Origin: Dehalococcoidia bacterium
GTDB taxonomy: Bacteria; Chloroflexota; Dehalococcoidia; Lucifugimonadales; UBA3495
NCBI GenBank assembly: GCA_965221025.1
Contig: CBDCRJ010000001.1
Location: 388,839 to 452,838, forward strand
Direction: 5' to 3'
DNA: 64,000 nucleotides
In this document: positions 1 through 64,000 of the stretch, in pieces
How the letters are laid out: each line of letters opens with the position of its first letter
Numbering within the stretch: position 1 is the stretch's first letter
Notes under the pieces: generated by a model
The model's input: the letters and a program-made list of their open reading frames with translations, nothing else
Told to the model about the DNA's origin: nothing
The model's database searches: none
Program-made: the position numbers and the translations under genes

Positions 1-10
1 GTTGTGTGGG

Positions 11-511
11 TCAGGAATCGGGGTTGAACGGCTTCCCGTCCACAAGTACTTCTTTGATGATGGCGTCGCCGTCGGCGTCGAGCTTGACCACTACTCTCAC
101 GCCCTGCGCGCTTTCTATGGCACGGCCAGACCCTTCAGGGACGAAGTAGGTGCCGATTCCGAAATTGAGATGCCCCGGACGGTCGACACGGCCCTTGATG
201 AAGATTCTCGAAACCGAACGGCGGTTGACGGAATACCGTCCGGCTTCCCACACGTCCGGCCCCTCCAACAACTCGACGTAGGCCGTTTCGCCCACGGGCA
301 GGCCTCTCAGGGACGGCGGCAGTCTGGCGATTTCGTAGTCCAGGATGGCGTAGTCGCCTTGGAGCAGCGACCGCGGGTCTACCGGGACCGTTTGCAGAAC
401 GACCTCGGTCCCGGTGTGGAGGGCGTATTCCTTGAAGCCGATGAACCCCGCCAAGAAGAGCACTTGGGCTGCCACCACCACCCAGAAAGCGCATTTGATC
501 CGGCGGCTCAA
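11..511 (-). CDS. GDYXXLXY-domain membrane-anchored protein
   Basis: 166-aa ORF with an N-terminal TM helix (FWVVVAAQVLFLAGFIGF). The family-defining motif is present in LLQGDYAILDYEI. The TTG start at 511 overlaps the TGA of the upstream ORF (TTGA). Confidence 0.7.
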   Translation of the reverse strand: MSRRIKCAFWVVVAAQVLFLAGFIGFKEYALHTGTEVVLQTVPVDPRSLLQGDYAILDYEIARLPPSLRGLPVGETAYVELLEGPDVWEAGRYSVNRRSVSRIFIKGRVDRPGHLNFGIGTYFVPEGSGRAIESAQGVRVVVKLDADGDAIIKEVLVDGKPFNPDS

Positions 512-1758
512 GCTGCGCCTCGCGGTTGGCGTATTTGAGACAACACCCGGCGTCGTCCCCGCTCCAACAGGAAACCGCCCACGAGTAAGATGATTCCGGC
601 GACCACGAATACCAACGAACGGTCGAAAAGGCTCCAGGAATACTCGAAATAACGGGTGAAGATGTCCAGCACTATAAACACGATGGCAAGGTTGATCAGG
701 GCCTCATGGGACAGCATGTAACCGGCCACCAGCAGGGCAAGCAACGACAAGGCCAGCAGGCAATTGAAAACAACGGGGTAGACCCATTCACTCTCCGTTC
801 TAAGAGATGCCACCAGCAGCGCGGCGGCCAGCAGCATTGCCGCCCATCCCAGTTCGCCGTAGTCCATGGGACGCCCCTCACCCCGGCGGCGGCGCAGGAA
901 CACCGCTGCCGCCAGCAAGACGGCCGCTAACCCCGTAAGCCCAGCGACGACGCCCCAATACTTGGGGTCGACACTGAAGGAAGAGTCCCAGTTGTCGTCG
1001 TAAAGATCACCGAAAGACAAAACGTACATGCCGAACAGGGCGGCGGCCAGTCCTACCAGCAGGTAAGTACCTGCCAAGGGTCGAAGCTCCGCAAATTCGT
1101 GCTTGACGCGGCTCACGGCAAAGAGGAAGAGGCCCAAAATCGAAATCAGGACAAATAACAATAAGACTGATTCCGTGTCTCGGCTCTCCTCAATCCACCG
1201 CCAGGATATGGTCCCAGCGGTCACCAGAAGGAGTCCCAGCGCCAACACCAAGACGGGCTGGGAACGTGTAACGTAAGCCATTGGTATAACGCCAAGGAAC
1301 CAGAAAAGGAACAGATAAGGGTTGTTGACATCGATGTGGTAGGCCTGCCCGATGAGATGGACCGCAGCGCCGAAGGCGACCCCGGCCAGCAGCGCCATGG
1401 CCGTTCCCACCCGTTGGTACCCCTGCACCGCCCACAGGAAATAGGCGAGGCCGTGGGCGCCCAAGACGACGGCGCCTAGCAGAGCGAACTTGCCGCCCCG
1501 GGGTATTCCGTCCCAATTGGCGGCGAAGAAGAGTATGACCCCCAAGCCCACCAGCACGGCTCCGACGATGGCCAGCGCCTGCACCAGCCGTCCTTGGGCG
1601 AGTCGTCCGGGGGAGCCGGACCGGCCCGAAGGGTAACGGTCGAGGATGGCGCGGGCTTGTTCGTCCGTTATGGTCCCGTCATCCCGCCAATGACGGACCT
1701 CTTCGGTGAGGCGGTCCAAAAACTGCTCCGGGACCGGACCGCCTGACTGGTCAGCCAT
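508..1758 (-). CDS. Multi-pass membrane protein, DUF2157/DUF4401-like
   Basis: 416-aa ORF with a soluble N-terminal segment of about 45 aa followed by about 10 hydrophobic helices. It is translationally coupled to the GDYXXLXY ORF, which is the usual partner of DUF2157/DUF4401 proteins. Confidence 0.5.
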   Translation of the reverse strand: MADQSGGPVPEQFLDRLTEEVRHWRDDGTITDEQARAILDRYPSGRSGSPGRLAQGRLVQALAIVGAVLVGLGVILFFAANWDGIPRGGKFALLGAVVLGAHGLAYFLWAVQGYQRVGTAMALLAGVAFGAAVHLIGQAYHIDVNNPYLFLFWFLGVIPMAYVTRSQPVLVLALGLLLVTAGTISWRWIEESRDTESVLLLFVLISILGLFLFAVSRVKHEFAELRPLAGTYLLVGLAAALFGMYVLSFGDLYDDNWDSSFSVDPKYWGVVAGLTGLAAVLLAAAVFLRRRRGEGRPMDYGELGWAAMLLAAALLVASLRTESEWVYPVVFNCLLALSLLALLVAGYMLSHEALINLAIVFIVLDIFTRYFEYSWSLFDRSLVFVVAGIILLVGGFLLERGRRRVLSQIRQPRGAA

Positions 1759-2646
1759 TTAACGAGGCGCCACTGCCGCTTGGTCCAAGGCGAATTGGGC
1801 GTCGACGGCCAACATTTGGGACAGCCCCACCGCTTCGAAGCATTCGTGAAGGGTGCCCATGTTCTCCAGCAGGTGCGCGGTGGTGCCTTTCTCCCGCAGT
1901 TCGTTCATCAACTGGCTAACCACCCTCGTCACCGACAGAATGGCGCTGGCAGGGAATATAACGATCTTGAAGCCGGCCCGCTCCAAGTCATACGTCGAAA
2001 GCAACGGCGATTTGCCGGTCTCCACGTAGTTATAGAGCAACGGAACATCCAGATTCTGCGCGGCCCGTTCCGCGTCATCCAAGCTGCGCAGCGCTTCGAC
2101 GAATAAAACGTCGGCGCCGGCCTTGACGTATTCCTCGCACCGGCGCATTGAATCGTCCCAGCCGGTTACTGCGAGGGCATCGGTGCGTACGATAATCGTC
2201 AGGTCGTCGTCGGTGCGGGCGTCGACGGCGGCACGAATCTTTTGGACCATGTCGCCCACCGGTATAACCCGCTTGTCGTCCAAGTGGCCGCAGCGCTTGG
2301 GGAAATCTTGGTCTTCGATGTGGATAGCCGCCACCCCGGTCCGCTCGTACTGCCGCACCGTGCGGCGAACGTTTAACACGCCTCCGTAGCCGGTATCGGC
2401 GTCGGCGATTATCGGCACGTCCACTGCGTCGGCCATATAGCCGGCTTGGTCCAGCATCTCGGTCATGGTGGCCAGTCCCAGGTCGGGATAGCCCAACCGC
2501 GATACCGACATTCCGGCCCCGGTCATGTAGACCGCCCGGAAACCGGCGGCCTCGATGAGCCGGGCCGTGAGGCAGTCGTAAGCCCCCGGGGCGACGATAA
2601 TGCCGGGTTCGTTGAGCAGTTCGCGGAATTTGGTGGTGGCACGCAT
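1759..2646 (-). CDS. Isocitrate lyase/PEP mutase superfamily enzyme (methylisocitrate lyase / carboxyvinyl-carboxyphosphonate phosphorylmutase-like)
   Basis: Family-typical sequence: PGAYDCLTARLIEAAGF..., IIADADTGYGG, AAIHIEDQDFPKRCGH, IIVRTDA. I chose the internal ATG at 2646 because the first 27 codons of the track ORF are Arg/His-rich junk. Confidence 0.8.
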   Translation of the reverse strand: MRATTKFRELLNEPGIIVAPGAYDCLTARLIEAAGFRAVYMTGAGMSVSRLGYPDLGLATMTEMLDQAGYMADAVDVPIIADADTGYGGVLNVRRTVRQYERTGVAAIHIEDQDFPKRCGHLDDKRVIPVGDMVQKIRAAVDARTDDDLTIIVRTDALAVTGWDDSMRRCEEYVKAGADVLFVEALRSLDDAERAAQNLDVPLLYNYVETGKSPLLSTYDLERAGFKIVIFPASAILSVTRVVSQLMNELREKGTTAHLLENMGTLHECFEAVGLSQMLAVDAQFALDQAAVAPR

Positions 2647-2660
2647 CGCACTCTCCTGAA

Positions 2661-3419
2661 TCAGGCGATCATTCCGCCGTCGATGGTCAGCACTTGGCCG
2701 GTGATGTAGCTGGCGCCGTCGCTGCACAGGAAGACCACCGCCTCGGCCACCTCTTCCGAGGTGCCGAACCGTCCCATGGGGATGCGGTCCAGAATGTGCC
2801 GGCGGGTTTCCTCGGAAAGGTCCTCCACCATGCTAGTGGTTATGTAGCCTGGCGCGAGGGCGTTTACCGTCACGTTACGGGAAGCCACCTCCCGGGCGAC
2901 CGCCTTGGTGAACCCCACCAGTCCGGCTTTTGCGGCGGCATAGTTGGCTTGGCCGGGGTTCCCCGAGAGGCCGACCACCGAGGACATATTGATGATTCTA
3001 CCGTGGCGTTGTTTGATGAGGTGTGGCATGACGTAGCGGGTGCAAAGAAAAGCGCCGCGAAGATTCACTTCAATTACCGAGTCGAAGTCCTCGGGTTTCA
3101 TGCGCAATAGAAGCCTGTCGTGGGTGATCCCGGCATTGTTGACCAGGATGTCGATCGCGCCCCATTCCTCGACGACACTTTTGACGGCATGTTCGGCGGC
3201 GGCCGCGTCCGAAACGTCCCCGTCCGCCAACATTGCCGTGCCTCCGTCCGCCCCAATCGACGCTACGACCGCGGCGGCCGCTTCGGAGCTGGAACGGTAG
3301 TTGACAGCGACCTTGGCGCCGGCTTTAGCCAAGCGGCAGGCGATTGCAGCGCCTATCCCGCGGGAAGCCCCGGTAATCAGGGCGACCCGGCCTTCGAGAT
3401 CTATTCCTGAAACGGGCAT
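2661..3419 (-). CDS. fabG: 3-oxoacyl-[ACP] reductase (SDR)
   Basis: Motifs ITGASRGIG, NNAG and NYAAAKAG (YxxxK) are present. The gene sits directly downstream of plsX with a TAATG stop/start overlap. Confidence 0.85.
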   Translation of the reverse strand: MPVSGIDLEGRVALITGASRGIGAAIACRLAKAGAKVAVNYRSSSEAAAAVVASIGADGGTAMLADGDVSDAAAAEHAVKSVVEEWGAIDILVNNAGITHDRLLLRMKPEDFDSVIEVNLRGAFLCTRYVMPHLIKQRHGRIINMSSVVGLSGNPGQANYAAAKAGLVGFTKAVAREVASRNVTVNALAPGYITTSMVEDLSEETRRHILDRIPMGRFGTSEEVAEAVVFLCSDGASYITGQVLTIDGGMIA

Positions 3420-4453
3420 TATTTAGCTTGGCCCGAGCGTGAGCCGTTGAGGATGGCAAGTTCGTCTCGCATTATGTCAACGAGGCCAACCCGCACGTAG
3501 CGGACCGCGGTCCGCACCGCGCCCGCCACGCCGTCGGCCCGGCAGGAGCCGTGGCCCAGAATCACGGCGCCGTTCACGCCGAAAAGAGGCCCGCCGCCCA
3601 CGGTGCGAGGCCGGTTGGTGGTCTCCCAGAGGTCGGAGGCGACCTTCCGCACCGCCTCGGGTTCCAAGACCGCGGAGAGGTTTTCATTGAGGTAGGCGGC
3701 CAATGCCCCTCCCAGGCCCTCGGTGAACTTGATCAGAATGTTGCCGACAAAGCCGTCGCAGATGATAACGTCGGCCTTGTTGGTGAAGAAGTCCATTCCC
3801 TCGACGTTGCCCACGAAATTGAGGTGGCTGTCGCGGAAGAGTTGGTAGCTCTCCTGCACCTGGCGGTTGCCCTTGGCCGCCTCGGCGCCGACGCTGAGCA
3901 GCCCCACCCTGGGGTTTTCGATACCCATGTAGGTGTGAGCGAACGCCACCCCAAGCGCACCAAAACTCAACAGCAGGCCGGGGCGGCAGTCCAGGTTGCT
4001 GCCTATGTCCACCAGCATGGTATTGGGCGCCAGTCCCAGGAACGGTCCGCCAAGACAGGGTCGTTCCAGGCCTTCCATGAGCCCCAACGCCAGAACGGCG
4101 CTGGCCATCGCGCCCCCGGTGGAACCCATGGACACGATAACGTCGGCTTGGCCTTGTTTGACCAATTGTGTGGCCACCACCACCGATGCCTTGGGTTTGG
4201 TGCGCATGGCCTGGATGGGGTGCTCGTCGTCGCCGATCTTTCCTTCCGACGGGACGACCGTAATAGGCCTGCCAGCGGTGTCGTATTTAGCGAGTTCAGC
4301 TTCGATTGCCGCGGGATCGCCCACGAAGACCAACTCGGCGTTGGTCGAGTCCAACGCTTGGATCGCGCCCTTTATTGTTTCTTGGGGCGCGAAATCGCCG
4401 CCCATAGCGTCAACGGCTACCCTGACCGCGGCCTCAGCTCCGTTTTGTGCCAT
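3419..4453 (-). CDS. plsX: Phosphate acyltransferase PlsX
   Basis: Motif AVDAMGGDFAPQE and full-length PlsX-like sequence. I used the ATG at 4453; the upstream 76 codons of the track ORF are low-complexity Arg/Gly. Confidence 0.9.
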   Translation of the reverse strand: MAQNGAEAAVRVAVDAMGGDFAPQETIKGAIQALDSTNAELVFVGDPAAIEAELAKYDTAGRPITVVPSEGKIGDDEHPIQAMRTKPKASVVVATQLVKQGQADVIVSMGSTGGAMASAVLALGLMEGLERPCLGGPFLGLAPNTMLVDIGSNLDCRPGLLLSFGALGVAFAHTYMGIENPRVGLLSVGAEAAKGNRQVQESYQLFRDSHLNFVGNVEGMDFFTNKADVIICDGFVGNILIKFTEGLGGALAAYLNENLSAVLEPEAVRKVASDLWETTNRPRTVGGGPLFGVNGAVILGHGSCRADGVAGAVRTAVRYVRVGLVDIMRDELAILNGSRSGQAK

Positions 4454-4509
4454 TTGGTTGTCCTTTCTTCGTATCCCAACGCCGAGTCGAACTCGCGCCG
4501 GAACGAATT

Positions 4510-5340
4510 TCAAGCCGTAGTCAACTTGGCCGTGCCCGAAACCAACTCTTGCCCGGTATTGCTGTTGCGGACGCCCACGGCGTAGTTTCCGCCTTTGGCG
4601 GCGCTGCCCCAAGACTCCACCCGGTCGCCCAAGTAGGCCGCACCCTTGAATCGAACACGAAGCGAGCCCGCTTCCAGCCACGCGCGCCCCAAGGACGCCG
4701 TCATCATCCGGTCGACCAGGGCCAAGGTCAACATCCCGTGGGCGATGACGCCTCCGAATTGTGTCGTCGCAGCAAAATCGGCGTCGAGGTGCAACGGATT
4801 ATAGTCGCCCGAAGCCTGGGAGTAATCGGTTAGTTGCTCTTGAGTAATCAGGCTGGTTACCACGGGCAACTCGCTGGCCCCCGACTCTACGCCGGTTCCC
4901 GGCGATGGCTGGGGCCGCCCCCGGACTTCCCCCGCCGGCGCGGTTTCCGTGAGCATTACGGTGGTCTTTGATGTCATGGCGGGCCAACCGCCGGATGTAT
5001 GAAGCCCGCACGTCGCCGTGAGGAATTTCAGGCCCGCCCTTTGACGCGGACGTTCCAGGCTGGCGCTTGCTTGCAATTTCTCTCCGATGACGACGGGGGC
5101 CAAGACTTCGGTCTCTTGAAGGCTATGGACCGCGCCGGGGGGCATCGCCAACTCCCGCAACAAAAGGGCCAGCGAGGCCGCCGCCAGATAAAGAGGCGGG
5201 ACAAGACCGGTCTGGCCGTAGACTGGAAGGTCGTTGCCAACGGCCCTCAGGTAGCGAGCCACCGCTCCCTCGGTTGCCTCTATGGAACCCAACTCCACGT
5301 TCAGGCCCGAATCGCCGATTGCTTCGGTCTCGATTAGCAA
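4510..5340 (-). CDS. MaoC-like (double hot-dog) dehydratase
   Basis: The C-terminal half has the MaoC signature YSQASGDYNPLHLDADFAATTQFGGVIAHGM. The N-terminal half looks like a second, degenerate hot-dog fold. Confidence 0.65.
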   Translation of the reverse strand: MLIETEAIGDSGLNVELGSIEATEGAVARYLRAVGNDLPVYGQTGLVPPLYLAAASLALLLRELAMPPGAVHSLQETEVLAPVVIGEKLQASASLERPRQRAGLKFLTATCGLHTSGGWPAMTSKTTVMLTETAPAGEVRGRPQPSPGTGVESGASELPVVTSLITQEQLTDYSQASGDYNPLHLDADFAATTQFGGVIAHGMLTLALVDRMMTASLGRAWLEAGSLRVRFKGAAYLGDRVESWGSAAKGGNYAVGVRNSNTGQELVSGTAKLTTA

Positions 5341-5528
5341 AGCCGGCCGACCTCCCTGTCACCAGCCTACCCCTCGGACGGGCGTCGGAGCACCGGACTA
5401 CCGTTTCAGCAATCGTTTCCCGGTGACCGTAACAAGCTCTTCCGAAATCGTCTGCCCGATTATACCCAGCGGCGGCTTGGCCCAGCAACAAAACGGGGCG
5501 CCCCCCTCAGCGGTTCCGTGGGCCTTAC

Positions 5529-6746
5529 CTACGACGGAGCTCCGAAGGCCTCCGCCGCTAGGTCTACGATGTACTCCCCGATAGCCAGTGAAGAGGTAGC
5601 CCCCGGTGACGGCGCGTTCAAGACGTGAATCGCCTCCCGTCCCCGGATGATGTTGAAGTCGTCCAGCAGGCTGCCGTCCTTGGCAACCGCTTGGGCCCGT
5701 ACCCCGGAACCGCCGGAGGCCAGGTCGGTCTCCCGGATTTCGGGCAACAGGCGTTGCAGGTCGCGGAGGAACGTGCGCTTGCTGTAGGAGCGGTGTACCT
5801 CACCCAGTCCGATCTTCCAGTTCCGCAAAGTCATGCGCCAAAAGCCGCCGTAGGAAACGCTGCCCCAAGTCTCTCCCAGGTTGACGTCGCGTTTTCGATA
5901 GCCCTCGCGGCTGAAGGCCAAGACGGCGTTGGGGCCCGCTTCCACGCTGCCGGTGATGTTCCGGGTGTAGTGTACTCCCAGGAACGGGAACCGGGGGTCG
6001 GGCACCGGGTAGATCAGCCCGGAAACGAGGTGATGGCTTTCGGGCCGAAGGGTGTAATACTCCCCTCGAAATGGGATGATTCTCACGCCGACCGTTTCCC
6101 CGGTCATCTCGGCGATCCGGTCGGAATAGAGTCCAGCGCAGTTGATGATGTGTTTGGCCTGAACGGTGCCTTTGGGGGTTTCCAGTGACAACGAACCGCC
6201 GCGGCGGCGAATGTTCCGGACCGGCGCCTCGGTGAAAATATCGCCGCCCGCCTGCTGAAATCGCATGGCGTACGACCGGGCCACCTGTCCGTAGTCCACT
6301 ATACCGGTCTCGGGAGACCATAACGCTTGAACGCCGGCGGCGTGGGGTTCGATTTCCCGCAGCCGCTCCGGGCCGACCATTTCCAGGCCCGCCACACCGT
6401 TGGCGACCCCGCGATCATAAAGGGCTTGCAACCTGCCCAACTCCGATTCGTCGGTGGCGACGATTACCTTGCCGCACTGTTGGTACTCGATCTCGTTTTC
6501 TTCGCAGAAACGGAGAAGCTTGCTGACCCCGGCGACGCAAAACTGGGACTTGAAGGAGCCCGGACGGTAGTATATCCCCGAGTGAATGACGCCGCTGTTG
6601 TGGCCGGTCTGGTGGGTGGCCAGCCCGCTCTCCTTCTCCAGCACCACAACGCGCCAGCGTGGAACTCGGGCCGAGAGATGCATAGCCGTGGATAGCCCAA
6701 TGATCCCGCCGCCCACTATGGCAATGTCATATTCCTGTGATTCCAT
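5529..6746 (-). CDS. lhgO: L-2-hydroxyglutarate oxidase/dehydrogenase (FAD)
   Basis: FAD fold DIAIVGGGIIGLS plus the LhgO-typical HQTGHNSGVIHSGIYY. Length is 405 aa. Confidence 0.75.
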   Translation of the reverse strand: MESQEYDIAIVGGGIIGLSTAMHLSARVPRWRVVVLEKESGLATHQTGHNSGVIHSGIYYRPGSFKSQFCVAGVSKLLRFCEENEIEYQQCGKVIVATDESELGRLQALYDRGVANGVAGLEMVGPERLREIEPHAAGVQALWSPETGIVDYGQVARSYAMRFQQAGGDIFTEAPVRNIRRRGGSLSLETPKGTVQAKHIINCAGLYSDRIAEMTGETVGVRIIPFRGEYYTLRPESHHLVSGLIYPVPDPRFPFLGVHYTRNITGSVEAGPNAVLAFSREGYRKRDVNLGETWGSVSYGGFWRMTLRNWKIGLGEVHRSYSKRTFLRDLQRLLPEIRETDLASGGSGVRAQAVAKDGSLLDDFNIIRGREAIHVLNAPSPGATSSLAIGEYIVDLAAEAFGAPS

Positions 6747-6762
6747 ATCTCACCCCAGGTCC

Positions 6763-6839
6763 ATTTAACCACAGAGCGCCTATAGTCCGCAGGGGAAATT
6801 GTATATGCCCTGTGCTCTCGGTGGTCTCTGTGGTTAAAT
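6763..6839. repeat. CAGAG palindromic intergenic element, copy a
   Basis: Perfect 14-bp inverted arms: ATTTAACCACAGAG (6763-6776) and CTCTGTGGTTAAAT (6826-6839). The left arm lies 17 nt upstream of the lhgO start. Confidence 0.8.
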
Positions 6840-6870
6840 AGCTTAGAATTCACCGGGTCTGGAGGAACAA

Positions 6871-7920
6871 ATGCAGTTCGGAATATTCATGGAGTTCGGC
6901 AGCCGGACCGGCTTCGAAGAGCCCAAGGCCTTTCAAGAGGGCTTTCGCTTGGTGGACAACGCCGAAGCGATGGGACTGGACGGGGTGTGGTTGGCCGAAC
7001 TGCACTTCAATCCGGCCCGTTCCGTTCTCTCCTCTCCCATCGTGGTCGCCAGTTCCATCGCTACCCGGACCAAGCGGCTGCGTATCGGGATGGCGGTCCA
7101 CGTACTTCCGCTGAACAACCCCTTACGCATTGCCGAGGAGGTTGCCACCGTCGATCAAATCAGCGAAGGCAGGTTTGACTTCGGAGTCGGCCGCAGCGGG
7201 TTCGCCCGCTCCTACGACCTTTATGGTATCCCCTACGTCGAAAGCCGCGAACGATTCCGCGAGGCCCTCGACATTATTGTGGAGTCGTGGAAGGGCCAGC
7301 CCTTCTCCCACGAGGGGAAATACTATCAATTCCAAGACGCCACCGTTTCACCCACTCCTTACCAGGTCCCCCATCCGCCCATTCGCATTGCCGCCACCAC
7401 CGCGGAGACCTTCCCTGTTCTGGGCAACGAAGGATACCCGATTTTCGTCGGTTTAAGGGGCATGGACATCCCGGAACTCAAAGCGAACCTCGATGAGTAC
7501 CGCCGGGCTTGGCATGAAGCCGGGCACCCGGGCGACGGCGACGTTTCCCTCCGTATACCGGTTTACGCCGGTGAAACGGAAGAATCGGCTATCGAGGAGC
7601 CTTGGGACAGCATCAGCGCTTACTTCAGCCGCATGGGGGCTTTGTACCGCGAGTCGGCGGGCCAGACTGGAATCGAAGCCACCGAGCTGCGCCAAGGCCG
7701 GGCCGAGGCGCTGGCCGCCATGTCATACGAACAAATGCTGGAAACCAAGGTTGCTTTCGGCACTGGCGAGTCCCTGATTGACCGTTTCTCCCAAATGAAG
7801 GAAGAGCTGGGACTCGACGGAGTGGTGGCCGAGTTGAACGCCGGCGGTCTGATCCCAGAGGACCGGGTTGCCCGCAGCCTGCGAGTGCTCACTGAGCAGG
7901 TAATGCCTGCGTTTCGTTAA
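6871..7920 (+). CDS. LLM-class (luciferase-like) flavin-dependent oxidoreductase
   Basis: 349-aa ORF preceded by a GGAGG RBS. It has the typical LLM N-terminus MQFGIFMEFG...AEAMGLDGVWLAELHF. Confidence 0.85.
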   Translation: MQFGIFMEFGSRTGFEEPKAFQEGFRLVDNAEAMGLDGVWLAELHFNPARSVLSSPIVVASSIATRTKRLRIGMAVHVLPLNNPLRIAEEVATVDQISEGRFDFGVGRSGFARSYDLYGIPYVESRERFREALDIIVESWKGQPFSHEGKYYQFQDATVSPTPYQVPHPPIRIAATTAETFPVLGNEGYPIFVGLRGMDIPELKANLDEYRRAWHEAGHPGDGDVSLRIPVYAGETEESAIEEPWDSISAYFSRMGALYRESAGQTGIEATELRQGRAEALAAMSYEQMLETKVAFGTGESLIDRFSQMKEELGLDGVVAELNAGGLIPEDRVARSLRVLTEQVMPAFR

Positions 7921-8030
7921 CTTGACCGGAACTTGTCCGTTCCCCGGTCCCGGGGAGGCGCCTACACGGCGCCTACACTCGGATGCGCTACCGCAGTTGC
8001 GTTAGAAACCGTCACTCAGGAGTCAACGTT

Positions 8031-9017
8031 ATGAAAATCGCAATCTTGGATGATTATCAAAACGTGGCCAAAGACATGGCCGATTGGTCACAGGCGCCTT
8101 CCGGCGCGGAGGTCGTCTATTTCAATGACCACCTGACCGACCAAGACGCCTTGGTGGAACGGCTCCGCGATTTCGACGTGGTGATGGGGATGCGGGAACG
8201 TACTCCATTCCAGCGTTCGTTGCTGGAACGGCTGCCCAACCTGCGGCTTCTGGTCACGACCGGGCGGCGCAACGCTTCCTTCGCCCTGGAGGCCGCCACC
8301 GAGCTTGGCATCCCGGTCTGCGGCACCGGCGGGGCGGGGGAGGGACCGGCGGAATTGACTTGGGGCCTGATTCTGGGCATCATCCGGCAAATTCCCCTGG
8401 AAGACCGGCTTTCCCGGCAAGGCTCTTGGGGAACAACCGTGGGGACGGGTCTCCAAGGCAAGACCCTCGGGCTACTGGGGCTGGGCCACATCGGCTCTCT
8501 GGTGGCCAGGGTGGGCATAGCCTTCGACATGAACATAATCGCTTGGAGCCAGAACCTCACCTCCGAACGCGCCCGGGAGTGCCAGGCCACGTTGGTGGAC
8601 AAGGACACCCTGTTCCGCGACTCCGACATCGTGTCGATACACGTCGTCCTGAGCCAGCGTACCACGGGACTGGTTGCCGCCCGGGAGTTGGGGTTGATGA
8701 AGCCCACGGCCTACTTCATCAACATTTCCCGCGGTCCCATAGTGGACGAGGCAGCGCTGGTAGACGCGCTACAACGCAAGGCCATCGCCGGGGCCGCGCT
8801 GGACACCTTCGACGTTGAGCCCTTGCCAGAGGGCCACCCGTTGCTAAAACTGGACAACACCCTCATCTGCCCCCACCTGGGCTACGTTACCGACGACTCG
8901 TACCGCGCCTTCTACGCCGACGTGGTGGAGAATATCCGCGCCTTTGACAGCGGGGAGCCGGTGCGTATGATGAACGAGCAGGTGCTCTCCTCTCCCCAAT
9001 TTCGCGGCTACCGCTAG
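8031..9017 (+). CDS. D-isomer-specific 2-hydroxyacid dehydrogenase family protein
   Basis: NAD-binding motif GLLGLGHIGSLVA and C-terminal catalytic region (ISRGPIVDE...CPHLGY). I chose the ATG at 8031 (MKIAILDDY). Confidence 0.85.
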   Translation: MKIAILDDYQNVAKDMADWSQAPSGAEVVYFNDHLTDQDALVERLRDFDVVMGMRERTPFQRSLLERLPNLRLLVTTGRRNASFALEAATELGIPVCGTGGAGEGPAELTWGLILGIIRQIPLEDRLSRQGSWGTTVGTGLQGKTLGLLGLGHIGSLVARVGIAFDMNIIAWSQNLTSERARECQATLVDKDTLFRDSDIVSIHVVLSQRTTGLVAARELGLMKPTAYFINISRGPIVDEAALVDALQRKAIAGAALDTFDVEPLPEGHPLLKLDNTLICPHLGYVTDDSYRAFYADVVENIRAFDSGEPVRMMNEQVLSSPQFRGYR

Positions 9018-9100
9018 ACGGGGAATCGAGCTGACCGGAAATCGCCTGCGGGAAAAACCGGCTACTAATCGAGAGATAGAAACGCGGGAGTTTAAAACAG

Positions 9101-10066
9101 ATGAAAGCAGTCCGCATTCACGAATTCGGTGGCCTTGACGTCCTGAACTGGGAGGACGCTCCCGAGCCGGAACCCAGGGCTCACCAAGTGTTGATCAAAG
9201 TAGATGCTGCCGGCGTGAACTACGCCGACCTGATGCGGCGCGGTGGCAACTATCCGGGCCCGGACCTCCCGTCGTCGCTGGGGCTGGAGGCCGCCGGCAC
9301 CGTAACCCAGGTGGGCTCAGAGGTAACCGGCATCGCCGTTGGTCAGCGGGTGATGGCCATGGGGCCGGGAGGCCAGGCCGAATACGTAGCCGTTAACGCC
9401 AACTTCGCGTTCCCTTACCCCGAAACCGTCGACCCGGTGCAGGCCGGGGGTATGCCCATCGTCTTTCTGACCGCCTACCACCTGCTGAAGACTCGAGGGC
9501 AACTGGAGCCGGGGCATACCGTGCTGGTGCAAGCCGGGGCTTCGGGAGTAGGCACGGTCGCAATACAACTGGCCAAGGCCTGGGGCGCCAGGGTGATAGC
9601 CACCGCCTCGACCGCCGAGAAGCTGGACCTTTGCCGGACTCTGGGCGCCGACGTGACCATCAACTACACCGAGCAAGACTTCGAAGACGCCGTAGGCCAA
9701 GAGACCGGAGGCAACGGTGTGGAATTGGTCCTTGAGTGCGTCGGTGGTCCGGTGCTGGAGAAAAGCGTTCGCTGCATCGCTTCTTACGGCCGGCTGGTTA
9801 CCTACGGCAACGCCTCGGGTACGCCGGCAAACCTGCCGGCGGTGGACATCTTTCCGGCCAACCGCAGCGTCATTGGCTTCAGCATCGGCCGCTCGCCCCA
9901 AGGGGTCTTGGACCATCAAGCGGCCATGTCCGAGATATTCCCCATGCTGGCCGACGGTAAAGCCAGACTGGTAGTGGACCGAGTGCTCCCCATGTCCGAA
10001 GTCGCCGACGCTCACCGGCATCTGGCCAACCGGGGCACCAAAGGAAAAGTCATTCTCACTCCTTAA
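9101..10066 (+). CDS. qor: NADPH:quinone oxidoreductase / zeta-crystallin-type MDR
   Basis: MKAVRIHEFGG..., cofactor motif QAGASGVGTVAIQLAK, and GKVIL near the C-terminus. Confidence 0.8.
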   Translation: MKAVRIHEFGGLDVLNWEDAPEPEPRAHQVLIKVDAAGVNYADLMRRGGNYPGPDLPSSLGLEAAGTVTQVGSEVTGIAVGQRVMAMGPGGQAEYVAVNANFAFPYPETVDPVQAGGMPIVFLTAYHLLKTRGQLEPGHTVLVQAGASGVGTVAIQLAKAWGARVIATASTAEKLDLCRTLGADVTINYTEQDFEDAVGQETGGNGVELVLECVGGPVLEKSVRCIASYGRLVTYGNASGTPANLPAVDIFPANRSVIGFSIGRSPQGVLDHQAAMSEIFPMLADGKARLVVDRVLPMSEVADAHRHLANRGTKGKVILTP

Positions 10067-10128
10067 CCCGTGGAGACGCGGAATCGCCCGAGATTGTTCG
10101 CGCCGCGTAATTTACCCGCGGTACGGAG

Positions 10129-11859
10129 GTGTCCGTGAAAGTTCGAGCCAGTCTGATTTTCGTCCTGGCAACCGCCATCCTGTTCATCGGATTGGCCGCC
10201 TGTGGCGGCGACTTCGACGAGGAATCACGCGAATTTGCCGTCCAGACCGACTCTGCCGCCGCTGCCGCTACCGCCGCCCCCGCCGCTGCCGCTACCGCCG
10301 CTACCGCCGCCCCCGCCGCTGCCCCTACCGCCGCCCCCGCCGCTCGGAGGGCGCCAACCGCCGTACCCGCGATGGCCGGAAGCCCTGGGGAAGCGTCAGG
10401 GCAATTCTTCGAGACATCACCAATGGGTCACGCCCAGGCAGCCGCGCTGGCGCAAAGCCGTATCATCGTACGCACCGTCGACATCGTCTTGGTCGTTTCC
10501 GACGTCGCGGCTGCCGCCGACAGAATCGACGGCCTGGTCCGCGGGGTGAGCGGTTGGAAAGTCAGCTCGGACCGCACTCACAAACACTTGGCCACCATTG
10601 CCGTCCGGGTGCCTGCTGAGGTGTTGGACCAAGTCGTGCTGGAATTGAGAGGAATGGCCCTGGACGTAGAGAGCGAGACCTCCACCAGCCAGGACGTAAC
10701 CGACGAGTACGTGGACACCGAGGCCCGGCTCAATGGGCTTCTCGCCACGGAAGCAAGGCTATTGGAGTTTCTCGACCGGGCGGGGGACGTGGAGGACGCG
10801 CTGAACGTCCAACTGGAAATCTCCCGGGTTCAAACGGAAAAAGAGACTATCCTGGGCAGATTGCGATTTCTTCAGGAAACGTCCGCCTACTCCCTGATGA
10901 ACATCGTCCTGCAGGTCCCGCCGGACCGGATGAGAGTCGACGTGGGCCCGGACGCCACATTCAGCGCGGGACAATTCGCCAGCTTCCGGGCGACCTTCAG
11001 CCCACCCAGCGGCGTTGATGAATTCACCTTCTCCTGGGACTTCGGCGATGGCTCGGGGCCGGTTCACGGCAATAGCAGCGCGCCAACTACCAACCCCGGA
11101 GAGCGGGTCACAGCCACGGTAACCCACACGTACGACGATGAGCGCTATTCCCCGTACATCGTGCAGCTTGTGGTCAAAGGGTCTGGCGACGCCGGTTTAG
11201 CCGAGGGTTCGGACACCCTGGAGGCCACCGTTACCAGGGTACCCACCATCGAGGTTTTCGCCGGCGAGCACCGGACGGTCGACGAAGGCGAAGAGGTCGA
11301 GTACGGCGGCTCTTTCACCCGCCCCGAGGGTTTGTGGGACCTCCGGTACCGTTGGGACTTCGGCGACGGATCGGCTACCGTCATCGGCGTTCCCGAGGAA
11401 GGTCTTACCCGTTCCGAAGCATCCCACGTCTACCGGGACTACCGTCCCCAACCCTACCGGGTGACTCTCACCGTTACGGCCCAGAGCGAGGCCGGAGAAG
11501 TCGAGGACTCGGGCTCGTTCGAAGTCCGGGTAAACGAGTCCGAGGGGTTCGTAGTCGCCGGATGGAATGCCGGAGGCCACGCCAAGAGCGCCGTCCGGGC
11601 CCTTTCCGTGTTCGGGCAAGTCTTGGGCACCATTGCCATCTGGTTGGGCATTTTCAGTCCCGTTTGGATAATCGGAGGCTTCATCATCTTCTTCTTGCCG
11701 CGTCTCAGGCGGCGGGCTTCCCGGTCTCCGGGTGGCGGCGCCCCCGATCCTAACATCTTAACGGCCCGTGTTGGCCGCTGGCGTCGCGGCGGCATCCCGC
11801 CGCCCGAGCAGTCCGGCCCTCCCAACCCGGCGGACCAAGCCCCGACAATTCGAGAATAA
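10129..11859 (+). CDS. Lipoprotein with DUF4349-like domain, two PKD-like repeats and a C-terminal TM anchor
   Basis: GTG start and a signal peptide with lipobox (LAACGG), followed by an Ala/Pro-rich linker. The coiled segment QDVTDEYVDTEARLNGLLATEARLLEFL is typical of DUF4349. Two WDFGDGS PKD signatures are present, plus the TM helix IAIWLGIFSPVWIIGGFIIFF. Confidence 0.65.
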   Translation: MSVKVRASLIFVLATAILFIGLAACGGDFDEESREFAVQTDSAAAAATAAPAAAATAATAAPAAAPTAAPAARRAPTAVPAMAGSPGEASGQFFETSPMGHAQAAALAQSRIIVRTVDIVLVVSDVAAAADRIDGLVRGVSGWKVSSDRTHKHLATIAVRVPAEVLDQVVLELRGMALDVESETSTSQDVTDEYVDTEARLNGLLATEARLLEFLDRAGDVEDALNVQLEISRVQTEKETILGRLRFLQETSAYSLMNIVLQVPPDRMRVDVGPDATFSAGQFASFRATFSPPSGVDEFTFSWDFGDGSGPVHGNSSAPTTNPGERVTATVTHTYDDERYSPYIVQLVVKGSGDAGLAEGSDTLEATVTRVPTIEVFAGEHRTVDEGEEVEYGGSFTRPEGLWDLRYRWDFGDGSATVIGVPEEGLTRSEASHVYRDYRPQPYRVTLTVTAQSEAGEVEDSGSFEVRVNESEGFVVAGWNAGGHAKSAVRALSVFGQVLGTIAIWLGIFSPVWIIGGFIIFFLPRLRRRASRSPGGGAPDPNILTARVGRWRRGGIPPPEQSGPPNPADQAPTIRE

Positions 11860-11887
11860 GAACAGCCCATTTCAGGAGGCGTCCATC

Positions 11888-12749
11888 ATGTCACACGCCC
11901 GTGAACGGTTTCGGGAGGTCCTCTCCCGTCCTTCCTGCACCCTGGCAGCCAATGTCTTCGACCCTCTGTCGGCCCGGATTGCTCACCTGGTGGGGTACGA
12001 GGTCTGCGTTCTCTCCGGCTCTGTGGGCAAGTCGGCCAGCCTGGGCGTCCCGGACGGCGTCCTTGCCAACATGTCGGACGTGGTGGACCATTGCCGCCGC
12101 ATTACCCGAATCGCAGACGTCAGCCTGATGGTCGACGCCGAAGATGGCTTCGGCAACGCGGTCAATGTGTTCCGGACCGTGCGGGAGATGGAGGCCGCAG
12201 GCGTCGCCGGAATCGAGATTGAGGACAACTTCGTACCCGGACGGTTCAACGTGGCGGAACCCGGACTGGTTTCCACGGAAGAACAGGTGGGGAAGCTGGA
12301 AGCGGCGGTCGCGGCCCGCACCGATCCCACCACCGTCATCGTGGCCCGTTCGGCGGCGTTAGGGGTTATGTCCGCTGGACGAAGCACTCGAACGGGTCCG
12401 GGCCTACTCCCAAACCGGGGCCGAGGCCCTGATGCTCACCGGCGCCGCCAGCCGGGAGCAGATCGAAGCGGTCCATCGGGCGACGCCCCTGCCGCTGTCT
12501 GTGCTGGCCCCGCCAGACGGCACCGCTAGCGACCCGACCTTCCTCGCCGCTAACCATGTGCGGATACTGATGTTGGGTAACCCGACGTTCGCGGTGGCCG
12601 CCAAAGCCATCCACGACACCCTCAAACACCTGAAAGACGGCGGAGCCCTCGAAGACACCACCTCAAACCAAGCCACCCCTGACCTTCTCCGCCAAGTCAA
12701 CGGCGCCGACGAGTACCTGGCCCTGCAGGAGCAATACCTGCGGGAGTAG
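11888..12749 (+). pseudogene. Second isocitrate lyase/PEP mutase family gene, frameshifted
   Basis: Track ORFs 11768..12529 (real ATG at 11888, MSHARERF) and 12432..12749 are the N- and C-terminal parts of one PEP-mutase-like protein (MVDAEDGFGN, GIEIEDN, VIVARS...). The frame changes between 12363 and 12375: ...AALGVMS then LDEALERVRAYSQTGAEALMLTG. Confidence 0.7.
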
Positions 12750-12757
12750 GGGGGCGA

Positions 12758-13297
12758 TCAGGCGAGGTTGGGCGTGACGGTTGTCGTGCTCAAGTCGATC
12801 GCTTCCACCAATTCCTCAACCGCGTGGCAGAGTCGCCTGAAGGAGCGGGAGTTGGCCGAGGCAAGGTCGAGATCGATTCGGGTAGTCAAAGAAGTTTGCT
12901 CCGCCGTTTCGCTATAATGCCGGCCGGGCAAGAAGTCCTTGAGACGGCCTTTGGCGTCTGCGACGGCTTCCGGGTCTCCAGGAAAACTCCCGGCACCCTC
13001 AATTATCGATTCGAGACTGGACAAGAACCAACTCTCATATTCTCTTACCGCGCAAACAACCGCAACCGGAGTCCGCGTGTCCCGGGCGATACACCGGTCT
13101 GCCAATCCCTTCGCCAGATCGCGAGGACACTCATCATCGGAGTCTCGGATTACGAGGATTGCGTCGGGGTTGGATTCCAATGCGTACTCAATAAAGCTCT
13201 CGATTCGCCTCGTCAAATTCCCAGAGCCTTTGGCGCTGACCGTCTTACCGACAACGTAATCGTAGAGTCCCATGCGTTCGTAAAGAAGCCGACGCAA
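12758..13297 (-). CDS. DUF4276-like protein, apparently 5'-truncated
   Basis: 179-aa ORF with ILVIRDSDDE, REYESWFL and a C-terminal ...SANSRSFRRL, which resembles DUF4276 from memory. Only a TTG start at 13297 is available, and the in-frame upstream stop (13313-13315) lies inside the left inverted repeat. The N-terminal EGxxE strand typical of the family is missing. Confidence 0.55.
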   Translation of the reverse strand: MRRLLYERMGLYDYVVGKTVSAKGSGNLTRRIESFIEYALESNPDAILVIRDSDDECPRDLAKGLADRCIARDTRTPVAVVCAVREYESWFLSSLESIIEGAGSFPGDPEAVADAKGRLKDFLPGRHYSETAEQTSLTTRIDLDLASANSRSFRRLCHAVEELVEAIDLSTTTVTPNLA

Positions 13298-13298
13298 C

Positions 13299-13323
13299 GG
13301 TTCCGTTTGCCTTTAGCGTATGC
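13299..13323 (+). repeat. Left terminal inverted repeat
   Basis: Exact 25-nt match to the reverse complement of 17365-17389. Confidence 0.9.
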
Positions 13324-13375
13324 CCTATGGTAGCATCGCGGCGTGATTGAAATCAACGTCCTTTGCGGGTAGACC

Positions 13376-15014
13376 ATGCCGACCCGACTTCTGTACAGCA
13401 ACGATTGCCTGAACGTCCTGAACGACGAGTTGGCCTTGCCCACAGGCTCGGTTGACCTCATCTACCTGGACCCGCCTTTCAACTCCAAAAGCATCTACAA
13501 CCTGCCGTTTGCAGGCAAGGACAAAGACGCCCGGCCTGTCGAGGCATTCAACGACACTTGGACTTGGGGCACCCAAGAGGACGCATTGCTACGGGACCTG
13601 TCCACTGGCCCACAGTCGCGCATCTTGGCCGATATAGTCAGTCTGGCCCAGCGGCTGGACACCCAAAAGTCGGGGGGGGGGGGGACTCGCCCCCTACCTG
13701 CTCAACATGGCGGTGCGGCTACTGGCGATGCGACGGGTGTTGTCGCCGCAGGGATCGATCTACCTTCACTGTGACGACGCGGCCAGCCACTTCCTCAAGC
13801 TGGTGATGGACGCCGTTTTCGGCCAGCAGAATTTCAGAAACGAAATCATCTGGAAGCGCACCAGCGCCCACAACGATGCCCGCCAGGGCAGAGAGCAATA
13901 TGGCCGGGTCCACGATACGTTGCTGTTCTACACCAAGGGCGGCTCGTGGGCTTGGCATCAGATTTACACCGGGTACGACCGGACCTATGTCGAGGCGTTC
14001 TACAAGCACGTTGAACCAGGGACAGGGCGTAGATACCGGCTGGACAATTTGGCCGGGCCTTACGGCGCGGCCAAAGGCAATCCCTACTACGAAGTGATGG
14101 GCGTGAGCCGTTATTGGCGATACAGCCAAGAGCGTATGCAGGAGCTGATTGGCCAAGGCCGGATTGTGCAGACCCGGCCGGGCGCAGTCCCGGCCTACAA
14201 ACGCTACCTAGACGAAATGCCGGGGTTGCCGCTCCAAGACGCATGGACCGATATAGGCCCAATCGCATCACAGGCCAGGGAACGCCTCGGCTACCCGACA
14301 CAGAAGCCGCTTGCCCTGCTGGAGCGCATCATCACGGCCAGTTGCCCCCCCGATGGTCTGGTGTTGGACCCGTTCTGCGGTTGCGGCACGTCGGTACACG
14401 CCGCCGAGAAGCTGGGGCGGAGCTGGGTCGGCATCGACATATCCACCTTTGCGGTCGGCCTGATGCGGGGCCGGATACTGCGAAACTTCGGCCAGTTGAC
14501 CACCGATGACGTGCTGGTGCGCGGCGTTCCGGTCAACGTGGGCGAGGCGGAATCTCTGGCGGAGCGGGACAAGTTCGAGTTCGAGAAGTGGGTATGCGGC
14601 GCGATAGGGGCGGAAGGGATGTTTCACGACCCCGGCACACGAGGGGCGGATGGCGGGGTGGACGGCGTACTGAAGTTCTATCCCTTTCGCATGGGAAAGG
14701 CTCCAAAAGCGGAGTTCGCTATCGTTCAGGTCAAGGGCGGGAGCGTTAGCGCGGACTCGGTGCGGGCTCTCAAGACGACGGTGGACCGCTTTGGTGCCAA
14801 GGCCGGGGTGTTGGTGTGCTTCAACCGCTATATGCGGACAGTGGAAAACCAGCGGGTGAAGGCGACATTCACGGACGATGCAGGGGCCTACCCGGTGATT
14901 CAGGGGTTGAGCGTAGAGGACTTGTTGGGAGACAAGCGCCCGGACCTGCCGCTGTACGGATACCGTCCGCAGGGCGGGCGGGTCAGCAATCAAGCCGAGT
15001 TATTGGCTCGGTAG
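13376..15014 (+). pseudogene. Beta-class N6A/N4C DNA methyltransferase fused to an Mrr-cat-type restriction endonuclease domain, out of frame at a G13 tract
   Basis: Track ORFs 13376..13774 and 13707..15014 are one gene. Motif IV DPPFN is in the first ORF. APYLLNMAVRLLAMRRVLSPQGSIYLHCD and motif I FCGCGTS are in the second. The C-terminus FEFEKWV...GADGGVDGV...IVQVKGG matches the PD-(D/E)xK Mrr-cat pattern. A tract of 12 or 15 G would give one 545-546-aa ORF. Confidence 0.8.
13672..13684 (+). repeat. Homopolymeric G13 tract inside the methyltransferase ORF
   Basis: Counted directly: c + 9 g (13671-13680) + 4 g (13681-13684). Confidence 0.95.
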
Positions 15015-15017
15015 ACA

Positions 15018-15290
15018 ATGGGGTGGGGGATAGAGAATAGAGGGATGAATTGGTGCAGGCTTGTTGGAGCCGTGGTCCTACTATTGGCCCTTGCCATTGC
15101 CATCATCTACGTGGTGGCGCCACTGGTTTTCATCCTGATTCTCATGGTATTGGCGGCAATATGGTCGTTCGTGATAGCTATTGGGGTCTTTGTCTACGGT
15201 AAAGATTTGCCAACATGGGCAAGGCGGTCGGTACTGTTGGTGGGTTTGGGTTTGGCTGCTTTTCTGATGTACGATACCTTTGCCAGATAG
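15018..15290 (+). CDS. Small membrane protein (3 predicted TM helices)
   Basis: 90-aa ORF starting 4 nt after the methyltransferase stop, with three hydrophobic stretches. It overlaps a competing minus-strand 73-codon single-TM ORF (15178..15397), so the call is tentative. Confidence 0.4.
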   Translation: MGWGIENRGMNWCRLVGAVVLLLALAIAIIYVVAPLVFILILMVLAAIWSFVIAIGVFVYGKDLPTWARRSVLLVGLGLAAFLMYDTFAR

Positions 15291-15493
15291 CAACCCATAG
15301 CGCGACAGCAAATCCGCCCATCAACGAGACGATGATGATAAGGATTGTCGCCAACCACCAAGGCGGGACGTAGGGGGCAGGTTCCATTTCAGTCTTTCTT
15401 CCAACGGCCTGAAGTAGTTGGAACATTTTAGCATACCACAGCGAGACCACGGAGCCCCGACGATCTCCATTCAAGAAGAAGGGGGTGGAAGCG

Positions 15494-15724
15494 ATGAGTT
15501 ACACCGATGATGAACTCAAGGAAAAGCGTCTCCGGTATCTCAAGGACTGCAAGCCGAAAGAACTCCGGCAGCTTCGCAAGGACGGCGCCCTGGCCGACGC
15601 CCTGGACCGGCGGGTTGCCCGTTGCCGCCGCCGTGCTGAGGAACTGATGGATAGCGGCACCTTTGAGGGACAAGCCTGGAGTTGGGCCGTCCGTGAAGTG
15701 CTACTTGAGACGGAGGCAGACTGA
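15494..15724 (+). CDS. Hypothetical protein (76 aa, helical, Arg/Glu-rich)
   Basis: ATG at 15494 preceded by GGGGGTGGA. The ORF is packed 37 nt upstream of the next ORF. I did not recognise a family. Confidence 0.45.
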   Translation: MSYTDDELKEKRLRYLKDCKPKELRQLRKDGALADALDRRVARCRRRAEELMDSGTFEGQAWSWAVREVLLETEAD

Positions 15725-15761
15725 GGCGTGGTGGTTACTCTAGTTGGCTTAGTCAACCAAA

Positions 15762-16037
15762 ATGGCTAGGCGTAAGAGCGGCCGCGCAAGCCTGACCGAC
15801 TATGAGTTGGCCTGGGTGGTGCGGGAAGTCGCCAAGCTAACCGACAAGAGTTTCCGCGAGATCGGAGAGGCCCTTGCCAACGATATGTTCGACCACGAAG
15901 ATTCCCTGACGGAGTACGACTACACGTTGGGCATGAATGTCGCGGGAACGCTGGAAACGCTCTGGCCCAGGGAAGGGGAATGGAAGCCCGGGCCGGATGC
16001 GGAACGGGCATTGAACCTGATTCGGCGGGTCTTGTGA
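15762..16037 (+). CDS. Hypothetical protein (91 aa)
   Basis: The ORF ends 19 nt before the transposase start, in an operon-like arrangement. I did not recognise a family. Confidence 0.45.
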   Translation: MARRKSGRASLTDYELAWVVREVAKLTDKSFREIGEALANDMFDHEDSLTEYDYTLGMNVAGTLETLWPREGEWKPGPDAERALNLIRRVL

Positions 16038-16056
16038 GGGGAGGGAAGGGCTGGGT

Positions 16057-17151
16057 ATGACTGAATTCACTAAAACCACGACCATCACTGTCAATTGCCC
16101 TGATTGCGATTCCGACCATGTGGTGAAGATAGGTAAGCAATCGGGCCAGCAACGCTATCGGTGCCGTGGTTGCAACAAAGACTTTCGGGCCAACGGCAAG
16201 GCCAAGGGCCGGCACATGGACGCGGAGCTCATGGGCTCGGCCATCCGGGACTTCTACACGGGTAAAAGTTATAAGCAAATAGCCGAGGGGCTGAAAGAGG
16301 AATACGACCTGGAGAAAGAGCCATCGAAGGCCACGATCTACGAATGGGTAAGGGACTACACCGATCAGGCCGTGGCAGAAATGTCTAACCACAAGGCCAA
16401 GACCGGCGGCCGTTGGGTGGCGGATGAGCTAATGGTGGACGTCGGCGGCCAGAAGGTGTGGCTATGGAACGTCATGGACGCCGAGACCCGCTACATCCTC
16501 GCATCGCACCTAACCCCCAGGCGCGACGCTCAGGCGGCGCGTGTCGTTATACGAAAGGCGGCGCTGGCGGCAGACAAGCCGCCCAAGACCATCACCACCG
16601 ACAAGCTCAGGTCCTACATCCGGCCAATCAAGGACGTTCTGCCGGAGGCCGACCATATCCTGTCGGAAGGCTTGCGGGCGGAGGTCAACAACAACCTTTC
16701 GGAGCGGCTACAGGGAACGTTCCGGGACCGCATCAAGACGCTCCGGGGCATGGACAGTCTCAAGACCGGGCAACGCTACCTTGACGGTTGGGTTCTCACC
16801 TACAACCTTTTCCGGGGCCACGAGAGTTTGCATAACAAGACGCCGGGGTACAAGGCCAAGGTGAACCCGCCGTTCAAGGAATGGGCCGACGTGGTAAAAG
16901 ACGGGGCCGCGTCTCTGCCAGTCAAGACAGCGGAGACGCGGCCAGCCTCACGGTCGCCACGGAAGTCGCCACGGCGTCAAGCCGTCCGCGTGGAACCGCC
17001 CAAGGCCAAGGGAAAAGGCGGAGACGCCGCCGAGTTCAAGCCCCTGCCGCCGGGGATTCTCCGGGCGCTACCCAGGGCGATGCGCCCCAAGGCCGGGGGG
17101 AGAACGTGCAAGCCGAGGGGCAAATCGGCCGTTAGAAGCCGGGTGGCATGA
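16057..17151 (+). CDS. IS6-family-like (IS240-type DDE) transposase with N-terminal zinc ribbon
   Basis: CPDCDS...CRGCN zinc ribbon. The DDE core follows the IS6 pattern: ADELMVDVGG (D), TITTDKLRSY (D), NNNLSERLQGTFRDRIK (E). The C-terminal tail is basic and low-complexity. Confidence 0.75.
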   Translation: MTEFTKTTTITVNCPDCDSDHVVKIGKQSGQQRYRCRGCNKDFRANGKAKGRHMDAELMGSAIRDFYTGKSYKQIAEGLKEEYDLEKEPSKATIYEWVRDYTDQAVAEMSNHKAKTGGRWVADELMVDVGGQKVWLWNVMDAETRYILASHLTPRRDAQAARVVIRKAALAADKPPKTITTDKLRSYIRPIKDVLPEADHILSEGLRAEVNNNLSERLQGTFRDRIKTLRGMDSLKTGQRYLDGWVLTYNLFRGHESLHNKTPGYKAKVNPPFKEWADVVKDGAASLPVKTAETRPASRSPRKSPRRQAVRVEPPKAKGKGGDAAEFKPLPPGILRALPRAMRPKAGGRTCKPRGKSAVRSRVA

Positions 17152-17160
17152 GGAGACAAA

Positions 17161-17340
17161 ATGGAAATCACCTGCGGGGTTTGTGGGGGACAGGTGGTAC
17201 CGGAGCGAAGCGTCCGCTGGCCGGTCGTCGGGTGTTTGTTAGTTCTGTTCTGGCCGCTCGTCCCCTTCTACATCCTGTATGCGTGGCCTCGGAACCGTTG
17301 CCCGGATTGCGGCAGCAACGTGTATCACCGGCCCGCCTAA
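17161..17340 (+). CDS. 59-aa zinc-ribbon/TM mini-protein (below the ORF-track cutoff)
   Basis: Hand translation: MEITCGVCGGQVVPERSVRWPVVGCLLVLFWPLVPFYILYAWPRNRCPDCGSNVYHRPA*. This is CxxC, then one TM helix, then CxxC. It starts 10 nt after the transposase stop. Confidence 0.4.
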   Translation: MEITCGVCGGQVVPERSVRWPVVGCLLVLFWPLVPFYILYAWPRNRCPDCGSNVYHRPA

Positions 17341-17365
17341 ATGGTCTCGCGAGACCATTTAGGCG
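17334..17365. repeat. Perfect 32-bp palindrome abutting the right inverted repeat
   Basis: CGCCTAAATGGTCTCG|CGAGACCATTTAGGCG. The TAA of the mini-ORF (17338-17340) and the TAA of the ATPase (17359-17361, minus strand) each lie in one arm. Confidence 0.9.
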
Positions 17366-18606
17366 CATACGCTAAAGGCAAACGGAACCCTATGAAGTTC
17401 TCCCGGTGTAAAGAGTTTTTTGGTGACCGCATTCCGTTGATCTTCAGCGACCAGTCCGGCAATGGTCCCGCCATCAGTCATTTCGACTGCCCGAATACTG
17501 TTTACAGGTACTAAATCCAGGAAATCCGGGCTGTGGGTAGTGACCAAAAGGGACATTCGCTCTGTCGCGACCTCTCCCATCAACTCCGCTATGTACGCCA
17601 ATGCGCCAGGATGTATGGTGAGTTCCGGTTCCTCGATAACCTTCAGGCCCGGGGCCTGTTGGTAAAGCGCCACCAAAAGGCCCAGAAGACATAGGGTGCC
17701 GTCCGACTCCTGGAATCCCTCTAAAACCAAATCCTTTGCCCTTGGTTTGTCCGGCTCGTGAGTAAACTGGAGATATAAATGACCACCGGCCGATTTTACT
17801 CCGACATTTTTTATCCCTGGTACTACGTGCCCTAGGGCCGCGAGTAGCTCCTTGAAGTCTTCGTCACGTTTCTTAATCATCTCATCGAGGACGGACCCCA
17901 AATTCCCGGCGTCTTCGTTTAGCGGAAAACCCGCCGAAGTCCTTTGAGGCTCCCGTAGGGCGTTCGGAAAGATATGGTAGCGCCGTATTTCACTGAGGAG
18001 TTCTTTCGCTCCAACCAAAGTTTGGCCATACTTCGAAAAACCCTGTCGCCCAATCGCCAGACGAGTCCAAACTGTGATAAGAGGACTCGATAACGCCAAA
18101 TCCGACGCGGGTGTTTTGAACAGTTCCGGTTCCATAACTGAATTCGGTCGCCCAAACAACTCTGGGGACCGCTTCGATACACTTGATACCGAAGGCATTG
18201 TTAGCCGCCCGCCCGTAAATGCCAATGCGGTCCGGTTGGTATCACTTTCTTTCGGTGTGACGGTCATATTTTCGGTTCGAACCCTATGGTCCCCGGTCCC
18301 AGAGAATCGAAGGGAAAATTCATACTCGAATAACGACTCGGGATGATCGATCCCAACTCCTACGGTAACGTCTCCCCGGTCTCTCCGAATTGCAGCACGG
18401 CCCCGGGCCGCCAATGCTGAGTCCAATCCATCCCGAAGCGCATCTGAAATGAACACCAGAATGTCTGCGATGTTGCTTTTTCCAGAGCCGTTCGGTCCCA
18501 CTAACACCGTGAGAGGGGCTAACTCCAACTCGAGGCTCTGGATACTGCGGAAATTCTTCGCCCAGATTTTCGTGATTCTTGGTATCGTTGGCTGTTCCAT
18601 GGTCAC
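17359..18606 (-). CDS. ABC/SMC-like AAA ATPase (AAA_21/AAA_15 type) with a non-native C-terminal end
   Basis: Walker A GPNGSGKSN, Walker B/D-loop VIEEPELTIHP, and TTHSPDF. GC content is visibly lower than in neighbouring genes. The last 8 codons and the stop come from the repeat and palindrome of the inserted element. Confidence 0.8.
   Translation of the reverse strand: MTMEQPTIPRITKIWAKNFRSIQSLELELAPLTVLVGPNGSGKSNIADILVFISDALRDGLDSALAARGRAAIRRDRGDVTVGVGIDHPESLFEYEFSLRFSGTGDHRVRTENMTVTPKESDTNRTALAFTGGRLTMPSVSSVSKRSPELFGRPNSVMEPELFKTPASDLALSSPLITVWTRLAIGRQGFSKYGQTLVGAKELLSEIRRYHIFPNALREPQRTSAGFPLNEDAGNLGSVLDEMIKKRDEDFKELLAALGHVVPGIKNVGVKSAGGHLYLQFTHEPDKPRAKDLVLEGFQESDGTLCLLGLLVALYQQAPGLKVIEEPELTIHPGALAYIAELMGEVATERMSLLVTTHSPDFLDLVPVNSIRAVEMTDGGTIAGLVAEDQRNAVTKKLFTPGELHRVPFAFSVCA
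17365..17389 (-). repeat. Right terminal inverted repeat
   Basis: Exact reverse complement of 13299-13323. It also encodes the last residues (VPFAFSVC) of the ATPase ORF. Confidence 0.9.
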
Positions 18607-18642
18607 GCCTACATGAATTGCCTTGCTATTATCATAGCCCCG

Positions 18643-19497
18643 TCACCCACCCCTCAGGAAGTTCAGTACGTGGGAGGTGTATTCCTCGGGCTTTTCGTAG
18701 GGGACCCAGTGGCCGCAGTTGTTGAGGACGACCAAGCGGGAGTCGGCGATGTTGTTCAGGGCCGCGATGCCGATTTCGAAGACGCACATGCGGTCGTAGC
18801 GGCCCCAGATGACCAGGCTTGGCGCGGTGATGTTGGGCAGGTCGACACCGTGATCGTAAGGCACGCTCACCGACTTGGCGTCGGCTTCGATGTGGTCTCG
18901 GTTGCCGGTGTAGCTGCCGTAGATGTAGTCCACCAGCTCCTCGGTAACCAAGGCGTCGTCATCAATGTGAGTCCGCAGGTAGCGGCGCACATTTTCGCGC
19001 GTTGGGTTGTCTCGCACCTCGCGGGTTACCAAACTGCCCTCCGATGGCCGGTTGCCCATCAGGTATAGATCGCCGCCGGTGCGGATATGACACGCGCCGA
19101 ACACCAGCTTGTTCACCCGCTCCGGTTCCTTCATCGCCAGCACCATCGCGCTCTGCCCGCCTTGGGAGTTGCCCAAAAGGTGGGCCCTGTCGATCCCTAA
19201 CTCGTCCATCAACCCCAAGGCGGTGCGGGCTTGCAGGTTGTGAAGCGGCTCTTCATAGACCACAGGCCCCGTGCGGCCGAAGTTGGGCAGGTCCATCACG
19301 ATGCAGCGAAAATGCTCCGCGAAGGCTGGCAGCACTTTGTGGAAGGTAATCCAGCCAGTGGTGCCCGGCCCGTAGGAATGGAGCATCACCAGCGGGTCCC
19401 CGGCTCCAACGTCGTGGTAGTGAACGGTCATGCCATTCACTAGCGCCGTCTTGCTGGTCGAGCCTTCGGTGAATGCCGCTGCGGTCATGTCGGTCAT
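18643..19497 (-). CDS. Alpha/beta hydrolase, meta-cleavage-product (BphD/MhpC-like) hydrolase type
   Basis: Nucleophile elbow GNSQGG, HG-type oxyanion region MLHSYGPG, C-terminal NNCGHW(V)PYE, 284 aa. Confidence 0.75.
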   Translation of the reverse strand: MTDMTAAAFTEGSTSKTALVNGMTVHYHDVGAGDPLVMLHSYGPGTTGWITFHKVLPAFAEHFRCIVMDLPNFGRTGPVVYEEPLHNLQARTALGLMDELGIDRAHLLGNSQGGQSAMVLAMKEPERVNKLVFGACHIRTGGDLYLMGNRPSEGSLVTREVRDNPTRENVRRYLRTHIDDDALVTEELVDYIYGSYTGNRDHIEADAKSVSVPYDHGVDLPNITAPSLVIWGRYDRMCVFEIGIAALNNIADSRLVVLNNCGHWVPYEKPEEYTSHVLNFLRGG

Positions 19498-19553
19498 ACT
19501 CCCTGCGCGAATGGGCGTGGTCGAATGGGGCGGGGCGAATGGGCCGGCGGCCC

Positions 19554-20639
19554 CTATGCGACGGGAACTTCCTTGAAGTAGGGCATCACCTCGGTGGCGA
19601 ACAGCTCTATCGATCGCATCACCTTCTTATGGGGCAGGCCGGCGAATCCGAAATAACCGAAAACGTGGTTGATTCCCGCCTCTTGGGTCTGCTTCAACCG
19701 TTCTATGACCACCTCGGGAGTCCCTCGCAACGGGGGCAGCCCGGCGTGTCCCGGATCGTCCCGCCGGTCCCGGTCCTGCTGGCGGTTGGCCCACTGCTCG
19801 TACCCCTTGGCGATGTTGCCATCCTTGTCCACCGGCATTCCGATGGGCGCCCCGTTGCGGCCAATGGAACGCAGGATATTCGAGGCGAAGTCTTCAAGGC
19901 CGATGGGGTCCTGTTCCGCCTCCTCCATGGTCGGGGCCACGTAAATCGCCTTGGACATTGGCGGATGCAGGTGGGCGTGTTCGCGCCCGTACTCTTCCAT
20001 CTTTTGGCGCCATAGCTGTATCACTTGCGGGGCTTGCCCCAGAATGTCGGTAGGACCGCCGGCGATGACCTGTATCCCGCGGCTGGCGGCGAAATCAATG
20101 CTGGCCGGGCTGGTACTCACGGCCTGGAAGAGCGGCGGATAGGGTTGTTGCACCGGCTTGGGCAACACCCATACGTCGTCGACATTGGTGTACTTGCCGT
20201 GGTAGGTCAGTGTCTCTTCAGTCCATGCCTTGATCATCACGTCAACGGCTTCCTGAAACCGCTCCCGGCTGGTGTCGATGTCCACACCGACGCCGTCGAA
20301 CTCTTGGCGCTGGTAGCCGGCGCCGATGCCGAAATTTAACCGTCCTCCGCTGATGACGTCCAACATGGCGGCTTCTTCAGCGACCAGCACCGGGTTGTGC
20401 AATGGCAGGACGATAACCGCCGTGCCGATGCGGATGTTCTGGGTACGGCCGGCTACGGCGCCCAGGAAGGACCAGATCCCCGACAACAGTCCGTGGCGAG
20501 AGAAGCGGTGCTCGCCCAACCAAACTTCGTCAATTCCAAGCCGGTCGGCGTACTCGATCTGCTCCAAGGCTTCTTTCAAGGCCTGCTGTTGGGTGACGCT
20601 CTCGTGATAAGGAACGATGGTAAAGAGTCCGAATTTCAT
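19554..20639 (-). CDS. LLM-class flavin-dependent oxidoreductase
   Basis: MKFGLFTIVPYHE...LGIDEVWLGEHRFS, 361 aa. It is a paralog type of 6871..7920. Confidence 0.85.
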   Translation of the reverse strand: MKFGLFTIVPYHESVTQQQALKEALEQIEYADRLGIDEVWLGEHRFSRHGLLSGIWSFLGAVAGRTQNIRIGTAVIVLPLHNPVLVAEEAAMLDVISGGRLNFGIGAGYQRQEFDGVGVDIDTSRERFQEAVDVMIKAWTEETLTYHGKYTNVDDVWVLPKPVQQPYPPLFQAVSTSPASIDFAASRGIQVIAGGPTDILGQAPQVIQLWRQKMEEYGREHAHLHPPMSKAIYVAPTMEEAEQDPIGLEDFASNILRSIGRNGAPIGMPVDKDGNIAKGYEQWANRQQDRDRRDDPGHAGLPPLRGTPEVVIERLKQTQEAGINHVFGYFGFAGLPHKKVMRSIELFATEVMPYFKEVPVA

Positions 20640-20817
20640 GGGGCCTCCCCTGTTCCGCCTGCCGGATTCTCAGCGTACTTTCAGACCTCAACGGCAAACC
20701 GTACTCTACTACATCGATGGACTGGATGGACAGGACGGATAGAATGATTGCATACTGGTAACCGACGCCAGCCTCTTCTACATCCTGCCCGCACATCCTG
20801 AGGACGGATGAATCGTC

Positions 20818-22155
20818 GTGGTTAACCCAAAACATCAGGTAATCGACTTGGAAACCGGCCAGTTGGACCGCGCCATCTTCGTCGATCCGGACGTCTACGC
20901 CGAGGAGCAGGAAAAAGTCTTCGGCCGGGCTTGGCTCCAGATCGGGCACGTCTCGCTGGTGCCCAGACCCAGCGACTTCTTTCACACCTACATGGGTGAA
21001 GACCCGGTAATTCTCACCCGCGACTCCCAGGGGGTGGTGCGCGCCTTCCTGAATATGTGCCGTCACCGGGGCAACCGAGTCGTCCGGACCGATCTCGGCA
21101 ACACCAAGAACTTCGCCTGCGCCTACCACGGTTGGACCTACTCCAACGACGGACGCTTGGAGTATCTGCCCGGCGAAGAAGAAGCCTACTACGGCGCCCT
21201 CGACCGGGAAAACCTGGGCTTAGTCGAAGCGCGTACCGATATCTACGCCGGAATCGTATTCGCCACCTGGGACTGGAACGCCCCTTCCCTGGAAGAATAC
21301 CTGGGCGACGCCCGCTGGTGCTTGGACGTTTATTTCAACCGGCTGGACAACGGCACTGAGGCCATTGGGCCGATAAAGTGGATCGAACCATTGAACTGGA
21401 AGGCGGCGGTGGACAACTGCTCCGATAACTACCACGTACCCACCACCCACCTGTCCAGCATCATCGTGGCCAACCGCCACATGGGAGCGCCCCGCCTGAC
21501 CCACGAGCAACAGTTCCAGTCCACCAACAAGCATTTTTTCGTCAACGGCCACTCTCTGACCATGCGGTTCTTGGAACGGCCCGACCAAGTCCGCCAGACC
21601 CACGGCATCAACGCCTCCAACCGGGAGATGTTCGAGGAATACTACCGGAGCACTCAGGATGAGGCGGAGCGGCGCTTGGGCAGCCTGCGGGCGCACAAGC
21701 TCCATTTGGGCAACCACAGCCTGTTCCCCAACGGCGTTTTGGGGTTCCGCTTGGCCCACCCCCGAGGCCCCCAAGAGACGGAATTCTGGCACTTCGCGCT
21801 GCTGGAAAAAGACATGCCGCCGGAGTTGAAAACGGCCCTCCGCCGGGGCAGCGGCAACTTCAACGGCGTCACCGGCATCTTCGAGCAGGACGACATGGAC
21901 AACTGGCGAGCCGTGACCAAGTCGGCTCTCAGTCGGGTGGGCCGGAAGTACCCCCAAGACCTTTCCATGGGCTTGGGCCGTTCCGGACGTCACCCCGACC
22001 TTCCCGGGGTGGTATCGGAACGATACACTTCGGAGAGCAACCAACGGCATTTTTATCGCCGCTGGGAGCAGTTCATGAACGCCGATAGCTGGGCCGACAT
22101 CCCGCTGGAACCCGGTACCGTGGAATACGAAGGCACCGCGACGATGCGGGGCTGA
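20818..22155 (+). CDS. Rieske ring-hydroxylating dioxygenase, alpha subunit
   Basis: Rieske motif CRHRGNRV...CAYHGW and a catalytic-domain His region (NYHVPTTH). GTG start. Confidence 0.9.
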   Translation: MVNPKHQVIDLETGQLDRAIFVDPDVYAEEQEKVFGRAWLQIGHVSLVPRPSDFFHTYMGEDPVILTRDSQGVVRAFLNMCRHRGNRVVRTDLGNTKNFACAYHGWTYSNDGRLEYLPGEEEAYYGALDRENLGLVEARTDIYAGIVFATWDWNAPSLEEYLGDARWCLDVYFNRLDNGTEAIGPIKWIEPLNWKAAVDNCSDNYHVPTTHLSSIIVANRHMGAPRLTHEQQFQSTNKHFFVNGHSLTMRFLERPDQVRQTHGINASNREMFEEYYRSTQDEAERRLGSLRAHKLHLGNHSLFPNGVLGFRLAHPRGPQETEFWHFALLEKDMPPELKTALRRGSGNFNGVTGIFEQDDMDNWRAVTKSALSRVGRKYPQDLSMGLGRSGRHPDLPGVVSERYTSESNQRHFYRRWEQFMNADSWADIPLEPGTVEYEGTATMRG

Positions 22156-22183
22156 CAGCACAATCGAGCCGGGACAAACTGCC

Positions 22184-22690
22184 ATGTCCAGCCAGGAACT
22201 CTGGCACGAGTTGATGCAGTTCTACATCGAGGAAGCTTGGCTGCTGGACGAGCGCCGGCTTCGGGAATGGCTCGACCTCTTCACCGAAGACACCTTCTAC
22301 TTCATGCCGCGGCGTCTCAACGTCCACCGGAGCGAGTTGGACCGGGAACTGTCAGTTGAGGGCGACCTAGCCATCTTCGAGGACGACAAGACCTGGCTCA
22401 CCATGCGCGTTGACCGCCTGGAGTCCGGCATGGCTTGGGCCGAAGACCCGCCGTCACGCACCCGCCACCTAGTAGGCAACCTGGTAGTGGAACCAACGTC
22501 CGAAACTACCGTCAAAACCAAGACGGCCTTCATCGTATACCGCTCCCACCACGAGACCGACGAACACATCTTCGCCGGCAGCCGCGATGACGAGTTGCGC
22601 CAAGTGGACGGCCGCTGGAAAATCGCCCGCCGCACCATAGTCCTAGACTCCAACGTAATCCTATCCAAAAACCTGAGCGTGTTTTTTTAG
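22184..22690 (+). CDS. Ring-hydroxylating dioxygenase, beta subunit
   Basis: 168-aa NTF2-like ORF, 28 nt downstream of the alpha subunit. It has the typical FYIEEAWLLDERRLREWLDLFTEDTFYFMP. Confidence 0.85.
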   Translation: MSSQELWHELMQFYIEEAWLLDERRLREWLDLFTEDTFYFMPRRLNVHRSELDRELSVEGDLAIFEDDKTWLTMRVDRLESGMAWAEDPPSRTRHLVGNLVVEPTSETTVKTKTAFIVYRSHHETDEHIFAGSRDDELRQVDGRWKIARRTIVLDSNVILSKNLSVFF

Positions 22691-22771
22691 TTGGACGTCA
22701 CCTGCTCTGAGGCGCGGGCTACCTCTCTTTGTCGATGATGGCCTTGCATCGTGCGAATAGATACCAGAGGC

Positions 22772-23071
22772 TCACGGCGCGACATATATCAGTTCCGCCT
22801 CATCCAGGACTTGCTGCCGAAAATACGGGCTCAGCCACGTCACGGTGTTCAGGTCCACTTGCCTCCCGAGAGTCTCGCTCAACTCTTGCTGCATGTCGAA
22901 GAACGCCAAGCCCGGACTCCGGCCGGGAGCGAATTCCACCAAGACGTCTACGTCACTAGCCGGAGTAAAGTCATCTCGTATTACCGACCCAAACAACGAC
23001 AATTTTTGGATGTGGTGTCTCCGACAGAATTCAGCCAACCGCTCACGCGGAACGCCGATTCGTGCGGCCAT
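22772..23071 (-). CDS. MNT-type nucleotidyltransferase (HEPN/MNT antitoxin-like), orphan
   Basis: Motif LFGSVIRDDFTPASDVDVLVEF (GSxxR...DxD). No intact HEPN/DUF86 ORF is adjacent. Confidence 0.75.
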   Translation of the reverse strand: MAARIGVPRERLAEFCRRHHIQKLSLFGSVIRDDFTPASDVDVLVEFAPGRSPGLAFFDMQQELSETLGRQVDLNTVTWLSPYFRQQVLDEAELIYVAP

Positions 23072-23227
23072 AAATTACCCTTGACCACCGATGCCAAGCA
23101 CTGTCGAACTTCTTGGCCCAAAAAAAGAAGAGGAATCTGGTATGCGGGATACGGGCGCCGAAATGAAACTAACAAGGGGCGGCCTAAAGGCCGCCCCTCG
23201 CTTGTGCCTCAGGTTGGGGGTTTCGCG

Positions 23228-24217
23228 CTACTCGTCGCTCATGGTGATGGGGATTACGCCGGGCATCCACCACTTTTCCCAGCTTTCGTCTACGCGCCGC
23301 TGGAAGTGCTGGATGTCTTCCTGGGTGAAGTGGGCGAAGCGGCCTTGCCGGGTTAGGTAGTCTTCGACGGGCTTCCGTTTGCGGATTCCACGGGCGATGG
23401 AGCGGCTGGGCCCGTTGAGTACCAACTCGTTGTCGACGATTTCGTACTGGACCCACAGGCCGGTCTCGATGGCCAGCATTCCCAACTCGTGGGAGTACTT
23501 GGGGTCGTAGTCCCAGCCCTTCGGGCAGGGGTCGATGCTGTGGATGAAGGTCGGACCGCCAATGGTCAGGGCCCGGCGGATCTTGTTGTTGAAGTCCAAG
23601 CCGTACGACCCGCAGGCGGTGGCTATGTAACGAACGTCGGGGTGGCCGGCGGCCAACATCGGGGCCATGTTCTTCTTCCACCGGGTGTTCATAATGCGAT
23701 GGGCCTTGCCCGGCGGGCTGAACGTGCTGTTGGCGCCCCAAGGCGAACTGCCCGACACCTGAATATCGGTGTTGGCGTAGGACTCGTTATCGTAGCACAG
23801 AATCAGCAAATTGTACTCGTCGTGTTGGAGGGCCGCCGAAATGGCGGACAAGCCCATGTCGACACCGCCGCCGTCGCCGCAGAAGGCGATAACGTTGATG
23901 GGCTCCTGTTGCATCTTGCCCTTCCGCATCATGGAGGCCAAGCCGGCGGCCGTTCCGGTGGCGGCGGAGCCCGAGGAACCCAGTTGGGTGTGCATCCACG
24001 GCACCACCCACGGTGTGCTGTAGTAGGTGGTGTTGGCCACGTACATGCAGCCGGTGCTGCCCAAAACAATTGAGCGCGGACCGGCCGCCTTGATCATCAG
24101 CCGCATTACCAGAGCCGACTCGCAGCCCTGACAGGTGCGGTGACCAGACCCGAAGAACTCTTCAACCGGGATGTTCTTGACACCCCTAACTGCGGGCAGT
24201 TCCTGCACTGTAGTCAT
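23228..24217 (-). CDS. 2-oxoacid:ferredoxin oxidoreductase, beta (TPP-binding) subunit
   Basis: TPP motif AFCGDGGGVDMG and the N-terminal Cys cluster region (CQGC). I chose the ATG at 24217, which has a GGGAG RBS 5 nt after the alpha-subunit stop. Confidence 0.85.
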   Translation of the reverse strand: MTTVQELPAVRGVKNIPVEEFFGSGHRTCQGCESALVMRLMIKAAGPRSIVLGSTGCMYVANTTYYSTPWVVPWMHTQLGSSGSAATGTAAGLASMMRKGKMQQEPINVIAFCGDGGGVDMGLSAISAALQHDEYNLLILCYDNESYANTDIQVSGSSPWGANSTFSPPGKAHRIMNTRWKKNMAPMLAAGHPDVRYIATACGSYGLDFNNKIRRALTIGGPTFIHSIDPCPKGWDYDPKYSHELGMLAIETGLWVQYEIVDNELVLNGPSRSIARGIRKRKPVEDYLTRQGRFAHFTQEDIQHFQRRVDESWEKWWMPGVIPITMSDE

Positions 24218-24222
24218 TTCGT

Positions 24223-25446
24223 TTACTCCCTCACCGCTATCCAAGTGGTCTCTTGATCGATCTTGCCGGTGGCCACTGCTTTTTCGGTGGTCGCTGTCAT
24301 CTCGTTAACGTCGCGGACCATTATCTCACGTCCGCCCAGTCCTGCGATAAAGTTTAACATCAGAGGCCGTTCTTTCAAAGGATAAAGGGCCGAACGCAGT
24401 TCATGGAAAAGCACGCCGCCGAAAGACGGCGACCCGTAGGAGTAGTCACGGTCGATTACCGCGACTCCTTTGGCCTTCCCCAGTACCTTTTGGATTTCCT
24501 CGGCGGCAAAGGGACGGAAGAACTTGACCCGCAGGAAGCCGATCTTTTTGCCCTCCTCCCGCATCCGGCGCACTGCCACCCGGACCGGCATCGCGAGGGT
24601 ACCCATTCCGACCAGAATTATTTCAGCGTCGTCGCACATATACTCGTCGATGAACGGGCTGGGGTCGCCCCGGCCGAAGACCTCCTTGAACTCGTCGTAG
24701 GCCTCCTGAATCACGCCGACCGTCCGGCGCATCGCCTCGTCGGTCTGCCGCCGGATCTCCATCAACCAGTCCTCGTTGACTTGGGGGGCAATGGTGATGG
24801 GATTGTCCGGGTGTAGCTGGAGCCGTCCTCGGTCGTAACCCGGCAGGTAGTGGTCTACCTGGGCCCGGGTGGGTACCTGTACGATGGCCTGGGAGTGAGT
24901 CAGGAACGAGCCGTCGCAGCTAAGGGCAAAGGGCAAAAAGACCCTTGGGTCTTCGGCTACCTTCCAAGCCAACAGTGCGATGTCCAAGGCCTCTTGGGCG
25001 GTGGCCACCCAATACAGGTGCCAGCCCAGGTCGCGTACCGCCATGGCGTCGTTGTGCTCCACCCCGAAGGCGCCCGGGTCGTCCAACGCCCGGTTTCCCA
25101 CCATGGCCACCACCGGCATACGCAGCCCGGCGGTGACGGTAATGGCTTCGAAAGCGTAGAACCAGCCCACGCCGCTGGAGCCGCAGAAGGTGCGAGCCCC
25201 CACAGCCGAGGCGTGCTTCACGATCTCGAACTGGGAGTGTTCGCTCTCGGCCACAATGAAATCGCAGTCGAAGGCGCCGTCGGCCTTCAGCTTCGAGACA
25301 TACTGCATCACCGTGTCGTAGGGGCGGATCGGGTAGGCGGTGATCACGTCCACGTCCGCCAAGGCGCAGGCGATGGCCACGGCCTCGCTGCCGCTGATCA
25401 GCTCCTCGGTGGATTCCTGGAACAATTCTGTCTGTACAGTGGCCAT
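24223..25446 (-). CDS. 2-oxoacid:ferredoxin oxidoreductase, alpha subunit
   Basis: The PorA/KorA-like N-terminus ISGSEAVAIACALADVDVITAYPIRPY. The ATG at 25446 forms a TAATG overlap with the upstream gamma-delta gene. Confidence 0.85.
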   Translation of the reverse strand: MATVQTELFQESTEELISGSEAVAIACALADVDVITAYPIRPYDTVMQYVSKLKADGAFDCDFIVAESEHSQFEIVKHASAVGARTFCGSSGVGWFYAFEAITVTAGLRMPVVAMVGNRALDDPGAFGVEHNDAMAVRDLGWHLYWVATAQEALDIALLAWKVAEDPRVFLPFALSCDGSFLTHSQAIVQVPTRAQVDHYLPGYDRGRLQLHPDNPITIAPQVNEDWLMEIRRQTDEAMRRTVGVIQEAYDEFKEVFGRGDPSPFIDEYMCDDAEIILVGMGTLAMPVRVAVRRMREEGKKIGFLRVKFFRPFAAEEIQKVLGKAKGVAVIDRDYSYGSPSFGGVLFHELRSALYPLKERPLMLNFIAGLGGREIMVRDVNEMTATTEKAVATGKIDQETTWIAVRE

Positions 25447-26597
25447 TAGTCCGCCTCCGCCACCTGGATTTCTTCGGCGTAGCCGCCGACGTGGTGGAAG
25501 CCGTGGGTGCGGGTCTCGGACTTTTGTTCCTCCACCAACCGGGTCATCCATTGGTTATAGTCTTCTTTGTTGTCCTGCCAGGACTCCCACTGGCTGTCGT
25601 TGGCGTTGAACTTGGCCTCGTTGACCATGGTGACACAGTCGGGTACCGGGCAAACGGCTTCGCAAACGCCGCAGCCGCAGCAAGCGTCCATGTTGGCGTC
25701 ATACAGGCCGTCGGGGGTCACGTCAAAGCAGGTGTCGGGGCATTGCAGCCAGCACAGAGTACATTTGATGCAGGTCTCGAAATTGATGACCGGGCGCATC
25801 GAGCGAGTGCTGAATTTCTTGAATACGTCGTTCCGGCCGGGCTCGTAGCCCTCAGTTCCGCCGCGGAAGCCGCCACCCTCGGCTATGGCCCTGATGACCA
25901 AGCCTTCTTCCATCGTCTTCCAACCGGGCAACTCGAAGCTGAAGGGCGTCTCGTTGTTGCCTTCGCCCGGCTCCACCGGACGGGTGGTGGTGCGGTCGAA
26001 AGAACGCTGGGCCGAGGTTATCTTGGTGCCGCCGCCCATCTGCTCCTCGATGGTCTCCAGCATTGACTCAATGGAAACCAATTCCGGGCATACCTTGCAC
26101 AGGGCGCCCAACACCCTGGCGTCGGTGTGGTCGTCTTTGTAGACCCACAAACCCGAGAAGCTGGCGATGCCGGGCACGATGGCCAGGTTGTAGGCGCTGT
26201 CCTTCTGGTGAATGTCCTCCATCAAGGCGTCGGCGGTCTGATGGGAGGTGACGATGAGAGAACCGCCGGGCTTTGTCAGTTCGTTGATGGGCTGGAGGCC
26301 GTACCAAGCCCACGATTCCACTCCTTTGCACATGGTGTCGTCGACGTTGATGGTGACATCGATACTGGAAGCCTCGTATTGGGCCAGGCTCTCCTCCAAC
26401 TCCTCGGCGTCGTCGGCCACTACGGCGAACTGCTTGGCCGGGATGCCGTTACGTTCCGGAGAGTCTCCGTACCGTCCGTAGGCGGTACCGATTTTGCCGT
26501 CTTTCCGGGCGGCGAACACGATGGAGCGGACGATATTCCGGGCCAGGCTTTTCTGGAAGATGCCCCGGTATACGACCTCCACAGCGAGGGTGGACAT
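25446..26597 (-). CDS. 2-oxoacid:ferredoxin oxidoreductase, gamma-delta fusion (2x[4Fe-4S])
   Basis: Gamma-like N-terminal domain plus two ferredoxin motifs, CIKCTLCWLQCP and CCGCGVCEAVCP. I chose the ATG at 26597 (MSTLAVEVV). Confidence 0.8.
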   Translation of the reverse strand: MSTLAVEVVYRGIFQKSLARNIVRSIVFAARKDGKIGTAYGRYGDSPERNGIPAKQFAVVADDAEELEESLAQYEASSIDVTINVDDTMCKGVESWAWYGLQPINELTKPGGSLIVTSHQTADALMEDIHQKDSAYNLAIVPGIASFSGLWVYKDDHTDARVLGALCKVCPELVSIESMLETIEEQMGGGTKITSAQRSFDRTTTRPVEPGEGNNETPFSFELPGWKTMEEGLVIRAIAEGGGFRGGTEGYEPGRNDVFKKFSTRSMRPVINFETCIKCTLCWLQCPDTCFDVTPDGLYDANMDACCGCGVCEAVCPVPDCVTMVNEAKFNANDSQWESWQDNKEDYNQWMTRLVEEQKSETRTHGFHHVGGYAEEIQVAEAD

Positions 26598-26630
26598 GGT
26601 TTTCCTCCTTAGTGTCCTCTTCGAATGGGA

Positions 26631-26687
26631 GTTGAAACGCAGAGGGCGCAGAGATCCGAGAGATCTCCGAGTCCGTCTGCAGGATTC
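26631..26687. repeat. CAGAG palindromic intergenic element, copy d
   Basis: GTTGAAACGCAGAGGGCGCAGAGATCC...GATCTCCGAGTCCGTCTGCAGGATT, about 35 nt upstream of the OFOR gamma-delta start. It shares the GCGCAGAGAT core with copies b and c. Confidence 0.6.
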
Positions 26688-26799
26688 CGGTCTGCTACAA
26701 GTAGCTAGCATACCGTCGGCTCCGCTTCAATTCAAGTCAAAGCGCCCTTCAAAGTAAGTTGGGTGATTCGCAAATAGCCTATACACCTTATAATTAAGC

Positions 26800-28149
26800 A
26801 TGATGCTGCGACGTTTGGTATCCTTCATGGCCGTTTTGATGTTGCTTTCGGGCTTGGCCGGGCCGTTGCTGGCCCAAGGCGGCGGAGGCCCCCATGCCTT
26901 GCTGATCAAAGTTGACGGAGTGATCAACCCGGTCAAGGAGCGGTTCATACGGCGGTCGATCGAGCAAGCCCAAGAAGAAGGGGCCACACTCCTGATCATT
27001 CAACTGGACACCCCGGGCGGGCTGCTCACCTCCACCCGGAATATTGTCGAGGACCTGCTTGAATCCCCCGTGCCGGTGGCGGTCTTCGTGTCGCCCAAGG
27101 GGGCCAGGGCGGGGTCGGCTGGGACCTTTATCACCGCGGCCGCTAACTTCGCGGTCATGGCGCCCGGCTCCAATATCGGCGCCGCCACCCCCGTATCGGG
27201 GTCAGGAGAGGAACTGAGCGAGACGCTGGCCAGCAAGGTGGAAAATGATGCCGCCGCCCTGATTCGCAGCATCGCGCAGGAACGGGGACGCAACGAAGAC
27301 CTGCTGGAAGCCACGGTGCGGGAGGCGGCGTCCTATTCCGCCAACGAGGCGGTGGCTTCCAACGTGGTCGATTTTATCGCTCAAGACGTGGACGACCTGC
27401 TGGCCCAGCTCGATGGCCGCTCCACGGACACCGGCGCTGGCCCCAAGACTCTGGATACCCGAGACCTGGCGGTCGAGGACATCGACAAGAACCCGCTGGA
27501 GCACTTTCTCGAGTTCATCTCCGACCCCAACGTAACCTACATTCTGTTGACCGTCGGCGGATTGGGCATCGTTGTAGAGTTGTTCAACCCTGGGCTGATC
27601 GTGCCGGCAGTGGTGGGCGTAATTTGCTTGTTGTTGGCTTTTCTGGCGATCGGTAACCTGCCATTCAGTTGGGCCGGCGTGGTATTTATCCTGCTGGCCG
27701 TCGCATTGGCGGGCTTTGAGGTGGTGGTTGCCGGGTTTGGGATATTGGGGATCGGGGCCGTGGTGTGTCTCGTCGTGGGCGGCTTGTTGCTCTTCACCCA
27801 ATTCGGCGATGCCTCTCCTACCCTGCCGCCCATCTCGGTGAACCGCTGGGTAATCGCTGGCGTGGGCGCGGCGACCGCGCTGACCTTGGCCTACTTCGTT
27901 CTTAACGCGGTCCAGTCCCGGCGCCGGAGACCTCCCGAGCCAGAGGTTTTCATGGTGGGACAACAGGCTACGGTCACCCGCACCCTCAACCCCAGGGGCA
28001 CCGTGCAGACGGCCAGCGATACCTGGACAGCAGTCAGTGAAGATGGTAGGGTTATCGCCGTAGGGCAAAGTGTAGAGATAATAAGTATCGATGGTTTGGT
28101 TTTGAGAGTTGCCCCTAAGGACCAGTCCACTCCTTATAATGGTGAGTAA
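26800..28149 (+). CDS. NfeD-family membrane-bound ClpP-class serine protease
   Basis: Signal/TM segment, ClpP-like domain (IQLDTPGGL...GSAGTFI), a multi-TM block and a C-terminal NfeD OB domain. It is followed by an SPFH gene. Confidence 0.85.
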   Translation: MMLRRLVSFMAVLMLLSGLAGPLLAQGGGGPHALLIKVDGVINPVKERFIRRSIEQAQEEGATLLIIQLDTPGGLLTSTRNIVEDLLESPVPVAVFVSPKGARAGSAGTFITAAANFAVMAPGSNIGAATPVSGSGEELSETLASKVENDAAALIRSIAQERGRNEDLLEATVREAASYSANEAVASNVVDFIAQDVDDLLAQLDGRSTDTGAGPKTLDTRDLAVEDIDKNPLEHFLEFISDPNVTYILLTVGGLGIVVELFNPGLIVPAVVGVICLLLAFLAIGNLPFSWAGVVFILLAVALAGFEVVVAGFGILGIGAVVCLVVGGLLLFTQFGDASPTLPPISVNRWVIAGVGAATALTLAYFVLNAVQSRRRRPPEPEVFMVGQQATVTRTLNPRGTVQTASDTWTAVSEDGRVIAVGQSVEIISIDGLVLRVAPKDQSTPYNGE

Positions 28150-28168
28150 TCCTTATAATGGTGAGTAA
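28131..28168 (+). repeat. Perfect 19-bp tandem duplication spanning the nfeD stop codon
   Basis: TCCTTATAATGGTGAGTAA occurs twice, at 28131-28149 and 28150-28168. Confidence 0.95.
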
Positions 28169-28253
28169 CCTGCAAACGGCGAGTTACCGGACTCAGCAAT
28201 TTGACCCACGAACTGAATCTTCGGACTGAAACGACGAGTTTGGGAGGCGCGGC

Positions 28254-29123
28254 ATGTCAGCAGGCTTGATCATGGTACAGCAGTACCAGCGGATGGTCGT
28301 ACAACGATTTGGGACCTTTATCGGCAGCCGAGGGTCCGGGCTCCATTTGCTCATACCCTTCGTCTACCACGGCACCAAGGTCGACCTGCGGGAGCGGGTG
28401 GCCCGGGTACCGACTCAAAAATACATCACCTCAGACAACGTGGTGGTGGACATGGACTTCGTCATCTACTACCGGGTGATGGATAGCATGGCGGAGAGGG
28501 CGGTGCTGGAGGTCCAGAACTTCGAGTTGGCGGTGATCAACTTGGCCTTCGCGACCCTCAGGGCGGTTATCGGGTCCACCACCCTCGCGGACGCTTTGGC
28601 CGAGCGGGAAAGAATACGCGATGCCCTCCAGGTCCGTATGGACGAGGTCACCGAGCGCTGGGGAGTGAAGGTCTCGCAGGTAGAGATTAACGAGATCGAC
28701 CCGCCTCCCGGAGTGAAAGCGGCTATGGAGCGGGAGAAGTCGGCCGAAGCCATCAAGACCGCCGAAATCACCGAGTCCGAGGGCGCCCGCCAGTCCCAGA
28801 TCAACCGGGCGGAAGGCGAGAAGCAGTCGGCCATCCTGAAAGCCGAGGGCGAGCGGCAGTCGGCCATCTTGACGGCTGAAGGTGAACAGCAGGCGGCGGT
28901 GTTGCGGGCCGCGGGATTCAGCGAGGCGTTGGACCGTGTTTATCAGGTTGCCAACACCGTAGACGGCAAGACCATGAGCCTTCAGTACTTCGATACGCTG
29001 AAGTCGCTGGGGGATAGCCCGTCCACCAAGTGGATCTTCCCCATGGAGTTTACCTCCATGCTGGGCAATTTCCTCTCGATGGGGAACAACACCAGCGGCA
29101 ACGGAGGCAACGGCGCCAGTTAA
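28254..29123 (+). CDS. SPFH/band-7 (stomatin/prohibitin-like) protein
   Basis: PHB domain (QQYQRMVVQRFG...ITSDNVVVDMDFVIYYRV) and a C-terminal AEGE(K/R)QSAIL coiled repeat. No N-terminal TM is present in this ORF, so the start is uncertain. Confidence 0.8.
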   Translation: MSAGLIMVQQYQRMVVQRFGTFIGSRGSGLHLLIPFVYHGTKVDLRERVARVPTQKYITSDNVVVDMDFVIYYRVMDSMAERAVLEVQNFELAVINLAFATLRAVIGSTTLADALAERERIRDALQVRMDEVTERWGVKVSQVEINEIDPPPGVKAAMEREKSAEAIKTAEITESEGARQSQINRAEGEKQSAILKAEGERQSAILTAEGEQQAAVLRAAGFSEALDRVYQVANTVDGKTMSLQYFDTLKSLGDSPSTKWIFPMEFTSMLGNFLSMGNNTSGNGGNGAS

Positions 29124-29151
29124 GGTGCTGCTAAATAACCATTTGTAAAAT

Positions 29152-29186
29152 CCCTTCCCCCTTTGGGGGAAGGTTAGGATGGGGGA
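29152..29186 (+). repeat. GGGAGG-type hairpin repeat (REP-like), copy R1
   Basis: CCCTTCCCCC-TTT-GGGGGAAGG followed by TTAGGATGGGGG. An inverted copy lies at 31176-31209. Confidence 0.75.
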
Positions 29187-29235
29187 GACCAAGAACTACA
29201 CGGACACTCTCTTCCGACCGCATTAACGCCCACAA

Positions 29236-29287
29236 GGGTCCCAATTTTCCACCCCCTCACGCGCACGGGGGTGGAAAATTGGGACCC
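29236..29287. repeat. Hairpin with a perfect 21-bp stem and a 10-nt loop
   Basis: GGGTCCCAATTTTCCACCCCC (29236-29256), loop TCACGCGCAC, GGGGGTGGAAAATTGGGACCC (29267-29287). Confidence 0.95.
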
Positions 29288-29359
29288 TCCTCGCGCCGCC
29301 AAAAAGTGTCCGGTATTGAGCCCTCTGGCTGTTGGGATTCGTGGAATGGAGCAAGCTCC

Positions 29360-29581
29360 TCAGCTTGAAGCCTCTTCGGGCTGAATAAGCCCGAAATCGC
29401 CGTCGCCCCTGAGGTAGAGGACGCCGTATTGGTTACTTTCGGCGTCCAAGAACATGTAGAAGTTGTGGTCGAGGCGTTGCATTCGAAGCGCGGCTTCCTC
29501 CACCGTCATCGGTTCCATGCCGAACCGTTTTACCCTGGACAAAACGCCGAGACGCCCCACCTCGGCGATATCGCAGTCTGC
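29360..29581 (-). pseudogene. Duplicated 3' fragment of hpf (C-terminal dimerisation domain only)
   Basis: 222 bp with 6 mismatches relative to 31252-31473. It encodes DIAEVGRLGVLSRVKRFGMEPMTVEEAALRMQRLDHNFYMFLDAESNQYGVLYLRGDGDFGLIQPEEASS*. The upstream part of track ORF 29360..29740 is unrelated sequence. Confidence 0.8.
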
Positions 29582-29837
29582 TACTGATCTCGACCGGCCA
29601 AGTCTATGTCCCCGGTGAAATCGAGGGTCCATTCGTCTTCGAGGTACAATTGCCATTAATGGCTCCGGTACGAACCCAACCGCTCCGCCCCCCTCCCTGA
29701 ACCAACCAAGAAAATCAAAGTAGTGACCTACTCTAGTCACGGTCCAGGTCAGACATATTCCGAACAGACAAACTCGCTACCGGGTTAGTTTTCGACCCTG
29801 CAGCGAACTTATCTTTCTTATAGTACTTCTTGTCCCG

Positions 29838-31115
29838 TTGGCCGTTAGCTGTAACTCTGGAAACAATCCCACGAAGACTCCACTATTCACTCCCATTCCC
29901 ATGGCCGCGACAGGCGAACCCACGCCCATAACCCTGGCGACGAAGGTTCCCGCCAAGACTTTAATCACCGGGGTGAGCACCCATATGTCGAATGCCCCGA
30001 CTTCTTCCGCACGGGAGGTCGCCCCAACGTCCCACACTAGCTCCTCCAAATCCCGCCTTGAAGAGTCCCTCAGTTTGGTGCCGCTGGGGTTTTATGACGA
30101 CGTTTTAGTATTCTCCGACTATGCCATCCATAGAATCGCGACAGAGACGGACCGCGGGCCGGATGATTGGGCCCCATTTGTCCCCGAGGGAGCCGCGATT
30201 CATGAGGCCTTCCAGGCTAGTGTAAACAATATCAACGAGCTTATAGGGTTGGACCTCTTGGCCCTCGACCTCGGTATCTGGTCGTGGCAACCAGGAAATC
30301 GATCGGACACTTTTCTCCTCTTCCAAGGCCAGTTCGAACGGGACTCCACTATCAGCAAGATCACGAAGCTTGGTTACGCGGAGGAGCGCTATTTGGAGAC
30401 TGTGTACTACAACCTCGGTGATGACTTCACCACCTTTGACCGCACCCATCCAATGCGTCGGTTGGGCCTGACGCTGAACCGAATAGTTATTCTTGACGAC
30501 AGTTTATGGGCGGCCCCGGCCACCCGAATAATAAACAACCTCATTGCCACTCAGCAGGGGGCAGCGCCTAGTATCTTGGACAGCACTGCCCATCGGGCGC
30601 TCGCCGCCGCCGTCGGCGACGGTCTTGTCAGCGGAGCCTTTATTCCAGCGCAATGGGTGTTGGATAACTGGAATACCGTAAATACCAGACCTGTGACCCG
30701 GCTGGACCGGTACCTGGAAGGCCCCGAAGCGTGGGGAAGCTTGGCGTCCTACACCACGGTGTTCTTTGGCTACCAAGCCCAAGGGGAATCGGAACAAATC
30801 ATCGTAGCCTTCTACTATCCCGATTTTTCGGCGGCTGACGACGACATTCAAGAATTGGAGAACCGCTGGAACACTTTCTACTACGATCCTGCGGGGCCGT
30901 TTTCGGAAATCGAGGAGACGCCGGTCACACGGTCGTGTTCTCCGTTATCGACCATGGCAATCAGGCGGTCCGACCATTCGATATTAGTGGGCATCTGCCC
31001 GTTGATCAGGGACGAAGAGGACGACTCTAGCGTAAAGGGTCCCAGCCTATGGTTGTGGTTGTTCAGCACCAGGGAGTTACAGTTCTTGGTCCAGAATCTG
31101 GAAGGGCTAGAATAG
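29838..31115 (+). CDS. Uncharacterised putative lipoprotein, paralog 1
   Basis: 425-aa ORF from a TTG start, homologous along its length to 61438..62616 (GLTLNR, HRALA.AVG.GL.SGAF.P.QWVL.NWNTVNT, GPSLWLWLF..RELQFLV). The frame is open back to 29727 and encodes a signal-peptide-like LIFLIVLLVPLAVSC, but with no canonical start codon. Confidence 0.6.
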   Translation: MAVSCNSGNNPTKTPLFTPIPMAATGEPTPITLATKVPAKTLITGVSTHMSNAPTSSAREVAPTSHTSSSKSRLEESLSLVPLGFYDDVLVFSDYAIHRIATETDRGPDDWAPFVPEGAAIHEAFQASVNNINELIGLDLLALDLGIWSWQPGNRSDTFLLFQGQFERDSTISKITKLGYAEERYLETVYYNLGDDFTTFDRTHPMRRLGLTLNRIVILDDSLWAAPATRIINNLIATQQGAAPSILDSTAHRALAAAVGDGLVSGAFIPAQWVLDNWNTVNTRPVTRLDRYLEGPEAWGSLASYTTVFFGYQAQGESEQIIVAFYYPDFSAADDDIQELENRWNTFYYDPAGPFSEIEETPVTRSCSPLSTMAIRRSDHSILVGICPLIRDEEDDSSVKGPSLWLWLFSTRELQFLVQNLEGLE

Positions 31116-31175
31116 ATCGAGCAACGGCGCGAGCTCCATTATCAATATGGAAATATCTCGAAGCCCACGGGACCA

Positions 31176-31209
31176 CCCCTATCCTAACTTTCCCCCATCG
31201 AGGGGGAAG
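31176..31209 (-). repeat. GGGAGG-type hairpin repeat, copy R2 (inverted relative to R1)
   Basis: The reverse complement reads CTTCCCCCTCGATGGGGGAAAGTTAGGATAGGGG, nearly identical in architecture to 29152-29186. Confidence 0.75.
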
Positions 31210-31251
31210 AGATTGGGGGTTACGTGGCAGCTAAGGGAAGAGAAAGTGCGG

Positions 31252-31857
31252 TCAGCTTGAATCCTCTTCGGGCTGGATAAGCCCGAAATCGCCGTCGCCC
31301 CTGAGGTAGAGGACGCCGTATTGGTTACTTTCGGCGTCTAAGAACATGTAGAAGTTGTGGTCGAGGCGTTGCATTTGTAGCGCGGCTTCCTCCACCGTCA
31401 TCGGTTCCATGCCGAACCGCTTTACCCTGGACAAAACGCCGAGACGCCCCACCTCGGCGATATCGGCGCCGAAGTGCTCTTCTTGGTCGGCGAAGCCCCC
31501 GTCAACTTCTATTTCCAGAGCGCCCCTGGACTCCCGCTCACTCCGATAGACCTGGCTCTTGTAGCGTTGTATCTGCCGGTCCAACGCTTGGGCCACGGCG
31601 TTTACCGCGGCTCTTGCGTTTCGAGCGCGCTGCTGGGCCCGCAAAAGCGAGCCGCTTACGTTCAACGTAACCTGCGCCACCACCCGGTCTTGCTGGGAAC
31701 GGGTGCTCTCTGAGGCCAACTCCACGTCGGCCCTCAAGATATTGGGTAGATGCCGGTCGATCACGCCCAAGCGGTTGATGACGTGTTGCTCGATTTCATT
31801 AGTAATTTCCAGATTCCGGCCTTGAATATTCAAGTCCAATTCCACACCCTCCACCAT
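31252..31857 (-). CDS. hpf: Ribosome hibernation promoting factor, long form
   Basis: N-terminal S30AE/YfiA domain (NIQGRNLEITNEIEQHV...) plus the C-terminal dimerisation domain. Length is 201 aa. Confidence 0.9.
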   Translation of the reverse strand: MVEGVELDLNIQGRNLEITNEIEQHVINRLGVIDRHLPNILRADVELASESTRSQQDRVVAQVTLNVSGSLLRAQQRARNARAAVNAVAQALDRQIQRYKSQVYRSERESRGALEIEVDGGFADQEEHFGADIAEVGRLGVLSRVKRFGMEPMTVEEAALQMQRLDHNFYMFLDAESNQYGVLYLRGDGDFGLIQPEEDSS

Positions 31858-31875
31858 TAACGTCGATAAATCCTA

Positions 31876-32832
31876 CTACCTGTCCAAGCGGTCCACCGAT
31901 GTTGCTTCCAAGAACTCGAGGGCCGAGGAGTAAGGTTCGGCCTCCCGGCCAGCCACTTGGTCCAGCCTGGCTATCAGTTCCGGGTCTTCCGACACCCGCC
32001 GGCGCAGGCGGCGGGCCAGCTCCTCCTCCACCGCCTCCAGAAACTCGTTCTTTCGTTGTTGCCCCCGGCGTTGCTCCAAATGCCCGTTGGAGCTAAGGTA
32101 CCGGCGGTGCTCTTCCACCTTGCTCCACAGATCTTCAATACCTTGGCCTCGATGAGCGGCGGTCAGCACCACCGGCGGCAGCCACTCCGGGGTTACCGTG
32201 GCCATGTGCAACATCCCAGTGATCAAAGCAGCCATCCGATCGGCGCCGTCCCGGTCGGCCTTATTGACTATGTAGACGTCTGCTATCTCCATTACGCCCG
32301 CTTTGAGGGTTTGGATGGCGTCTCCCGATTCGGGAACCAATGCGACCAGCACTGTGTCGGCTACGCCGACGATTCCCAACTCGGTCTGGCCCACGCCCAC
32401 CGTTTCCACGATCACCAAGTCAATGCCCGCTGCGTCCAAGGCCCGGGTCATGCTCTTGATCATCCGGGGTAGCCCTCCGGTCTGGCCGCGGGTGGCTACG
32501 CTGCGGATGAAAACGCCGGAGTCGAGGTAGTGCCGTTGCATCCGAATGCGGTCGCCTAGCAGGGCTCCTCCAGTGAAAGGGCTGGTCGGGTCGACGGCAA
32601 TAATGCCAATCCGTTGTTCCTTGCCCCTTGCCAGTCTCGTTATCTGTTCGACGATGGTGCTTTTACCGGCGCCGGGAGGACCGGTAATGCCGATGACGTA
32701 GGCCCTGCCGGAGTACCGGTCCACCGCCTTCATGATCTCGGCGGCTGCCGGGTCACCCCTTTCCAGCAAGGTGATCAGCCGGGACAGGGTACGTTGGTCG
32801 CCGGCGGCCAGTTTTTCAGCAAACTCGGACAA
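31876..32832 (-). CDS. meaB: Methylmalonyl-CoA mutase-associated G3E GTPase (MeaB/ArgK)
   Basis: P-loop GITGPPGAGKST, VETVGVGQ and NKAD motifs. TTG start. Confidence 0.85.
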   Translation of the reverse strand: MSEFAEKLAAGDQRTLSRLITLLERGDPAAAEIMKAVDRYSGRAYVIGITGPPGAGKSTIVEQITRLARGKEQRIGIIAVDPTSPFTGGALLGDRIRMQRHYLDSGVFIRSVATRGQTGGLPRMIKSMTRALDAAGIDLVIVETVGVGQTELGIVGVADTVLVALVPESGDAIQTLKAGVMEIADVYIVNKADRDGADRMAALITGMLHMATVTPEWLPPVVLTAAHRGQGIEDLWSKVEEHRRYLSSNGHLEQRRGQQRKNEFLEAVEEELARRLRRRVSEDPELIARLDQVAGREAEPYSSALEFLEATSVDRLDR

Positions 32833-33002
32833 TGGTGCAGGGCTCCATGTTGGTTATTCCCTATGATAGGCCAATCATAAATCTTCTGTTAGTAAACCCG
32901 AAACGGTGAATAACGTAGGGGACCACAGGATGGCGTCGAAGCCGATGCGGCGGATGGGGATGGTCCGGCTCGCCAGCCCGGGGGAGGAATCGGCGGCCCG
33001 GT

Positions 33003-35204
33003 CTAGTGCCGGAAGGCGCCGTCCCCGAAGGCTTTTCCTTCGGCGGTAATCAGCAGGTCGGGCCTCTGTCCCCAGCGTTTGAGGAAGCGGCCGAAATTCT
33101 TCCGGCTCAGCTCGTCTCGCTGATTATCGTCCAGTTCGGTCCACTGGCGATGTTCGTGGCGGACCAGCGGTAGAGACGAGTCGGCCACGACCCGGTAACC
33201 CTTGTCCTTGAACTGGAAGCAGTAATCGATGTCGAGGTTGCGGTAGAAGCGGAACACCTCTCGCATCAGACCGACAGTCCTGACAGACTCGCGGCGGAAG
33301 GCCATCATGTACGCCTGCATCGCGTCGGCGTCGCCCGATTCCACCTCTTCGTGGAAGTGCTGCATGTCGTCGGTGGTGAGGCCGTAGGGACCGAACACGC
33401 CGACCGTGGGGTCGCTCAGTTGGGCCGAGACCGGCCCCAGAATATCGCCGACGACTTCGGTGGAGCCGTCGATGATGATTACGTGTTCACCCCGGCTCTG
33501 CTTGATGCCGATGTTCTTACCGGCGGCGTCGCCGATAACGTGATCGCAGTGGACCACCCTGACATCGGCGTGCTGCCGTTCCAATTCTTCCAGCAGTTCA
33601 CCGGTGCCGTCGGTGGAACCGCTGTCGATGACGATGATCTCGGTGGAACGGTCTTTCGAATTTCGCAGGATGCCTTGGACGCAGCGGTCGACGTCCTCAG
33701 GGTACCCGTAGGCGTTCAGAATGAAGGTGAAATCGTACTCCGCCGGCCGGTCCAGCAGGGACTCCACTTCTCGGGAGGAAGAGACCGCCGTCCACTTGTC
33801 CAAGCGTTGCTCCATCGGCGTCTTGGGCCGCACCTGGGTGCCATCGGGCGCGTCCAGCACCACGTATCCATCAGCGGCCAGCCGGCTCCGCATCGAGTCG
33901 GCGTTCTCGTAGGTCTGTTGCCGCCGGAAAGAAGCCCGTTCCTCGACCCTCACGGCGATCTCTTCGCCCACGGTGTTGGCTGTAGGCGCTTGGCTCAGAT
34001 CCAAGCCGAACATCTCGTCAAATTCCAAGATCAGGTCCAGCTTGGCGCGCCCGGGCAACTCGGAGCGCGCCATCTCCCAAGTGAGAGCCACGGCGCCGGG
34101 GAGGTCCAGATCGCTATCGATGGCGTCCCAGAAGCGGCGCCGGAACAACTCGGTCTGTTCCGAATGGCCGTTGACCTCGGGTTCTTGGCTCCACAGCCAG
34201 ACTCTCTGGCGGAGCCCGGTTAGCGCCTTTTCCGCCCCCTTCAGCGAGTTGAAGGTGAAATTCATCCGGTGGCGGTAGAGGATGTTCAGGCACAGGTAGC
34301 GGAAGGACAACGGGTCAAAACCGCGCTCGATCAACTCCTCAATCAAAAAGACGTTGCCCGATGACTTGGCCATCTTGGCGCCGTCGGCCAGCAGGTGTTG
34401 ACCGTGGACCCAGTAGCGCACATGCTCTTCGCCGAAGGCAGCCTCGCTCTGGGCTATCTCGTCTTCATGGTGGGGGAAGATATTGTCGACCCCGCCGGTG
34501 TGGATGTCGAACTTCCGTCCCAGGTACTTGGAGGCCATAGCTGAACATTCGATATGCCAGCCAGGGAAGCCCGGCCCCCAAGGACTGTCCCACTTCAAGT
34601 CCCGCCCGGGCTCCGCGGCTTTCCAGAGGGTGAAGTCGCGGGGGTCGCGTTTTAGCGGGTCGGCCTCGGCCCGGACGCCTTCCAACAAATCGGCCCCGGT
34701 GTTGCGGGAAAGCTTGCCGTAGTCGGAGAAGCTGGGGACATCGTAGTATATATTGCCGCCGTTTTCGTAGGCGTGCCCGTCGGCCAGAAGGGTTTCGACG
34801 ATTGATACCATCTCCGGGATATGCTCGCTGGCCCAAGGGAACACGGAAGCGTCCAGGATGTTCAGGCGGGCCTCGTCGCGGTGGAACCGCCCGGCATACA
34901 TGGCGGCGATTTCCTGGACGGTCTTGCCTTCGGCCAGAGCCGCCAGAATCATCTTGTCCCCGCCGGTCTCCACCAACTCCTGGCGCATGTGACCCACGTC
35001 GGTGACGTTCTTGACGTGCTGTACCTCGAGGCCGTGGTGACGCAGAGCGCGACGCACCCAGTCGGCCATGAGGTAGGTCCTCAGGTTGCCGATGTGAGCG
35101 TCCCGGTAGACCGTGGGGCCGCAGGTATACATCCGGACGGTCCCCGGCTCCGACGGTTCGATCTCTTCAACGCGCTTCGACAGGGTGTTGTAGATGCGCA
35201 ACAA
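33003..35204 (-). CDS. cysS: Cysteine--tRNA ligase fused to a C-terminal family-2 glycosyltransferase domain
   Basis: HIGH (AHIGN), KMSKS (KMAKS), Zn ligands (TCGPT, HIECS, HHEDE) and a CysRS anticodon-binding/C-terminal region occupy residues 1 to about 470. Residues from about 480 to 733 are GT2-like (FILNAYGYPEDV...IIVIDSGSTDGT...GKNIGI...IIIDGS). TTG start with a GGGAGAGG RBS. Confidence 0.8.
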   Translation of the reverse strand: MLRIYNTLSKRVEEIEPSEPGTVRMYTCGPTVYRDAHIGNLRTYLMADWVRRALRHHGLEVQHVKNVTDVGHMRQELVETGGDKMILAALAEGKTVQEIAAMYAGRFHRDEARLNILDASVFPWASEHIPEMVSIVETLLADGHAYENGGNIYYDVPSFSDYGKLSRNTGADLLEGVRAEADPLKRDPRDFTLWKAAEPGRDLKWDSPWGPGFPGWHIECSAMASKYLGRKFDIHTGGVDNIFPHHEDEIAQSEAAFGEEHVRYWVHGQHLLADGAKMAKSSGNVFLIEELIERGFDPLSFRYLCLNILYRHRMNFTFNSLKGAEKALTGLRQRVWLWSQEPEVNGHSEQTELFRRRFWDAIDSDLDLPGAVALTWEMARSELPGRAKLDLILEFDEMFGLDLSQAPTANTVGEEIAVRVEERASFRRQQTYENADSMRSRLAADGYVVLDAPDGTQVRPKTPMEQRLDKWTAVSSSREVESLLDRPAEYDFTFILNAYGYPEDVDRCVQGILRNSKDRSTEIIVIDSGSTDGTGELLEELERQHADVRVVHCDHVIGDAAGKNIGIKQSRGEHVIIIDGSTEVVGDILGPVSAQLSDPTVGVFGPYGLTTDDMQHFHEEVESGDADAMQAYMMAFRRESVRTVGLMREVFRFYRNLDIDYCFQFKDKGYRVVADSSLPLVRHEHRQWTELDDNQRDELSRKNFGRFLKRWGQRPDLLITAEGKAFGDGAFRH

Positions 35205-35294
35205 TTTCTCGCCTCTCCCTGGGGAGTATGGCTAGTTTAGCACGTTTATTTCGTAGTCTGCATCACGGCGGCTACGGATTTCAACCGGGTGGTC

Positions 35295-35547
35295 TCACCG
35301 GCGGCGGCCAACTCCCTGACATGGTCGGGTGTCGTGGGATAAACTCGCCTGCGCAGGCGTAGGGCCTTCGCCTTGACTGAACGCCGGACCGTGGACGGCG
35401 CCCTGCTTTCCGATGTCGTATTTCCTCCCATCAGGCACATCAGCAGTCATCAACGCCTTGAACAACTTCCTGTGGTCCGGCTCCCGCAGATGCGACAATT
35501 CGTGAGCAATTTGGCGATATGCGGTCCGCCCTGGCTCACTCTCCGAT
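35295..35547 (-). pseudogene. Remnant resembling the HExxH end of a DUF45/M48-type metallohydrolase
   Basis: The minus-strand reading AYRQIAHELSHLREPDHRKLF matches the DUF45 HEL.HL.E.NH motif. There is no N-terminal two-thirds and downstream sequence is degenerate. It abuts the IS target duplication. Confidence 0.3.
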
Positions 35548-37037
35548 GTCGTTGTCCAGTGAAAATGTCAGTGCAAGTGTTCAATGATTATGTCAGTAGT
35601 CGTCTCCTCCAGGGGTGGTCGGGGGCGGGGTTCCTTGGGGAGCTAGCCCGGATCTTGGTTGGGGGGCGGGGTTCGACGCCCTGTAGGCTCTTCGCTCCGT
35701 TCCGTCGCTCAGCACCTACAGGGCGAGTGTGTGCGCCGTTAGAGCCACTACCTGGCAGGTCAGTAGGCGAGTGGCCGTTAGAGCGCCTGCCGTTGCGGGC
35801 CCTGAGGGTCACGGGTCCTGGAGGGGCCGGTTCCGATGCCAGGGTCCTGCCCCGGTAGGCCACGACGATGCTGCCGTCGAGCCGTTCCTGGACCTCGACT
35901 TGTACGCGAGCGTAGCTGGCCCTGTGCTCATCGGGCATGAGTTGCATGGTGGAGCCGTTGAAGTGCACGGTGTTGTCGTTTGCCACGGTGCGGATGTACT
36001 TGAAGCAGAGGACGGCATCGAGTCGGGCGCCGGGCGGCGGTTGGCGATATGCCGAGCCTGGCTGTGCCGCCTCCACACCGAACCGGGAGTTGAAGCGTGG
36101 CAGGAACTCGCAGAGCACCTCGTTGGCCTGCTCGATGGTCGAGACTCCGGCTAGCCTCATCTCAGAGACCAGCCGGTCCTGGAAGGTGCCCCAGACTCGC
36201 TCTATCCGTCCCTTCGCCTGCGGGGTGTGGGCCAGGACGAGACCGATGTCCAACTCCCTGAGGGCTCTGGCGAACTGCGTGGGGTCACGTCTGCCCCGGA
36301 GCTGTTCGGCGAGGCTCTCGGGCTCCTTGGGGGAGCGCTGGAAGATGCCGTGCCTGTCGCTGTACAGGCCCAGGGGGACACCGTGGCGCTCGATGACCTC
36401 CCTGAGCATCAGCAGGTAACCTTGGGCGTCCTCGTGCTGCCTGAACAGGGCGGCCGGGACCCTTCCGGTGGCGTCGTCCACGGCTCCGACCAACGTCAGG
36501 TAGGGGCCTCGCCCCTGGAGCCAGTCGTGCCGGCTGCCATCGACCTGAAGCAGCATCCCTTCCTGCGGGTAGCGCTCCCGCCGGCTGTACCGTCTGGAGG
36601 CTCGCCTAGGACGCGGACTCCGCACGCCAGCCGCCAGCAGTATCCTCCTGACCGTCGAGCGTGACAGGTCGATCCCCTCTCGCTCCGAGAGCATCTCGGT
36701 CAGATGGGTGTGGTTGAGCCCTGCGTAGGGGCCTTCGGCCAACTCCCTGACCCTCTGTCGTGTAGGTGTGTCCGTGGTCGTCGACGGCCTCCTCCCCCTG
36801 TTGCCGTGAGCTATGGCAGATGCTCCCTCCTTCCTGTAGGCTGCCAGCAGTCGCCACACATGGCGCTCGCTCACTCCCATCAACTGTGCCGCAACTCCCA
36901 TAGTCACCCCTCCTGCGGTCACTCCGTTCAACACTTGTATCCTTGCCTGCTCTCTCGTCGTCAACGTCAGTCCTTCCATAGACTGACATTTTCATTGAAC
37001 AGTTAGACCCTGACATAATCATTGAACATCTACACCA
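35548..37037 (-). mobile_element. ISNCY-family insertion sequence (IS1202 group) with a 16-bp target-site duplication
   Basis: The 1,490-bp element is flanked by the direct repeat TGGCTCACTCTCCGAT (35532-35547 and 37038-37053). Each end carries two copies of TTCAATGAWWATGTCAG in inverted orientation: 35557-35571 and 35577-35596 versus 36982-36999 and 37010-37027. Confidence 0.8.
35588..36979 (-). CDS. ISNCY (IS1202-group) DDE transposase
   Basis: HTH N-terminus (LTTREQARIQVLNGV...MGVSERHVWRLL) followed by LLQVDGSRHDWL, LGLYSDRHGIF and QAKGRIERVWGTFQDRLVSEMRLAG, which is the ISNCY/IS481-like integrase-core pattern. Confidence 0.8.
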   Translation of the reverse strand: MEGLTLTTREQARIQVLNGVTAGGVTMGVAAQLMGVSERHVWRLLAAYRKEGASAIAHGNRGRRPSTTTDTPTRQRVRELAEGPYAGLNHTHLTEMLSEREGIDLSRSTVRRILLAAGVRSPRPRRASRRYSRRERYPQEGMLLQVDGSRHDWLQGRGPYLTLVGAVDDATGRVPAALFRQHEDAQGYLLMLREVIERHGVPLGLYSDRHGIFQRSPKEPESLAEQLRGRRDPTQFARALRELDIGLVLAHTPQAKGRIERVWGTFQDRLVSEMRLAGVSTIEQANEVLCEFLPRFNSRFGVEAAQPGSAYRQPPPGARLDAVLCFKYIRTVANDNTVHFNGSTMQLMPDEHRASYARVQVEVQERLDGSIVVAYRGRTLASEPAPPGPVTLRARNGRRSNGHSPTDLPGSGSNGAHTRPVGAERRNGAKSLQGVEPRPPTKIRASSPRNPAPDHPWRRRLLT

Positions 37038-37111
37038 TGGCTCACTCTCCGATTGACAAGCCACTTCAGTTAGTCATACGATTAGCTAAGTTTGTCTTCA
37101 AGGGGCCGGCG

Positions 37112-37378
37112 ATGACGACGGTGAACGTCCACGAAGCGAAGACCAACCTGTCCCGCCTGCTGGCGCGAGTCGAGGCCGGCGAGGAGGTAATCATCGCCCG
37201 CAACGCTAAGCCCGTCGCCCGGCTGGTGTCCGTCGAAAAGCGCCGCCAGCGGCAATTCGGCTCCATGAAAGGCTTGATCTCCATAGATGAACGCTTCTTT
37301 GAGGCCCTGCCAGAGGAAGAACTTGCCGCTTGGGAGGGTGAATGTAAGTGCGACTATTGCTCGACTCCCATGCGTTAA
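37112..37378 (+). CDS. Phd/YefM-type antitoxin
   Basis: MTTVNVHEAKTNLSRLLARVEAGEEVIIARNAKPVARLV. I chose the ATG at 37112. The ORF overlaps the vapC start. Confidence 0.75.
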   Translation: MTTVNVHEAKTNLSRLLARVEAGEEVIIARNAKPVARLVSVEKRRQRQFGSMKGLISIDERFFEALPEEELAAWEGECKCDYCSTPMR

Positions 37379-37734
37379 TCTGTTGGTTCGCCGGAGACCG
37401 CCAGTTGTCGGTCCCGGCTCAACGGGCGATAGAAGACGAACAGAACGACATATTGATCAGCGCGGTGTCGGCTTGGGAGATTGCTACCAAGTATCGCCTT
37501 GGCAAACTGCCGGAAGCGGAGGCGCTGGCCCTCGACATTACCGGGGCGATAGCCAGCCAAGACTTCGAGGAACTGCCGTTAACCATTGAGGACGGCGCCC
37601 GCGCCGGCTCCCTGCCCGGTCCACACCGAGACCCTTTCGACCGAATGCTCATCGCCCAGGCGTTGTCGCGTGACTTGACGCTCGTTTCCATTGAACCGCA
37701 TTTCGATAACTATGGGGTGCGGCGCTTGTGGTAA
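37348..37734 (+). CDS. vapC: PIN-domain toxin VapC
   Basis: GTG start. LLLDSHALICW...SAVSAWEIATK...DPFDRMLIAQA shows the four-acidic-residue PIN pattern. Confidence 0.85.
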   Translation: MRLLLDSHALICWFAGDRQLSVPAQRAIEDEQNDILISAVSAWEIATKYRLGKLPEAEALALDITGAIASQDFEELPLTIEDGARAGSLPGPHRDPFDRMLIAQALSRDLTLVSIEPHFDNYGVRRLW

Positions 37735-37828
37735 GCCAGCTCCCAGCCGCTAAAAGAACCAATCTCTTTCCCCAAGTATTTCAATTATGTCCGGTTTAGC
37801 GGGCTATTGGCGCAGCGGTCAGTTTAGC

Positions 37829-37975
37829 GCTTTCTCCAGGTTGGAAAGATATTCGGCGAAGCCGCGGCGTCCCGTCGGCGTCGCCTGTACCCAGGCAAGG
37901 CTTGGAGTCCTGGAACTCTTTCATGATGACCAGATAACCAGCGTCTTCGAGCTTTCGCAAGTGGGTGGGGTGAAA
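37829..37975 (-). pseudogene. Remnant of a winged-helix transcriptional regulator
   Basis: The minus strand reads ...HLRKLEDAGYLVIMKEFQDSKP and then, after a frameshift, WVQATPTGRRGFAEYLSNLEKALN*. There is no N-terminal part. Confidence 0.3.
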
Positions 37976-38055
37976 TGAGCGGTAATGAGAGGGGAATCGA
38001 ATAATCCGGACTCCCCTCCTCTTTGTCAGCGTTGCCGACCTCCGGGAGTGATCCG

Positions 38056-39093
38056 CTACTCCGGTTGGTCGACTCTTACTACACGGCCGGAGTGGGCCGA
38101 TTCTATGGCGGCGGCGGTTGCCAGCGCCGATTTTAGGCCGTCGAGTCCGGTGGCGCGGGGTTCCCGGTCTTCCTCTACTGCTTGGGCGAAGTCCTCCAGC
38201 TCGTCAACGAAATTCGCCAGGTAGTCGTATTCATAGGTCTCGGTGCGGTTGATGCTGGCGCTCACCACCTCGGCCCGTCCCAAGCGGCCTTCCCAGATGG
38301 TCTCTTTGCCAGCGATTCGGCCGTCGGAACCGTAGATGGCGAAGTCGTTCTGGGTGTCGGGCAGCATCCGGCCGCACATGACGGTGGCAATGGTCCCGCC
38401 GGTCAAACGCAGAGAGATCGCCGCGATGTGTTCCAAGGGTTGTTGCCCGGTCTGGCCGTCGGTCAGGGCGATAACCTCGGTAATCTCCTCTTGGAGCAGG
38501 AACCGGAAGAGGTCGAAGACGTGTACGCCCAAGCCCACCAAAACCGAAGCGCCGCCCATAAGTTCGGGCTGTTCCCACCAAGCCCGGAGGCCGGTCCGGG
38601 GCAGGTGCTCCGGCGCGCCGCGTTCCCCGCGCCCCCATTGGCCGTGGGCCAACCGGATGCGTCCAATGGCCCCGTCGGCGACGAGTTCCCGGGCGAGTAG
38701 ATGGGCGGGGTGAAACCGCAATTCGAAGCCGATTCCCAGCTTCACGTCGTTCTGTAAGCAGGCCTTGACCATGCCGGCCGCGTCGTTCACGCTGGTGGCC
38801 ATCGGCTTTTCGGTCACCACATGCTTCCCGGCCTTGGCGGCCTGCACGGTCTGGGAGGCATGGAGAGAATTGGGCGACGCGATGAAGACGGCCTCCACCC
38901 GCCGGTCGGCCAGCAGGCTGCCCAAGTCGCTGTATGACGCCTTGGCCCCGTGGGTCTCGGCGAAGGCGTCGGCCCGCCCTTGATCGCGGCTGTAGACCGC
39001 CACCAGCTCGGCCCCACGCGCCACACCCATCGCCGGGGCGATCTTCAGGTGGGCGTGGCTGCCAATTCCAACAATACCCCAACCCAAGGACAA
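38056..39093 (-). CDS. Gfo/Idh/MocA-family NAD(P)-dependent oxidoreductase
   Basis: The N-terminal Rossmann fold WGIVGIGSHA... and EKPMA motif. TTG start preceded by AAGGAG. Confidence 0.85.
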   Translation of the reverse strand: MSLGWGIVGIGSHAHLKIAPAMGVARGAELVAVYSRDQGRADAFAETHGAKASYSDLGSLLADRRVEAVFIASPNSLHASQTVQAAKAGKHVVTEKPMATSVNDAAGMVKACLQNDVKLGIGFELRFHPAHLLARELVADGAIGRIRLAHGQWGRGERGAPEHLPRTGLRAWWEQPELMGGASVLVGLGVHVFDLFRFLLQEEITEVIALTDGQTGQQPLEHIAAISLRLTGGTIATVMCGRMLPDTQNDFAIYGSDGRIAGKETIWEGRLGRAEVVSASINRTETYEYDYLANFVDELEDFAQAVEEDREPRATGLDGLKSALATAAAIESAHSGRVVRVDQPE

Positions 39094-39106
39094 AGTGCTG
39101 CTCCTT

Positions 39107-39173
39107 TTTTACCGCAGAGAGAAGGGAGAGCGCAGAGATTCTTTTGGTTTTCTCTACGGACTCTGCGGTTAAA
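39107..39173. repeat. CAGAG palindromic intergenic element, copy b
   Basis: TTTTACCGCAGAG-AGAAGGGAGAGCGCAGAGATTC...TCTCTACGGA-CTCTGCGGTTAAA. The perfect 9-bp arms are at 39111-39119 and 39161-39169. The element fills the gap between the FAD-oxidoreductase stop and the RBS of the Gfo-family gene. Confidence 0.8.
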
Positions 39174-40290
39174 CGTTCGACGCGAACCGCTCTGGTGAGA
39201 AACCGGCGATGGGAATAGGCGTCTCGCCGGTGGTGATCAGGTCGGCGATGGACTTGCCGATGGCGGGCGCCAGCAGGATGCCTTTCTTGCCAGCGCCGGT
39301 GGCTAGGTAGATGTTCTCGTTTCCCGGGACCGGGCCCAGAAGGGGCAGCCAGTCGGGCGTTACCGGCCGGAGGCAGGCGGTGTGTTCAACCACCCTTGCC
39401 GCTGCCAGGTCGGAGACCAGACTGGTTGCCCGCTCCAGGAGCCACCGTTTGGTCTCTTGTAGCGGCTGGCGGTCGAATCCGCGCCAGTCCTCGGTGGTGC
39501 CGCACCAGACGAGGCCGTCGGGCTTGGGGTACAGGCTCCCGCCGCCGCCGGAAATGTCGTGCCGCAACGGCTGGCCGGGAATCGCCAAGCGCAGAATCTC
39601 GCCCTTGAGCGGGTCGACGGGGATGTAGACTCCCAGCCACGGCTCGGCCACGCGCGACCAAGGTCCGGTGGCGAGAACCACCCGTCCGCATTCCAGCGTG
39701 CCGTCGTCGAGCAGAACGCGGACGCCGCTTCCGCCGTTGACTTCGATCCCCGTCACCTTGCCCTCTCGCAGGGCGGAGCCGGCAGACCGGGCGGCGGACT
39801 CCAGCGCCTGGGTAAAACGGAGGCTGTCCAAGGCGTTGTTACCGTATTGGTACACGCCGCCAATGGCGTTGCGAGTGATCCGTGGTTCCAAGCGTTGCAC
39901 TTCTTCGGCGTCCAGCCAACGGCCCTCGAACCCCCCTGCGGCTGAGAAGAGATCTATCGTTTCCTGGAGTTCCGGAAACTCGACCTCGTCGAAGGCCAAC
40001 TTGATTTGGGAGACGGTACGCAGTTGGTAATCGATGCCCGTCCGGTTGCTCAGCGGCCCAGCTAAACGCAAGTGCATTCGAAAAGACTCCCAGGCGAAGG
40101 CGCCGAGGGGTCCGGGAATCCCGGCGCCTTGGAGCGGGTTGAGCCCGCCGGCGGCGTACCCCGACGCTTGGCTGCCCACACCCTCTCGCTCGATGATGGT
40201 CGCCTTCACTCCGGCTTCGGCCAAGTAGTAGGCGACCGCGCACCCGGCGGCCCCGCCGCCGATTATGGCAACGTCGGTAGTTTCTGCCAT
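39169..40290 (-). CDS. FAD-dependent oxidoreductase (DAO/glycine-oxidase family)
   Basis: DVAIIGGGAAGCAVAYYLAE dinucleotide fold, 373 aa. Confidence 0.8.
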   Translation of the reverse strand: MAETTDVAIIGGGAAGCAVAYYLAEAGVKATIIEREGVGSQASGYAAGGLNPLQGAGIPGPLGAFAWESFRMHLRLAGPLSNRTGIDYQLRTVSQIKLAFDEVEFPELQETIDLFSAAGGFEGRWLDAEEVQRLEPRITRNAIGGVYQYGNNALDSLRFTQALESAARSAGSALREGKVTGIEVNGGSGVRVLLDDGTLECGRVVLATGPWSRVAEPWLGVYIPVDPLKGEILRLAIPGQPLRHDISGGGGSLYPKPDGLVWCGTTEDWRGFDRQPLQETKRWLLERATSLVSDLAAARVVEHTACLRPVTPDWLPLLGPVPGNENIYLATGAGKKGILLAPAIGKSIADLITTGETPIPIAGFSPERFASNV

Positions 40291-40379
40291 GTATTCTGTC
40301 TCATCAGGTCCGCAATGACTCGGGGCGGACGGTGGCGGTAGAATATAATCAATCGACTATTGGACTCCCGGAGGTCTCC

Positions 40380-40610
40380 ATGCCAATCTACGAATACTAC
40401 TGCTCTCAATGTGAGCGCGATTTCGAGGTCATACGCTCGGTGTCCCAGTCTGGTGAGCCGGCCCCATGTACGGAGTGCGGGACGCCTGCGGAGCGTCAGC
40501 TTTCCAACTTCGCCTTCAAGTCCAACACCTTTACGGCCCCCAAATTCAAGGCGTCTCTGGAGAAGCCGTTGCGTTCGCGCAGCCAAGACCCGACGCCCGG
40601 TTCTTCTTAG
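40380..40610 (+). CDS. FmdB-family zinc-ribbon protein
   Basis: MPIYEYYCSQCERDFEV...CTECG. ATG at 40380. Confidence 0.75.
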   Translation: MPIYEYYCSQCERDFEVIRSVSQSGEPAPCTECGTPAERQLSNFAFKSNTFTAPKFKASLEKPLRSRSQDPTPGSS

Positions 40611-40951
40611 CCCTCCCCTTGGGCGGTTTGGGCCCGGGCTGTATTGCAAATGATGCAGGTGCAGGCCGCGCGCAAAACCTTGTAGGTGTAGATGCCGGTG
40701 TAGTGGGTATCGGTCCAGAGGAACTGCACCCCGTAATTGCCGACCGGCAATTGGTCGATTGCCTTAACCTCCTGAGGGACCGAGTCCGGGTCCAGCGTGG
40801 GCCGTCCCGTCATCTCGTCTATGCAGGTCGCGCAGGGACAGCGCAACCGCAGGTACCGGTGAGGGAAGGGGCTGCGGTGCCCGTCGTCCCAAAGGATTAC
40901 CACGGCGTTGTCTTCCAGGCTGATTTCTTGAGGAAAAACCGGCTCTTCCAT
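40607..40951 (-). CDS. DUF971-family protein
   Basis: ILWDDGHRSPFPHRYLRLRCPCATC matches the DUF971 pattern as I remember it. Confidence 0.7.
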   Translation of the reverse strand: MEEPVFPQEISLEDNAVVILWDDGHRSPFPHRYLRLRCPCATCIDEMTGRPTLDPDSVPQEVKAIDQLPVGNYGVQFLWTDTHYTGIYTYKVLRAACTCIICNTARAQTAQGEG

Positions 40952-40957
40952 AAATTA

Positions 40958-41025
40958 TTCACCGCACAGGGCACAGAGAACACAGAGATTAATAATTTTT
41001 TCTCTTCGTTCCCTGGGGTTAAATC
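40958..41025. repeat. CAGAG palindromic intergenic element, copy c
   Basis: TTCACCGCACAGGGCACAGAGAACACAGAGATTA...TCTCTTCGTTCCCTGGGGTTAAATC. It begins 7 nt upstream of the DUF971 start and ends at the TPP-enzyme stop. Confidence 0.7.
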
Positions 41026-42715
41026 AAGATTGGGGCGCTTGGACGTCGGCGAGGCGGGCCGGGCGCGGCAGTTCGTCGGGGTCGATGGGTATCTCGATGA
41101 TGCTGGGTTTACCGGCGTTTAGCGCCTCCTGGAATACGTCGGCTACGTCCTCGGGCCGTTCCACGTAGAACCCGGCGCCACCAAAGAGTTCGGCATATTT
41201 GTCGAACCGGGGGTTGTTGGTGTCCGCTCCAATATAGCGTTCGTTGAAGGCGAAACGCTGATAGGCTTTTTCCGATCCCCAGCTTCCGTTGTTCATCACC
41301 ACCGATACGACAGGGATGTTGTATTCCACGGCGGTGGAGAATTCCTGAGCGTTGAACAAGAAGCCGCCGTCGCCGTTAAAGTTAATCACCGGCCGGTTGG
41401 GAGCGGCCAATTTGGCGCCCAAGGAGGCCGGGAAGCTGAAGCCCAGTCCGCCCAAGTCCAAGGAGGTCATCAGGCTGCGGGGCTCAAAGAAATCCAGTCG
41501 GTCCTGCCCGAAGTTGGGCGCCAGCCCGGCGTCCAAGGCCACAATAGCGTTTCGGGGCATCACGCGCCTTAGCTCGGCGTACACCCGTTGCGGTTTCATG
41601 GGGAGAGTGTCGAGCCGTTCCTCGCCGCGCAGCCGTTCCGCCCGCCGGGCCGACCAATTCTCGATCTCGGCCAGCCATTGCGGGTTGGGGCGCGGCTCGC
41701 GCTCCCGGACCAGTTCCAGCAGTCCCTCCGATACCGTCTTGGCGTCGCCCTCTATTCCCACCGAGACCGGGTAATTTCGGCCGATGGCCTCGGGATCGAT
41801 CTCGATCTGGATTATGTTTACTCCCGGCTGGATGAACCGGTGGTCGAAGAACGTCGTGGACTGTCCCAGCCGTGTGCCAACGGCCAGAATGGTGTCGGCT
41901 TCCCGCGCCGCTTCGATGCCCTCGGGCGCACCCAGGCGACCCAGGTGCCCCAGGAAGTTGGGGTGATCGCTGGGCACCGCGTCGGCCCGTCCGTAGGAGG
42001 TAACGATGGCGGCCCCGGTGGCCTCAGCCAGGCGGCACACCTCGGGCCCGGCGTTGCTCCACTGTACCCCGCCTCCGGCCAGGATCACCGGTCGCTGGGC
42101 GGCCAGCAAGAGTTCGGCCGCTTGTTGGATGAGCCCCAAATCGCCCCGAGCCCTGGTCTGGCCGGAGCGGTAATGAGGGGGCGGCAGGGCTTCCAACTCT
42201 ACCTCGCCGCCGGGCAGCAGGTCCCGCGGGATGTCCAGCAACACCGGTCCCATCCGCCCCGAGGTCGCAACGCGAAAGGCATGGCGCAAAGCGTCGGGCA
42301 GACGGTCCAAGCGGTTGATGGGGAAGGCAGCCTTGGTGATGGGACGGAACAACGCCACTTGGTCGAATTCCTGGGTGGAGTCCCGGTATTGATGGCTGCG
42401 AGAGGCTGATGGCGCCAGCACCACCACGGGAGAATGGGCCACGTAAGCCGAGGCGATCCCGTAGGTGAGGTTCAATACTCCGGGCCCGTTGGTGACCAAG
42501 CAGACGCTGGGCGAGCCGGATATGCGGCTGAAACCGTCGGCCATCAGCGCGGCGCCCTGCTCGTGGCGAACGCCGATGAATTCGATGTCGTCGCGGTCGT
42601 AGAGCGGGTCCAGAATATCCAGGAATGACGACCCCACAATTCCGAAGATGTGGGAAACGCCCTCCTGCGGCAACAACTCGATTACCGCCTCGCCGGCCTT
42701 GAACCGCTGCGCCAA
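41024..42715 (-). CDS. Thiamine-diphosphate-dependent enzyme (acetolactate synthase large subunit-like)
   Basis: 563 aa with three-domain TPP-enzyme organisation and the TPP motif GDGGFLFNAQE...NN. TTG start. Confidence 0.85.
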   Translation of the reverse strand: MAQRFKAGEAVIELLPQEGVSHIFGIVGSSFLDILDPLYDRDDIEFIGVRHEQGAALMADGFSRISGSPSVCLVTNGPGVLNLTYGIASAYVAHSPVVVLAPSASRSHQYRDSTQEFDQVALFRPITKAAFPINRLDRLPDALRHAFRVATSGRMGPVLLDIPRDLLPGGEVELEALPPPHYRSGQTRARGDLGLIQQAAELLLAAQRPVILAGGGVQWSNAGPEVCRLAEATGAAIVTSYGRADAVPSDHPNFLGHLGRLGAPEGIEAAREADTILAVGTRLGQSTTFFDHRFIQPGVNIIQIEIDPEAIGRNYPVSVGIEGDAKTVSEGLLELVREREPRPNPQWLAEIENWSARRAERLRGEERLDTLPMKPQRVYAELRRVMPRNAIVALDAGLAPNFGQDRLDFFEPRSLMTSLDLGGLGFSFPASLGAKLAAPNRPVINFNGDGGFLFNAQEFSTAVEYNIPVVSVVMNNGSWGSEKAYQRFAFNERYIGADTNNPRFDKYAELFGGAGFYVERPEDVADVFQEALNAGKPSIIEIPIDPDELPRPARLADVQAPQS

Positions 42716-42900
42716 CTACCTAACTCCGGAGCGATTTGGGCCACCGGTTTGAGCCCGGCCTCTCTGTCCCAACGGAGTTTAGCATATCGGGAGTACAGAC
42801 TGGCCCTCGCGGGCTCCCGTTGGCGCCTGAAGGATGGCGCGGAACGGGGCAATGGGTGACATGGGTGACATGGGTGAAACCATGGCGATTTTACGGTCTA

Positions 42901-43254
42901 TTACCAGATTGCGTTGGTGGGAACCAATCTCTGATTAACTGGGTCTACGGCGAGCAGGAGGCCTTCGAAAGTATAGGCGCCGGGCAGGGGAACGGAATCA
43001 TCCGGCCCGAAGATTACCTCGGTGGTGACGCTTGCTCCATTGATGGTGGCCCTGGCCTCTCCGACGTCCAGATCGACTATGCGCCCGTCGCCCAATTCGA
43101 ACTTGGCTTGCCGCGTCACCGCAACTCCCATCTCTCTGAGGAGGCGCGACGGCAGCACGGTAAAGGTAGCGCCGGTATCTACGCTCGCCTCTATTTCTCG
43201 CGTTTGTCCGCCGTCCAGACTGGAAATCTGAATCGGCCAATTAAAAGTGTCCAC
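42901..43254 (-). CDS. Retropepsin-like aspartyl protease
   Basis: VDTGAT active-site motif, 117 aa. GTG start with an AGGAG RBS. Confidence 0.7.
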   Translation of the reverse strand: MDTFNWPIQISSLDGGQTREIEASVDTGATFTVLPSRLLREMGVAVTRQAKFELGDGRIVDLDVGEARATINGASVTTEVIFGPDDSVPLPGAYTFEGLLLAVDPVNQRLVPTNAIW

Positions 43255-43402
43255 TCCTAAACTCCCGCCAATATTCTACGCTATTCACGAAACCACCGGT
43301 GGCCGCCCGTCATCGTTGGCCTAGGGGCGCCAAGGGTCCAGATTGACGCCGTGGTGCGCCATTCGTAAAATCGACTTGTCGCATTCGCACGGGAGGCTTG
43401 GC

Positions 43403-44173
43403 ATGGACTACGAGCATATTCTGGTGGAGGTTGAGGACCGGGTGGCGGTGATTACGATGAACCGGCCAGAGGTCTTGAACGCCATGAACCACCGGCTGGA
43501 CGAGGAACTTTACCACGCGGTAATGGCGGCCAACGCCGACGACGGAGTCGGCTGCATCGTCATCACCGGCTCAGGGGACCGGGCTTTTTCCGCTGGCGGT
43601 GACATTCACGAGCAACGGGTCCACGCCAAGGAGCGTACCCAGGAACAGATGGATGCCGACTCCTTACGGTACCAGCAGTGGATGTACGAGATTTCCGCCT
43701 CCCCCAAGCCGGTGATCGGGATGATGAACGGACTGGCCTACGGCGGCGGCGCGGTGCTGGCGTCCTGCCTCGACATGCGGCTGGGTTGCGAGAATACCAG
43801 GTTCCGGTTCCTCGCGGTGGCCTACGGGCGCATCAACAGCACCTGGACTCTTACCAACCAAGTCGGTTGGCCCATCGCCAAAGAATACCTCTTGACTGGC
43901 CGAGTCGTCGAAGCTGAGGAGGCCTACCGGGTGGGGTTGCTGAACCACTTGGTGCCAGCCGGAGAACTGCGGGCCAAGACCATGGAAATCGCCGCCACCA
44001 TCGCCGGCCACCGGCCCGAGTCGGTCACCGGCATCAAGGAGTTGTTGCTGCAAGACAAAGCGGCCGACCTGCGGAAGATGTGGGAGAACGAACGCGATTT
44101 CACCGACAAAGTACAGGGCTACGGGGTCGAGCAAGCCTTTCCTGAATTCATCGCCCGCAGGGGCCGGCAGTGA
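43403..44173 (+). CDS. Enoyl-CoA hydratase/isomerase (crotonase) family
   Basis: VAVITMNRPEVLNAMN...ITGSGDRAFSAGGD...NGLAYGGG. ATG at 43403 after GGGAGG. Confidence 0.85.
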   Translation: MDYEHILVEVEDRVAVITMNRPEVLNAMNHRLDEELYHAVMAANADDGVGCIVITGSGDRAFSAGGDIHEQRVHAKERTQEQMDADSLRYQQWMYEISASPKPVIGMMNGLAYGGGAVLASCLDMRLGCENTRFRFLAVAYGRINSTWTLTNQVGWPIAKEYLLTGRVVEAEEAYRVGLLNHLVPAGELRAKTMEIAATIAGHRPESVTGIKELLLQDKAADLRKMWENERDFTDKVQGYGVEQAFPEFIARRGRQ

Positions 44174-44210
44174 CAGAAGTAACTGGCCGCCTCTTTTACT
44201 TGGGGAAAGC

Positions 44211-44381
44211 ATGAGGTTAAATATCTAGCTGGAACAGGAAGAAGACGGCCGGTGGATAGCGGAAGTCACTGACCTACCGGGAGTGATGGTCTACGGAGTT
44301 TCTCCGGGCGAAGCGACCGCCAAGGTTAAAGCCTTGGCCGCGCGAACCTTGGCCGAACGAGTAGAGAACGTTTCGAGCTAG
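44211..44381 (+). pseudogene. HicB/UPF0150-like antitoxin ORF with an in-frame TAG at codon 6
   Basis: Hand translation: MRLNI*LEQEEDGRWIAEVTDLPGVMVYGVSPGEATAKVKALAARTLAERVENVSS*. The TAG is at 44226-44228. No hicA is adjacent. Confidence 0.45.
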
Positions 44382-44522
44382 ACTTCAGAGGACATTGTAT
44401 ATAGCAGCCAACGTGGATAGCGACCAAAGTGGCTGCTGAGTTGCCCAGCGGTCTCACTTTAACAAGGAGCGGGCGACTTCAAGGGCGCTTGCCGCCAGAT
44501 TGTCTAGGTTGCGGTCCCTGAG

Positions 44523-45158
44523 TTAAACACTGATTGTGCCCTTGGTGCTGGGGACTTGGCCGGGGGCGCGTGGGTCGGGCTCCAAGGCGTCGCGCAGCGA
44601 GCGGGCCAGCGCCTTGCATAGGGCCTCGGCCTTGTGGTGCGGGTCGGCGCCGGTGAGGATTTTCGCGTGAAGGTTTATCTTTCCTTCCAGCGCGAAGGAC
44701 TCGAAGAAATGGCGCACCAACGAGCCGGGCAGCGTTTCCACCATGGTATCGTCTAAGGTGGTCTCAATCACGGCGTAACCCCGGCCTGAGCAGTCCAAGG
44801 CAACCATGGCCAGGGTCTCGTCCAACGGGACGATGGCGTGGCCCATGCGCCGGATGCCCTTAGCGTCCCCCAAGGCCTCTCGAAATGCCCGGCCCAGGGT
44901 GATTCCCACGTCCTCCACCAAGTGATGCCAACCGGTGTGCAGGTCACCTTTGGCGCGGAGGTTTATGTCAATCAGGCCATGCCGAGAGACCTGGCATACC
45001 ATGTGGTCCAGAAAACCGTTCCCGGTGTCGACTTCGTAGGTCCCGCTGCCGTCCAAGTCCATCGCCAGGAAAATCTCGGTCTCCCCGGTGGCACGCTCGA
45101 TGGTAGCCGTCCTGGGACCGAATCCGGCCAACGGTCCGCCCTCAGATGCCATGTCCAT
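44523..45158 (-). CDS. hisB: Imidazoleglycerol-phosphate dehydratase
   Basis: TGETEIFLAMDLDGSG and GWHHLVEDVGITLG motifs. The start is at ATG 45158 or 45152 and overlaps the hisC 3' end. Confidence 0.9.
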   Translation of the reverse strand: MDMASEGGPLAGFGPRTATIERATGETEIFLAMDLDGSGTYEVDTGNGFLDHMVCQVSRHGLIDINLRAKGDLHTGWHHLVEDVGITLGRAFREALGDAKGIRRMGHAIVPLDETLAMVALDCSGRGYAVIETTLDDTMVETLPGSLVRHFFESFALEGKINLHAKILTGADPHHKAEALCKALARSLRDALEPDPRAPGQVPSTKGTISV

Positions 45159-46266
45159 CTCCGGCGCTGATTTCTTCAGTGAGCTCCGCCATTGCTTGGA
45201 CCACCGCGTCGGTCTCGAAAGGAAACCCCACGCTGGCCCGGACGTAGTCCCGGAGCCGGTCGTTGTCCCAGTGCCGTAGGAAGATGCCGCGGCTGCACAG
45301 CCCCTCGAACACATTCTTGCCGCTGCCTTCCGGGAGCTGGCACAGAATGAAATTCGCCTGGGACGGCCAAGGCTTTACCTGGGGCAGGCTGCCGAGCAGT
45401 CCGGCCATTCTCTCCCGTTCCGCGATGATGTTGTTCACCCGTTCCAGCAGGGCGGGAACATCTTCCAGCGACGCGGTCAGCGCCACTTCGGCGGCTAGGT
45501 TGACGTTGTAGGGAGGCTTGATGGCCATAATGGTCTGGGCCAGTTCCTCGTGCATGGCGCCTAGACCGATGCGCAGCCCGGCCAGTCCCGCCCACTTGCT
45601 GAAGGTGCGAAGCACCACCAAGTTTGGATAGTCCTCCAGCAACGGCAGGACGGTTACACCGCTGAATTCGTGGTAAGCCTCGTCCACGATCACCATCACG
45701 CCGGTGTCCAGCAGCGCCAGTATTTCGGCCTCGGATGCGAGATTGCCGCTGGGGTTGTTTGGGCTGGCGATGATGATCGCCTTGGTCTTGGCCGTTATCG
45801 CCAGCTTGACCTCTTCAATGTCGATCTCGAAATTATCGTCTCGGGGAACGCCAATCGCTCGACCACCACAAAGCCCGGTGTTGAAAGAGTACATACCGAA
45901 GGTCGGCGTGGCGGTGATCACGTTGTCGCCGGGCCCGACGAAGACACGCAACAACAGGTCGATTAACTCGTCGCTGCCGTTGCCGGCCACGATATTTTCC
46001 GGCGGCACGGCGACATAGCCGGAAAGCGCCCGGCGCAACTGCCGCTGTCCGGGGTCGGGGTAGTGGTTGTAATTCTGGAAATTAGCCAGCGCTTCGGCCA
46101 CACCGGGCGACGCCCCGTAGGGATTCTCGTTCCCATTAAGCCGTATTATCTTCTCGGGGGGAATGCCGGCGCGCTCCGCCATGACCTCCATTGGGTCCAC
46201 GCCGTGGTATAGCTCCATGCTCTGGATGTGCGGGAGCATTGCGTTTTTTATTGAGGAAGCGTCCAT
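45142..46266 (-). CDS. hisC: Histidinol-phosphate aminotransferase
   Basis: LNGNENPYG and the PLP-lysine motif TFSKWAGLAGLRIG. Confidence 0.9.
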   Translation of the reverse strand: MDASSIKNAMLPHIQSMELYHGVDPMEVMAERAGIPPEKIIRLNGNENPYGASPGVAEALANFQNYNHYPDPGQRQLRRALSGYVAVPPENIVAGNGSDELIDLLLRVFVGPGDNVITATPTFGMYSFNTGLCGGRAIGVPRDDNFEIDIEEVKLAITAKTKAIIIASPNNPSGNLASEAEILALLDTGVMVIVDEAYHEFSGVTVLPLLEDYPNLVVLRTFSKWAGLAGLRIGLGAMHEELAQTIMAIKPPYNVNLAAEVALTASLEDVPALLERVNNIIAERERMAGLLGSLPQVKPWPSQANFILCQLPEGSGKNVFEGLCSRGIFLRHWDNDRLRDYVRASVGFPFETDAVVQAMAELTEEISAGDGHGI

Positions 46267-46286
46267 CTAAACGACCGCCGGAAACC

Positions 46287-47624
46287 TTAGTTATTGGAGA
46301 GAGAATCGAGGCGTACTTGGACGGCCCCGGCGTGACCGGCCAGCCCCTCGGCGTTGGCGATTTGGACGGCGGCGGGGCCGAGGTGTCGGAAGTCGTCCGG
46401 GCTCAGGCCTACCACCGGCATAGTCCTAAGGAAGTGGTGGACGCTCAACGCGGAGCCGAAGCGGGCGGTACCGCCGGTGGGCATCACATGGCTGGGCCCC
46501 GCGATGTAGTCGCCCATTACTTCCGGAGAATATTCGCCCAAGAACAGTCCGCCGGCGTGTTTGATGCGGTCTACCCAGTCCCAAGGCTCCTGTAACAATA
46601 GGCACAGGTGCTCAGGGGCGATGTGGTTTACCAAGCGAACGGCGTCGTCCAAGGAGTCTACCAGCACGACCCGCCCCTGGCGCTCCAAGGCCTGCCGGGC
46701 CACCTCTCCCCTGGGAGTAGAGGCCAGCCGCTCTTCGACCTGGCGCTCCACCCGGTCGAGCAACGCTTGGCTGTCAGTAACCAGAATCGCTGTGGCCAAA
46801 GGGTCGTGCTCAGCTTGAGCGATGAGGTCGGCCGCACAGAAACCGGCGTTCGCTGAATCGTCGGCTACGATGATGGTCTCGGTGGGGCCGAAGACGCCGT
46901 CGATGTCGACTTGGCCTTGGACCAGCTTTTTGGCGTAGGCGACGAACACGTTGCCGGGCCCGCAGATTTTGTCCACCTTCGGCATAGTTTCGGTGCCGTA
47001 GGCCATGGCGGCGATGGCGGGCACGCCGCCCACTTGGTAGAGGCGGTCGACACCCGCGATTTCCGCAGCGGCCACAACTGCCGGGTTCAGCGGTTGGTCG
47101 CCCAAGCGGGGCGTAGTCAGAATGACTTCACCCACCCCGGCCACCCTGGCGGGAATGGCGGTCATCAGCACGGTGGATGGGTAGGCGGCGCTGCCGCCGG
47201 GAGCGTACAGGCCCACCCGTTCCAAGGGCCGCACCAACTCCCCCAGTCCCTGCTTGCGGTCCAGCCACCCTTGGGGCATGGTTGCCTCGTGGAAGTCCCG
47301 GACCCTCTGGGCCGCTAGTTCCAGGGACTGACGCAGTTCCGGGCTGACGCTCTCACGGGCCCGGGCGATTAGCTTGTCGTCAACCTGAAACTGCTCCAAG
47401 TCGGCGCCGTCGAGCAATTTAGCATAGCGCCGCACCGCCTCGTCGCCTTCTTGGCGTACGTCCCGCAGGATTTGGACGACCGATTGCTCGGGTGTCACCC
47501 CTTCACCGAAGGCCTGCCGGGTGCGGGCCACTACGGAGTCGGGAAGGGAGGAAAGGTCGAGCGGGTCCACGCGCGTGAGAACGCTCTCCGCATCCTGAAC
47601 GCCGCGTATCACGTTAAGAGTCAC
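46287..47624 (-). CDS. hisD: Histidinol dehydrogenase
   Basis: GPGNVFVAYAK, AQAEHD and the C-terminal Zn-binding region. GTG start. Confidence 0.9.
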   Translation of the reverse strand: MTLNVIRGVQDAESVLTRVDPLDLSSLPDSVVARTRQAFGEGVTPEQSVVQILRDVRQEGDEAVRRYAKLLDGADLEQFQVDDKLIARARESVSPELRQSLELAAQRVRDFHEATMPQGWLDRKQGLGELVRPLERVGLYAPGGSAAYPSTVLMTAIPARVAGVGEVILTTPRLGDQPLNPAVVAAAEIAGVDRLYQVGGVPAIAAMAYGTETMPKVDKICGPGNVFVAYAKKLVQGQVDIDGVFGPTETIIVADDSANAGFCAADLIAQAEHDPLATAILVTDSQALLDRVERQVEERLASTPRGEVARQALERQGRVVLVDSLDDAVRLVNHIAPEHLCLLLQEPWDWVDRIKHAGGLFLGEYSPEVMGDYIAGPSHVMPTGGTARFGSALSVHHFLRTMPVVGLSPDDFRHLGPAAVQIANAEGLAGHAGAVQVRLDSLSNN

Positions 47625-47693
47625 TGGGTCGCTCCAATTTCTTGCTAATCATCCGGCCGATGGTCGGACGGTAACCGGCCGGTCGAATTATAG

Positions 47694-48458
47694 CTAGGCT
47701 GGGAGGTACTCGCGTATTTGGGCGACGGTGGCGGCCACCGCCCGCTGGCGGTAGGAATCCACCTTGGCTTCGGGTATCTTTTCGTACACTTCTTCAAGGC
47801 TTCCGGGCATACGTTCCAGGAATTCCCCCACTGACTCTTGCACCTCGTCGTTGTCCCGGTACATACGGTTCAGCGCCCGCTTCAGGCGGTCCCAGTTAAA
47901 CTCCATGCCCATGAAGCGGCCCACCCATTCTTTCCACTCAGTAAGAAGGCCATCCTCCAAAAATGTAACCGATACCCCTTCGTCGCCGCAGGAGACGGCT
48001 TCTTGGGGCTCGGCGAGCCGCCGTAGCTCCGGGAGGGACTGGCGGTCCATGTCGAGTTGGATGGCCCGGTCCCAAATGTCGGCTTCGACTTGATCGGACG
48101 TAAGGCGCGTTTCCTCGAAGGAGGTGTCGAAGTTGGTCCGGTACACGCTGGTGATCCAAGTCTCGTCGGCAGCCAAATGGCTGATGTACCCCAGAATAAA
48201 GGACCGCGTCGCCTCGGAGACGCCATCGTCCACCAGCAGTTCCGGGTGGTTCCGGAACATAGCGCGGGTCCCGGCGCCAACCTCCTCCACCGACAGTAGC
48301 GAGAAATGGGTCTGTTCCCGGGGCCACTTGGTCATGGCGCGGATGTCCGGGGTGGTGGAACCGAGGTAGAAGCTGCCGATGTTATCGTAGAGGTAACCGC
48401 GGTCGAGTTGCTCGGCCACCTGGCTAGCCAGGAATATGTGCATCGGCAGGTTGGGCAT
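47694..48458 (-). CDS. Zinc-dependent phospholipase C-like family protein (uncertain)
   Basis: The MPNLPMHIFLA... N-terminus and HLAADETW resemble the bacterial Zn_dep_PLPC family. The gene is inserted between hisG and hisD. Confidence 0.45.
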   Translation of the reverse strand: MPNLPMHIFLASQVAEQLDRGYLYDNIGSFYLGSTTPDIRAMTKWPREQTHFSLLSVEEVGAGTRAMFRNHPELLVDDGVSEATRSFILGYISHLAADETWITSVYRTNFDTSFEETRLTSDQVEADIWDRAIQLDMDRQSLPELRRLAEPQEAVSCGDEGVSVTFLEDGLLTEWKEWVGRFMGMEFNWDRLKRALNRMYRDNDEVQESVGEFLERMPGSLEEVYEKIPEAKVDSYRQRAVAATVAQIREYLPA

Positions 48459-48489
48459 CTTGTAATCGCGGCGATTGTATTTTACCCGG

Positions 48490-49563
48490 TCACTCCCGGC
48501 TTGTCGAACCGTTCCCGAACAGGCTCTCGTACGCTTGGGAGTGACTTAGGAAGAGGTAATCCAACTGCGCCGCAGCGACGTCAACCGCGCCGCAGTTCCT
48601 GAGATGGTCGACGGCCTCCATCAAAGATTCCTTCTCGACCAAGAGACTAACGCTGAACCAGGCTTCTTCCATGCTGACATCCCGATCGTTTACCCGGTTG
48701 TAAACCCTGGATACCGTGGGACCCCGAAGACCGGAGAGGCCGGGGCGGGCCAGAATGGTCGCGCTCACCGCCTCAGCCGACGGGCCTTGAACGTTGGCCG
48801 AGATGCGATAAAAAGGCCCGGCCCGGAGATGAGCTTCCATCATTTCGGTGACGGAACGGGCCAAGCCAAAGGCCGCAGCGGACTTACCCAGCAGGGCCGG
48901 GTTGGCCACTAAGCAGGCCTGGGAGGAGAGAATCGTGCCGTCGTCCACGGTCTTGAGCCGGTTTTCCCGGAGCGTAGCGCCGGTCGCAGTTATATCGGCG
49001 ATGAGGTCAGCATACCCGGCGGCCGGCGCCGCTTCCATGGCGCCGCTGGCCGGGACCAACGTGAAATAGTTGATCCCTCGCTCGTAAAGGTAGGCCCGCA
49101 ACAACCGGGGGTACTTGGTGGCGATGCGTAATTGCTTCCCTTCCTGCCGAAATTCCAGGGCCAAGTCCGCCAAGTCGGCCAAGGAAGTAACGTCGACCCA
49201 AGCGGCGGGGACGGCAAGCACCAAATCGCACCGGCCGAAACCGAGATCTTCTATCAAGACCTCGGCCAAGAGTTCGGCGGCCCGGTTTTCCAGCACCCGG
49301 TCCAAGCCGGTTATCCCCAGTTCGGCGCTGCCTTCTTCCACTTTCTGGGTGATGTCGGCGGTGCGCTGGAACAGCGCGTCCACGCCCGGCAAGGCCGGGA
49401 TGGTGGCGGTATAACGCCGGGCGTTGGGGCGCAACACGGTCAGGCCGCAGGAGCGCATGAAGCTCAGGGACGGTTCGTGGAGGTCGCCATCGCTGGGCAA
49501 AACCATTCGCAAGCCCGGCTGCTGGGGGCGGTTGTTTTGGGCCAAGCGGTCCGGGGTCGACAC
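48490..49563 (-). CDS. hisG: ATP phosphoribosyltransferase, long form with HisG C-terminal domain
   Basis: LRMVLPSDGDLHEPSL..., catalytic core, and a C-terminal regulatory-type domain (...GLRGPTVSRVY...WFSVSLLVEKESLMEAVDHLRNCGAV). I propose the GTG at 49563, which overlaps the hisZ stop (TAGTG). The alternative is the ATG at 49506. Confidence 0.8.
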   Translation of the reverse strand: MSTPDRLAQNNRPQQPGLRMVLPSDGDLHEPSLSFMRSCGLTVLRPNARRYTATIPALPGVDALFQRTADITQKVEEGSAELGITGLDRVLENRAAELLAEVLIEDLGFGRCDLVLAVPAAWVDVTSLADLADLALEFRQEGKQLRIATKYPRLLRAYLYERGINYFTLVPASGAMEAAPAAGYADLIADITATGATLRENRLKTVDDGTILSSQACLVANPALLGKSAAAFGLARSVTEMMEAHLRAGPFYRISANVQGPSAEAVSATILARPGLSGLRGPTVSRVYNRVNDRDVSMEEAWFSVSLLVEKESLMEAVDHLRNCGAVDVAAAQLDYLFLSHSQAYESLFGNGSTSRE

Positions 49564-51011
49564 TACGGCTGTCCCACTTCGTGGGTTGTTCGTTGGCCGT
49601 CTTCGTGGACCCACAATACTCGCTTCAACCCCCTGTTCGCGGCGTAGGACTTGGCGAGTTCCAAACTGTGACCGCTCACATCCAACTCGGCGGTCCCGCC
49701 CTGCTCCCGTATCTCTTGGGCCGCCCGCAATGCGTGGGGGTAGCCGCTGGAACCGGCCGCCGTCACCAAGGCCCCGCCCGTAGGACCGGTGTCACTCGGA
49801 GATTCCGCAGAGGCGGCGGTGACGGCCATGAGAGCATCAAGGTTATAGGCGAAGCCGAGGGCGGTCGGAGACCAAGGGTAGCCCAAGGCCCGGGCCAAGC
49901 CGTCGTACCGTCCGCCCCCGCCCAACGGAGCGGGCCAGCCGGGGTGGGTGACCTCGAAGATGATACCGTTGTAGTAGGCCGGACCACGGGCCAAGCCGAA
50001 GTCAAGGACTATGTGTTCATCGACGTCAAGTTGACCGGAGAGCAACTCCAAGACCTCGGACAACGGCCCGACTTCCGACCCATCCAACCCGGCACCTCGG
50101 AATACGGCCCTCGCTGCCTCCAATGCTGGACCGGGTCTACCGTGGACCTGCGCCAGAGCCCCAGCCAACTCCAGCGCCGACCTTACTTCGGAGTCGCGGT
50201 CGGGCTTGCGTACTTTGCGCAGCAGCCGTTCCACCACATCTTCCGGGCTGCGCTGGCCGAAATTATCGCTGGCGTTCCAAGACAACAGGCCGCGCAATAC
50301 CACCCGAGCCTGGGAGTCGTCCAACCCTTCGACGGCTTGGCTCAGGTGATCAAGACCGGAGGGCTGGCCGGCGAGATGAAGGCGCCGGGCCTCTTCAAAA
50401 AGAACGTCGGCCGACTTCTTACCTTCGCGCAGGCGGGGTACGCTCTGGAGCACGAAGTCCCGTGCCCGCTCCGAAAGCTCAATGGGGCCGAGCAGATTGG
50501 TCAGTAAGTCCAAGTCGGCCAATTGGAGCTTCCAGCCGGATACTCCGGCGGCGGCGGCCACAGCCGCCGCTAGGCTTAATAACTCGACCGCCGCCAAGCG
50601 GCTGGAGGGGCCTATCAATTCACCGCCGATCTGGGTAAATTGGCCGCCGGCGCCACTTCCTTCCGACCGGAATACCGGGCCGCAGTACTGCCACCGCACC
50701 GGGCTTTCGACCCCGCGTTCGAAGTAATGCCGCATGATGGGAGCGGTGAATTCGGGCCTCAGGCTCACCGCGTTGCTGCCGGGGTCGATGAAACTATAGA
50801 GTTGAGACGCCAGCTCCCCGCCCGACTTCCGCATGAAGAGCTCGGTAGGCTCCAACACCGGCGTTTCCACACTCCGGTAGCCGTAGCTGCCCAGCAGTTT
50901 GATCAAGCGTTCTTGGAGCCGGTTCTTACGCTCCCACCCCTTCCCATAAACGTCATCCATACCCGGCAGGCGCGGGATACCGTTGGCAAACTCAGAGGAC
51001 TGGCGATTCAT
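49563..51011 (-). CDS. hisZ: HisRS-like ATP phosphoribosyltransferase regulatory subunit
   Basis: Class-II aaRS-like core (YRSVETPVLEPTELF...LRPEFTAP) without the canonical HisRS motif-2 RYERPQ. It retains a C-terminal anticodon-binding-like domain. Length is 482 aa. Confidence 0.7.
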   Translation of the reverse strand: MNRQSSEFANGIPRLPGMDDVYGKGWERKNRLQERLIKLLGSYGYRSVETPVLEPTELFMRKSGGELASQLYSFIDPGSNAVSLRPEFTAPIMRHYFERGVESPVRWQYCGPVFRSEGSGAGGQFTQIGGELIGPSSRLAAVELLSLAAAVAAAAGVSGWKLQLADLDLLTNLLGPIELSERARDFVLQSVPRLREGKKSADVLFEEARRLHLAGQPSGLDHLSQAVEGLDDSQARVVLRGLLSWNASDNFGQRSPEDVVERLLRKVRKPDRDSEVRSALELAGALAQVHGRPGPALEAARAVFRGAGLDGSEVGPLSEVLELLSGQLDVDEHIVLDFGLARGPAYYNGIIFEVTHPGWPAPLGGGGRYDGLARALGYPWSPTALGFAYNLDALMAVTAASAESPSDTGPTGGALVTAAGSSGYPHALRAAQEIREQGGTAELDVSGHSLELAKSYAANRGLKRVLWVHEDGQRTTHEVGQP

Positions 51012-51180
51012 CTAAACCCATGCAAAAAGAACAACGGGAATTCACAATATACCGGGACCGGCAAGGCGCCGAAGCCGAAAAGGTACCAGAATTCGCAGGA
51101 TAATTGTACATTAGTCAACAGGCGGCAACCAAGGAAACATCCGTCCGAAGCAATCGGAAATAGTGACGCGGGCCGTTGGG

Positions 51181-51933
51181 CTAAGGGTGGGCGTTCAGCC
51201 CGCCGTCCACGTAAACCGGCTGGCCTGTGGAGTAATCACAGGACTCGGAGCAAAGATAGACCAGCAATGGGCCTATGTCTTCGGGACGGCCCTTGCGGCG
51301 AAGGGGCGTATACCGCACCAAGAGTTCCTCCCGCTGTTCTTCCACCGGTTGGCCTTGGGTGTCGATCCATCCGGTGCCCACGGCGTTGACCCGGATGTTG
51401 TAGCGGCCCCATTCCACGGCCAAGGAGCGGGTCAGCGAGAGCAGGGCAGCTTGGCTGGCGGCAAAGGCCGAGCCGTTGACCATGCCCCGTTCGGCCAGTT
51501 CCGAGACCAAGTTGACCACCCGTCCGTGCTCCCGTTCCGCCATGCGGGGCAGTACCCGCTGACAGAGCAGAAAGGGCATCTTGGCGTTGCGGGCCTGCAT
51601 TTCATCCCAGTCGGTTTCGGTGATTTCGCTAGTGGGGGCGGCGAAGATGGACCGGCCGTCGTTCACAAGGATATCGACCCGGTCGTGGCAACTGTCGAAC
51701 TCGGCCATAGCTGCGTCCGCAGCCCCGCCTGAGGCCGAGGGCATGACGGCGCCGCGACTGGGCGGTGGCAAGGCCGATAACGCCCCGTCCAATTGCGGTT
51801 GGTTGCGGGCTATAACGAATACGGAAGCCCCGGCCTCGGACAACGCTCGGGCCAGATAAGGGGCTTCTTCGCCGCCGGACGTGGCCAGAATGGCCACTCG
51901 GCCCGAGAGGTCGTACTCGGATAAGACCGGCAT
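51181..51933 (-). CDS. SDR-fold protein lacking the catalytic YxxxK
   Basis: SDR-like throughout (IRVNAVGTGWIDT, DGGLN). However, the glycine motif is ATSGGEEAPY, NNAG is VNDG, and the YxxxK position reads F-AAS-Q (SAFAASQAAL). Confidence 0.75.
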   Translation of the reverse strand: MPVLSEYDLSGRVAILATSGGEEAPYLARALSEAGASVFVIARNQPQLDGALSALPPPSRGAVMPSASGGAADAAMAEFDSCHDRVDILVNDGRSIFAAPTSEITETDWDEMQARNAKMPFLLCQRVLPRMAEREHGRVVNLVSELAERGMVNGSAFAASQAALLSLTRSLAVEWGRYNIRVNAVGTGWIDTQGQPVEEQREELLVRYTPLRRKGRPEDIGPLLVYLCSESCDYSTGQPVYVDGGLNAHP

Positions 51934-51943
51934 GAGACGGCTC

Positions 51944-52750
51944 CTATTGCTCCATGGGGATCAAGGGCGCGTGGCCGGTGGGGGTTACGCCCCCCGCTAG
52001 GCCGCCGCCGTCGGCGATGACCATCTCTCCGGTCATGTAGTCCGAGGCGCTGGAAGAAAGAAAAACGGCCAAGGGTCCGAAGTCTTCCGGTTTGCCGAGT
52101 TTGCCTATGGGGAGGAAATCGCCAGAGCGCGGCAGGCTCTCGGTGGTCGCGCCGCTGTTGCCGGTGGGCACGAATCCGGGAACGATGGAATTGGCGGTCA
52201 CACCGTAACGGGCCAAGTTGAAGGACAGCACCCGGGTGAGTTGGATCATCCCGCCCTTGCTGCAACAATACATGTAGATGTCGCGGCCGCCGCGCATCCC
52301 GAAACCCGAGGCTACGTTGATTATCTTGCCGTGGCCTTCGTCCACCATCGGCCGGGACACCGCCCTGGAACAGTAGAAGGCGCCGGTTAGGTTGACGTCC
52401 ATGATCCGGCTCCAATCTTCGTCGGTGATGTCCCAGATGGGTTTGCGGACGTTGTCTTGAACGGCCCCAGCGTTGTTGATCAGAACATCGATCCTGCCGA
52501 ATCGTTCGATGGTGCCTTGGACAAAGGCGTCGACCTCGGCCGAGTTGGTTACGTCGGTGGGAACGGCGATGGCGTCCTGCCCCAACGACCGCACCTCGGC
52601 AGCGGCCTCCTCGATGGGACCGGAACGCCGGCCGGCGATGGCTAGGTTGGCGCCAGCCCGGGCCAAGGCCCGCACCATGGCCAAGCCGAGCCCGGTGCCG
52701 CCGCCGGTAATTGCGATGGATTTGCCGTCCAGACTAAGCGACTCCAGCAT
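51944..52750 (-). CDS. SDR-family oxidoreductase (canonical)
   Basis: ITGGGTGLGLAM, NNAG and YCCSKGG (YxxxK). Confidence 0.85.
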   Translation of the reverse strand: MLESLSLDGKSIAITGGGTGLGLAMVRALARAGANLAIAGRRSGPIEEAAAEVRSLGQDAIAVPTDVTNSAEVDAFVQGTIERFGRIDVLINNAGAVQDNVRKPIWDITDEDWSRIMDVNLTGAFYCSRAVSRPMVDEGHGKIINVASGFGMRGGRDIYMYCCSKGGMIQLTRVLSFNLARYGVTANSIVPGFVPTGNSGATTESLPRSGDFLPIGKLGKPEDFGPLAVFLSSSASDYMTGEMVIADGGGLAGGVTPTGHAPLIPMEQ

Positions 52751-52784
52751 ACGAGCCCCTCTCTTTTTGTCGCCATGGGGTGGG

Positions 52785-53600
52785 TCAGCTTCCCAGGGTA
52801 ACGTCCCCGGCGGTCAGGGTTACCAGCCGGCCGTCGTCCAGCCGCAAAAGCAGTGCGCCGGTATCGTCGACTCCTTCCGCTGTCCCGGAGTAGGTGTCGG
52901 GCCCCGAAACGGCGTCTACCCTCCGACCGGTGGTCTCCAACAGGTCCCGCCACTCGGGAACGGGTGATTGGCCCCGCTTTACTTGCAGGCAAAGGGCATC
53001 AAGGTCGTGGAGCAATTGGCGAAGCAGGTCATCCCGAGGGACATCACGGCCAGCCGCGGCGTTAAGGCTGGTAGCCAAGGCGGCGATATCTTCCGACTGC
53101 GCCGGGTCCAGGTTAACGTTGACCCCGATGCCGAGGACAGCATACCATACCGAATGTCCGGCGATGGAACTCTCGGCCAGGATACCGGCCACCTTACGGC
53201 CTTGGACCATGAGGTCGTTGGGCCACTTGATTCTTGGGTCCAAGCCGGTGGTCTTGCGTACCGCGCGGGCGGTGGCAATGCCGCCAATGATCGAAATAAA
53301 CGGCAGTTGACTCACGTCGGGCCGGAACAACACCGATACCAGCAGGTTGCCCGGCTCCGAGACCCAACTCCGGCCTTGACGGCCTCTTCCCGCCGTTTGG
53401 ACCTCGGCCACCACGACTGTCCCCTCTTCGGCCCCCTGCTGTCCAAGGCGCGCAGCCTCGTCCATGGTCGAGGACAGTTGGGGATAGAACAGTAAACGCC
53501 GTCCTACCACATGGGTGAAGAGTCCCTGTCGAATGGTGGCGGCGACCAGATTGGGCACTTGCGTCAGTCCTGTAGCTTGGCCGGCGCCCGGTGCGGCCAA
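52785..53600 (-). CDS. birA: Biotin--[acetyl-CoA-carboxylase] ligase (no HTH domain)
   Basis: GRGRQGRSWVS motif and KWPNDL. The start (TTG at 53600) is uncertain. Confidence 0.8.
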   Translation of the reverse strand: MAAPGAGQATGLTQVPNLVAATIRQGLFTHVVGRRLLFYPQLSSTMDEAARLGQQGAEEGTVVVAEVQTAGRGRQGRSWVSEPGNLLVSVLFRPDVSQLPFISIIGGIATARAVRKTTGLDPRIKWPNDLMVQGRKVAGILAESSIAGHSVWYAVLGIGVNVNLDPAQSEDIAALATSLNAAAGRDVPRDDLLRQLLHDLDALCLQVKRGQSPVPEWRDLLETTGRRVDAVSGPDTYSGTAEGVDDTGALLLRLDDGRLVTLTAGDVTLGS

Positions 53601-53652
53601 CCCAATCCCTTTTGCGTTGCGACCGGAACCGAATGAACCGAGGAGTTTCGAG

Positions 53653-54996
53653 TCACCAGCCGTGTTCCAGCTTGTCCCTCAGGATGTCCGCCAGTTCGGA
53701 CACCGGCACCCGGTCTTGGGACATGGTGTCCCGGTCGCGGATGGTCACCCGCTTGTCGTCGAGGGTGTCGAAATCGATAGTGACGCAGTACGGTGTACCT
53801 ATTTCGTCCTGTCGGCGATAGCGACGGCCGATACTCTGGGCGTCGTCGAATTGGGTCTTGAAATGCTGGCGCAGCATCCGGTGAATTCGTTGGGCGGTTG
53901 GCGCCAAGCGTTCGTTGCGGCTCAAAGGCAACACGGCTACCGTGACCGGGGCCAGGCGCCGGTTTATGTGGGATACCACCCGGACCGCGTTTCCGTCCGG
54001 TTCTTCATCGTAGGCGTCCAGCCAGAAGGCCAAGGTGGCCCGATCGACCCCGCCTGAGGGTTCGATAACGTAAGGGTAATAGCGTTCCTGGTTTTCGTCG
54101 TCGAAATAGCTGAGGTCTTCCCCGCTGAATTGGGCGTGTTGTTTCAGGTCGTAGTCGGTGCGGTCGGCAATTCCCTCCAACTCGGCCCATCCCCAAGGGA
54201 AGCGGTACTCCACGTCGTAGCAGTCGGCGGCGTAATGGGCCAACTCATCGGAACCGTGGCGGCGCAGCCGCAGGTTTTCCCGCCGTATTCCGAGACCGAC
54301 GTACCATTCGAAGCGGTCCCGGACCCAGCGGTCAAGCCACTCTTGGTCGGTACCCGGTTTCACGAAGAATTCCGCCTCCATCTGCTCGAACTCGCGGGTG
54401 CGGAAGGTGAAGTTGCCGGGGGTGATCTCGTTACGAAACGACTTGCCAATCTGCCCGATTCCAAAAGGCAGCTTCTTTCGGGTCGAATTAACCACGTTGG
54501 GGAAATTGACGAAGATCCCTTGGGCCGTTTCCGGCCTCAGGTAAACCTCGTTGGCCGTGTCTTCAACCGGTCCCATGAAGGTGCGAAACATCAAGTTGAA
54601 ACGCCGCGGCTCGGTCAATTCGCCGCCGCATTCGGGACAGCGTAATTCGGAGACCGCCACTGCCGCATCGGGCTTCTGGGGATCGAGACCGGCGGCTTCG
54701 AGCAGGTGGTCTTGGCGGAAGCGGCTATTGCAGCCCCTGCATTCCACCAAGGGATCGCTGAAATTCTCCACATGACCGCTGGCCACCCAAACCTGGGGGT
54801 GCATCAGGATCGCGGCGTCCAGGCCAACCATGTCGTCCCGCTCCAGAATCACAGAGCGCCACCAAGCCTCCTTGACGTTCCGTTTCAACTCTACGCCCAA
54901 GGGACCGTAGTCCCAAGTAGAGCCAAGCCCGCCGTAGATTTCACTGCTTTGAAAGACAAAACCCCGGCGCTTGGACAAGGACGAAATCTTGTCCAT
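53653..54996 (-). CDS. glyQS: Glycine--tRNA ligase (dimeric alpha2 type)
   Basis: MDKISSLSKRRGFVFQSSEIYGGLGSTWDYGPLG plus class-II motifs. I chose the ATG at 54996 over the TTG at 55023. Confidence 0.9.
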   Translation of the reverse strand: MDKISSLSKRRGFVFQSSEIYGGLGSTWDYGPLGVELKRNVKEAWWRSVILERDDMVGLDAAILMHPQVWVASGHVENFSDPLVECRGCNSRFRQDHLLEAAGLDPQKPDAAVAVSELRCPECGGELTEPRRFNLMFRTFMGPVEDTANEVYLRPETAQGIFVNFPNVVNSTRKKLPFGIGQIGKSFRNEITPGNFTFRTREFEQMEAEFFVKPGTDQEWLDRWVRDRFEWYVGLGIRRENLRLRRHGSDELAHYAADCYDVEYRFPWGWAELEGIADRTDYDLKQHAQFSGEDLSYFDDENQERYYPYVIEPSGGVDRATLAFWLDAYDEEPDGNAVRVVSHINRRLAPVTVAVLPLSRNERLAPTAQRIHRMLRQHFKTQFDDAQSIGRRYRRQDEIGTPYCVTIDFDTLDDKRVTIRDRDTMSQDRVPVSELADILRDKLEHGW

Positions 54997-55027
54997 GTCG
55001 CCGTAGGGTAGAAAGCGGGGCAAAGGG

Positions 55028-55225
55028 TTACCTCCTTGGAGGCCGTTGGGAGAGGCCGTCGGGACTGTTATTCAGATTAACAACTGGCCCGGCTACATGT
55101 AAACAAGCTGGGTATGAACGCCGTGGCGCCGGTGGCAAGGTTCCACCAGACGCAATAAGAGCCCCCTCGCGGTTCAGGTTGCACCCGTGACTGCGAAGAC
55201 GGCGCAACAGCGAACTGCGGTTCAA
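55028..55225 (-). pseudogene. Decayed hicA-like toxin
   Basis: The N-terminus NRSSLLRRLRSHGCNLNREG is HicA-like. After a frameshift the alternative frame reads GSYCVWWNLATGATAFIP, and the rest is degenerate. Confidence 0.4.
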
Positions 55226-55458
55226 CCCATTACGACTGCCTCGCGGATTGCGTCTGCTAGCACTCCATAGAGTCCGTCTTCCAGGCGGTCCTGGAGTATG
55301 AGAGCGACAGCCTCGACGAGGCGGTCACGAGCTTCCTCTTTCGTGGTACCTTGGTCGTTGGCTCCGGCATTCCCAGGACATTAGGGTCGGTACCATTCGC
55401 TGTCTTGCTCGATGATTGCAGTGAATTCATTTCGGATTTCTAGTCCGGCCTCGAACAT
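55222..55458 (-). pseudogene. Decayed HicB/UPF0150-like antitoxin
   Basis: MFEAGLEIRNEFTAIIEQDSEWYRP* continues in another frame as ...GANDQGTTKEEARDRLVEAVALILQDRLEDGLYGV.... Its stop overlaps the hicA-like TTG start. Confidence 0.4.
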
Positions 55459-55495
55459 AGCGTTCCAATAGCATTGTCGCCTTCCGAAGGCTCTT

Positions 55496-57556
55496 CTACT
55501 TGGCGCTCCTAAAGTTGTCTGGCGTGTGGCGCCGCACGGTGTCGGCTAGGTTGTCGGCCCTTAATTCTTCCAACCGCACGTACTGGGCACCCATGGCTTC
55601 GGCGATGGGCCGGGCCCGGCCCAACCTCACGTAGCCGTCCTCCGTGTCCACCACCACACCGGGTACCTTCCATTCCCGGAAGATAGCTGCAGCGTCGCGG
55701 GCCGCTTCCGCAGCGGCTGCGGTTCCGCCGTCCGCAGTGCCGCCAGCGGCGACGTTGGCCCGTCCGTCGGAAAGCAGCACCAGCAGGGGCAGAACGTCGC
55801 GGTCCTTGGTCCTTTCGGTGTCGATGACCTCCAACGCCTTGAGAAGCCCGGCGGCCAAGGGAGTGCGGCCGCCGGTGGGCAACTCCCGCAGACGGCCTTG
55901 GGCCAGATCGACGCTGTTGGTCGGCGGCAGCAGGAGTTGGGCCGCGACGCCCCGAAAGGAAATCAGTCCCACCCGGTCCCGGCGTTGGTAGGCGTCTAGG
56001 AGCAGCGAGAGTATGGCGCCCTTTACCGCCACCATGCGGCGTTGGGCGCCCATGGAGCCGCTGGCATCGACCAAGAACAGCGCCAAACTGCCGGCCTTGC
56101 TCTCCCGCACCTTTTCCCGAACGTCCCAAGGCTCGATAAGCACCGTGGAATCTTGGCCGCCGGGCCCGGCGGCGCGCCGGGTGTGCTGGTGTGGGGCTGC
56201 GGTCCGCAGGGTGGCGTCGAGGGCTAGGTCCGACACCTTGCCTTGGGGTTGACGGGCGCGGACGTAGCGGCCGGCCGAAAAACCGGTCACGGTGGCGTTC
56301 CGGCGGCCCGACGATTGCCGCGCCCGGCGGTCCGGCGCCTGGACGGTCAAGGGCCGGACGGCAAACGGCGTTCCGACCTCGAATTGCTGGTCTCCCGAAG
56401 AGCCTCCCGTATCCTTGTCCGGAGCGTTATCTTGGTCTGCGCCGTCCGTGTCCGGTAGGTCGGGGTCGGCGTCGCCCTGATCGCCGTCATCACCGGTCGA
56501 ATCGTGGGGTTCCCGCTGGTTGTTGCGTTGCTGGAACTCCTCGATCATGTTGTCGAGTTGCTCAGTAACCAACTCGGGCTGCTGGAACGGCTGGCGACGC
56601 TGGCGGTGCAACAGCGCCAAGAACGCCGCCTCCCGAACGTCTTCGGCGGTGACGTTTCGGCGGTCTTCGTAGGCGGCGATGGTGGTGGCCGTCTTGTACA
56701 TGACGATGTCGCCGCGCATCCCGTCCACTTCATACTCGGCGCAGATGGAGGTAATCAACTCCAGAATGTCCTCGCTCAAGTGGACCTCGGGCAAAAGCCG
56801 CTGGCTGCTGAGGACCCGCGCCCGCTCCGCCTCTTCGGTTTCGCGCCACCGGTCCATAAACAAGTAGGGGTCGGCCTCGAAGCTGATGCGGCGGCGGACA
56901 ACCTCGCGGCGCTCCTCGGCGGTGAATGCGCCGTCAACCTCGACAGCCAAGCCGAAGCGGTCGAGCAACTGGGGCCTCAGGTCGCCTTCTTCGGGGTTCA
57001 TGGTCCCCACCAGGATGAACTCGGCCCGGTGGGTGATGGAGACACCCTCCCGCTCCACGTAGTTGCGGCCCATGGCGGCCGCGTCCAGCAGGATGTCGAC
57101 CAAGTGGTCGTTCAGCAGGTTGACTTCGTCTATGTAGAGGATGCCTCGATGAGTCGCGGCTATCAGTCCCGGTTCAAATACACGGGTCCCGGTCTTGATG
57201 GCCTGCTCTATGTCCAGGGAGCCCACCAGACGGTCTTCGGTGGCGCCTACAGGCAGATCGACAATGGGCGCCTGGCGGCTGACGATCCCCGCCTCAACCG
57301 CCCCGGGTCCGCAACGCAGGCACAGCCCTTGGCGGTTTTCGGGCTCACAGTTGTAGGGGCAGCCCTGCACCACGTTGAGTTCCGGGAGCAGCGCGGCCAA
57401 TGAGCGGACGGCGGTGGACTTGGCGGTGCCTTTTTTACCCCTCACCAGCACGCCGCCAATCTTGGGGTTGATGGCGTTGAGCAACAGCGCCCGTTTCATT
57501 GCGGTCTGCGCGACGATGGCAGTGAAAGGAAAACGAGGTTCAGGTCGTTCGGCCAA
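55496..57556 (-). CDS. Chelatase ATPase subunit, ChlI-like AAA+ domain fused to ChlD-like vWA domain
   Basis: FPFTAIVAQTAMKRALLL...GKKGTAKST (Walker A), ILYIDEVNLL (Walker B), an acidic/Pro linker and a C-terminal vWA domain (LALFLVDASGSM). Together with cobN at the window edge, this suggests an aerobic-type cobaltochelatase. Confidence 0.8.
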   Translation of the reverse strand: MAERPEPRFPFTAIVAQTAMKRALLLNAINPKIGGVLVRGKKGTAKSTAVRSLAALLPELNVVQGCPYNCEPENRQGLCLRCGPGAVEAGIVSRQAPIVDLPVGATEDRLVGSLDIEQAIKTGTRVFEPGLIAATHRGILYIDEVNLLNDHLVDILLDAAAMGRNYVEREGVSITHRAEFILVGTMNPEEGDLRPQLLDRFGLAVEVDGAFTAEERREVVRRRISFEADPYLFMDRWRETEEAERARVLSSQRLLPEVHLSEDILELITSICAEYEVDGMRGDIVMYKTATTIAAYEDRRNVTAEDVREAAFLALLHRQRRQPFQQPELVTEQLDNMIEEFQQRNNQREPHDSTGDDGDQGDADPDLPDTDGADQDNAPDKDTGGSSGDQQFEVGTPFAVRPLTVQAPDRRARQSSGRRNATVTGFSAGRYVRARQPQGKVSDLALDATLRTAAPHQHTRRAAGPGGQDSTVLIEPWDVREKVRESKAGSLALFLVDASGSMGAQRRMVAVKGAILSLLLDAYQRRDRVGLISFRGVAAQLLLPPTNSVDLAQGRLRELPTGGRTPLAAGLLKALEVIDTERTKDRDVLPLLVLLSDGRANVAAGGTADGGTAAAAEAARDAAAIFREWKVPGVVVDTEDGYVRLGRARPIAEAMGAQYVRLEELRADNLADTVRRHTPDNFRSAK

Positions 57557-57669
57557 TAGCTAGGCTCCCAGCATTATTGTTGTGCGGTTGATCGAAGTTT
57601 ACTGCTTGCCGTCGCCGAAATCGTGTGCCAGGGGGACCGGCCGCCGCAGGCCGGACCGGGCCGGCGCCG

Positions 57670-58458
57670 TCAGGCGGCTTGGTCCGCCACTTCCGGCCCG
57701 GCATTAGACGAGACCTGGTAGGCGTGAATTCCCTTCGAGCGATAGAGCAAATAGCCGACCGTACCCAAGGCGATGCCCATCCAAAGCAGGAAGTGTCCTC
57801 CGGCGGTGAAGGTGCGGAACATGATGACCAGTTCCGGCGGCAACCAATCGGGAGCGGGGTCCCTCACCCCCGGCACCGCGAAGGAGAGGAGCAGCATGAC
57901 CACGGCGTAGGCGGCGCCGATGCCAGCGTAAGGAAGCCAGCGCGCGCCGCCGGCCATGGACCGGTTAACCAGCCCCACGCCGTACAAGAGCAGGGCGGCC
58001 GAAACCGTCGAGACGGCAATAACCAGGAATTGATAACCCTGGCGGGAGAGCAGGGTGCCCTCCTCCCCGACGCCGGGAGGGTTGAGTGGGTACTTGACCT
58101 GGGTGAACATCGACACCGCCCAGAAACCCAGTAGTCCGGCGATGCTGGCCCAAGCCCAAGGGCTCCAACCGGGGGCGGCGCGACGGGTCAGATAGTACAG
58201 TCCGGCGAATATGGCGGCGTAGATCACTCCAACAATTACAAAGCCGACCGTCAATCCAACACGTTGTGCGCCAAGACTGGTGAGTTGACCGAAGGGTAAT
58301 TCGGTTTCCGCCGCATCCCCGCCACCCGTAGCAGCCGCTTGACCTTCGAGGTCAATGGCCCATTCCATCACCGGTACGTTGAAGATGTTCAGATAGCCGG
58401 CCACCAGCAGGCCCGCTATAAGCCCCATAACCAAGGCGACCGGCAAGGCTCGTTCCAT
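57670..58458 (-). CDS. cbtA: CbtA-family putative cobalt transporter subunit
   Basis: 262-aa multi-TM protein directly downstream of a CbtB-like ORF and a cobalamin riboswitch. Confidence 0.7.
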   Translation of the reverse strand: MERALPVALVMGLIAGLLVAGYLNIFNVPVMEWAIDLEGQAAATGGGDAAETELPFGQLTSLGAQRVGLTVGFVIVGVIYAAIFAGLYYLTRRAAPGWSPWAWASIAGLLGFWAVSMFTQVKYPLNPPGVGEEGTLLSRQGYQFLVIAVSTVSAALLLYGVGLVNRSMAGGARWLPYAGIGAAYAVVMLLLSFAVPGVRDPAPDWLPPELVIMFRTFTAGGHFLLWMGIALGTVGYLLYRSKGIHAYQVSSNAGPEVADQAA

Positions 58459-58514
58459 TTATCAGACTTCCATTATCGGGTTCCCGGCGCCGGACTTCCG
58501 GGCCGGGTACAGTC

Positions 58515-58709
58515 CTAGTGGCACATAAAGGCGGCGTGCCGGGCGTGGTGGAAGAACTCGTGCACCGTGCCCATCACGCCGGGAGCGCCGATAGCGGCCC
58601 CGTGGGCGCCGGAATCCACGTAGCCCGCAAAGTAGAGGACGACAGCTCCCAGCAACATCCACGGCGCCCAAGCGGCTGTTTCGGTCCTGGATAGGATGCG
58701 ATCTACCAT
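58515..58709 (-). CDS. cbtB: CbtB-family small membrane protein
   Basis: 64 aa from the ATG at 58709 (RBS GGAGGAG), with one TM helix. The His-rich tail VHEFFHHARHAAFMCH matches the CbtB C-terminal pattern (H..RH..gf.CH). Confidence 0.7.
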   Translation of the reverse strand: MVDRILSRTETAAWAPWMLLGAVVLYFAGYVDSGAHGAAIGAPGVMGTVHEFFHHARHAAFMCH

Positions 58710-58752
58710 TATTTCTCCTCCGGTCACCCTGGGTAGCGGTATTATACCCGAC

Positions 58753-58779
58753 AAAAAAAGCCCGACACTTCGGTAGGGC
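58753..58779 (-). terminator. Intrinsic terminator (riboswitch expression platform)
   Basis: The minus strand reads GCCCTAC-CGAA-GTGTCGGGC followed by TTTTTTT, between the aptamer and the cbtB RBS. Confidence 0.65.
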
Positions 58780-58825
58780 TCAATAGCCAAGAGACTCTCA
58801 CCCTCTAGCGCGAAGTGTATCAAGT

Positions 58826-59000
58826 CTTGCTGAAAGGCAGGTCTCCTGACTTCCGGGGCCATATCCTGCGCCTTGTCCAGCCCCCGCAGGGGCCGTTACA
58901 GCCAAGAGATACAACCACCGGTAACAGTGGCGCGACCGCGCCGGACTCACACCGGCTTCCCTTTTCATCCCGATACAATCGGGACACCAATCAGCGATTC
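58826..59000 (-). promoter_or_regulatory. Cobalamin (B12) riboswitch aptamer
   Basis: The minus strand contains AAAAGGGAAGCCGGTGTGAGTCCGGCGCGGTCGCGCCACTGT (GCCACTG at 58925-58931). It also contains the B12 box AGTCAGGAGACCTGCC (58836-58851). Confidence 0.85.
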
Positions 59001-59112
59001 CAGTTTGTTAATACGTCCCGCTGCCGGGACGCGCCACAATTATATGTACCCGGTGGGCTAGCGTCAAGGGACTTGCCGCGCCCTTCAGGAACATTTAATT
59101 GTTGGAGAAATT

Positions 59113-59187
59113 CTCTCTCCCTGCGGTGGGGAGGGAACGTTTGACCCCCACTCTAGCCCTCCCCCCGCGATGGGGAGGGAACGTTTG
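59113..59187 (+). repeat. Two direct copies of a GGGGAGGGAACGTTTG hairpin repeat
   Basis: CTCTCCCTGCGGTGGGGAGGGAACGTTTG (59113-59143) and CCCTCCCCCCGCGATGGGGAGGGAACGTTTGG (59157-59187). Confidence 0.8.
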
Positions 59188-59220
59188 GAAGACCTTGGGG
59201 AGTACCGCAGAACCATATCT

Positions 59221-59541
59221 TCACCTGGGCCAGGTATCGACAGGGCCTAGGGTTATGGACCAGGGGAGAAGAGAGCGGAGGAGTTCATCGCAGTCGGGAA
59301 GCGTGTTCCGGCTGCGGCACCTGTTCAGATAGTTATGCGCCGCCATGAAGGTGGGGAGCCGGAGTCCGGCGTCGACCACCCGGCTGACGAAGGGACGGAA
59401 CTCGGGGGAGGGCTGGCGACGGGATTGGGCTACGGCCCATTGGACGCAAAATTCCTGGGCCAACGGGCGGAGCCGGACAACGGCGAGTGCGAGGGCCATT
59501 TTACGGCGGAGGGCATTGACGCGATGTCTCAAGTCGTTCAT
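59221..59541 (-). CDS. Hypothetical protein (106 aa)
   Basis: ATG preceded by GAGGTGAA. I did not recognise a family. Confidence 0.35.
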   Translation of the reverse strand: MNDLRHRVNALRRKMALALAVVRLRPLAQEFCVQWAVAQSRRQPSPEFRPFVSRVVDAGLRLPTFMAAHNYLNRCRSRNTLPDCDELLRSLLPWSITLGPVDTWPR

Positions 59542-59655
59542 TAGGCGGAGTTCACCTCGCGACGGTTATTTGAGAGAGTAGTGGGCGGCCCAGAGCGGGA
59601 GGGCCATATCTGAGTTGTCCATAGCTTCGGTGCGGTCGGATTTTTGGATATCCCT

Positions 59656-59694
59656 CTCATTTCCGCTCATTTCCGCTCATTTCCGCCCATTCCG
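59656..59694 (+). repeat. 10-bp tandem repeat CTCATTTCCG x3 plus a degenerate copy
   Basis: Perfect copies at 59656-59665, 59666-59675 and 59676-59685, followed by CCCATTCCG. Confidence 0.9.
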
Positions 59695-60058
59695 ACTCGT
59701 TAGCCGGATTGGGGGAGGATTCCGGGGTGGACTTGCGGGGTTGGGGGACAGGTTGAGCCCGGTTGGGTTTGGATTGGTTTCTGGCCATCGGATTTCGCGG
59801 CTCCTCGGTGGCGGATTGGAGGTGGTGCGGGTGGCGGTAGAACGTTTGGGTGTGACGTCTATTATGGTAGGGAGGTGTATTCGGGGTTGGCAAGGGAGGG
59901 GTGTCAGTTCACGGGGTATTTTCATTGCCGGAAATGGCCTGGTGGTCCGCTCGTGGGAAGAGTTGGCGGGACCCGGAGACCTTTGATTTGGTTCTCTGGC
60001 AAGATGTTGACCATTTCTTCGAGGGTGTAACGCACGACGGTTATCCCATCGTCCGGCG

Positions 60059-60127
60059 CCGTAGTTCCGTAGGCATTGACCGCTACTGCTCCGCCCTGTA
60101 CTCTCTCGCTCGCCATCCCGCTCACAC
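60059..60127 (+). repeat. 69-bp direct repeat, left copy
   Basis: ...TAGGCATTGACCGCTACTGCTCCGCCCTGTACTCTCTCGCTCGCCATCCCGCTCACAC matches 60280-60348 with a few substitutions. Confidence 0.85.
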
Positions 60128-60276
60128 AGGGCCTTTTCATTCTCGGGAAAGTCCCCTCTCCTTCTGGGAGAGGGTTAGGGTGAGGGCGTTCCCGCGCAGG
60201 AAATAGCCGTTGATGCGAAGGATCCCCCCACCCTAACCCTCCCCCGTGCGCGGGCGAGGGAAAATGAAAAGGCCCT
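60127..60276. repeat. 150-bp imperfect palindromic (MITE-like) element
   Basis: The outer arms are CAGGGCCTTTTCATTCTC (60127-60144) and GAAAATGAAAAGGCCCTG (60259-60276). The inner arms are inverted copies of a hairpin+GTTAGGGTGAGGG unit (60153-60186 and 60224-60260). Confidence 0.85.
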
Positions 60277-60279
60277 GCA

Positions 60280-60348
60280 CCGTATTCCCATAGGCATTGA
60301 CCGCTACTGCTCCGCCCTGTACTCTCTCGCTCACCATCCCGCTGACAC
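60280..60348 (+). repeat. 69-bp direct repeat, right copy
   Basis: See 60059-60127. Confidence 0.85.
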
Positions 60349-60472
60349 CCCCAGTTTAGCTTGCCTGTTTACTATCCGATACAATTCCTGATTAAATCAC
60401 AGCCTGATTAAATCACGGCCCCATCAGGCCAAGCCACTACTTCCCGGACGTAAGGAAAGGACCGCCTCCGCA

Positions 60473-60826
60473 ATGAAAAGGGCCACAGCCCGGCCCGCGC
60501 TGGCGCAGACTTCGCCTGAAAAAGACCGGGAATCGCTGACCGCCCTCTACAACGCCACCGGCCGGCCCGATTGGGATTACAATGATAACTGGCTGAGCGA
60601 CTAACCAATTGGCGAACGGCATGGGGTCACCAACTACGACAATGGCGGCGTCGTTGAACTGGACCTCGCCGCCAATCGGCTCAGCGTGGGGATACCGTGG
60701 GAGTTGGGGAACCTCAGGCTCGAGCCTCTGGGTCTCTCGGGTAACCCGTTGAGCGGGGGTATGCCCGCCCGATTGCGAAACCGGTTGTGGGATTACGATC
60801 TGAGCATTCTGGCGTTCTGCCTGTAG
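60473..60826 (+). pseudogene. Leucine-rich-repeat protein fragment with an in-frame TAA
   Basis: Hand translation: ...PEKDRESLTALYNATGRPDWDYNDNWLSD*PIGERHGVTNYDNGGVVELDLAANRLSVGIPWELGNLRLEPLGLSGNPLSGGMP.... The TAA is at 60602-60604. Neither half reaches the 60-aa track cutoff. Confidence 0.5.
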
Positions 60827-61094
60827 GTCGCCCGCAGCCGGCCCCGGAACGCACGGGGAGCGCGTGACGAAACGCCGTTTTCCCGGTACGCTCCGCTTTT
60901 TCGTGGCTCCTGCCCCGTTTTTTTGGATGGGACCATTTTTTGGATGAGACCAGTGGAAACCGGCAGACGTTATATCACTCTCCACGGGCCGCCGGGCCTG
61001 TTACTCTCAAGGCGTGCGATCATATGCCCGGGCCCGCGAACAAGCAACCGGCATCCCAGGGTTACCCGAAATTCATGGATGGGGCATACCGTAG

Positions 61095-62616
61095 ATGACG
61101 AAATCGCTAGTCTCACGTCCCTCTGTGTTTTTTAGAATTTTCGCCACTGCGCTGATTTTGCTGATCACCGTAGTGGCCTGTGATTCCAGCGAGCCGACGC
61201 CTCAACCTGATCCTGCCGGGAAGGTGGTCGAGTTGGGGCTGGCGTCCTCCACCAGTGTGAGCGAGCCGACGCCTCAACCCCCCGACAGCCGCCCCCCGGC
61301 CCACTTCTGACCAGGCCAAATCAGTTCCCTCACCTACCCATTCCCCCACGCCCTCACCCACTGTTCTGCCCACACCGGCGGCCACAGCCACGCCCACACC
61401 GGCACCCTCGGCTACCCCGGCGGCGGCGTCAGTTCCGATGGCCGTCCCTGCCCGGACGCCGGTTGCTGAAACTCCCGCCCCGGAGTCTCCCACCCCGGAA
61501 TCCCTCGTGCCGATGTCACCCTTAATGGACTCCTTGGCCGTCACGCCCCTCGCATTTGCCGATAGCCCTATCCTGTTCGCCGACTACGCCGGTTCTCGCG
61601 CGGCTACCGGCCTGGAAGGCGTCCAAGGAATCGACGACGTTTTATCCGCGGAAAATCCTGACGCAATGCGACGCATTTACGAGGGGATAGCAATTGATGT
61701 TGATTTCCTGTCCAGAACCGTCACCCTCAAGGACCGGATAGGGCTGGATGTTTACGCCTTTGACCGGAGCATTTGGTCTTCGGAGCCCAGGCATGAAGCT
61801 CCAGGTTTCCTGTTGATCCAAGGAAAATTCGACATCGAGAACGTCATCGATAATCTCATGGAGCTTGATTATACGAAAGACAGTCACATGGGAGCAGACT
61901 ACTACCGGCTTGGCGACGATTTCGGTTACTCCATCGCTCATCCCCTGCGGGGGTTGGGACTTACGCTGAACCGGGTGGCCTGGCTTGACCCGTGGCTGGC
62001 GGCGGCGCGTTCCACCGGAATAGTTGCTGGGCTGATCGACGTTCAACGCGGCCGGGCCTCTGGTCTCCTTACGAGTGAAAGCCACCGGGCGCTAGCTGAA
62101 GCGGTGGGGGAGGGCTTGACAAGCGGAGCCTTTCTGCCCCCGCAGTGGGTCTTGGAAAATTGGAACACGGTGAATACCGGGCCCGTGGAACGGTTGGACC
62201 GTTACATGAAGGGCGCTGGGAGATGGGACCGGCTGTCCCCCTACTCCTTGGCGTTGTTCGGCTACCGGGCCTGGGAGGACGCCGAAGAGACCGTGGTTGC
62301 CCTGTTTTATACCGACCCCACGGCGGCTGAGCACGACGCCCAAGAGTTGAAAAAGCGTTGGGACGGTTTTCACTATACCCTGATCGGTCTAATGGGAGGG
62401 ACCCAGGAAGTCCCGGCAACGGCGTCTTGTTCCCCCTTTTCCACTTCGGTTTTCCGGCAGCCTGCCTATTCGGTGCTGGTGGGAACCTGTCCCGTGCTCC
62501 GCAGCGAAGCACCCGACCCGACCGTACAGGGGCCTTCCCTGTGGTTATGGCTGTTCGGCGCCAGGGAACTCCAGTTTCTGGTCGGGGATTTGGACGACCT
62601 GAGAAACGAGCCTTGA
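61095..62616 (+). pseudogene. Uncharacterised putative lipoprotein, paralog 2 (frameshifted, or two ORFs)
   Basis: 61095..61310 encodes a signal peptide with lipobox (ALILLITVVAC) and a Pro/Thr linker. The main body is 61438..62616, in the +1 frame. That frame is open from 61261 and reads as a continuing Pro/Thr/Ala linker. Two C6 tracts (61278-61283 and 61292-61297) lie in the overlap. Confidence 0.6.
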
Positions 62617-62803
62617 CCTGGGCCGTCGTGAAATCCGGCCCCTCTCTCCAAGCGGGACCACAGGCTGGCCTCTTACTATGTGGTCGATTATCGTAGCGTA
62701 CGCTCTTGAAGCAGATTGTAAGCGGTAGCCTCCGGGGCCGTGATATTAGTCTGCATGGTAACTGTTCAGACTGGGGCGAGATGGGGTTTGGAGAGGATGG
62801 ATT

Positions 62804-63151
62804 AAAGGGCTTGGTAGGGTTGCGTTCTTGCAGGCCCCAGGTTCCGAACAAGGAAACCAGGATGCTCTTGGTCTCGCTCCCCTGCTCCGAACGGGTGCCG
62901 CCGCTGATCTTCCGACTCACCACCGGCGGGCGCAGGCTACGCTTCGCCGCGTTGTTGTTCGCGCTGGCCTTGGGCTCGGCGACGAAGGTGAACAGCTCCG
63001 GCAGGAAGCGTTCTACCCGCTGGCACAGCACCCTCATGGGCGCATTGCTGCCCACGTAAGGCTTACAGATGGACCATAGCCACTGCTGGTACTGTTTGTT
63101 GTGCTCTACCCGTTGGGCGCGCTTGCCTTGGCAAGCGATCAGCTGCCCGGT
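62804..63151 (-). pseudogene. IS66-family transposase C-terminal remnant
   Basis: The minus strand reads ...VERFLPELFTFVAEPKASANNNAAKRSLRPPVVSRKISGGTRSEQGSETKSILVSLFGTWGLQERNP. This matches the IS66 C-terminal pattern (LftFl..p.vp.tNN.aEr.lR..vv.RK.sgG.rs..G). There is no catalytic N-terminal part. The rest of track ORF 62069..63055 is antisense read-through. Confidence 0.6.
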
Positions 63152-63574
63152 TCAAGCGCTTTGGGGGCGGCGTTGTACAAAGACGATTTCTTCGTGGCCT
63201 ACGTAGCGGTCACGCATTTCTTCGAAGCGTTGAAACTTCTCGGGTTGGAACTCGGTGCGTTGGTAGTTGTCGTCGAGGTAGGGGTTGGGGAAGTAGCCCC
63301 GGAGCAGAGTCTCTTCTTTATCGTTGGAGAAGCGCACGTAAAAGGAGATCAGGTCGCCGTGGCTCTCGGCTTCGACGAACTGGATGCCGGATACGTCGTC
63401 GAGCTTGACGTGGAAATGCCAGTTGTCGGCCTCGATGGTGGCGTATCCGCCGCTGACCTCCGGCTCCTTAATACCCTTGGAGTTGTTCTCGCTAACCACG
63501 CCGCCACCGCCCACCACCCACATGACGGCCTCGTCGCGGGTCAGTTCTTTGATGATTTGCAGCGTCGATTCCAC
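63152..63574 (-). CDS. Hypothetical protein, possibly ChuX/HutX-like tetrapyrrole-binding
   Basis: 140 aa, GTG start, 63 nt downstream of cobN. The segment WHFHVKLDDVSGIQFVEAESHGDLISFYVRFSNDKEETLLRGYF resembles the ChuX/HutX pattern from memory only. Confidence 0.35.
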   Translation of the reverse strand: MESTLQIIKELTRDEAVMWVVGGGGVVSENNSKGIKEPEVSGGYATIEADNWHFHVKLDDVSGIQFVEAESHGDLISFYVRFSNDKEETLLRGYFPNPYLDDNYQRTEFQPEKFQRFEEMRDRYVGHEEIVFVQRRPQSA

Positions 63575-63637
63575 GTACGGCCTCCTCTGCCAACAATCGG
63601 TTCGCTGACCGCCGGTTTACCTGCCCACCGGCGAGGA

Positions 63638-64000
63638 TCAGGGTCCGGGCCCCTCTTGGCGGGCTTCAAGGTCCGCCTCCATTTGGAGCAGCATCTCCTG
63701 TAGCCGTTCTTTCATGTCTTCAGGCGGCGACTCCCACAATCCCCGCTCGATTGCCTCCAGCAGACGCTCCACGATGTCCCGCAGGGCCCAAGGGTTGCTC
63801 TGTTGAAAGAATTCCCGGGTCTCCGGGTCCATCACGTACGATTCGGTGAGGTCTTCGTACATCCAGTCTTCGATTACCTGGGCGGTGGCGTCGTAGCCGA
63901 ACATATAGTCCACTGTAGCCGAAAGTTCGAAGGCCCCTTTGTATCCGTGGCGCTTCATGGAGTCGATCCACTTGGGGTTCACGACGCGGGTGCGAAAAAC
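63638..64000 (-). CDS. cobN: CobN/Mg-chelatase H-family large subunit, C-terminal end (gene continues beyond the window)
   Basis: KWIDSMKRHGYKGAFELSATVDYMFGYDATAQVIEDWMYE...NPWALRDIVERLLEAIERGLW is the conserved CobN/BchH C-terminus. The frame is open to position 64000. Confidence 0.85.
   Translation of the reverse strand, partial: VFRTRVVNPKWIDSMKRHGYKGAFELSATVDYMFGYDATAQVIEDWMYEDLTESYVMDPETREFFQQSNPWALRDIVERLLEAIERGLWESPPEDMKERLQEMLLQMEADLEARQEGPGP

Follow-up and report, generated by a model that had tools for sequence, protein, structure and literature searches.

Gene content of the interrupted locus

In the window, the whole 64,000-nucleotide stretch of Dehalococcoidia DNA that was analysed, two minus-strand genes lie on either side of a mobile element (Table 1). 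One encodes an ABC-type ATPase with the Walker A motif GPNGSGKSN, the Walker B/D-loop VIEEPE and the H-loop TTHSP. The other is a DUF4276 gene, present as an ORF of 179 aa with a TTG start (12758..13297, minus strand) that retains the DxD motif (ILVIRDSDDE), REYESWF and RSFRRL. Pfam places the two proteins in AAA_21 (2e-26) and, as an earlier note on this DNA had proposed, DUF4276 (9e-8), both above the gathering scores. In PADLOC both match best the models of HEC-01 (Payne et al., bioRxiv 10.1101/2024.01.29.577857), the ATPase as HEC-01A (PDLC04178, 2.2e-69) and the DUF4276 protein as HEC-01B (PDLC04200, 2.5e-34), in line with the parallel the note drew to conflict systems of an ATPase and a TOPRIM-like partner. 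The locus is a two-gene HEC-01-type cassette, in which an ABC-type (AAA_15/AAA_21) ATPase is followed by a separate DUF4276 protein of ~200 aa. The pair has a GC content of 0.52-0.57, below the 0.60-0.65 of its flanks; the note had seen such a difference for the ATPase gene.

Table 1 Features of the interrupted cassette and of the element within it (window positions).
Feature	Position	Strand	Remarks
ABC-type ATPase ORF	17359..18606	-	415 aa, GTG start
ATPase gene, native part (HEC-01A-like)	17390..18606	-	406 codons from the GTG of the 415-aa ORF
Foreign end of ATPase ORF, (R)VPFAFSVCA and stop	17359..17389	-	right inverted repeat and palindrome edge
DUF4276 gene remnant (HEC-01B-like, TOPRIM-like by the literature)	12758..13298	-	99% identical to the 200-aa P0241
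IS6-family element with passenger genes (transporter IS)	13299..17389	+	4,091 bp; replaces 101 bp of native DNA
Left terminal inverted repeat, GGTTCCGTTTGCCTTTAGCGTATGC	13299..13323	+	25 nt
Right terminal inverted repeat	17365..17389	-	perfect complement of left
Perfect 16+16 palindrome	17334..17365	.	abuts right inverted repeat
N6/N4 DNA methyltransferase with C-terminal Mrr-type restriction-endonuclease-like domain, passenger	13376..15014	+	split into 132-aa and 435-aa ORFs
13-G homopolymer	13672..13684	+	frameshift point of methyltransferase gene
Passenger ORF, hydrophobic, probably membrane-associated	15018..15290	+	90 aa; no family match
Two passenger ORFs within 15485..16037	15485..15724, 15762..16037	+	79 aa and 91 aa; no family match
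IS6-family DDE transposase, N-terminal zinc ribbon	16057..17151	+	364 aa; DDE_Tnp_IS240 3.8e-21, Zn_ribbon_InsA
ORF with CxxC...CxxC, between transposase and right end	17161..17340	+	59 aa; DUF1272 match sub-threshold only

Both genes are damaged where they meet the element. The ATPase remnant has lost its native last 11 codons and stop; beyond the junction its frame continues across the right repeat and closes at a stop codon inside the palindrome. Homologs share a conserved C-terminus, ...FTPGELH[SR]MEGLxxxxxx, with MEGL[QR]... where the window has the foreign tail, and VPFAFSVCA is not the native end. Against the homolog alignment A2, no further lesions were found in the ATPase remnant and all invariant columns are kept. 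The DUF4276 remnant lacks its first ~21 codons (M/V-PRYIVPVVEGIGERSAVPEL), and with them strand beta1 and the conserved glutamate motif VEGxGE, which the family alignment shows N-terminally in addition to DxD. The in-frame stop upstream of its ORF lies within the left repeat.

All ORFs of the element are on the plus strand. In the window its 25-nt inverted repeat occurs only in these two copies even if up to 3 mismatches are allowed; chance would give 0. The transposase scores 130.9 bits against NF033587 (transpos_IS6), above the cutoff of 125. An 8-bp target-site duplication was looked for around the element and is absent, whereas IS6-family elements generate 8-bp repeats and can produce deletions by intramolecular replicative transposition (PMC7986276). 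A related element on contig L008 has homologous inverted repeats, a comparable right-end palindrome and a perfect 8-bp target duplication, GGCGGTTA. This duplication, the transposase score, terminal repeats that begin with GG and an adjacent DNA loss that fits the outcome of intramolecular transposition link the window element to IS6/IS26 (PMC7986276; including the passenger-carrying ISDsp3 of Dehalococcoides). It differs from the usual IS6/IS26 element of 0.7-0.9 kb with one ORF and 14-nt repeats in its length of 4.1 kb, its about six passenger ORFs, its longer repeats and its 364-aa zinc-ribbon transposase, and in the missing target duplication. A second copy of the exact element was not found: 20-mer matches in GTDB genomes were at chance level and a scan of JGI metagenomes was empty.

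With one G removed from the homopolymer, the methyltransferase gene reads as a single ORF of 545 aa that matches N6_N4_Mtase without interruption (3e-37) and also Mrr_cat; the gene would be in frame with 12, 15 or 18 G. A 75% identical gene (L020) has a run of 17 G at the corresponding codon, and several truncated homologs also break at this site. A conserved poly-G tract that splits a methyltransferase-Mrr gene is the most interesting side observation of our analysis.

Relation to ATPase-TOPRIM systems

Intact relatives share the two-gene order and sizes of HEC-01 (~415 aa and ~200 aa). The window copy differs in being interrupted and truncated, and it stands alone amid metabolic genes instead of being embedded in an Hma system. 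The ATPase also matches Mad3 of the Pseudomonas aeruginosa MADS system (PADLOC mad3, 1.5e-23; NCBIfam NF047739, 7e-32), but at 111 bits it stays far under the NF047739 equivalog cutoff of 420. The Menshen paper counts DUF4276 in the Toprim superfamily and describes Mad4 as homologous to DUF4276. Full MADS defence requires both mad3 and mad4, deletion of either reducing it, and a mad5 deletion could be obtained only in combination with deletion of mad2 or mad3. The window locus has no mad1, mad2 or mad5-8 neighbours, and in PADLOC its DUF4276 protein matched HEC-01 models only (E<=0.01).

PARIS shares with the cassette the two-gene layout of an ABC ATPase (AriA) and a TOPRIM-type effector (AriB), and in the PARIS phylogeny DUF4276 is one of the partners listed for AAA15/21 defence ATPases. 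However, the AriA models match the window ATPase at 5e-26, much more weakly than HEC-01A, and the PARIS partner is a DUF4435 TOPRIM nuclease. The OLD family (P2 Old; class 2 OLD/GajA of Gabija) provides the closest solved structure by sequence (6p74_A, 1e-13), but it carries ATPase and TOPRIM on one chain, whereas the HEC-01-type pair is natively two chains. RloA/RloB and AbiL combine an ATPase with an RloB-type TOPRIM-like partner; the window ATPase matches AbiLi at 1.5e-21, but a Pfam RloB match is absent for the DUF4276 protein.

The DUF4276 protein was compared with TOPRIM proteins by structure and profile, a check that the earlier note had proposed. Among the viral proteins of BFVD, the best match of the high-confidence DUF4276 model (pLDDT 95) is a RloB-like protein, which is a weak hit (E 2e-3, TM 0.53/0.51, 14% identity), and hhalign sets the family's VEGxxE motif against that of P2 Old (VPVVEGIGE with VLLVEGKTE) at a non-significant E of 0.084. 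In the PDB, none of the 50 matches that Foldseek listed is a TOPRIM protein and no hit reached E<=1e-3, and the DUF4276 profile had zero matches to PDB sequences. The TOPRIM-like assignment comes from the literature and could not be independently confirmed by these searches.

The note's remark that such a unit has no experimentally defined function is outdated, given the Mad4 homolog and two phage tests of HEC-01. HEC-01, an ABC ATPase with a TOPRIM protein, failed to protect E. coli in one preprint (bioRxiv 10.1101/2024.01.29.577857); in another (bioRxiv 10.1101/2024.09.26.614923), E. coli with a cold-seep representative was protected from at least one phage. With one negative and one positive test, the function of HEC-01 itself is weakly established, and an anti-phage role of the family is weakly suggested by the positive preprint and by analogy. 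By that analogy, an intact cassette would act like OLD-, PARIS- or Gabija-type systems: the ATPase, with its hypervariable middle insert, would sense an infection cue, and the TOPRIM-like partner would be a metal-dependent nuclease effector.

The native locus and the loss of the cassette

The uninterrupted locus that the earlier note advised looking for is found on a syntenic contig of a close relative (L001), which lacks the element and has flanks 96-97% identical to the window over 4.3 and 8.6 kb. Its native junction shows two genes and not the fusion that the note had considered: an ATPase gene of 415 aa (8001-9248) ends in TAA and is followed after 2 nt by a 200-aa DUF4276 gene (9251-9853). 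The window aligns with this contig right to both junctions, its remnants being 94-99% identical in nucleotides to the relative's genes. Missing from the window are exactly 101 bp (L001 9212-9312), which comprise the end of the ATPase gene (11 codons and the stop), the 2 nt between the genes and, on the DUF4276 side, most of codons 1 to 21 with the VEGxGE motif. The adjacency that the note had described holds in all six loci examined (L001, L002/L003, L009, L010, L011), with the ATPase gene followed by a separate DUF4276 gene. The homologs measure 401-458 aa for the ATPase and 160-231 aa for DUF4276 (all 120 among the matches listed in each case), and none of the 120 matches listed in either search is of fused length.

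The cassette slot, between an alpha/beta-hydrolase and a PEP-mutase gene, is conserved across a related group of uncultivated bacteria; its neighbours are metabolic genes and form no obvious defence island. Divergent cassette alleles lie between flanks that are 84-97% identical. In the ATPase the middle insert is hypervariable, with a dN/dS of ~1 over codons 121-200 vs <=0.14 in conserved blocks. Low GC, divergent alleles and a hypervariable insert form a variation pattern typical of conflict genes.

We consider it highly probable that a HEC-01-type two-gene cassette was destroyed here by an IS6-family element together with the 101-bp loss, and that the in-frame join of the remnants is accidental. 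Once the transposon had inserted, an intramolecular replicative transposition of the IS6 type would have deleted the 101 bp that separated the IS end from a new target close by, a step that would also have erased the target duplication. We infer this adjacent deletion from the absence of a duplication and the loss of 101 bp; the present state could also have arisen by recombination after two insertions, or by an unrelated deletion that followed one insertion. The event appears to be recent, judging by the perfect repeats, an intact transposase and remnants that have no further lesions and remain close in sequence to the relative's genes.

Recomputation confirmed the ORFs and the inverted-repeat-bounded element described in the earlier note, and also its 585-aa ORF, which results from deleting 13299..17389 in silico (...TPGELHR/LRRLLYERMG...). 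This join, and the existence of fused ATPase-TOPRIM proteins in related families (OLD, HEC-04, merged AriAB), could point to an OLD-like single polypeptide of ~585 aa that the element split and that precise excision would restore. Such a scenario has almost no probability: the relative has a stop codon and 2 nt between its two genes, the other five loci hold two genes as well, fused-length homologs are absent among the matches listed, and neither the conserved C-terminus of the ATPase nor the VEGxGE motif is included at the join. An ancestral 585-aa fused ATPase-nuclease is ruled out by the two-gene state of the relative and the 101 bp lost from the window. The remnants share a frame by accident, since the offset between the intact genes is +2 and 101 = 3x33+2 (101 mod 3 = 2), which agrees with the note's fallback that a small deletion at the junction would leave a shared frame by chance in one of three cases. 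The 585-aa product never existed and would be devoid of the first strand and catalytic glutamate of the nuclease.

That the cassette is in reality intact, with the insertion a repeat-induced chimera of long-read metagenome assembly, is very unlikely. The window and its relatives are indeed metagenome assemblies, and homopolymer frameshifts including the 13-G run, together with a split PEP-mutase gene, indicate some sequence-level uncertainty. An independent Logan assembly contig (L007) is, however, identical to window 17361-18728 and so shows that the junction of ATPase and right repeat is no chimera of assembly, and perfect inverted repeats with a defined 101-bp replacement would not result from a misjoin. 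A somewhat less remote, though still improbable, alternative is that the pair is not immune but a housekeeping or repair ATPase-nuclease, a RecF/SMC-like ATPase with a TOPRIM partner, dispensable here. It would fit the stable chromosomal slot amid metabolic genes in several related genomes and the negative HEC-01 test, but not the top matches, which are defence models (HEC-01, PDC-M07, AriA, mad3, AbiLi, Old, GajA), nor the atypically low GC, the hypervariable insert and the divergent alleles. Loss of the cassette here with no obvious replacement, and the protection of E. coli by one HEC-01 representative, also argue against it. Under the preferred reading of a HEC-01-type cassette destroyed by an IS6-family element, the window copy, apparently inactivated not long ago, is an ordinary representative of a candidate family that was already known.

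The interrupted ATPase-DUF4276 pair and its family

The ATPase and DUF4276 ORFs lie 4,091 bp apart in the window, both truncated, on either side of a repeat-bounded IS6-family element. The ATPase ORF owes its final ten residues (RVPFAFSVCA*) to sequence that runs from the junction through the right repeat into the palindrome, and the left repeat contains an in-frame stop upstream of the DUF4276 ORF. Removal of 13299..17389 in silico yields a single ORF of 585 aa. The GC content of the pair (0.52-0.57) is lower than that of its surroundings (0.60-0.65). These features (ORFs, repeats, palindrome, junction-encoded tail and stop, 585-aa join, low GC) are all present as the earlier note had described them, and its proposal that a mobile element interrupts the cassette is borne out. 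The junction between ATPase and element is not a chimera of this assembly, since an independently assembled Logan contig (L007) reproduces window positions 17361-18728 exactly.

Table. Coordinates and annotation of the pair, the inserted element and a related element on another contig
Feature	Position	Strand	Description
ATPase ORF	17359..18606	-	415 aa, GTG start; Pfam AAA_21/AAA_15 above gathering thresholds
DUF4276 ORF	12758..13297	-	179 aa, TTG start; Pfam DUF4276 above gathering threshold
25-nt perfect inverted repeat	13299-13323 and 17365-17389		Element ends; unique in the window, 0 expected by chance
16+16 palindrome	17334-17365		Adjoins the right inverted repeat
Methyltransferase-Mrr gene	13376..15014	+	First passenger gene; N6/N4 DNA methyltransferase with Mrr-type endonuclease-like domain
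13-G homopolymer	13672-13684		Splits the methyltransferase-Mrr gene; in frame at 12, 15 or 18 G
IS6-family DDE transposase	16057..17151		364 aa, N-terminal zinc ribbon; NF033587, Pfam DDE_Tnp_IS240, Zn_ribbon_InsA
Related IS6-family element	L008 4981-7128		2,148 bp; transposase 78% identical to that of the window

In PADLOC, the ATPase matches HEC-01A (PDLC04178, 2.2e-69), with nine more HEC-01A models among the 25 matches listed; AriA, mad3, AbiLi, Old and GajA match it far more weakly. The DUF4276 ORF matches HEC-01B (PDLC04200, 2.5e-34; PDLC04196, 4.9e-34) and scores 32.9 bits against Pfam DUF4276 (cutoff 30.2). Pfam and PADLOC thus uphold the assignment of the pair to an ABC-type ATPase and a DUF4276 protein, whereas the view that the unit lacks a defined function has to be amended, as the pair is already named HEC-01 and has a small literature. 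[quoted passage not shown] According to a later preprint, a cold-seep representative was protective in E. coli B against one or more of the phages T4, T5 and T7 (bioRxiv 10.1101/2024.09.26.614923). With its two genes separated and truncated, and the adjacency and completeness of HEC-01 thereby lost, the window copy is a degraded member. It belongs to a candidate defence family that is known but little characterised, and its inactivation looks recent.

Of solved structures, that of an OLD-family enzyme (6p74_A, 1e-13) is nearest to the ATPase by sequence, with PtuA next; among the homologs listed is one from a Chloroflexota MAG with 44% identity. OLD-family proteins carry ATPase and TOPRIM domains on one polypeptide, whereas the unit described here is natively two genes. 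In PARIS, an AriB-type DUF4435 effector stands beside AriA, whereas the partner here is a DUF4276 protein and the pair has no DUF4435/AriB match in Pfam or PADLOC; in the PARIS paper, DUF4276 appears as one of the partners recorded for AAA15/21 defence ATPases. The MADS system differs in its ATPase, as the window protein scores 111 bits against the MAD3 equivalog NF047739 (cutoff 420 bits), and in its composition: MADS has a mandatory core of mad6-8 with mad1, mad2 and mad5, whereas the neighbours in the window are a hydrolase, a luciferase-like oxidoreductase and a PEP mutase. Deletion of mad3 or mad4 weakened MADS defence, and mad5 could be deleted only jointly with mad2 or mad3.

Two ancestral genes and a 101-bp loss

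The nearest ATPase homologs among those listed, P0002 (90% identity) and P0003 (85%), are encoded on contigs that share the neighbours of the window, with a luciferase-like oxidoreductase and an alpha/beta hydrolase on one side and a PEP mutase and a DUF4349/PKD protein on the other. One syntenic contig without the element, L001, can be used as the element-free allele because its flanks are 96-97% identical to those of the window over 4.3 and 8.6 kb. In L001, the ATPase gene (8001-9248, 415 aa) ends in a TAA stop and is followed after 2 nt by the GTG of a 200-aa DUF4276 gene (9251-9853). The alignment with the window is continuous to both element junctions, and 101 bp of L001 (9212-9312) have no window counterpart. 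This segment comprises the final 11 ATPase residues (MEGLRVSGRFG) with the stop, the 2-nt spacer, and most of the first 21 DUF4276 codons; the DUF4276 start encoded in it reads VPRYIVPVVEGIGERSAVPEL, with the final codon partial.

Two readings had been offered for the in-frame join of the remnants: an originally fused ATPase-nuclease, or a 1-in-3 chance outcome after a deletion at the junction. L001 refutes the fusion, since a stop and 2 nt separate its two genes and 101 bp were lost in the window, and it supports the chance outcome. The remnants share a frame because the 101-bp loss (3x33+2) offsets the +2-nt spacing of the genes; the join in frame is incidental to the deletion, and a coincidence. 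L001 is also the uninterrupted locus that the earlier note had proposed to seek in relatives, with two genes rather than a fusion and a native junction longer by 101 bp. All 120 ATPase homologs listed have 401-458 aa and all 120 DUF4276 homologs listed have 160-231 aa, with no match of fused length in either set. The C-terminus of the ATPase (...LFTPGELH[SR]MEGL...) is conserved in the family, and the window sequence departs from it exactly after H403-R404. Homologs thus end in ...MEGL... instead of VPFAFSVCA, so the tail, which might have been native, is foreign.

At five more loci (L002, L003, L009, L010 and L011), where ATPase identity ranges from 85% down to about 40%, the ATPase gene is directly followed by a separate DUF4276 gene. 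A complete adjacent pair is therefore present at six of six loci, L001 included, as expected of an adjacent two-gene unit. The pair of L011 occupies the same chromosomal slot as that of the window.

The IS6-family element and its passengers

The transposase scores 130.9 bits against NF033587 (cutoff 125) and 3.8e-21 against Pfam DDE_Tnp_IS240, and belongs to a large family of about 355-375-aa members found in metagenomes. Typical IS6/IS26 elements measure 0.7-0.9 kb and have a single ORF, whereas the 4,091-bp element carries about seven ORFs, about six of them co-oriented passengers; its size and ORF number therefore fit a passenger-carrying variant (tIS). A 2021 review of IS6 gives ISDsp3 as the sole passenger-carrying member known (PMC7986276). 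A smaller IS with captured DNA would have an internal inverted-repeat copy; none was found, the 14-mer matches at 3 mismatches being at chance level. The four small passenger ORFs have no above-threshold family in PHROGs or Pfam, and their sole match is a sub-threshold one of a 59-aa ORF to DUF1272.

The related element on L008 has 38-nt imperfect inverted repeats (GGTGCCGTTTGC... and GGTTCCGTTTGC...) homologous to those of the window, a 19+19 palindrome at its right end and one 158-aa passenger ORF, which shows that passenger genes and a right-end palindrome recur in this transposase clade. It is flanked by a perfect 8-bp target duplication (GGCGGTTA), a hallmark of IS6 (PMC7986276). The window element has no 8-bp duplication, as its flanks, GACGCAAC and CTATGAAG, show no repeat. 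Transposition in the IS6 family is replicative, and when it takes place within one molecule, the stretch separating the IS from a target close by is deleted (PMC7986276). We attribute the missing duplication to a secondary deletion after insertion; intramolecular replicative transposition of the IS6 type would account both for its absence and for the 101-bp loss. The insertion looks recent from the sequence, given perfect repeats, an intact transposase and gene remnants that are free of further lesions and 99.2% (DUF4276) and 93.6% (ATPase) identical to L001 at the nucleotide level.

A second copy of the element was not found in GTDB representative genomes or JGI metagenome contigs. Its 25-mer has no matches in the JGI contigs; three matches of the terminal 20-mer in the GTDB genomes each end at exactly 20 nt with nothing else shared, and were rejected as chance (about one expected). 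Exact-sequence look-ups of the transposase, its 96% relative P0121 and the 435-aa methyltransferase ORF returned no recorded match.

With one G fewer in the homopolymer, the methyltransferase-Mrr gene encodes a continuous 545-aa protein. A 75%-identical homolog on L020 is likewise split at the same codon, by 17 G (L020 6297-6313) in an assembly of 3x coverage, and such tract lengths are unreliable in long-read metagenome assemblies. Several diverged cluster representatives (P0365, P0366, P0367, P0372, P0374, P0376 and P0393) are frameshift-truncated at the poly-G position, where full-length homologs have an ordinary linker. That a long tract keeps its position although the nucleotide sequences differ by about 25% suggests that the site is genuinely hypermutable, through phase variation or slippage; alternatively, the frameshift may be a systematic homopolymer assembly error. 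JGI homologs (37-47% identical) are uninformative on phase variation because they lack both the poly-G tract and the IS6 linkage. One further reading, which we consider improbable, would make the element more interesting than the broken cassette: its left-end operon, which begins with this fusion gene, would act as a phase-variable switch for restriction/modification or epigenetic control, spread by IS6 transposition, that has here displaced a resident ATPase-TOPRIM defence cassette.

Around the L020 gene, IS6-like terminal-repeat fragments with 3 mismatches to the window 20-mer are located at 5347-5366, 7749-7768 and 7800-7819, and include an inverted-end pair of about 70 bp resembling a MITE. 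No IS6 transposase is encoded within 6 kb; transposase genes of IS110 type and DDE_3/DDE_Tnp_1 type are nearby.

Remnants, alleles and the intact relative

The Menshen study places DUF4276 in the Toprim superfamily, with a conserved Glu and a DxD motif, and cites Mad4 of MADS as a homolog. In an alignment of 37 DUF4276 sequences, the N-terminal IVPIVEGxGE and the motifs REYESWF and RSFRRLCHA are conserved, D73 is invariant and D75 is present in at least 90%. In full-length homologs, IVPIVEGxGE lies at the end of predicted strand 3-9, giving a conserved beta1-end glutamate, and D73/D75 close predicted strand 67-74. The intact homolog P0241, modelled confidently with AlphaFold (pLDDT 95), shows the arrangement expected of a TOPRIM domain, in which the Glu follows strand 1 and the DxD follows strand 3. 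The 50 PDB matches listed by Foldseek include no TOPRIM protein and only generic three-layer alpha/beta folds, and the DUF4276 profile matched no PDB sequence at E<=10. As confirmation failed in both searches, the case for the fold rests on the motifs, the literature and a weak match to an RloB-like protein, the best in BFVD (viral; TM 0.53/0.51, E 2e-3). In hhalign, VPVVEGIGE falls weakly opposite VLLVEGKTE of P2 Old (E 0.084), and Pfam OLD-like_TOPRIM matches one DUF4276 homolog only (E 0.042). The TOPRIM membership claimed in the literature is thus consistent with the motifs.

The window DUF4276 copy keeps the DxD (ILVIRDSDDE) and has lost the beta1-end glutamate motif with the 101-bp deletion. 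Since strand 1 and the glutamate are gone, the remnant is predicted to be inactive: it cannot, judged by its sequence, be an active TOPRIM enzyme, even if translated from the TTG. The ATPase remnant keeps every invariant motif, with the conserved MEGL tail gone.

Between L003 and the window, flanking proteins are 94-97% identical, whereas the DUF4276 proteins (cassette L003 9200-9725) share only 53% identity, and nucleotide similarity returns only in the final ~180 nt of the DUF4276 gene. For L011 (cassette 5001-6835), the flanks are 84-89% identical to those of the window, the ATPase 46% and DUF4276 51%. Such divergent cassette alleles between conserved flanks suggest recombinational allele replacement. 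Within the ATPase, a hypervariable middle insert (codons ~121-200; window 17998-18240, minus strand) aligns poorly across the family and has a dN/dS of about 1 between the window and L001, compared with <=0.14 in conserved blocks; it may be a specificity or sensor region.

The PEP-mutase/isocitrate-lyase-family gene (11768..12749, plus strand) consists of two overlapping ORFs (11768..12529 and 12432..12749) with a frameshift near 12380-12530. It is split in L001 as well (222 + 59 aa) and intact in L002, L003 and L011 (285-286 aa), which points either to a pseudogene common to the window and L001 or to an error of assembly. On a 15,297-nt contig, the ATPase relative P0006 (83% identity over 87% of the query) is apparently frameshifted, with its N-terminal ~70 residues unrelated, and its DUF4276 partner P0362 has a called length of 183 aa. 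The cassette may have decayed here a second time, independently, or the cause may be a sequencing error. About 4 kb upstream of the cassette, L002/L003 (3111-3839) and L001 (3530-3829) encode a HEPN/nucleotidyltransferase (MNT-type) pair, so that in relatives one or more further conflict-type modules share the neighbourhood. The Rfam scan had a single hit, a cobalamin riboswitch (RF00174, 95 bits; window 58819-59006, minus strand) that lies far from the cassette and is unrelated to it, and the promoter/terminator scan gave no signal above shuffled expectation.

The value of these results is mostly corrective, in that the apparent split fusion gene is explained by the deletion. The element, laden with passengers including the poly-G methyltransferase-Mrr gene, is the only part with some novelty and a modest addition to the few cargo-carrying IS6 members. 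The L001 allele (P0002 with P0241/P0363) is a useful object for experiments, an intact reference that can be cloned for phage-challenge or biochemical tests. The window locus itself records how an IS6-type element naturally knocked out a candidate defence cassette; the chromosomal slot is conserved, and genomes that are near-identical in other respects have exchanged nuclease and ATPase alleles in it.

Follow-up and report, generated by a model that had tools for sequence, protein, structure and literature searches.

The window analysed in this study is a stretch of 64,000 nucleotides from a Dehalococcoidia genome. Within it, an element of 4091 bp with six genes is enclosed by a perfect 25-bp inverted repeat, and truncated genes for an ATPase and a DUF4276 protein adjoin it (Table 1). 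From the left end onward, every gene upstream of the transposase gene is co-directional with it. The original prediction had described perfect terminal repeats with weaker similarity continuing inward, ends starting with 5'-GG as in the IS26 type, a series of + strand ORFs, an IS6-type transposase, restriction-modification cargo and a size atypical for the IS6 family. All of these points were borne out by the results given below; the ORFs are a split methylase-nuclease and ORFs of 90, 79, 91, 364 and 59 aa.

Table 1. Features of the element and of the genes interrupted at its two sides (window positions)
Feature	Position	Strand	Evidence or remark
Interrupted target, DUF4276 gene (HEC-01B partner)	12758-13297	-	Pfam DUF4276; PADLOC 2.5e-34
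Left terminal inverted repeat (IRL), GGTTCCGTTTGCCTTTAGCGTATGC	13299-13323	+	100% complementary to 17365-17389
Subterminal left-end region	13324-13359	+	Family-conserved motif ATGGTAGCAT at 13327-13336
N6_N4 DNA methyltransferase (DPPF motif) fused to Mrr_cat nuclease domain	13376-15014	+	
G13 homopolymer inside the methylase gene	13672-13684	+	
Small membrane-protein ORF, 90 aa	15018-15290	+	ORF list
54-bp internal block including TAGCATACCAC	15421-15474	+	94% identity between the two genomic copies
79-aa ORF	15485-15724	+	ORF list; not common to copy B
Conserved accessory ORF, 91 aa, directly upstream of transposase	15762-16037	+	
IS6-family DDE transposase, 364 aa	16057-17151	+	NF033587, DDE_Tnp_IS240
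CxxC-TM-CxxC mini-ORF, 59 aa	17161-17340	+	ORF list
Perfect 32-bp palindrome abutting the right repeat	17334-17365	.	Inverted-repeat scan
Right terminal inverted repeat (IRR)	17365-17389	-	Inverted pair with 13299-13323
Interrupted target, AAA_21/AAA_15 ATPase gene (HEC-01A)	17390-18606	-	Pfam; PADLOC 2.2e-69

Ends of the element and the transposase

An inverted-repeat scan showed that IRL and IRR are the only arm pair of this length with 100% complementarity in the region 12000-19000. The 4.44-Mb genome has four exact occurrences of the 25-mer, which form two inverted pairs, and none of the reversed control sequence. A perfect inverted repeat of 25 bp is far beyond what chance would produce. 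Past the 25 bp, a weaker likeness continues inward (CCTATGGT on the left, GCCTAAATGGT on the right). The ends (GGTTCCGTTTGCCT) start with GG and resemble the IS6 consensus GGTTCTGTTGCAAA, as quoted from PMC6807381, having GGTTC, G and TT..GC in common with it, with one extra T and an unlike 3' part. The tip GGTTCCGTTTG is common to more than 20 related elements, and the relatives of the transposase gene have ends of the same kind.

The region next to the left repeat finishes in the vestigial first codons of a methylase gene of the type found in a second genomic copy (copy B, described below), and 13 of the 23 left ends have TAGCAT at a distance of 30-40 nt from the tip. Since a strict sigma-70 scan found no promoter, we only infer that this region possibly acts as an inward promoter. 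Perfect palindromes other than that beside IRR occupy the equivalent place in L030, L031, L032, L050, L052, L054, L055, L056 and L058; it is the structure that is conserved across the elements, not the sequence. The palindrome is a putative terminator or binding site.

The 364-aa protein scored 130.9 bits against a cut-off of 125 for NCBIfam NF033587 (equivalog, IS6) and 76.1 bits against a cut-off of 27 for Pfam DDE_Tnp_IS240 (3.8e-21); Zn_ribbon_InsA was also matched. It has an N-terminal CxxC...CxxC zinc ribbon, a DD(34)E triad and a basic C-terminal tail. In an alignment with 12 relatives and ISCpe7, residues C14, C17, C36, C39, D123, D182 and E216 were invariant, and the triad spacing of 59 and 34, which is that of the IS6 family, was found in the 13 Dehalococcoidia transposases and ISCpe7. 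These results indicate that the element encodes an IS6-family transposase.

Insertion site

An adjacent ATPase gene and DUF4276 gene form the PADLOC candidate anti-phage defence system HEC-01. Both genes are present here, separated and truncated by the element, and they are intact and adjacent in two other genomes (G018 and G082). G018 has a syntenic empty site with the gene order luciferase-like gene, hydrolase, ATPase, DUF4276 and PEP-mutase, and compared with it the whole 4.1 kb is an insert. The ATPase gene in the window is without its last ~11 residues and runs 9 codons into the element; its product ceases to align with the G018 orthologue after ...GELHR. The 25-mer is not a part of intact ATPase genes, as the homologues continue with a different C-terminus. 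The DUF4276 gene is without its first ~21 residues, including the conserved VEG motif, and aligns to residues 22-198 of the G018 orthologue.

The flanks of the window copy, GACGCAAC and CTATGAAG, show no 8-bp duplication, in agreement with the original prediction, which had suggested an adjacent deletion as one explanation. Relative to G018, the junction is without 11 and 21 codons plus the stop codon and spacer, ~101 bp in total, and this loss explains the absent target duplication and supports the adjacent deletion. The relationship to G018 is not close at this locus (ATPase 46% identical), and the ~101-bp loss could be older than the insertion. Exact removal of the element in silico gave one open ATPase-DUF4276 fusion frame of 585 aa, which could be due to chance (1 in 3) or to a pre-existing fusion.

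Cargo genes and the G-run

The largest cargo gene is split in the assembly into ORFs at 13376-13774 and 13707-15014. Its product matched N6_N4_Mtase (1.1e-33) and Mrr_cat (1.3e-6) in Pfam and MTase_II (7.6e-52) in PADLOC. From its domains, the main cargo is predicted to be a one-polypeptide (type IIC-like) restriction-modification enzyme. Both domains are present, but they share one frame only with G12 (545 aa) or G15 (546 aa) at the homopolymer, and G13 leads to a stop at residue 132. Full-length homologues with intact fusions are common (520-565 aa, 78-82% identity), and the homologues include full-length as well as tract-split gene calls.

The G13 run is one of just 15 runs of at least 10 nt in the whole genome. 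The orthologous site holds G17 in L056 and an in-frame G20 in L085, so that lengths of 13, 17 and 20 are seen across three assemblies. The run may be either a phase switch or a long-read homopolymer error. As a switch, it would set the reading frame of the methylase-nuclease, with G13 as the off state and G12 or G15 as the on state. Because the genome is a long-read MAG, the G13 and C14 may be consensus errors rather than biological off states.

The small ORFs differ in how widely they are shared. The 90-aa membrane ORF had no match in Pfam or PADLOC, and unrelated small membrane ORFs stand at its position in copy B and other elements. The 79-aa ORF had no family match in Pfam, NCBIfam and PADLOC profile searches; a 65-aa membrane ORF takes its position in copy B. 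The 91-aa ORF is also present in copy B (95% identity), L052 and L054, and 19 homologues were found, several of them sharing contigs with transposase homologues. Its structure model is a four-helix protein (pLDDT 79.5), and a structural search with this model gave no match. The 59-aa mini-ORF is identical in copy B and was not found in the other related elements compared; its DUF1272 match was weak.

Second copy in the genome

A check for further copies in the genome, proposed with the original prediction, revealed copy B (C2:566870-570910). It is 4041 bp long, has identical 25-bp repeats and lies on a different contig at an unrelated locus, with tRNA-Ala on one side and a truncated SDR gene on the other. 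Copy B carries a methylase-HNH gene in place of the methylase-Mrr gene. At their left ends the two copies are 92% identical over 61 bp, and homology stops there; the other segments in common are the 54-bp internal block, which is flanked on both sides by DNA unrelated between the copies, and a right part of 1.64 kb. Since different cargo lies between shared segments, it appears to have been swapped by recombination between related elements.

Comparison of the flanks showed no 8-bp target duplication at copy B, as at the window copy. Because neither copy has a duplication, we infer the movement of these two copies as 4-kb units from the empty site and the relatives rather than see it directly. 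Their absence would also agree with a dead relic, that is, an immobile element whose restriction-modification gene is a frameshifted pseudogene and whose G-run has no switching role. As a relic would predict, truncated genes adjoin both copies, and in the assemblies the methylase reading frame is broken in L056 as well as in the two copies. However, both transposase genes are intact with all catalytic residues, and the ends are perfect. The last 532 bp (16858-17389) are identical in the two copies, although the central parts diverge by as much as 19% per 100 bp; this suggests that exchange was recent. The single run aside, both methylase halves are open and retain the above identity to the full-length homologues. 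Each assembly is one base from an in-frame length. Such a difference is expected from switching or from homopolymer miscounting, whereas decay would be expected to produce scattered lesions. We consider a dead relic unlikely and favour a mobile unit that extends from IRL to IRR.

Related elements in Dehalococcoidia

Elements with the GGTTCCGTTTG tip in related Dehalococcoidia genomes range from 1438 to 7075 bp. Perfect 8-bp target duplications were found at no fewer than 19 of them (L031-L035, L037, L038, L039, L043, L046, L047, L050, L051, L052, L054, L055, L058 and two in L069), including cargo-bearing ones of 2.5-5.9 kb. More than half of the annotated cargo-bearing elements contain DNA-methylase or restriction genes. 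The closest complete analogue is L054, an element of 3555 bp with the duplication TTCCTGGG; it has the transposase, the 91-aa ORF and a methylase-HNH gene that is intact (489 aa). Methylase-Mrr cargo is carried by the window copy and L056, and methylase-HNH cargo by copy B, L042 and L054. Other cargo consists of a methylase with AbiGi-like and GmrSD_N genes (L032), N6_Mtase with a specificity-like subunit (L036 and L046) and an 827-aa Eco57I/MmeI-type protein (L037). The genome of the window also has transposase-less elements with family ends and duplications, one of 6496 bp with GGTCGAGG, which encodes a 1793-aa nuclease-helicase protein, and one of 711 bp with CATCCGAC.

It was also considered that the mobile IS is the right-hand ~2 kb only (91-aa ORF, transposase and mini-ORF), its left end being a degenerate inner one around 15380-15430. 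In that case, the outer left repeat would have remained from a second copy of the IS, and the restriction-modification segment would be DNA of chromosomal or island origin that had become trapped and immobile. A free 2-kb element of the 91-aa ORF and transposase does exist (L052, 1983 bp, with target duplication), and in L055, which is a compound form, cargo is enclosed by two transposase copies in inverted orientation. The 54-bp block contains the TAGCATACCAC motif, which is otherwise found beside left ends, and an identical 11-mer adjoins the left end of L031; the block may have been left behind by an earlier left end or promoter. The original prediction had proposed an inner end at 15390 as the boundary of a 2-kb core, and this part was not supported. 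The sequence GGTTCCATTTCAGTCTTTC begins at 15380, and although GGTTCCATTT at this position fits the tip at 9 of 10 bases, such a match was given by 21% of shuffles and is not conserved in copy B. The best internal 25-mer match to the repeat is no better than 16/25. At another locus, copy B has the same outer ends and layout. Passengers lie inside one pair of ends and were inserted as a unit, as seen from the G018 comparison and from the duplications of the cargo-bearing L054, L032, L037 and L046, which lie outside the outer ends. A mobile unit confined to the right-hand 2 kb is thus improbable, more so than a relic. The idea that there is no element and that the inverted repeat is an assembly artefact or chance match can be dismissed, as two copies lie on different contigs, an empty site exists, and more than 20 related elements with target duplications occur in independent assemblies.

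We conclude, with a probability of about 0.85, that 13299-17389 is one mobile unit, an IS6-family "transporter IS" of the zinc-ribbon branch nearest to ISDsp3 and ISCpe7.

Discussion

IS6 family members are usually 0.7-0.9 kb, with long clades of up to 1.7 kb, and have a single transposase ORF (PMC7986276, PMC6807381). At 4091 bp and with six genes, the element described here is a cargo-carrying derivative, not a classical IS6 member. ISDsp3 from Dehalococcoides sp. BAV1 is a "solo" IS6/IS26 member and the only IS6 element in ISfinder with a passenger gene (PMC7986276, PMC6807381). By description it is similar to our element in host class (Dehalococcoidia), IS6-type transposase (~320-370 aa), 8-bp duplication (found at relatives of our element) and long imperfect terminal repeats, which match at 28/36 in ISDsp3 and consist of 25 perfect positions with a weak extension here. 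ISDsp3 is 1456 bp, compared with 1438-1461 bp for the simple relatives, which likewise have one small extra ORF. However, the single passenger gene of ISDsp3 is hypothetical, and the element is reported to lack an intact zinc finger, whereas the window element is 4.1 kb, has five extra genes including the restriction-modification enzyme and has an intact zinc ribbon.

ISCpe7 was the best annotated match of the transposase in a plasmid collection (E 1e-25). Its group (IS6 clade VII/h, Clostridia; zinc-finger transposases of 340-350 aa) has the same zinc ribbon, HTH and DDE architecture, but the identity is only 29%. Unlike the window element, ISCpe7-type elements are ~1.3 kb with a single ORF, and unlike the window transposase, that of ISCpe7 has a second zinc module and no basic C-terminal tail. 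The classical IS26/IS257 also have GG-starting ends, and 8-bp duplications like those of the relatives of our element, and copies without duplications beside deletions are typical products of IS26 intramolecular transposition (PMC7986276). They differ in being 0.8 kb with one ORF and in moving other genes only as pseudo-compound transposons with two directly repeated IS copies; here the cargo is inside one pair of ends. Restriction-modification units bounded by short inverted repeats and 8-bp duplications have been reported, and one of them, from Neisseria, also included a gene in which a transposase motif is present (Furuta et al. 2010, PMC2853133). Those units are isolated cases with no transposase family assigned, in contrast to the window element, which has an intact IS6-family transposase and belongs to a whole clade that repeats the layout.

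By the mechanism that we propose, the transposase would recognise both 25-bp ends, move everything between them and make 8-bp duplications, as shown for relatives. By analogy with the IS6 family, transposition is probably replicative via a cointegrate. A conserved signal at the left end may drive transcription of the genes that precede the transposase. The element would have landed at the ATPase/DUF4276 junction, and insertion together with the ~101-bp loss would have deprived the ATPase gene of its stop codon and the DUF4276 gene of its start and N-terminus, inactivating the pair and leaving no target duplication. An IS26-style adjacent deletion would yield this outcome.

In a broader proposal, to which we give even odds, a large and undescribed IS6-type branch in Dehalococcoidia has become specialised in carrying defence enzymes, including those of single-gene restriction-modification. 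The cargo would always be upstream of and co-directional with the transposase, resident copies would trade cassettes through recombination at the ends that they share, the enzymes would have hypermutable G/C on/off runs, and transposase-less derivatives with cargo, for example the 6496-bp element of this genome, would be mobilised in trans.

The IS6 family is described as uniformly small and single-gene, with other genes moved only as pseudo-compound transposons. A 2021 review lists a single IS6 member with one passenger gene (PMC7986276). In this study, cargo of 1-5 kb was routinely found inside one pair of IS6-type ends, and most of it consists of one-protein restriction-modification enzymes. 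Two minimal units, a "selfish" restriction-modification gene and a transposon, are thereby linked; the enzyme gains mobility from the transposon and could in return stabilise or advantage it. The window copy disabled another candidate defence system, which makes it a concrete case of how mobile elements turn over defence genes in a class that is uncultured and abundant in the environment. There has been little study of phase variation in Chloroflexota, and if the G-run is real, on/off switching of methylation would be added for this phylum.

Terminal Repeats and Transposase of the Window Element

The sequence GGTTCCGTTTGCCTTTAGCGTATGC lies at 13299-13323 and its exact reverse complement at 17365-17389, and the perfect 25-bp terminal inverted repeat of the original prediction was thus recovered base for base. 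All of the ORFs that it listed were present on the + strand. The host genome (4.44 Mb, two contigs, 61% G+C) was searched for this 25-mer, and its four occurrences form two inverted pairs; the reversed sequence, used as a control, had 0 occurrences.

The claim of an IS6-type transposase held as well. The 364-aa protein scored 130.9 bits against the NCBI IS6 equivalog model (cut-off 125) and matched DDE_Tnp_IS240 and Zn_ribbon_InsA in Pfam. When it was aligned with 12 relatives and the ISCpe7 transposase, the zinc cysteines C14, C17, C36 and C39 and the residues D123, D182 and E216 were invariant. ISCpe7 was the best annotated plasmid match (29% identity, E 1e-25). More than 1000 homologues, of which nearly all are unnamed, were found in metagenome assemblies; the related loci were from Dehalococcoidia MAGs, and the closest homologues, P0002 and P0008, were accompanied by other cargo. 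Within this transposase subclade, the 91-aa ORF is a conserved partner of the transposase. It had no match in Pfam, NCBIfam or PADLOC, and its AlphaFold model, four helices with a pLDDT of 79.5, retrieved nothing from the PDB at E <= 0.001.

Comparison of the Two Copies in the Host Genome

The second pair of 25-bp repeats bounds a 4041-bp element, copy B (contig C2:566870-570910). Copy B and the window element (copy A) have only three parts in common: the first 61 bp (92% identity), a 54-bp internal block (window 15421-15474, 94%) and the right 1640 bp (15750-17389, 95%), the last of which contains the 91-aa ORF, the transposase, a 59-aa ORF, the palindrome and the right repeat. In this right part all 83 mismatches fall in the first 1108 bp and the last 532 bp are identical, which points to a recent exchange between otherwise diverged copies. 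The cargo of copy A is an N6_N4 methylase fused to Mrr_cat; in copy B, an N6_N4 methylase precedes an HNH domain. A tRNA-Ala(TGC) is located 157 bp beyond one end of copy B. Next to its other end are tandem SDR paralogues (L005:1524-2996, on C2), and the paralogue that abuts copy B is truncated by its first ~124 codons.

The absence of an 8-bp target site duplication at the window element, reported in the original prediction, was reproduced: the flanks, GACGCAAC and CTATGAAG, differ. The flanks of copy B also showed no duplication, and comparison of the flanks of both copies in all combinations gave no matches that would indicate duplications swapped by recombination.

The original prediction had also named a degenerate candidate for an inner end, from 15390, that would define a core IS within the element. 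The candidate, GGTTCCATTTCAG, starts at 15380 and matches the conserved tip at 9/10 positions. It was rejected as evidence for such an end, since 21% of shuffles contained an equally good match and copy B does not keep the site. An ungapped scan of each element with its own 25-mer found only background matches (14-16/25). The 54-bp block lies 40 bp beyond the 15380 site and contains TAGCATACCAC. In 13 of 23 elements the motif (A/G)TAGCAT(A/C)C was found at a distance of 30-40 nt from the left tip, on its inner side, and the related locus L031 has the 11-mer of the block at that place. The block may perhaps represent what is left of an earlier left-end region, or it may be a promoter. No promoter was detected in a sigma-70 scan, terminator-like sites did not exceed background, and Rfam returned nothing at E <= 0.1 across 12500-18800.

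Related Elements Move as Whole Units

In related genomes, regions of about 15 kb surrounding transposase homologues were screened for GGTT...AACC inverted pairs. Every element obtained had GGTT(C/T)CGTTTG-type tips; the lengths ranged from 1438 to 7075 bp, and at least 19 of the elements were flanked by perfect 8-bp duplications, where the chance of one perfect 8-bp match is 1.5e-5. Judged by these sequences, the relatives show whole units moving. Their cargo almost always lies upstream of the transposase in the same orientation. L054 is the complete element most similar to the one in the window: a single pair of ends, flanked by a duplication, encloses a methylase-nuclease gene, the 91-aa ORF and the transposase. 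Directly inside its right terminal repeat, each element examined (L030, L031, L032, L050, L052, L054, L055, L056, L058 and the window element) has a perfect palindrome of 24-36 bp with a sequence of its own; what is conserved among elements is the structure and not the sequence. The 5.9-kb unit of L055 (CBDBMB010000004.1, 2570-8478), with its inverted transposase copies, is flanked by the perfect 8-bp duplication GGCTGCTG. The IS26 pseudo-compound model does not predict that a compound with inverted IS copies moves as a single unit.

Features of the window element, related elements (L loci) and transposase-less elements of the host genome (contig C2)
Feature	Position or length	Strand	8-bp duplication	Content or remark
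Transposase, 364 aa	16057-17151	+		NCBI IS6 equivalog model
Perfect palindrome	17334-17365			own sequence per element, just inside right repeat
L038, L039	1461 bp each		yes
L069, two elements	1438 and 1450 bp		yes
L034	1946 bp		yes
L052	1983 bp		yes
L047	2516 bp		yes
L031	2623 bp		yes	GIY-YIG protein
L050, L051	2716 bp each		yes
L035	3206 bp		yes
L058	3372 bp		yes
L054	3555 bp		yes	intact 489-aa methylase-HNH gene
L042				methylase-HNH and HTH-peptidase M78 gene
L043	3940 bp		yes	remnant of the L042 cargo
L033	4008 bp		yes
L037	4379 bp		yes	827-aa Eco57I/MmeI-type protein
L046	5073 bp		yes	N6_Mtase and specificity-like subunit
L036				N6_Mtase and specificity-like subunit
L032	5662 bp		yes	methylase, AbiGi-like gene and GmrSD_N
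L055	5909 bp		yes	CAP-domain and trypsin-like proteins between two inverted transposase copies
L056				methylase-Mrr
Transposase-less, 6496 bp	C2:2017621-2024116 (L087:1001-7496)		GGTCGAGG, perfect	ends GGTTTCGTTTGAAATTG...
Transposase-less, 1386 bp	C2:3013781-3015166			META-domain lipoprotein gene; flanks GTTACAAT/GTTACAAC
MITE-like, 711 bp	C2:2975401-2976111		CATCCGAC	family ends
End-to-end stub, 44 bp	C2:989973-990016
End-to-end stub, 70 bp	C2:3032538-3032607

Non-autonomous derivatives of the family were also found in the host genome. The largest carries a 1793-aa Mrr_cat_2 and ResIII/helicase protein, in which methylase-like NPPF and GxGxG motifs were recognized by eye, together with a DUF7689 gene, and was presumably mobilised in trans.

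The Methylase Genes Contain Long Homopolymer Runs

Only 15 runs of at least 10 nt are present in the host genome, and two of them lie within the two element-borne methylase genes. At 13672-13684 in the window, G13 truncates the methylase, and G12 or G15 would give a methylase-Mrr protein of 545-546 aa. In copy B, a C14 run parts the methylase from HNH, and C12 or C15 would give a fused protein of 543-544 aa. The orthologous site is G17 and out of frame in L056, and G20, in frame and encoding Gly6, in L085, where the methylase gene again comes directly after a family left end. In other full-length homologues, this loop contains Gly3 to Gly6 or lacks a Gly run, and homologues are called either as full-length genes (520-565 aa) or as tract-split ones (about 430 aa). 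This pattern fits a hypermutable tract. The run lengths could also reflect miscounting, as all assemblies with these runs are long-read MAGs, a type of assembly that miscounts long homopolymers. No family ends lie near P0151, which is the closest methylase homologue on a long NCBI contig; therefore, the methylase-Mrr gene is not exclusively IS-borne.

Separately, 13 G/C runs of 13-16 nt were counted in the host genome, including the one at 13672-13684 in the window. Oriented as G, 10 of the 13 follow (A)AAA[G/A]TC and 10 precede T. Four runs outside long ORFs (C2:190498, 210859, 460192 and 2247560) have the 3' flank TGAACATTTGAGCTA in common.

The Insertion Lies in an ATPase-DUF4276 Pair

The syntenic genome G018 has the same gene order as the window: luciferase-like oxidoreductase, alpha/beta hydrolase, ATPase, DUF4276 and PEP-mutase-family gene. 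Its 411-aa ATPase gene is followed after 2 nt by a 198-aa DUF4276 gene, and the same pair occurs in genome G082. The window ATPase can be aligned only up to ...KKLFTPGELHR (residue 406), with 11 further residues in G018, and the DUF4276 protein of the window corresponds to residues 22-198 of its G018 counterpart. Thus about 101 bp of the junction are missing in the window. With them the ATPase has lost its stop codon, and DUF4276 its start codon and the conserved N-terminal VEG motif. The same ATPase comparison, whose alignment stops before the last 11 residues, therefore disposes of the possibility that the 25-mer is part of an intact ATPase gene. Exact removal of the element leaves a single open frame of 585 aa, which may be due to chance. 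It has been reported that IS26-type intramolecular transposition leads to loss of flanking DNA without duplication (PMC7986276), and the loss at the window element may have arisen by such an event.

The ATPase and DUF4276 proteins match the PADLOC candidate system HEC-01 (A, 2.2e-69; B, 2.5e-34). The disrupted pair (12758-13297 and 17390-18606) has only 46-50% identity to its syntenic counterpart in G018; the neighbouring hydrolase and PEP-mutase genes seem, by eye, far more conserved. Such a difference would point to a defence allele that evolves rapidly, or has been replaced, at a locus that is itself fixed.

Placement of the Element in the IS6 Family

IS6 elements measure 0.7-0.9 kb, or 1.2-1.7 kb in long clades, and have one ORF; their ends start with GG (consensus GGTTCTGTTGCAAA), and they form cointegrates and 8-bp duplications (PMC7986276, PMC6807381). 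ISDsp3 of Dehalococcoides is a member with a single hypothetical passenger gene (PMC7986276, PMC6807381). Isolated cases of restriction-modification units that have inverted repeats and 8-bp duplications have been described (PMC2853133). The window element agrees with the family in its transposase, catalytic triad and ends, but is neither small nor limited to a single ORF; the duplications are present in its relatives but not in the window copy. The most suitable assignment is to the ISDsp3-like branch, as a variant that carries cargo (tIS). These results confirm the original observation and support its interpretation apart from the inner end. The main point is that a minimal transposon is repeatedly found coupled with one-gene restriction-modification enzymes that may be switchable.

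Follow-up and report, generated by a model that had tools for sequence, protein, structure and literature searches.

We find that the gene under study is the cargo of an IS1-like transposon, which lies between the two genes of a candidate defence pair in the window, the 64,000-nt stretch of a Dehalococcoidia genome that we analysed (Table 1). A sequence-only reading of this DNA had described a mobile restriction-modification (R-M) gene sitting in a defence locus, and both parts of that description hold: the element of 4,091 bp is of the IS1 type with 25-bp inverted repeats, and the genes on its two sides match HEC-01A and HEC-01B in PADLOC (2e-69 and 2.5e-34, respectively). These two genes now lie 4.1 kb apart, and the 3′-end of the ATPase gene is replaced by the transposon end. 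We suggest that insertion of the transposon separated the ATPase and DUF4276 genes of what was a HEC-01 candidate defence pair. No target-site duplication was found, as the flanks of this copy and of a second copy described below contain no direct repeat; the duplication made by classical IS1 is 8–9 bp.

Table 1. Features of the transposon, its cargo and the flanking genes, with positions in the window.
Feature	Position	Strand	Remarks
DUF4276 / HEC-01B gene	12758..13297	-	Abuts the left transposon end; start 2 nt from the left inverted repeat
IS1-like transposon with methylase-nuclease cargo, 4,091 bp	13299..17389		Perfect 25-nt terminal inverted repeats
Left terminal inverted repeat, GGTTCCGTTTGCCTTTAGCGTATGC	13299..13323		100% complementary to the right repeat
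5′ ORF	13376..13774	+	First 104 methyltransferase residues including catalytic motif IV (DPPFN), then 28 out-of-frame residues and stop
3′ frame	13638..15014	+	Open from 13638; first ATG at 13707
G13 homopolymer, proposed slippage switch	13672..13684	+	Translated as a Gly run when ON
Small cargo ORFs, role unassigned	15018..16037	+	Three ORFs between cargo gene and transposase
90-aa membrane ORF	15018-15290	+	
~76-aa ORF	15495-15724	+	Read by eye
91-aa ORF	15762-16037	+	
Transposase, 364 aa	16057..17151	+	InsA zinc ribbon (Zn_ribbon_InsA) and DDE_Tnp_IS240/rve core, IS1-like
Right terminal inverted repeat	17365..17389		
AAA_21 ATPase / HEC-01A gene	17359..18606	-	Last ~10 codons and TAA stop (17359-17361) inside the transposon end

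The arrangement of a cargo gene followed by the transposase recurs in related elements (L092-L096, L131-L133, L154 and L155). Of the small ORFs between the two, the first (15018-15290) has no match in Pfam, NCBIfam or PADLOC, and the last (15762-16037) has none in the family libraries, PADLOC included. Two of the related elements, L154 and L155, carry a 135-aa ORF at the place of the three small ORFs.

The window holds exactly 13 G in the cargo gene (context aaag tc G13 actcgcc). Starting from the ATG at 13376, frame 1 passes through the run as S-G-G-G-G and reaches its stop at 13772-13774, after 132 aa. The frame that continues on the other side of the run contains what remains of a beta-class methyltransferase, namely the YLHCD block, the target-recognition region and motif I (FCGCGT), and in addition a C-terminal Mrr_cat nuclease; the +1-frame translation across the run reads ...SRGGGGLAPYLLNMAVRLLAMRRVL...YLHCD / ...GGGGLAPYLLNMAVRLLAMRRVL...YLHCD.... 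As the span from 13376 to 15014 is 1639 nt, 12 G would give a protein of 545 aa and 15 G one of 546 aa. A change in the length of the tract toggles the product in this way between 132 aa (13 G) and 545 or 546 aa with both domains (12 or 15 G), and we refer to the joined frame as ON and to the split one as OFF. The window sequence and its frames agree with the sequence-only reading on all three of these points, that the 13-G run splits a methyltransferase-endonuclease gene, that with 13 G the frame holding DPPFN ends at 13774, and that 12 or 15 G would join both ORFs into 545-546 aa.

For the family searches the two frames were fused by hand. In a profile search the joined protein matches Pfam N6_N4_Mtase over residues 26-358 (3e-37) and Mrr_cat over residues 398-487 (2e-6), and the PF01555 match scores 129 bits against a cut-off of 26.7. 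Motif IV (DPPFN, residues 32-36) precedes motif I (FCGCGT, 333-338), which is the beta-class order, and the Mrr motifs GGVDG ... VQVK are conserved in the C-terminal nuclease. By both sequence and fold, the closest proteins are the Type III Mod subunits EcoP15I Mod (4zcf) and H. pylori Mod (6k0w) together with other beta-class methyltransferases. The two domains share one reading frame when ON, and full-length homologues exist. We therefore propose that the gene would encode a single-chain R-M enzyme, a putative beta-class, Type III-Mod-like N6/N4 methyltransferase fused to an Mrr-type PD-(D/E)xK nuclease, with activities predicted from the domains. Neither the ORFs nor a profile search reveal a Res (helicase-nuclease) gene between the inverted repeats of the transposon, and membership in Type III R-M was ruled out in the absence of a separate Res, the nuclease being the fused Mrr_cat domain. 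Type IIG enzymes usually combine a gamma-class N6_Mtase with an N-terminal nuclease. The window protein, unlike these, is beta-class (PF01555, with a Type III-Mod-like fold) and carries its Mrr_cat nuclease at the C-terminus, which also rules out classical Type IIG membership.

In an AlphaFold model of P0005, a natural ON homologue, the Gly run (102-107) forms a low-confidence loop between helices at 84-100 and 107-125, and changes in its length should for this reason be tolerated, as far as the model can be relied on. GGG makes up 21% of the Gly codons in the genome, and the Gly run is nevertheless always all-GGG, which points to selection at the level of DNA rather than protein.

Relatives were gathered by protein and genome searches, which gave homologues at 72–87% protein identity. 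Roughly half of these are called as proteins of ~430 aa that start at the first Met past the run, like the window gene. At the same codon position, the homologues from other species contain pure G runs of 7-20 nt, in all three frames. A comparison of orthologous elements had been proposed by the sequence-only reading, and it finds the run present at lengths from G7 to G20 in both ON and OFF states. OFF copies are found with G13 (the window and G011), G17 (L010 and L090) and G10 (L093), and also with short runs, namely G8 (L094, whose contig name marks a 41x circular contig) and G7 (L089). Genome G024 has G10 in five 100%-identical transposon copies of 3.6 kb with a related methylase cargo, all of them OFF, while the three copies in G010, which are 99% and 93% identical, have G9, G12 and G15 and fall in the same nominally OFF frame. 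ON copies are found with G20 (L091), G19 (L092), G17 (L095), G15 (L096) and G7 (L005), and three further copies are in frame without a run (L002, L009 and L004).

The clearest example is a pair of element copies of 4,219 bp from one metagenome sample, with different flanks, that are 99.95% identical and differ by one mismatch and one gap. That sole gap is the run, with G19 in one copy (a 579-aa gene) versus G18 in the other (140 + 430 aa). Clusters formed at ≥90% identity hold both full-length and ~430-aa products. Both half-frames are full length and free of further defects in 9 of the 11 OFF copies, and a second, upstream defect occurs in two of the G010 copies. In a tree of the C-terminal parts, genes with the run are found in at least three sublineages with run-less genes interspersed, and they span ~25% protein divergence.

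The second copy of the transposon (locus L106, G000 C2:566870-570910) has identical 25-nt ends and a transposase module that is 95% identical, and its cargo is a different gene, which encodes N6_N4_Mtase and an HNH nuclease. This gene has a C14 run (sense strand) between the methylase and HNH domains. In the assembled sequence the 425-aa methylase is intact and the frame is lost for the nuclease alone, which would leave restriction off and methylation on. The closest homologues of this second cargo lie beside the same type of transposase and are in frame, either with C12 or, in L133, with the interrupted run C6-TA-C5. Homologues in the genus at ≤55% identity have no run, and in this family the run was seen only among close homologues from the protein collection. 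Accident can hardly account for long runs in both cargo genes, which are different genes on the same type of transposon and have the run at different positions.

We suggest that the G13 run is probably a hypermutable simple-sequence repeat through which translation of the methylase-nuclease is switched on and off, that is, by phase variation, and that the gene is OFF as assembled here. Many relatives, and near-identical copies as well, have pure G runs of variable length at the same site, some ON and some OFF, which supports the phase-variable switch that the sequence-only reading had put forward. The run also exceeds the minimum of ≥9 nt for a mononucleotide tract in a phase-variable mod gene (PMC5909438). 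In such a switch, slipped-strand mispairing during replication would add or remove a G. At lengths of 3n (12, 15 or 18) the motif IV segment would be joined to the remaining enzyme and the gene would be ON, and at lengths of 3n+1 or 3n+2 translation would end after 132 aa, the OFF state. Because methylase and nuclease are one polypeptide, both would be lost together in the OFF state, and switching off should not be self-toxic. We infer that the cells of one population would then differ in restriction, in methylation and in what the transposon cargo costs them.

The run is not the only one of its kind in the genome, which is 4.44 Mb in two contigs with 61% G+C. Counted over the whole genome, there are 147 G/C runs of 7 nt, 10 of 8, six of 9, one of 10 and none of 11-12, followed by 13 runs of 13-16 nt; the longest A/T runs are ≤10 nt. 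This gap at 11-12 nt marks G13 as a member of a separate class of long runs, and the bimodal distribution ruled out a chance run resulting from base composition. Besides the runs in the two transposon cargos, eleven runs of 13-16 nt lie at G000 C1:639017 and 639307 and at C2:190498, 198691, 210859, 460192, 2247560, 2687404, 3085630, 3185409 and 3732506. Most of these eleven coincide with, or shortly precede, the 5′-ends of genes that encode secreted proteins of 650-1030 aa with fn3, cadherin, PT-linker or beta-propeller repeats, and we regard these proteins as candidates for phase-variable surface proteins. Runs of ≥13 nt occur in 35 of 40 genomes of the genus (0-45 per genome, ~309 in total). 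One genome contains eleven C runs of ≥13 nt within ~850 bp (G045:C1:155886-156726), an unusual array of repeats if not an artefact of the assembly.

Long C runs in the genus (G001-G055) often read A-C(n)-GACTTT. Across the 40 genus genomes 54 of the ~309 long runs read C(n)-GAYTTT, and this module is present in 22 of 39 genus genomes versus 2 of 150 other genomes of the class. Its place is at the 5′-ends of genes for secreted proteins and lipoproteins: in 20 examples (L134-L153) it either follows closely on the start codon, with a signal peptide or lipobox behind it, or precedes the ATG by ~30 nt, and one of the 20 is another methyltransferase. The window methylase gene has a GACTTT-type flank on the antisense strand (sense CAAAAGTC-G13). 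The run could belong to a portable switch system specific to this lineage, in which the shared flank is significant, and switching would then not be passive slippage at a repeat that arose by accident. In one variant, the flank could be the sign of a dedicated mechanism for creating or targeting the runs; alternatively, in the window the flank could be an outward-facing promoter, gated by the run, through which HEC-01B is expressed again after the transposon separated it from its operon. The flank is missing in about half of the run-bearing methylase homologues and is accordingly not required for the run, and we hold it hardly likely at all that such a dedicated system is at work.

The length of 13 was read from a consensus, and long-read consensus is at its weakest in homopolymers of 13 nt. 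The run could be real with a majority length of 12 or 15, in which case the gene would be whole and 13 an error of assembly or polishing; this would touch only the state read here and is compatible with the run being a switch. The contig names of related records (ctgN_41x_c, ctgN_4x_l) follow what we take to be the format of an assembler for long-read metagenomes. The main class of error left in such data is long homopolymers, and many related contigs are covered at 2-13x. From these contig names many of the source assemblies appear to be low-coverage long-read metagenomes, so that the scatter of ON and OFF states among the relatives could partly be consensus noise. Against a miscount, the general indel error in the assembly is low: 198 intragenomic repeat pairs with 265 kb aligned show 29 gap openings, seven IS copies of 1,467 bp are 100% identical with zero indels, and RpoB, DnaE, three class-I tRNA synthetases, MutS and MutL are all whole. 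On the identical IS copies and the whole essential genes, a generally error-prone assembly was ruled out. Furthermore, the OFF state is also found at short runs, which are less prone to error (G7; G8 at 41x; G10 in five separately assembled copies), and the relatives show all three frames. We consider a miscount unlikely, on balance. The sequence-only reading had taken other frameshifts in the window as a caveat pointing to assembly error, a concern that is weakened by the indel-free IS copies and by one of the frameshifts themselves, and of which there remains that the length of 13 could still be a miscount. The frameshift in question, a 1-nt insertion in a PEP-mutase-family gene (11768-12749, at ~12362; TTAGGGG versus TT-GGG in four genus genomes), is more likely a true mutation given the clean assembly, and this gene is probably a true pseudogene.

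A true frameshift in another gene of the genome would also suit a non-adaptive explanation, in which the run is a mutation-prone hot spot at which a selfish, costly cargo is knocked out repeatedly and irreversibly, with the window copy as a young pseudogene, and which would exclude a selected switch. The tract-bearing copies from the unbiased genome searches speak for this, as all five independently sampled lineages with a run of ≥9 are OFF (a chance of ~13% if phase were random), which fits a hot spot inactivating a costly selfish gene as well, and so does the second defect in two of the G010 copies. Two further points weigh against a switch: no variation is seen among the five recent G024 copies, all with G10, and with MutS and MutL intact the rate of slippage should be lower; long tracts still slip in repair-proficient bacteria. 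Against a hot spot, ON alleles have kept pure runs of 15-20 G, the run is spread over at least three sublineages and ~25% protein divergence, 9 of 11 OFF copies have no second lesion, and the G18/G19 pair records a change in a very recent background. A neutral run would moreover be expected to become interrupted, as in the L133 homologue of the second cargo. We find this explanation quite improbable. It could also be that OFF is really LOW, with RNA polymerase slippage or ribosomal frameshifting yielding some full-length enzyme, a reading that is compatible with a switch. Long homopolymers, mostly A/T runs, are known sites of transcriptional slippage, and it would be odd for dead genes that G9, G12 and G15 in G010 share one nominally OFF frame (1 in 9 by chance). 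However, slippage at G/C runs is less documented than at A/T runs and two of the three G010 copies have the extra upstream defect, and leaky expression of this kind appears very unlikely to us. The degrees of confidence in the switch, the miscount, the hot spot and leaky expression were judged separately and need not add up to certainty, and both the miscount and leaky expression could hold together with the switch.

Phase-variable R-M genes are a textbook trait of small-genome, host-adapted pathogens, and what appears to be the same device is now found in uncultured Dehalococcoidia (Chloroflexota). The proposed switch is portable, as it travels with its gene inside an active-looking transposon, and it is part of a set of long G/C runs that extends through the genus and may also control adhesin-like secreted proteins. 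Should the switching prove real, these bacteria would be bet-hedging on defence and on the cell surface in the manner of Campylobacter or Neisseria, and mobile elements could bring in defence genes that are silent at first and become active at random. For annotation, we point out that genes split by such runs in long-read MAGs should be neither dismissed as pseudogenes nor silently corrected.

The element itself resembles IS1-family elements with passenger genes, presumably of the ISMhu11-type subgroup (ISfinder). It shares with them a single InsA zinc ribbon and DDE transposase, the inverted repeats, a cargo placed between one end and the transposase, and the occurrence of multiple copies in relatives (five identical copies in G024). 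Unlike them, it has no target-site duplication at either copy, it carries what would be a switchable R-M fusion, and two copies with common ends and transposase have different cargos. Literature searches on the name ISMhu11 and on phase variation in Chloroflexi returned nothing useful.

Cj0031 (CjeFIII) of Campylobacter jejuni NCTC11168 is described as a phase-variable Type IIG R-M enzyme (Anjum et al. 2016, PMC4889913). Cj0031 and the window gene are alike in that methyltransferase and nuclease are in one polypeptide and the length of an intragenic poly-G tract sets ON or OFF, and both are part of a genome-wide set of poly-G tracts, which are contingency loci in the case of Cj0031. They differ in that the window gene is the cargo of a transposon and its host is an uncultured member of the Dehalococcoidia, not a host-adapted pathogen. 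[quoted passage not shown] 2018, PMC5909438). The window gene has in common with these the beta-class adenine-methyltransferase fold and an intragenic G tract of ≥9, whereas its transposon has no separate Res and the nuclease is fused; regulation of other genes by methylation is a further trait of phasevarions. In conclusion, the G13 run most likely represents a type of switch already known from Cj0031 and from poly-G Type III mod genes, here carried by a transposon and in a host group new for it.
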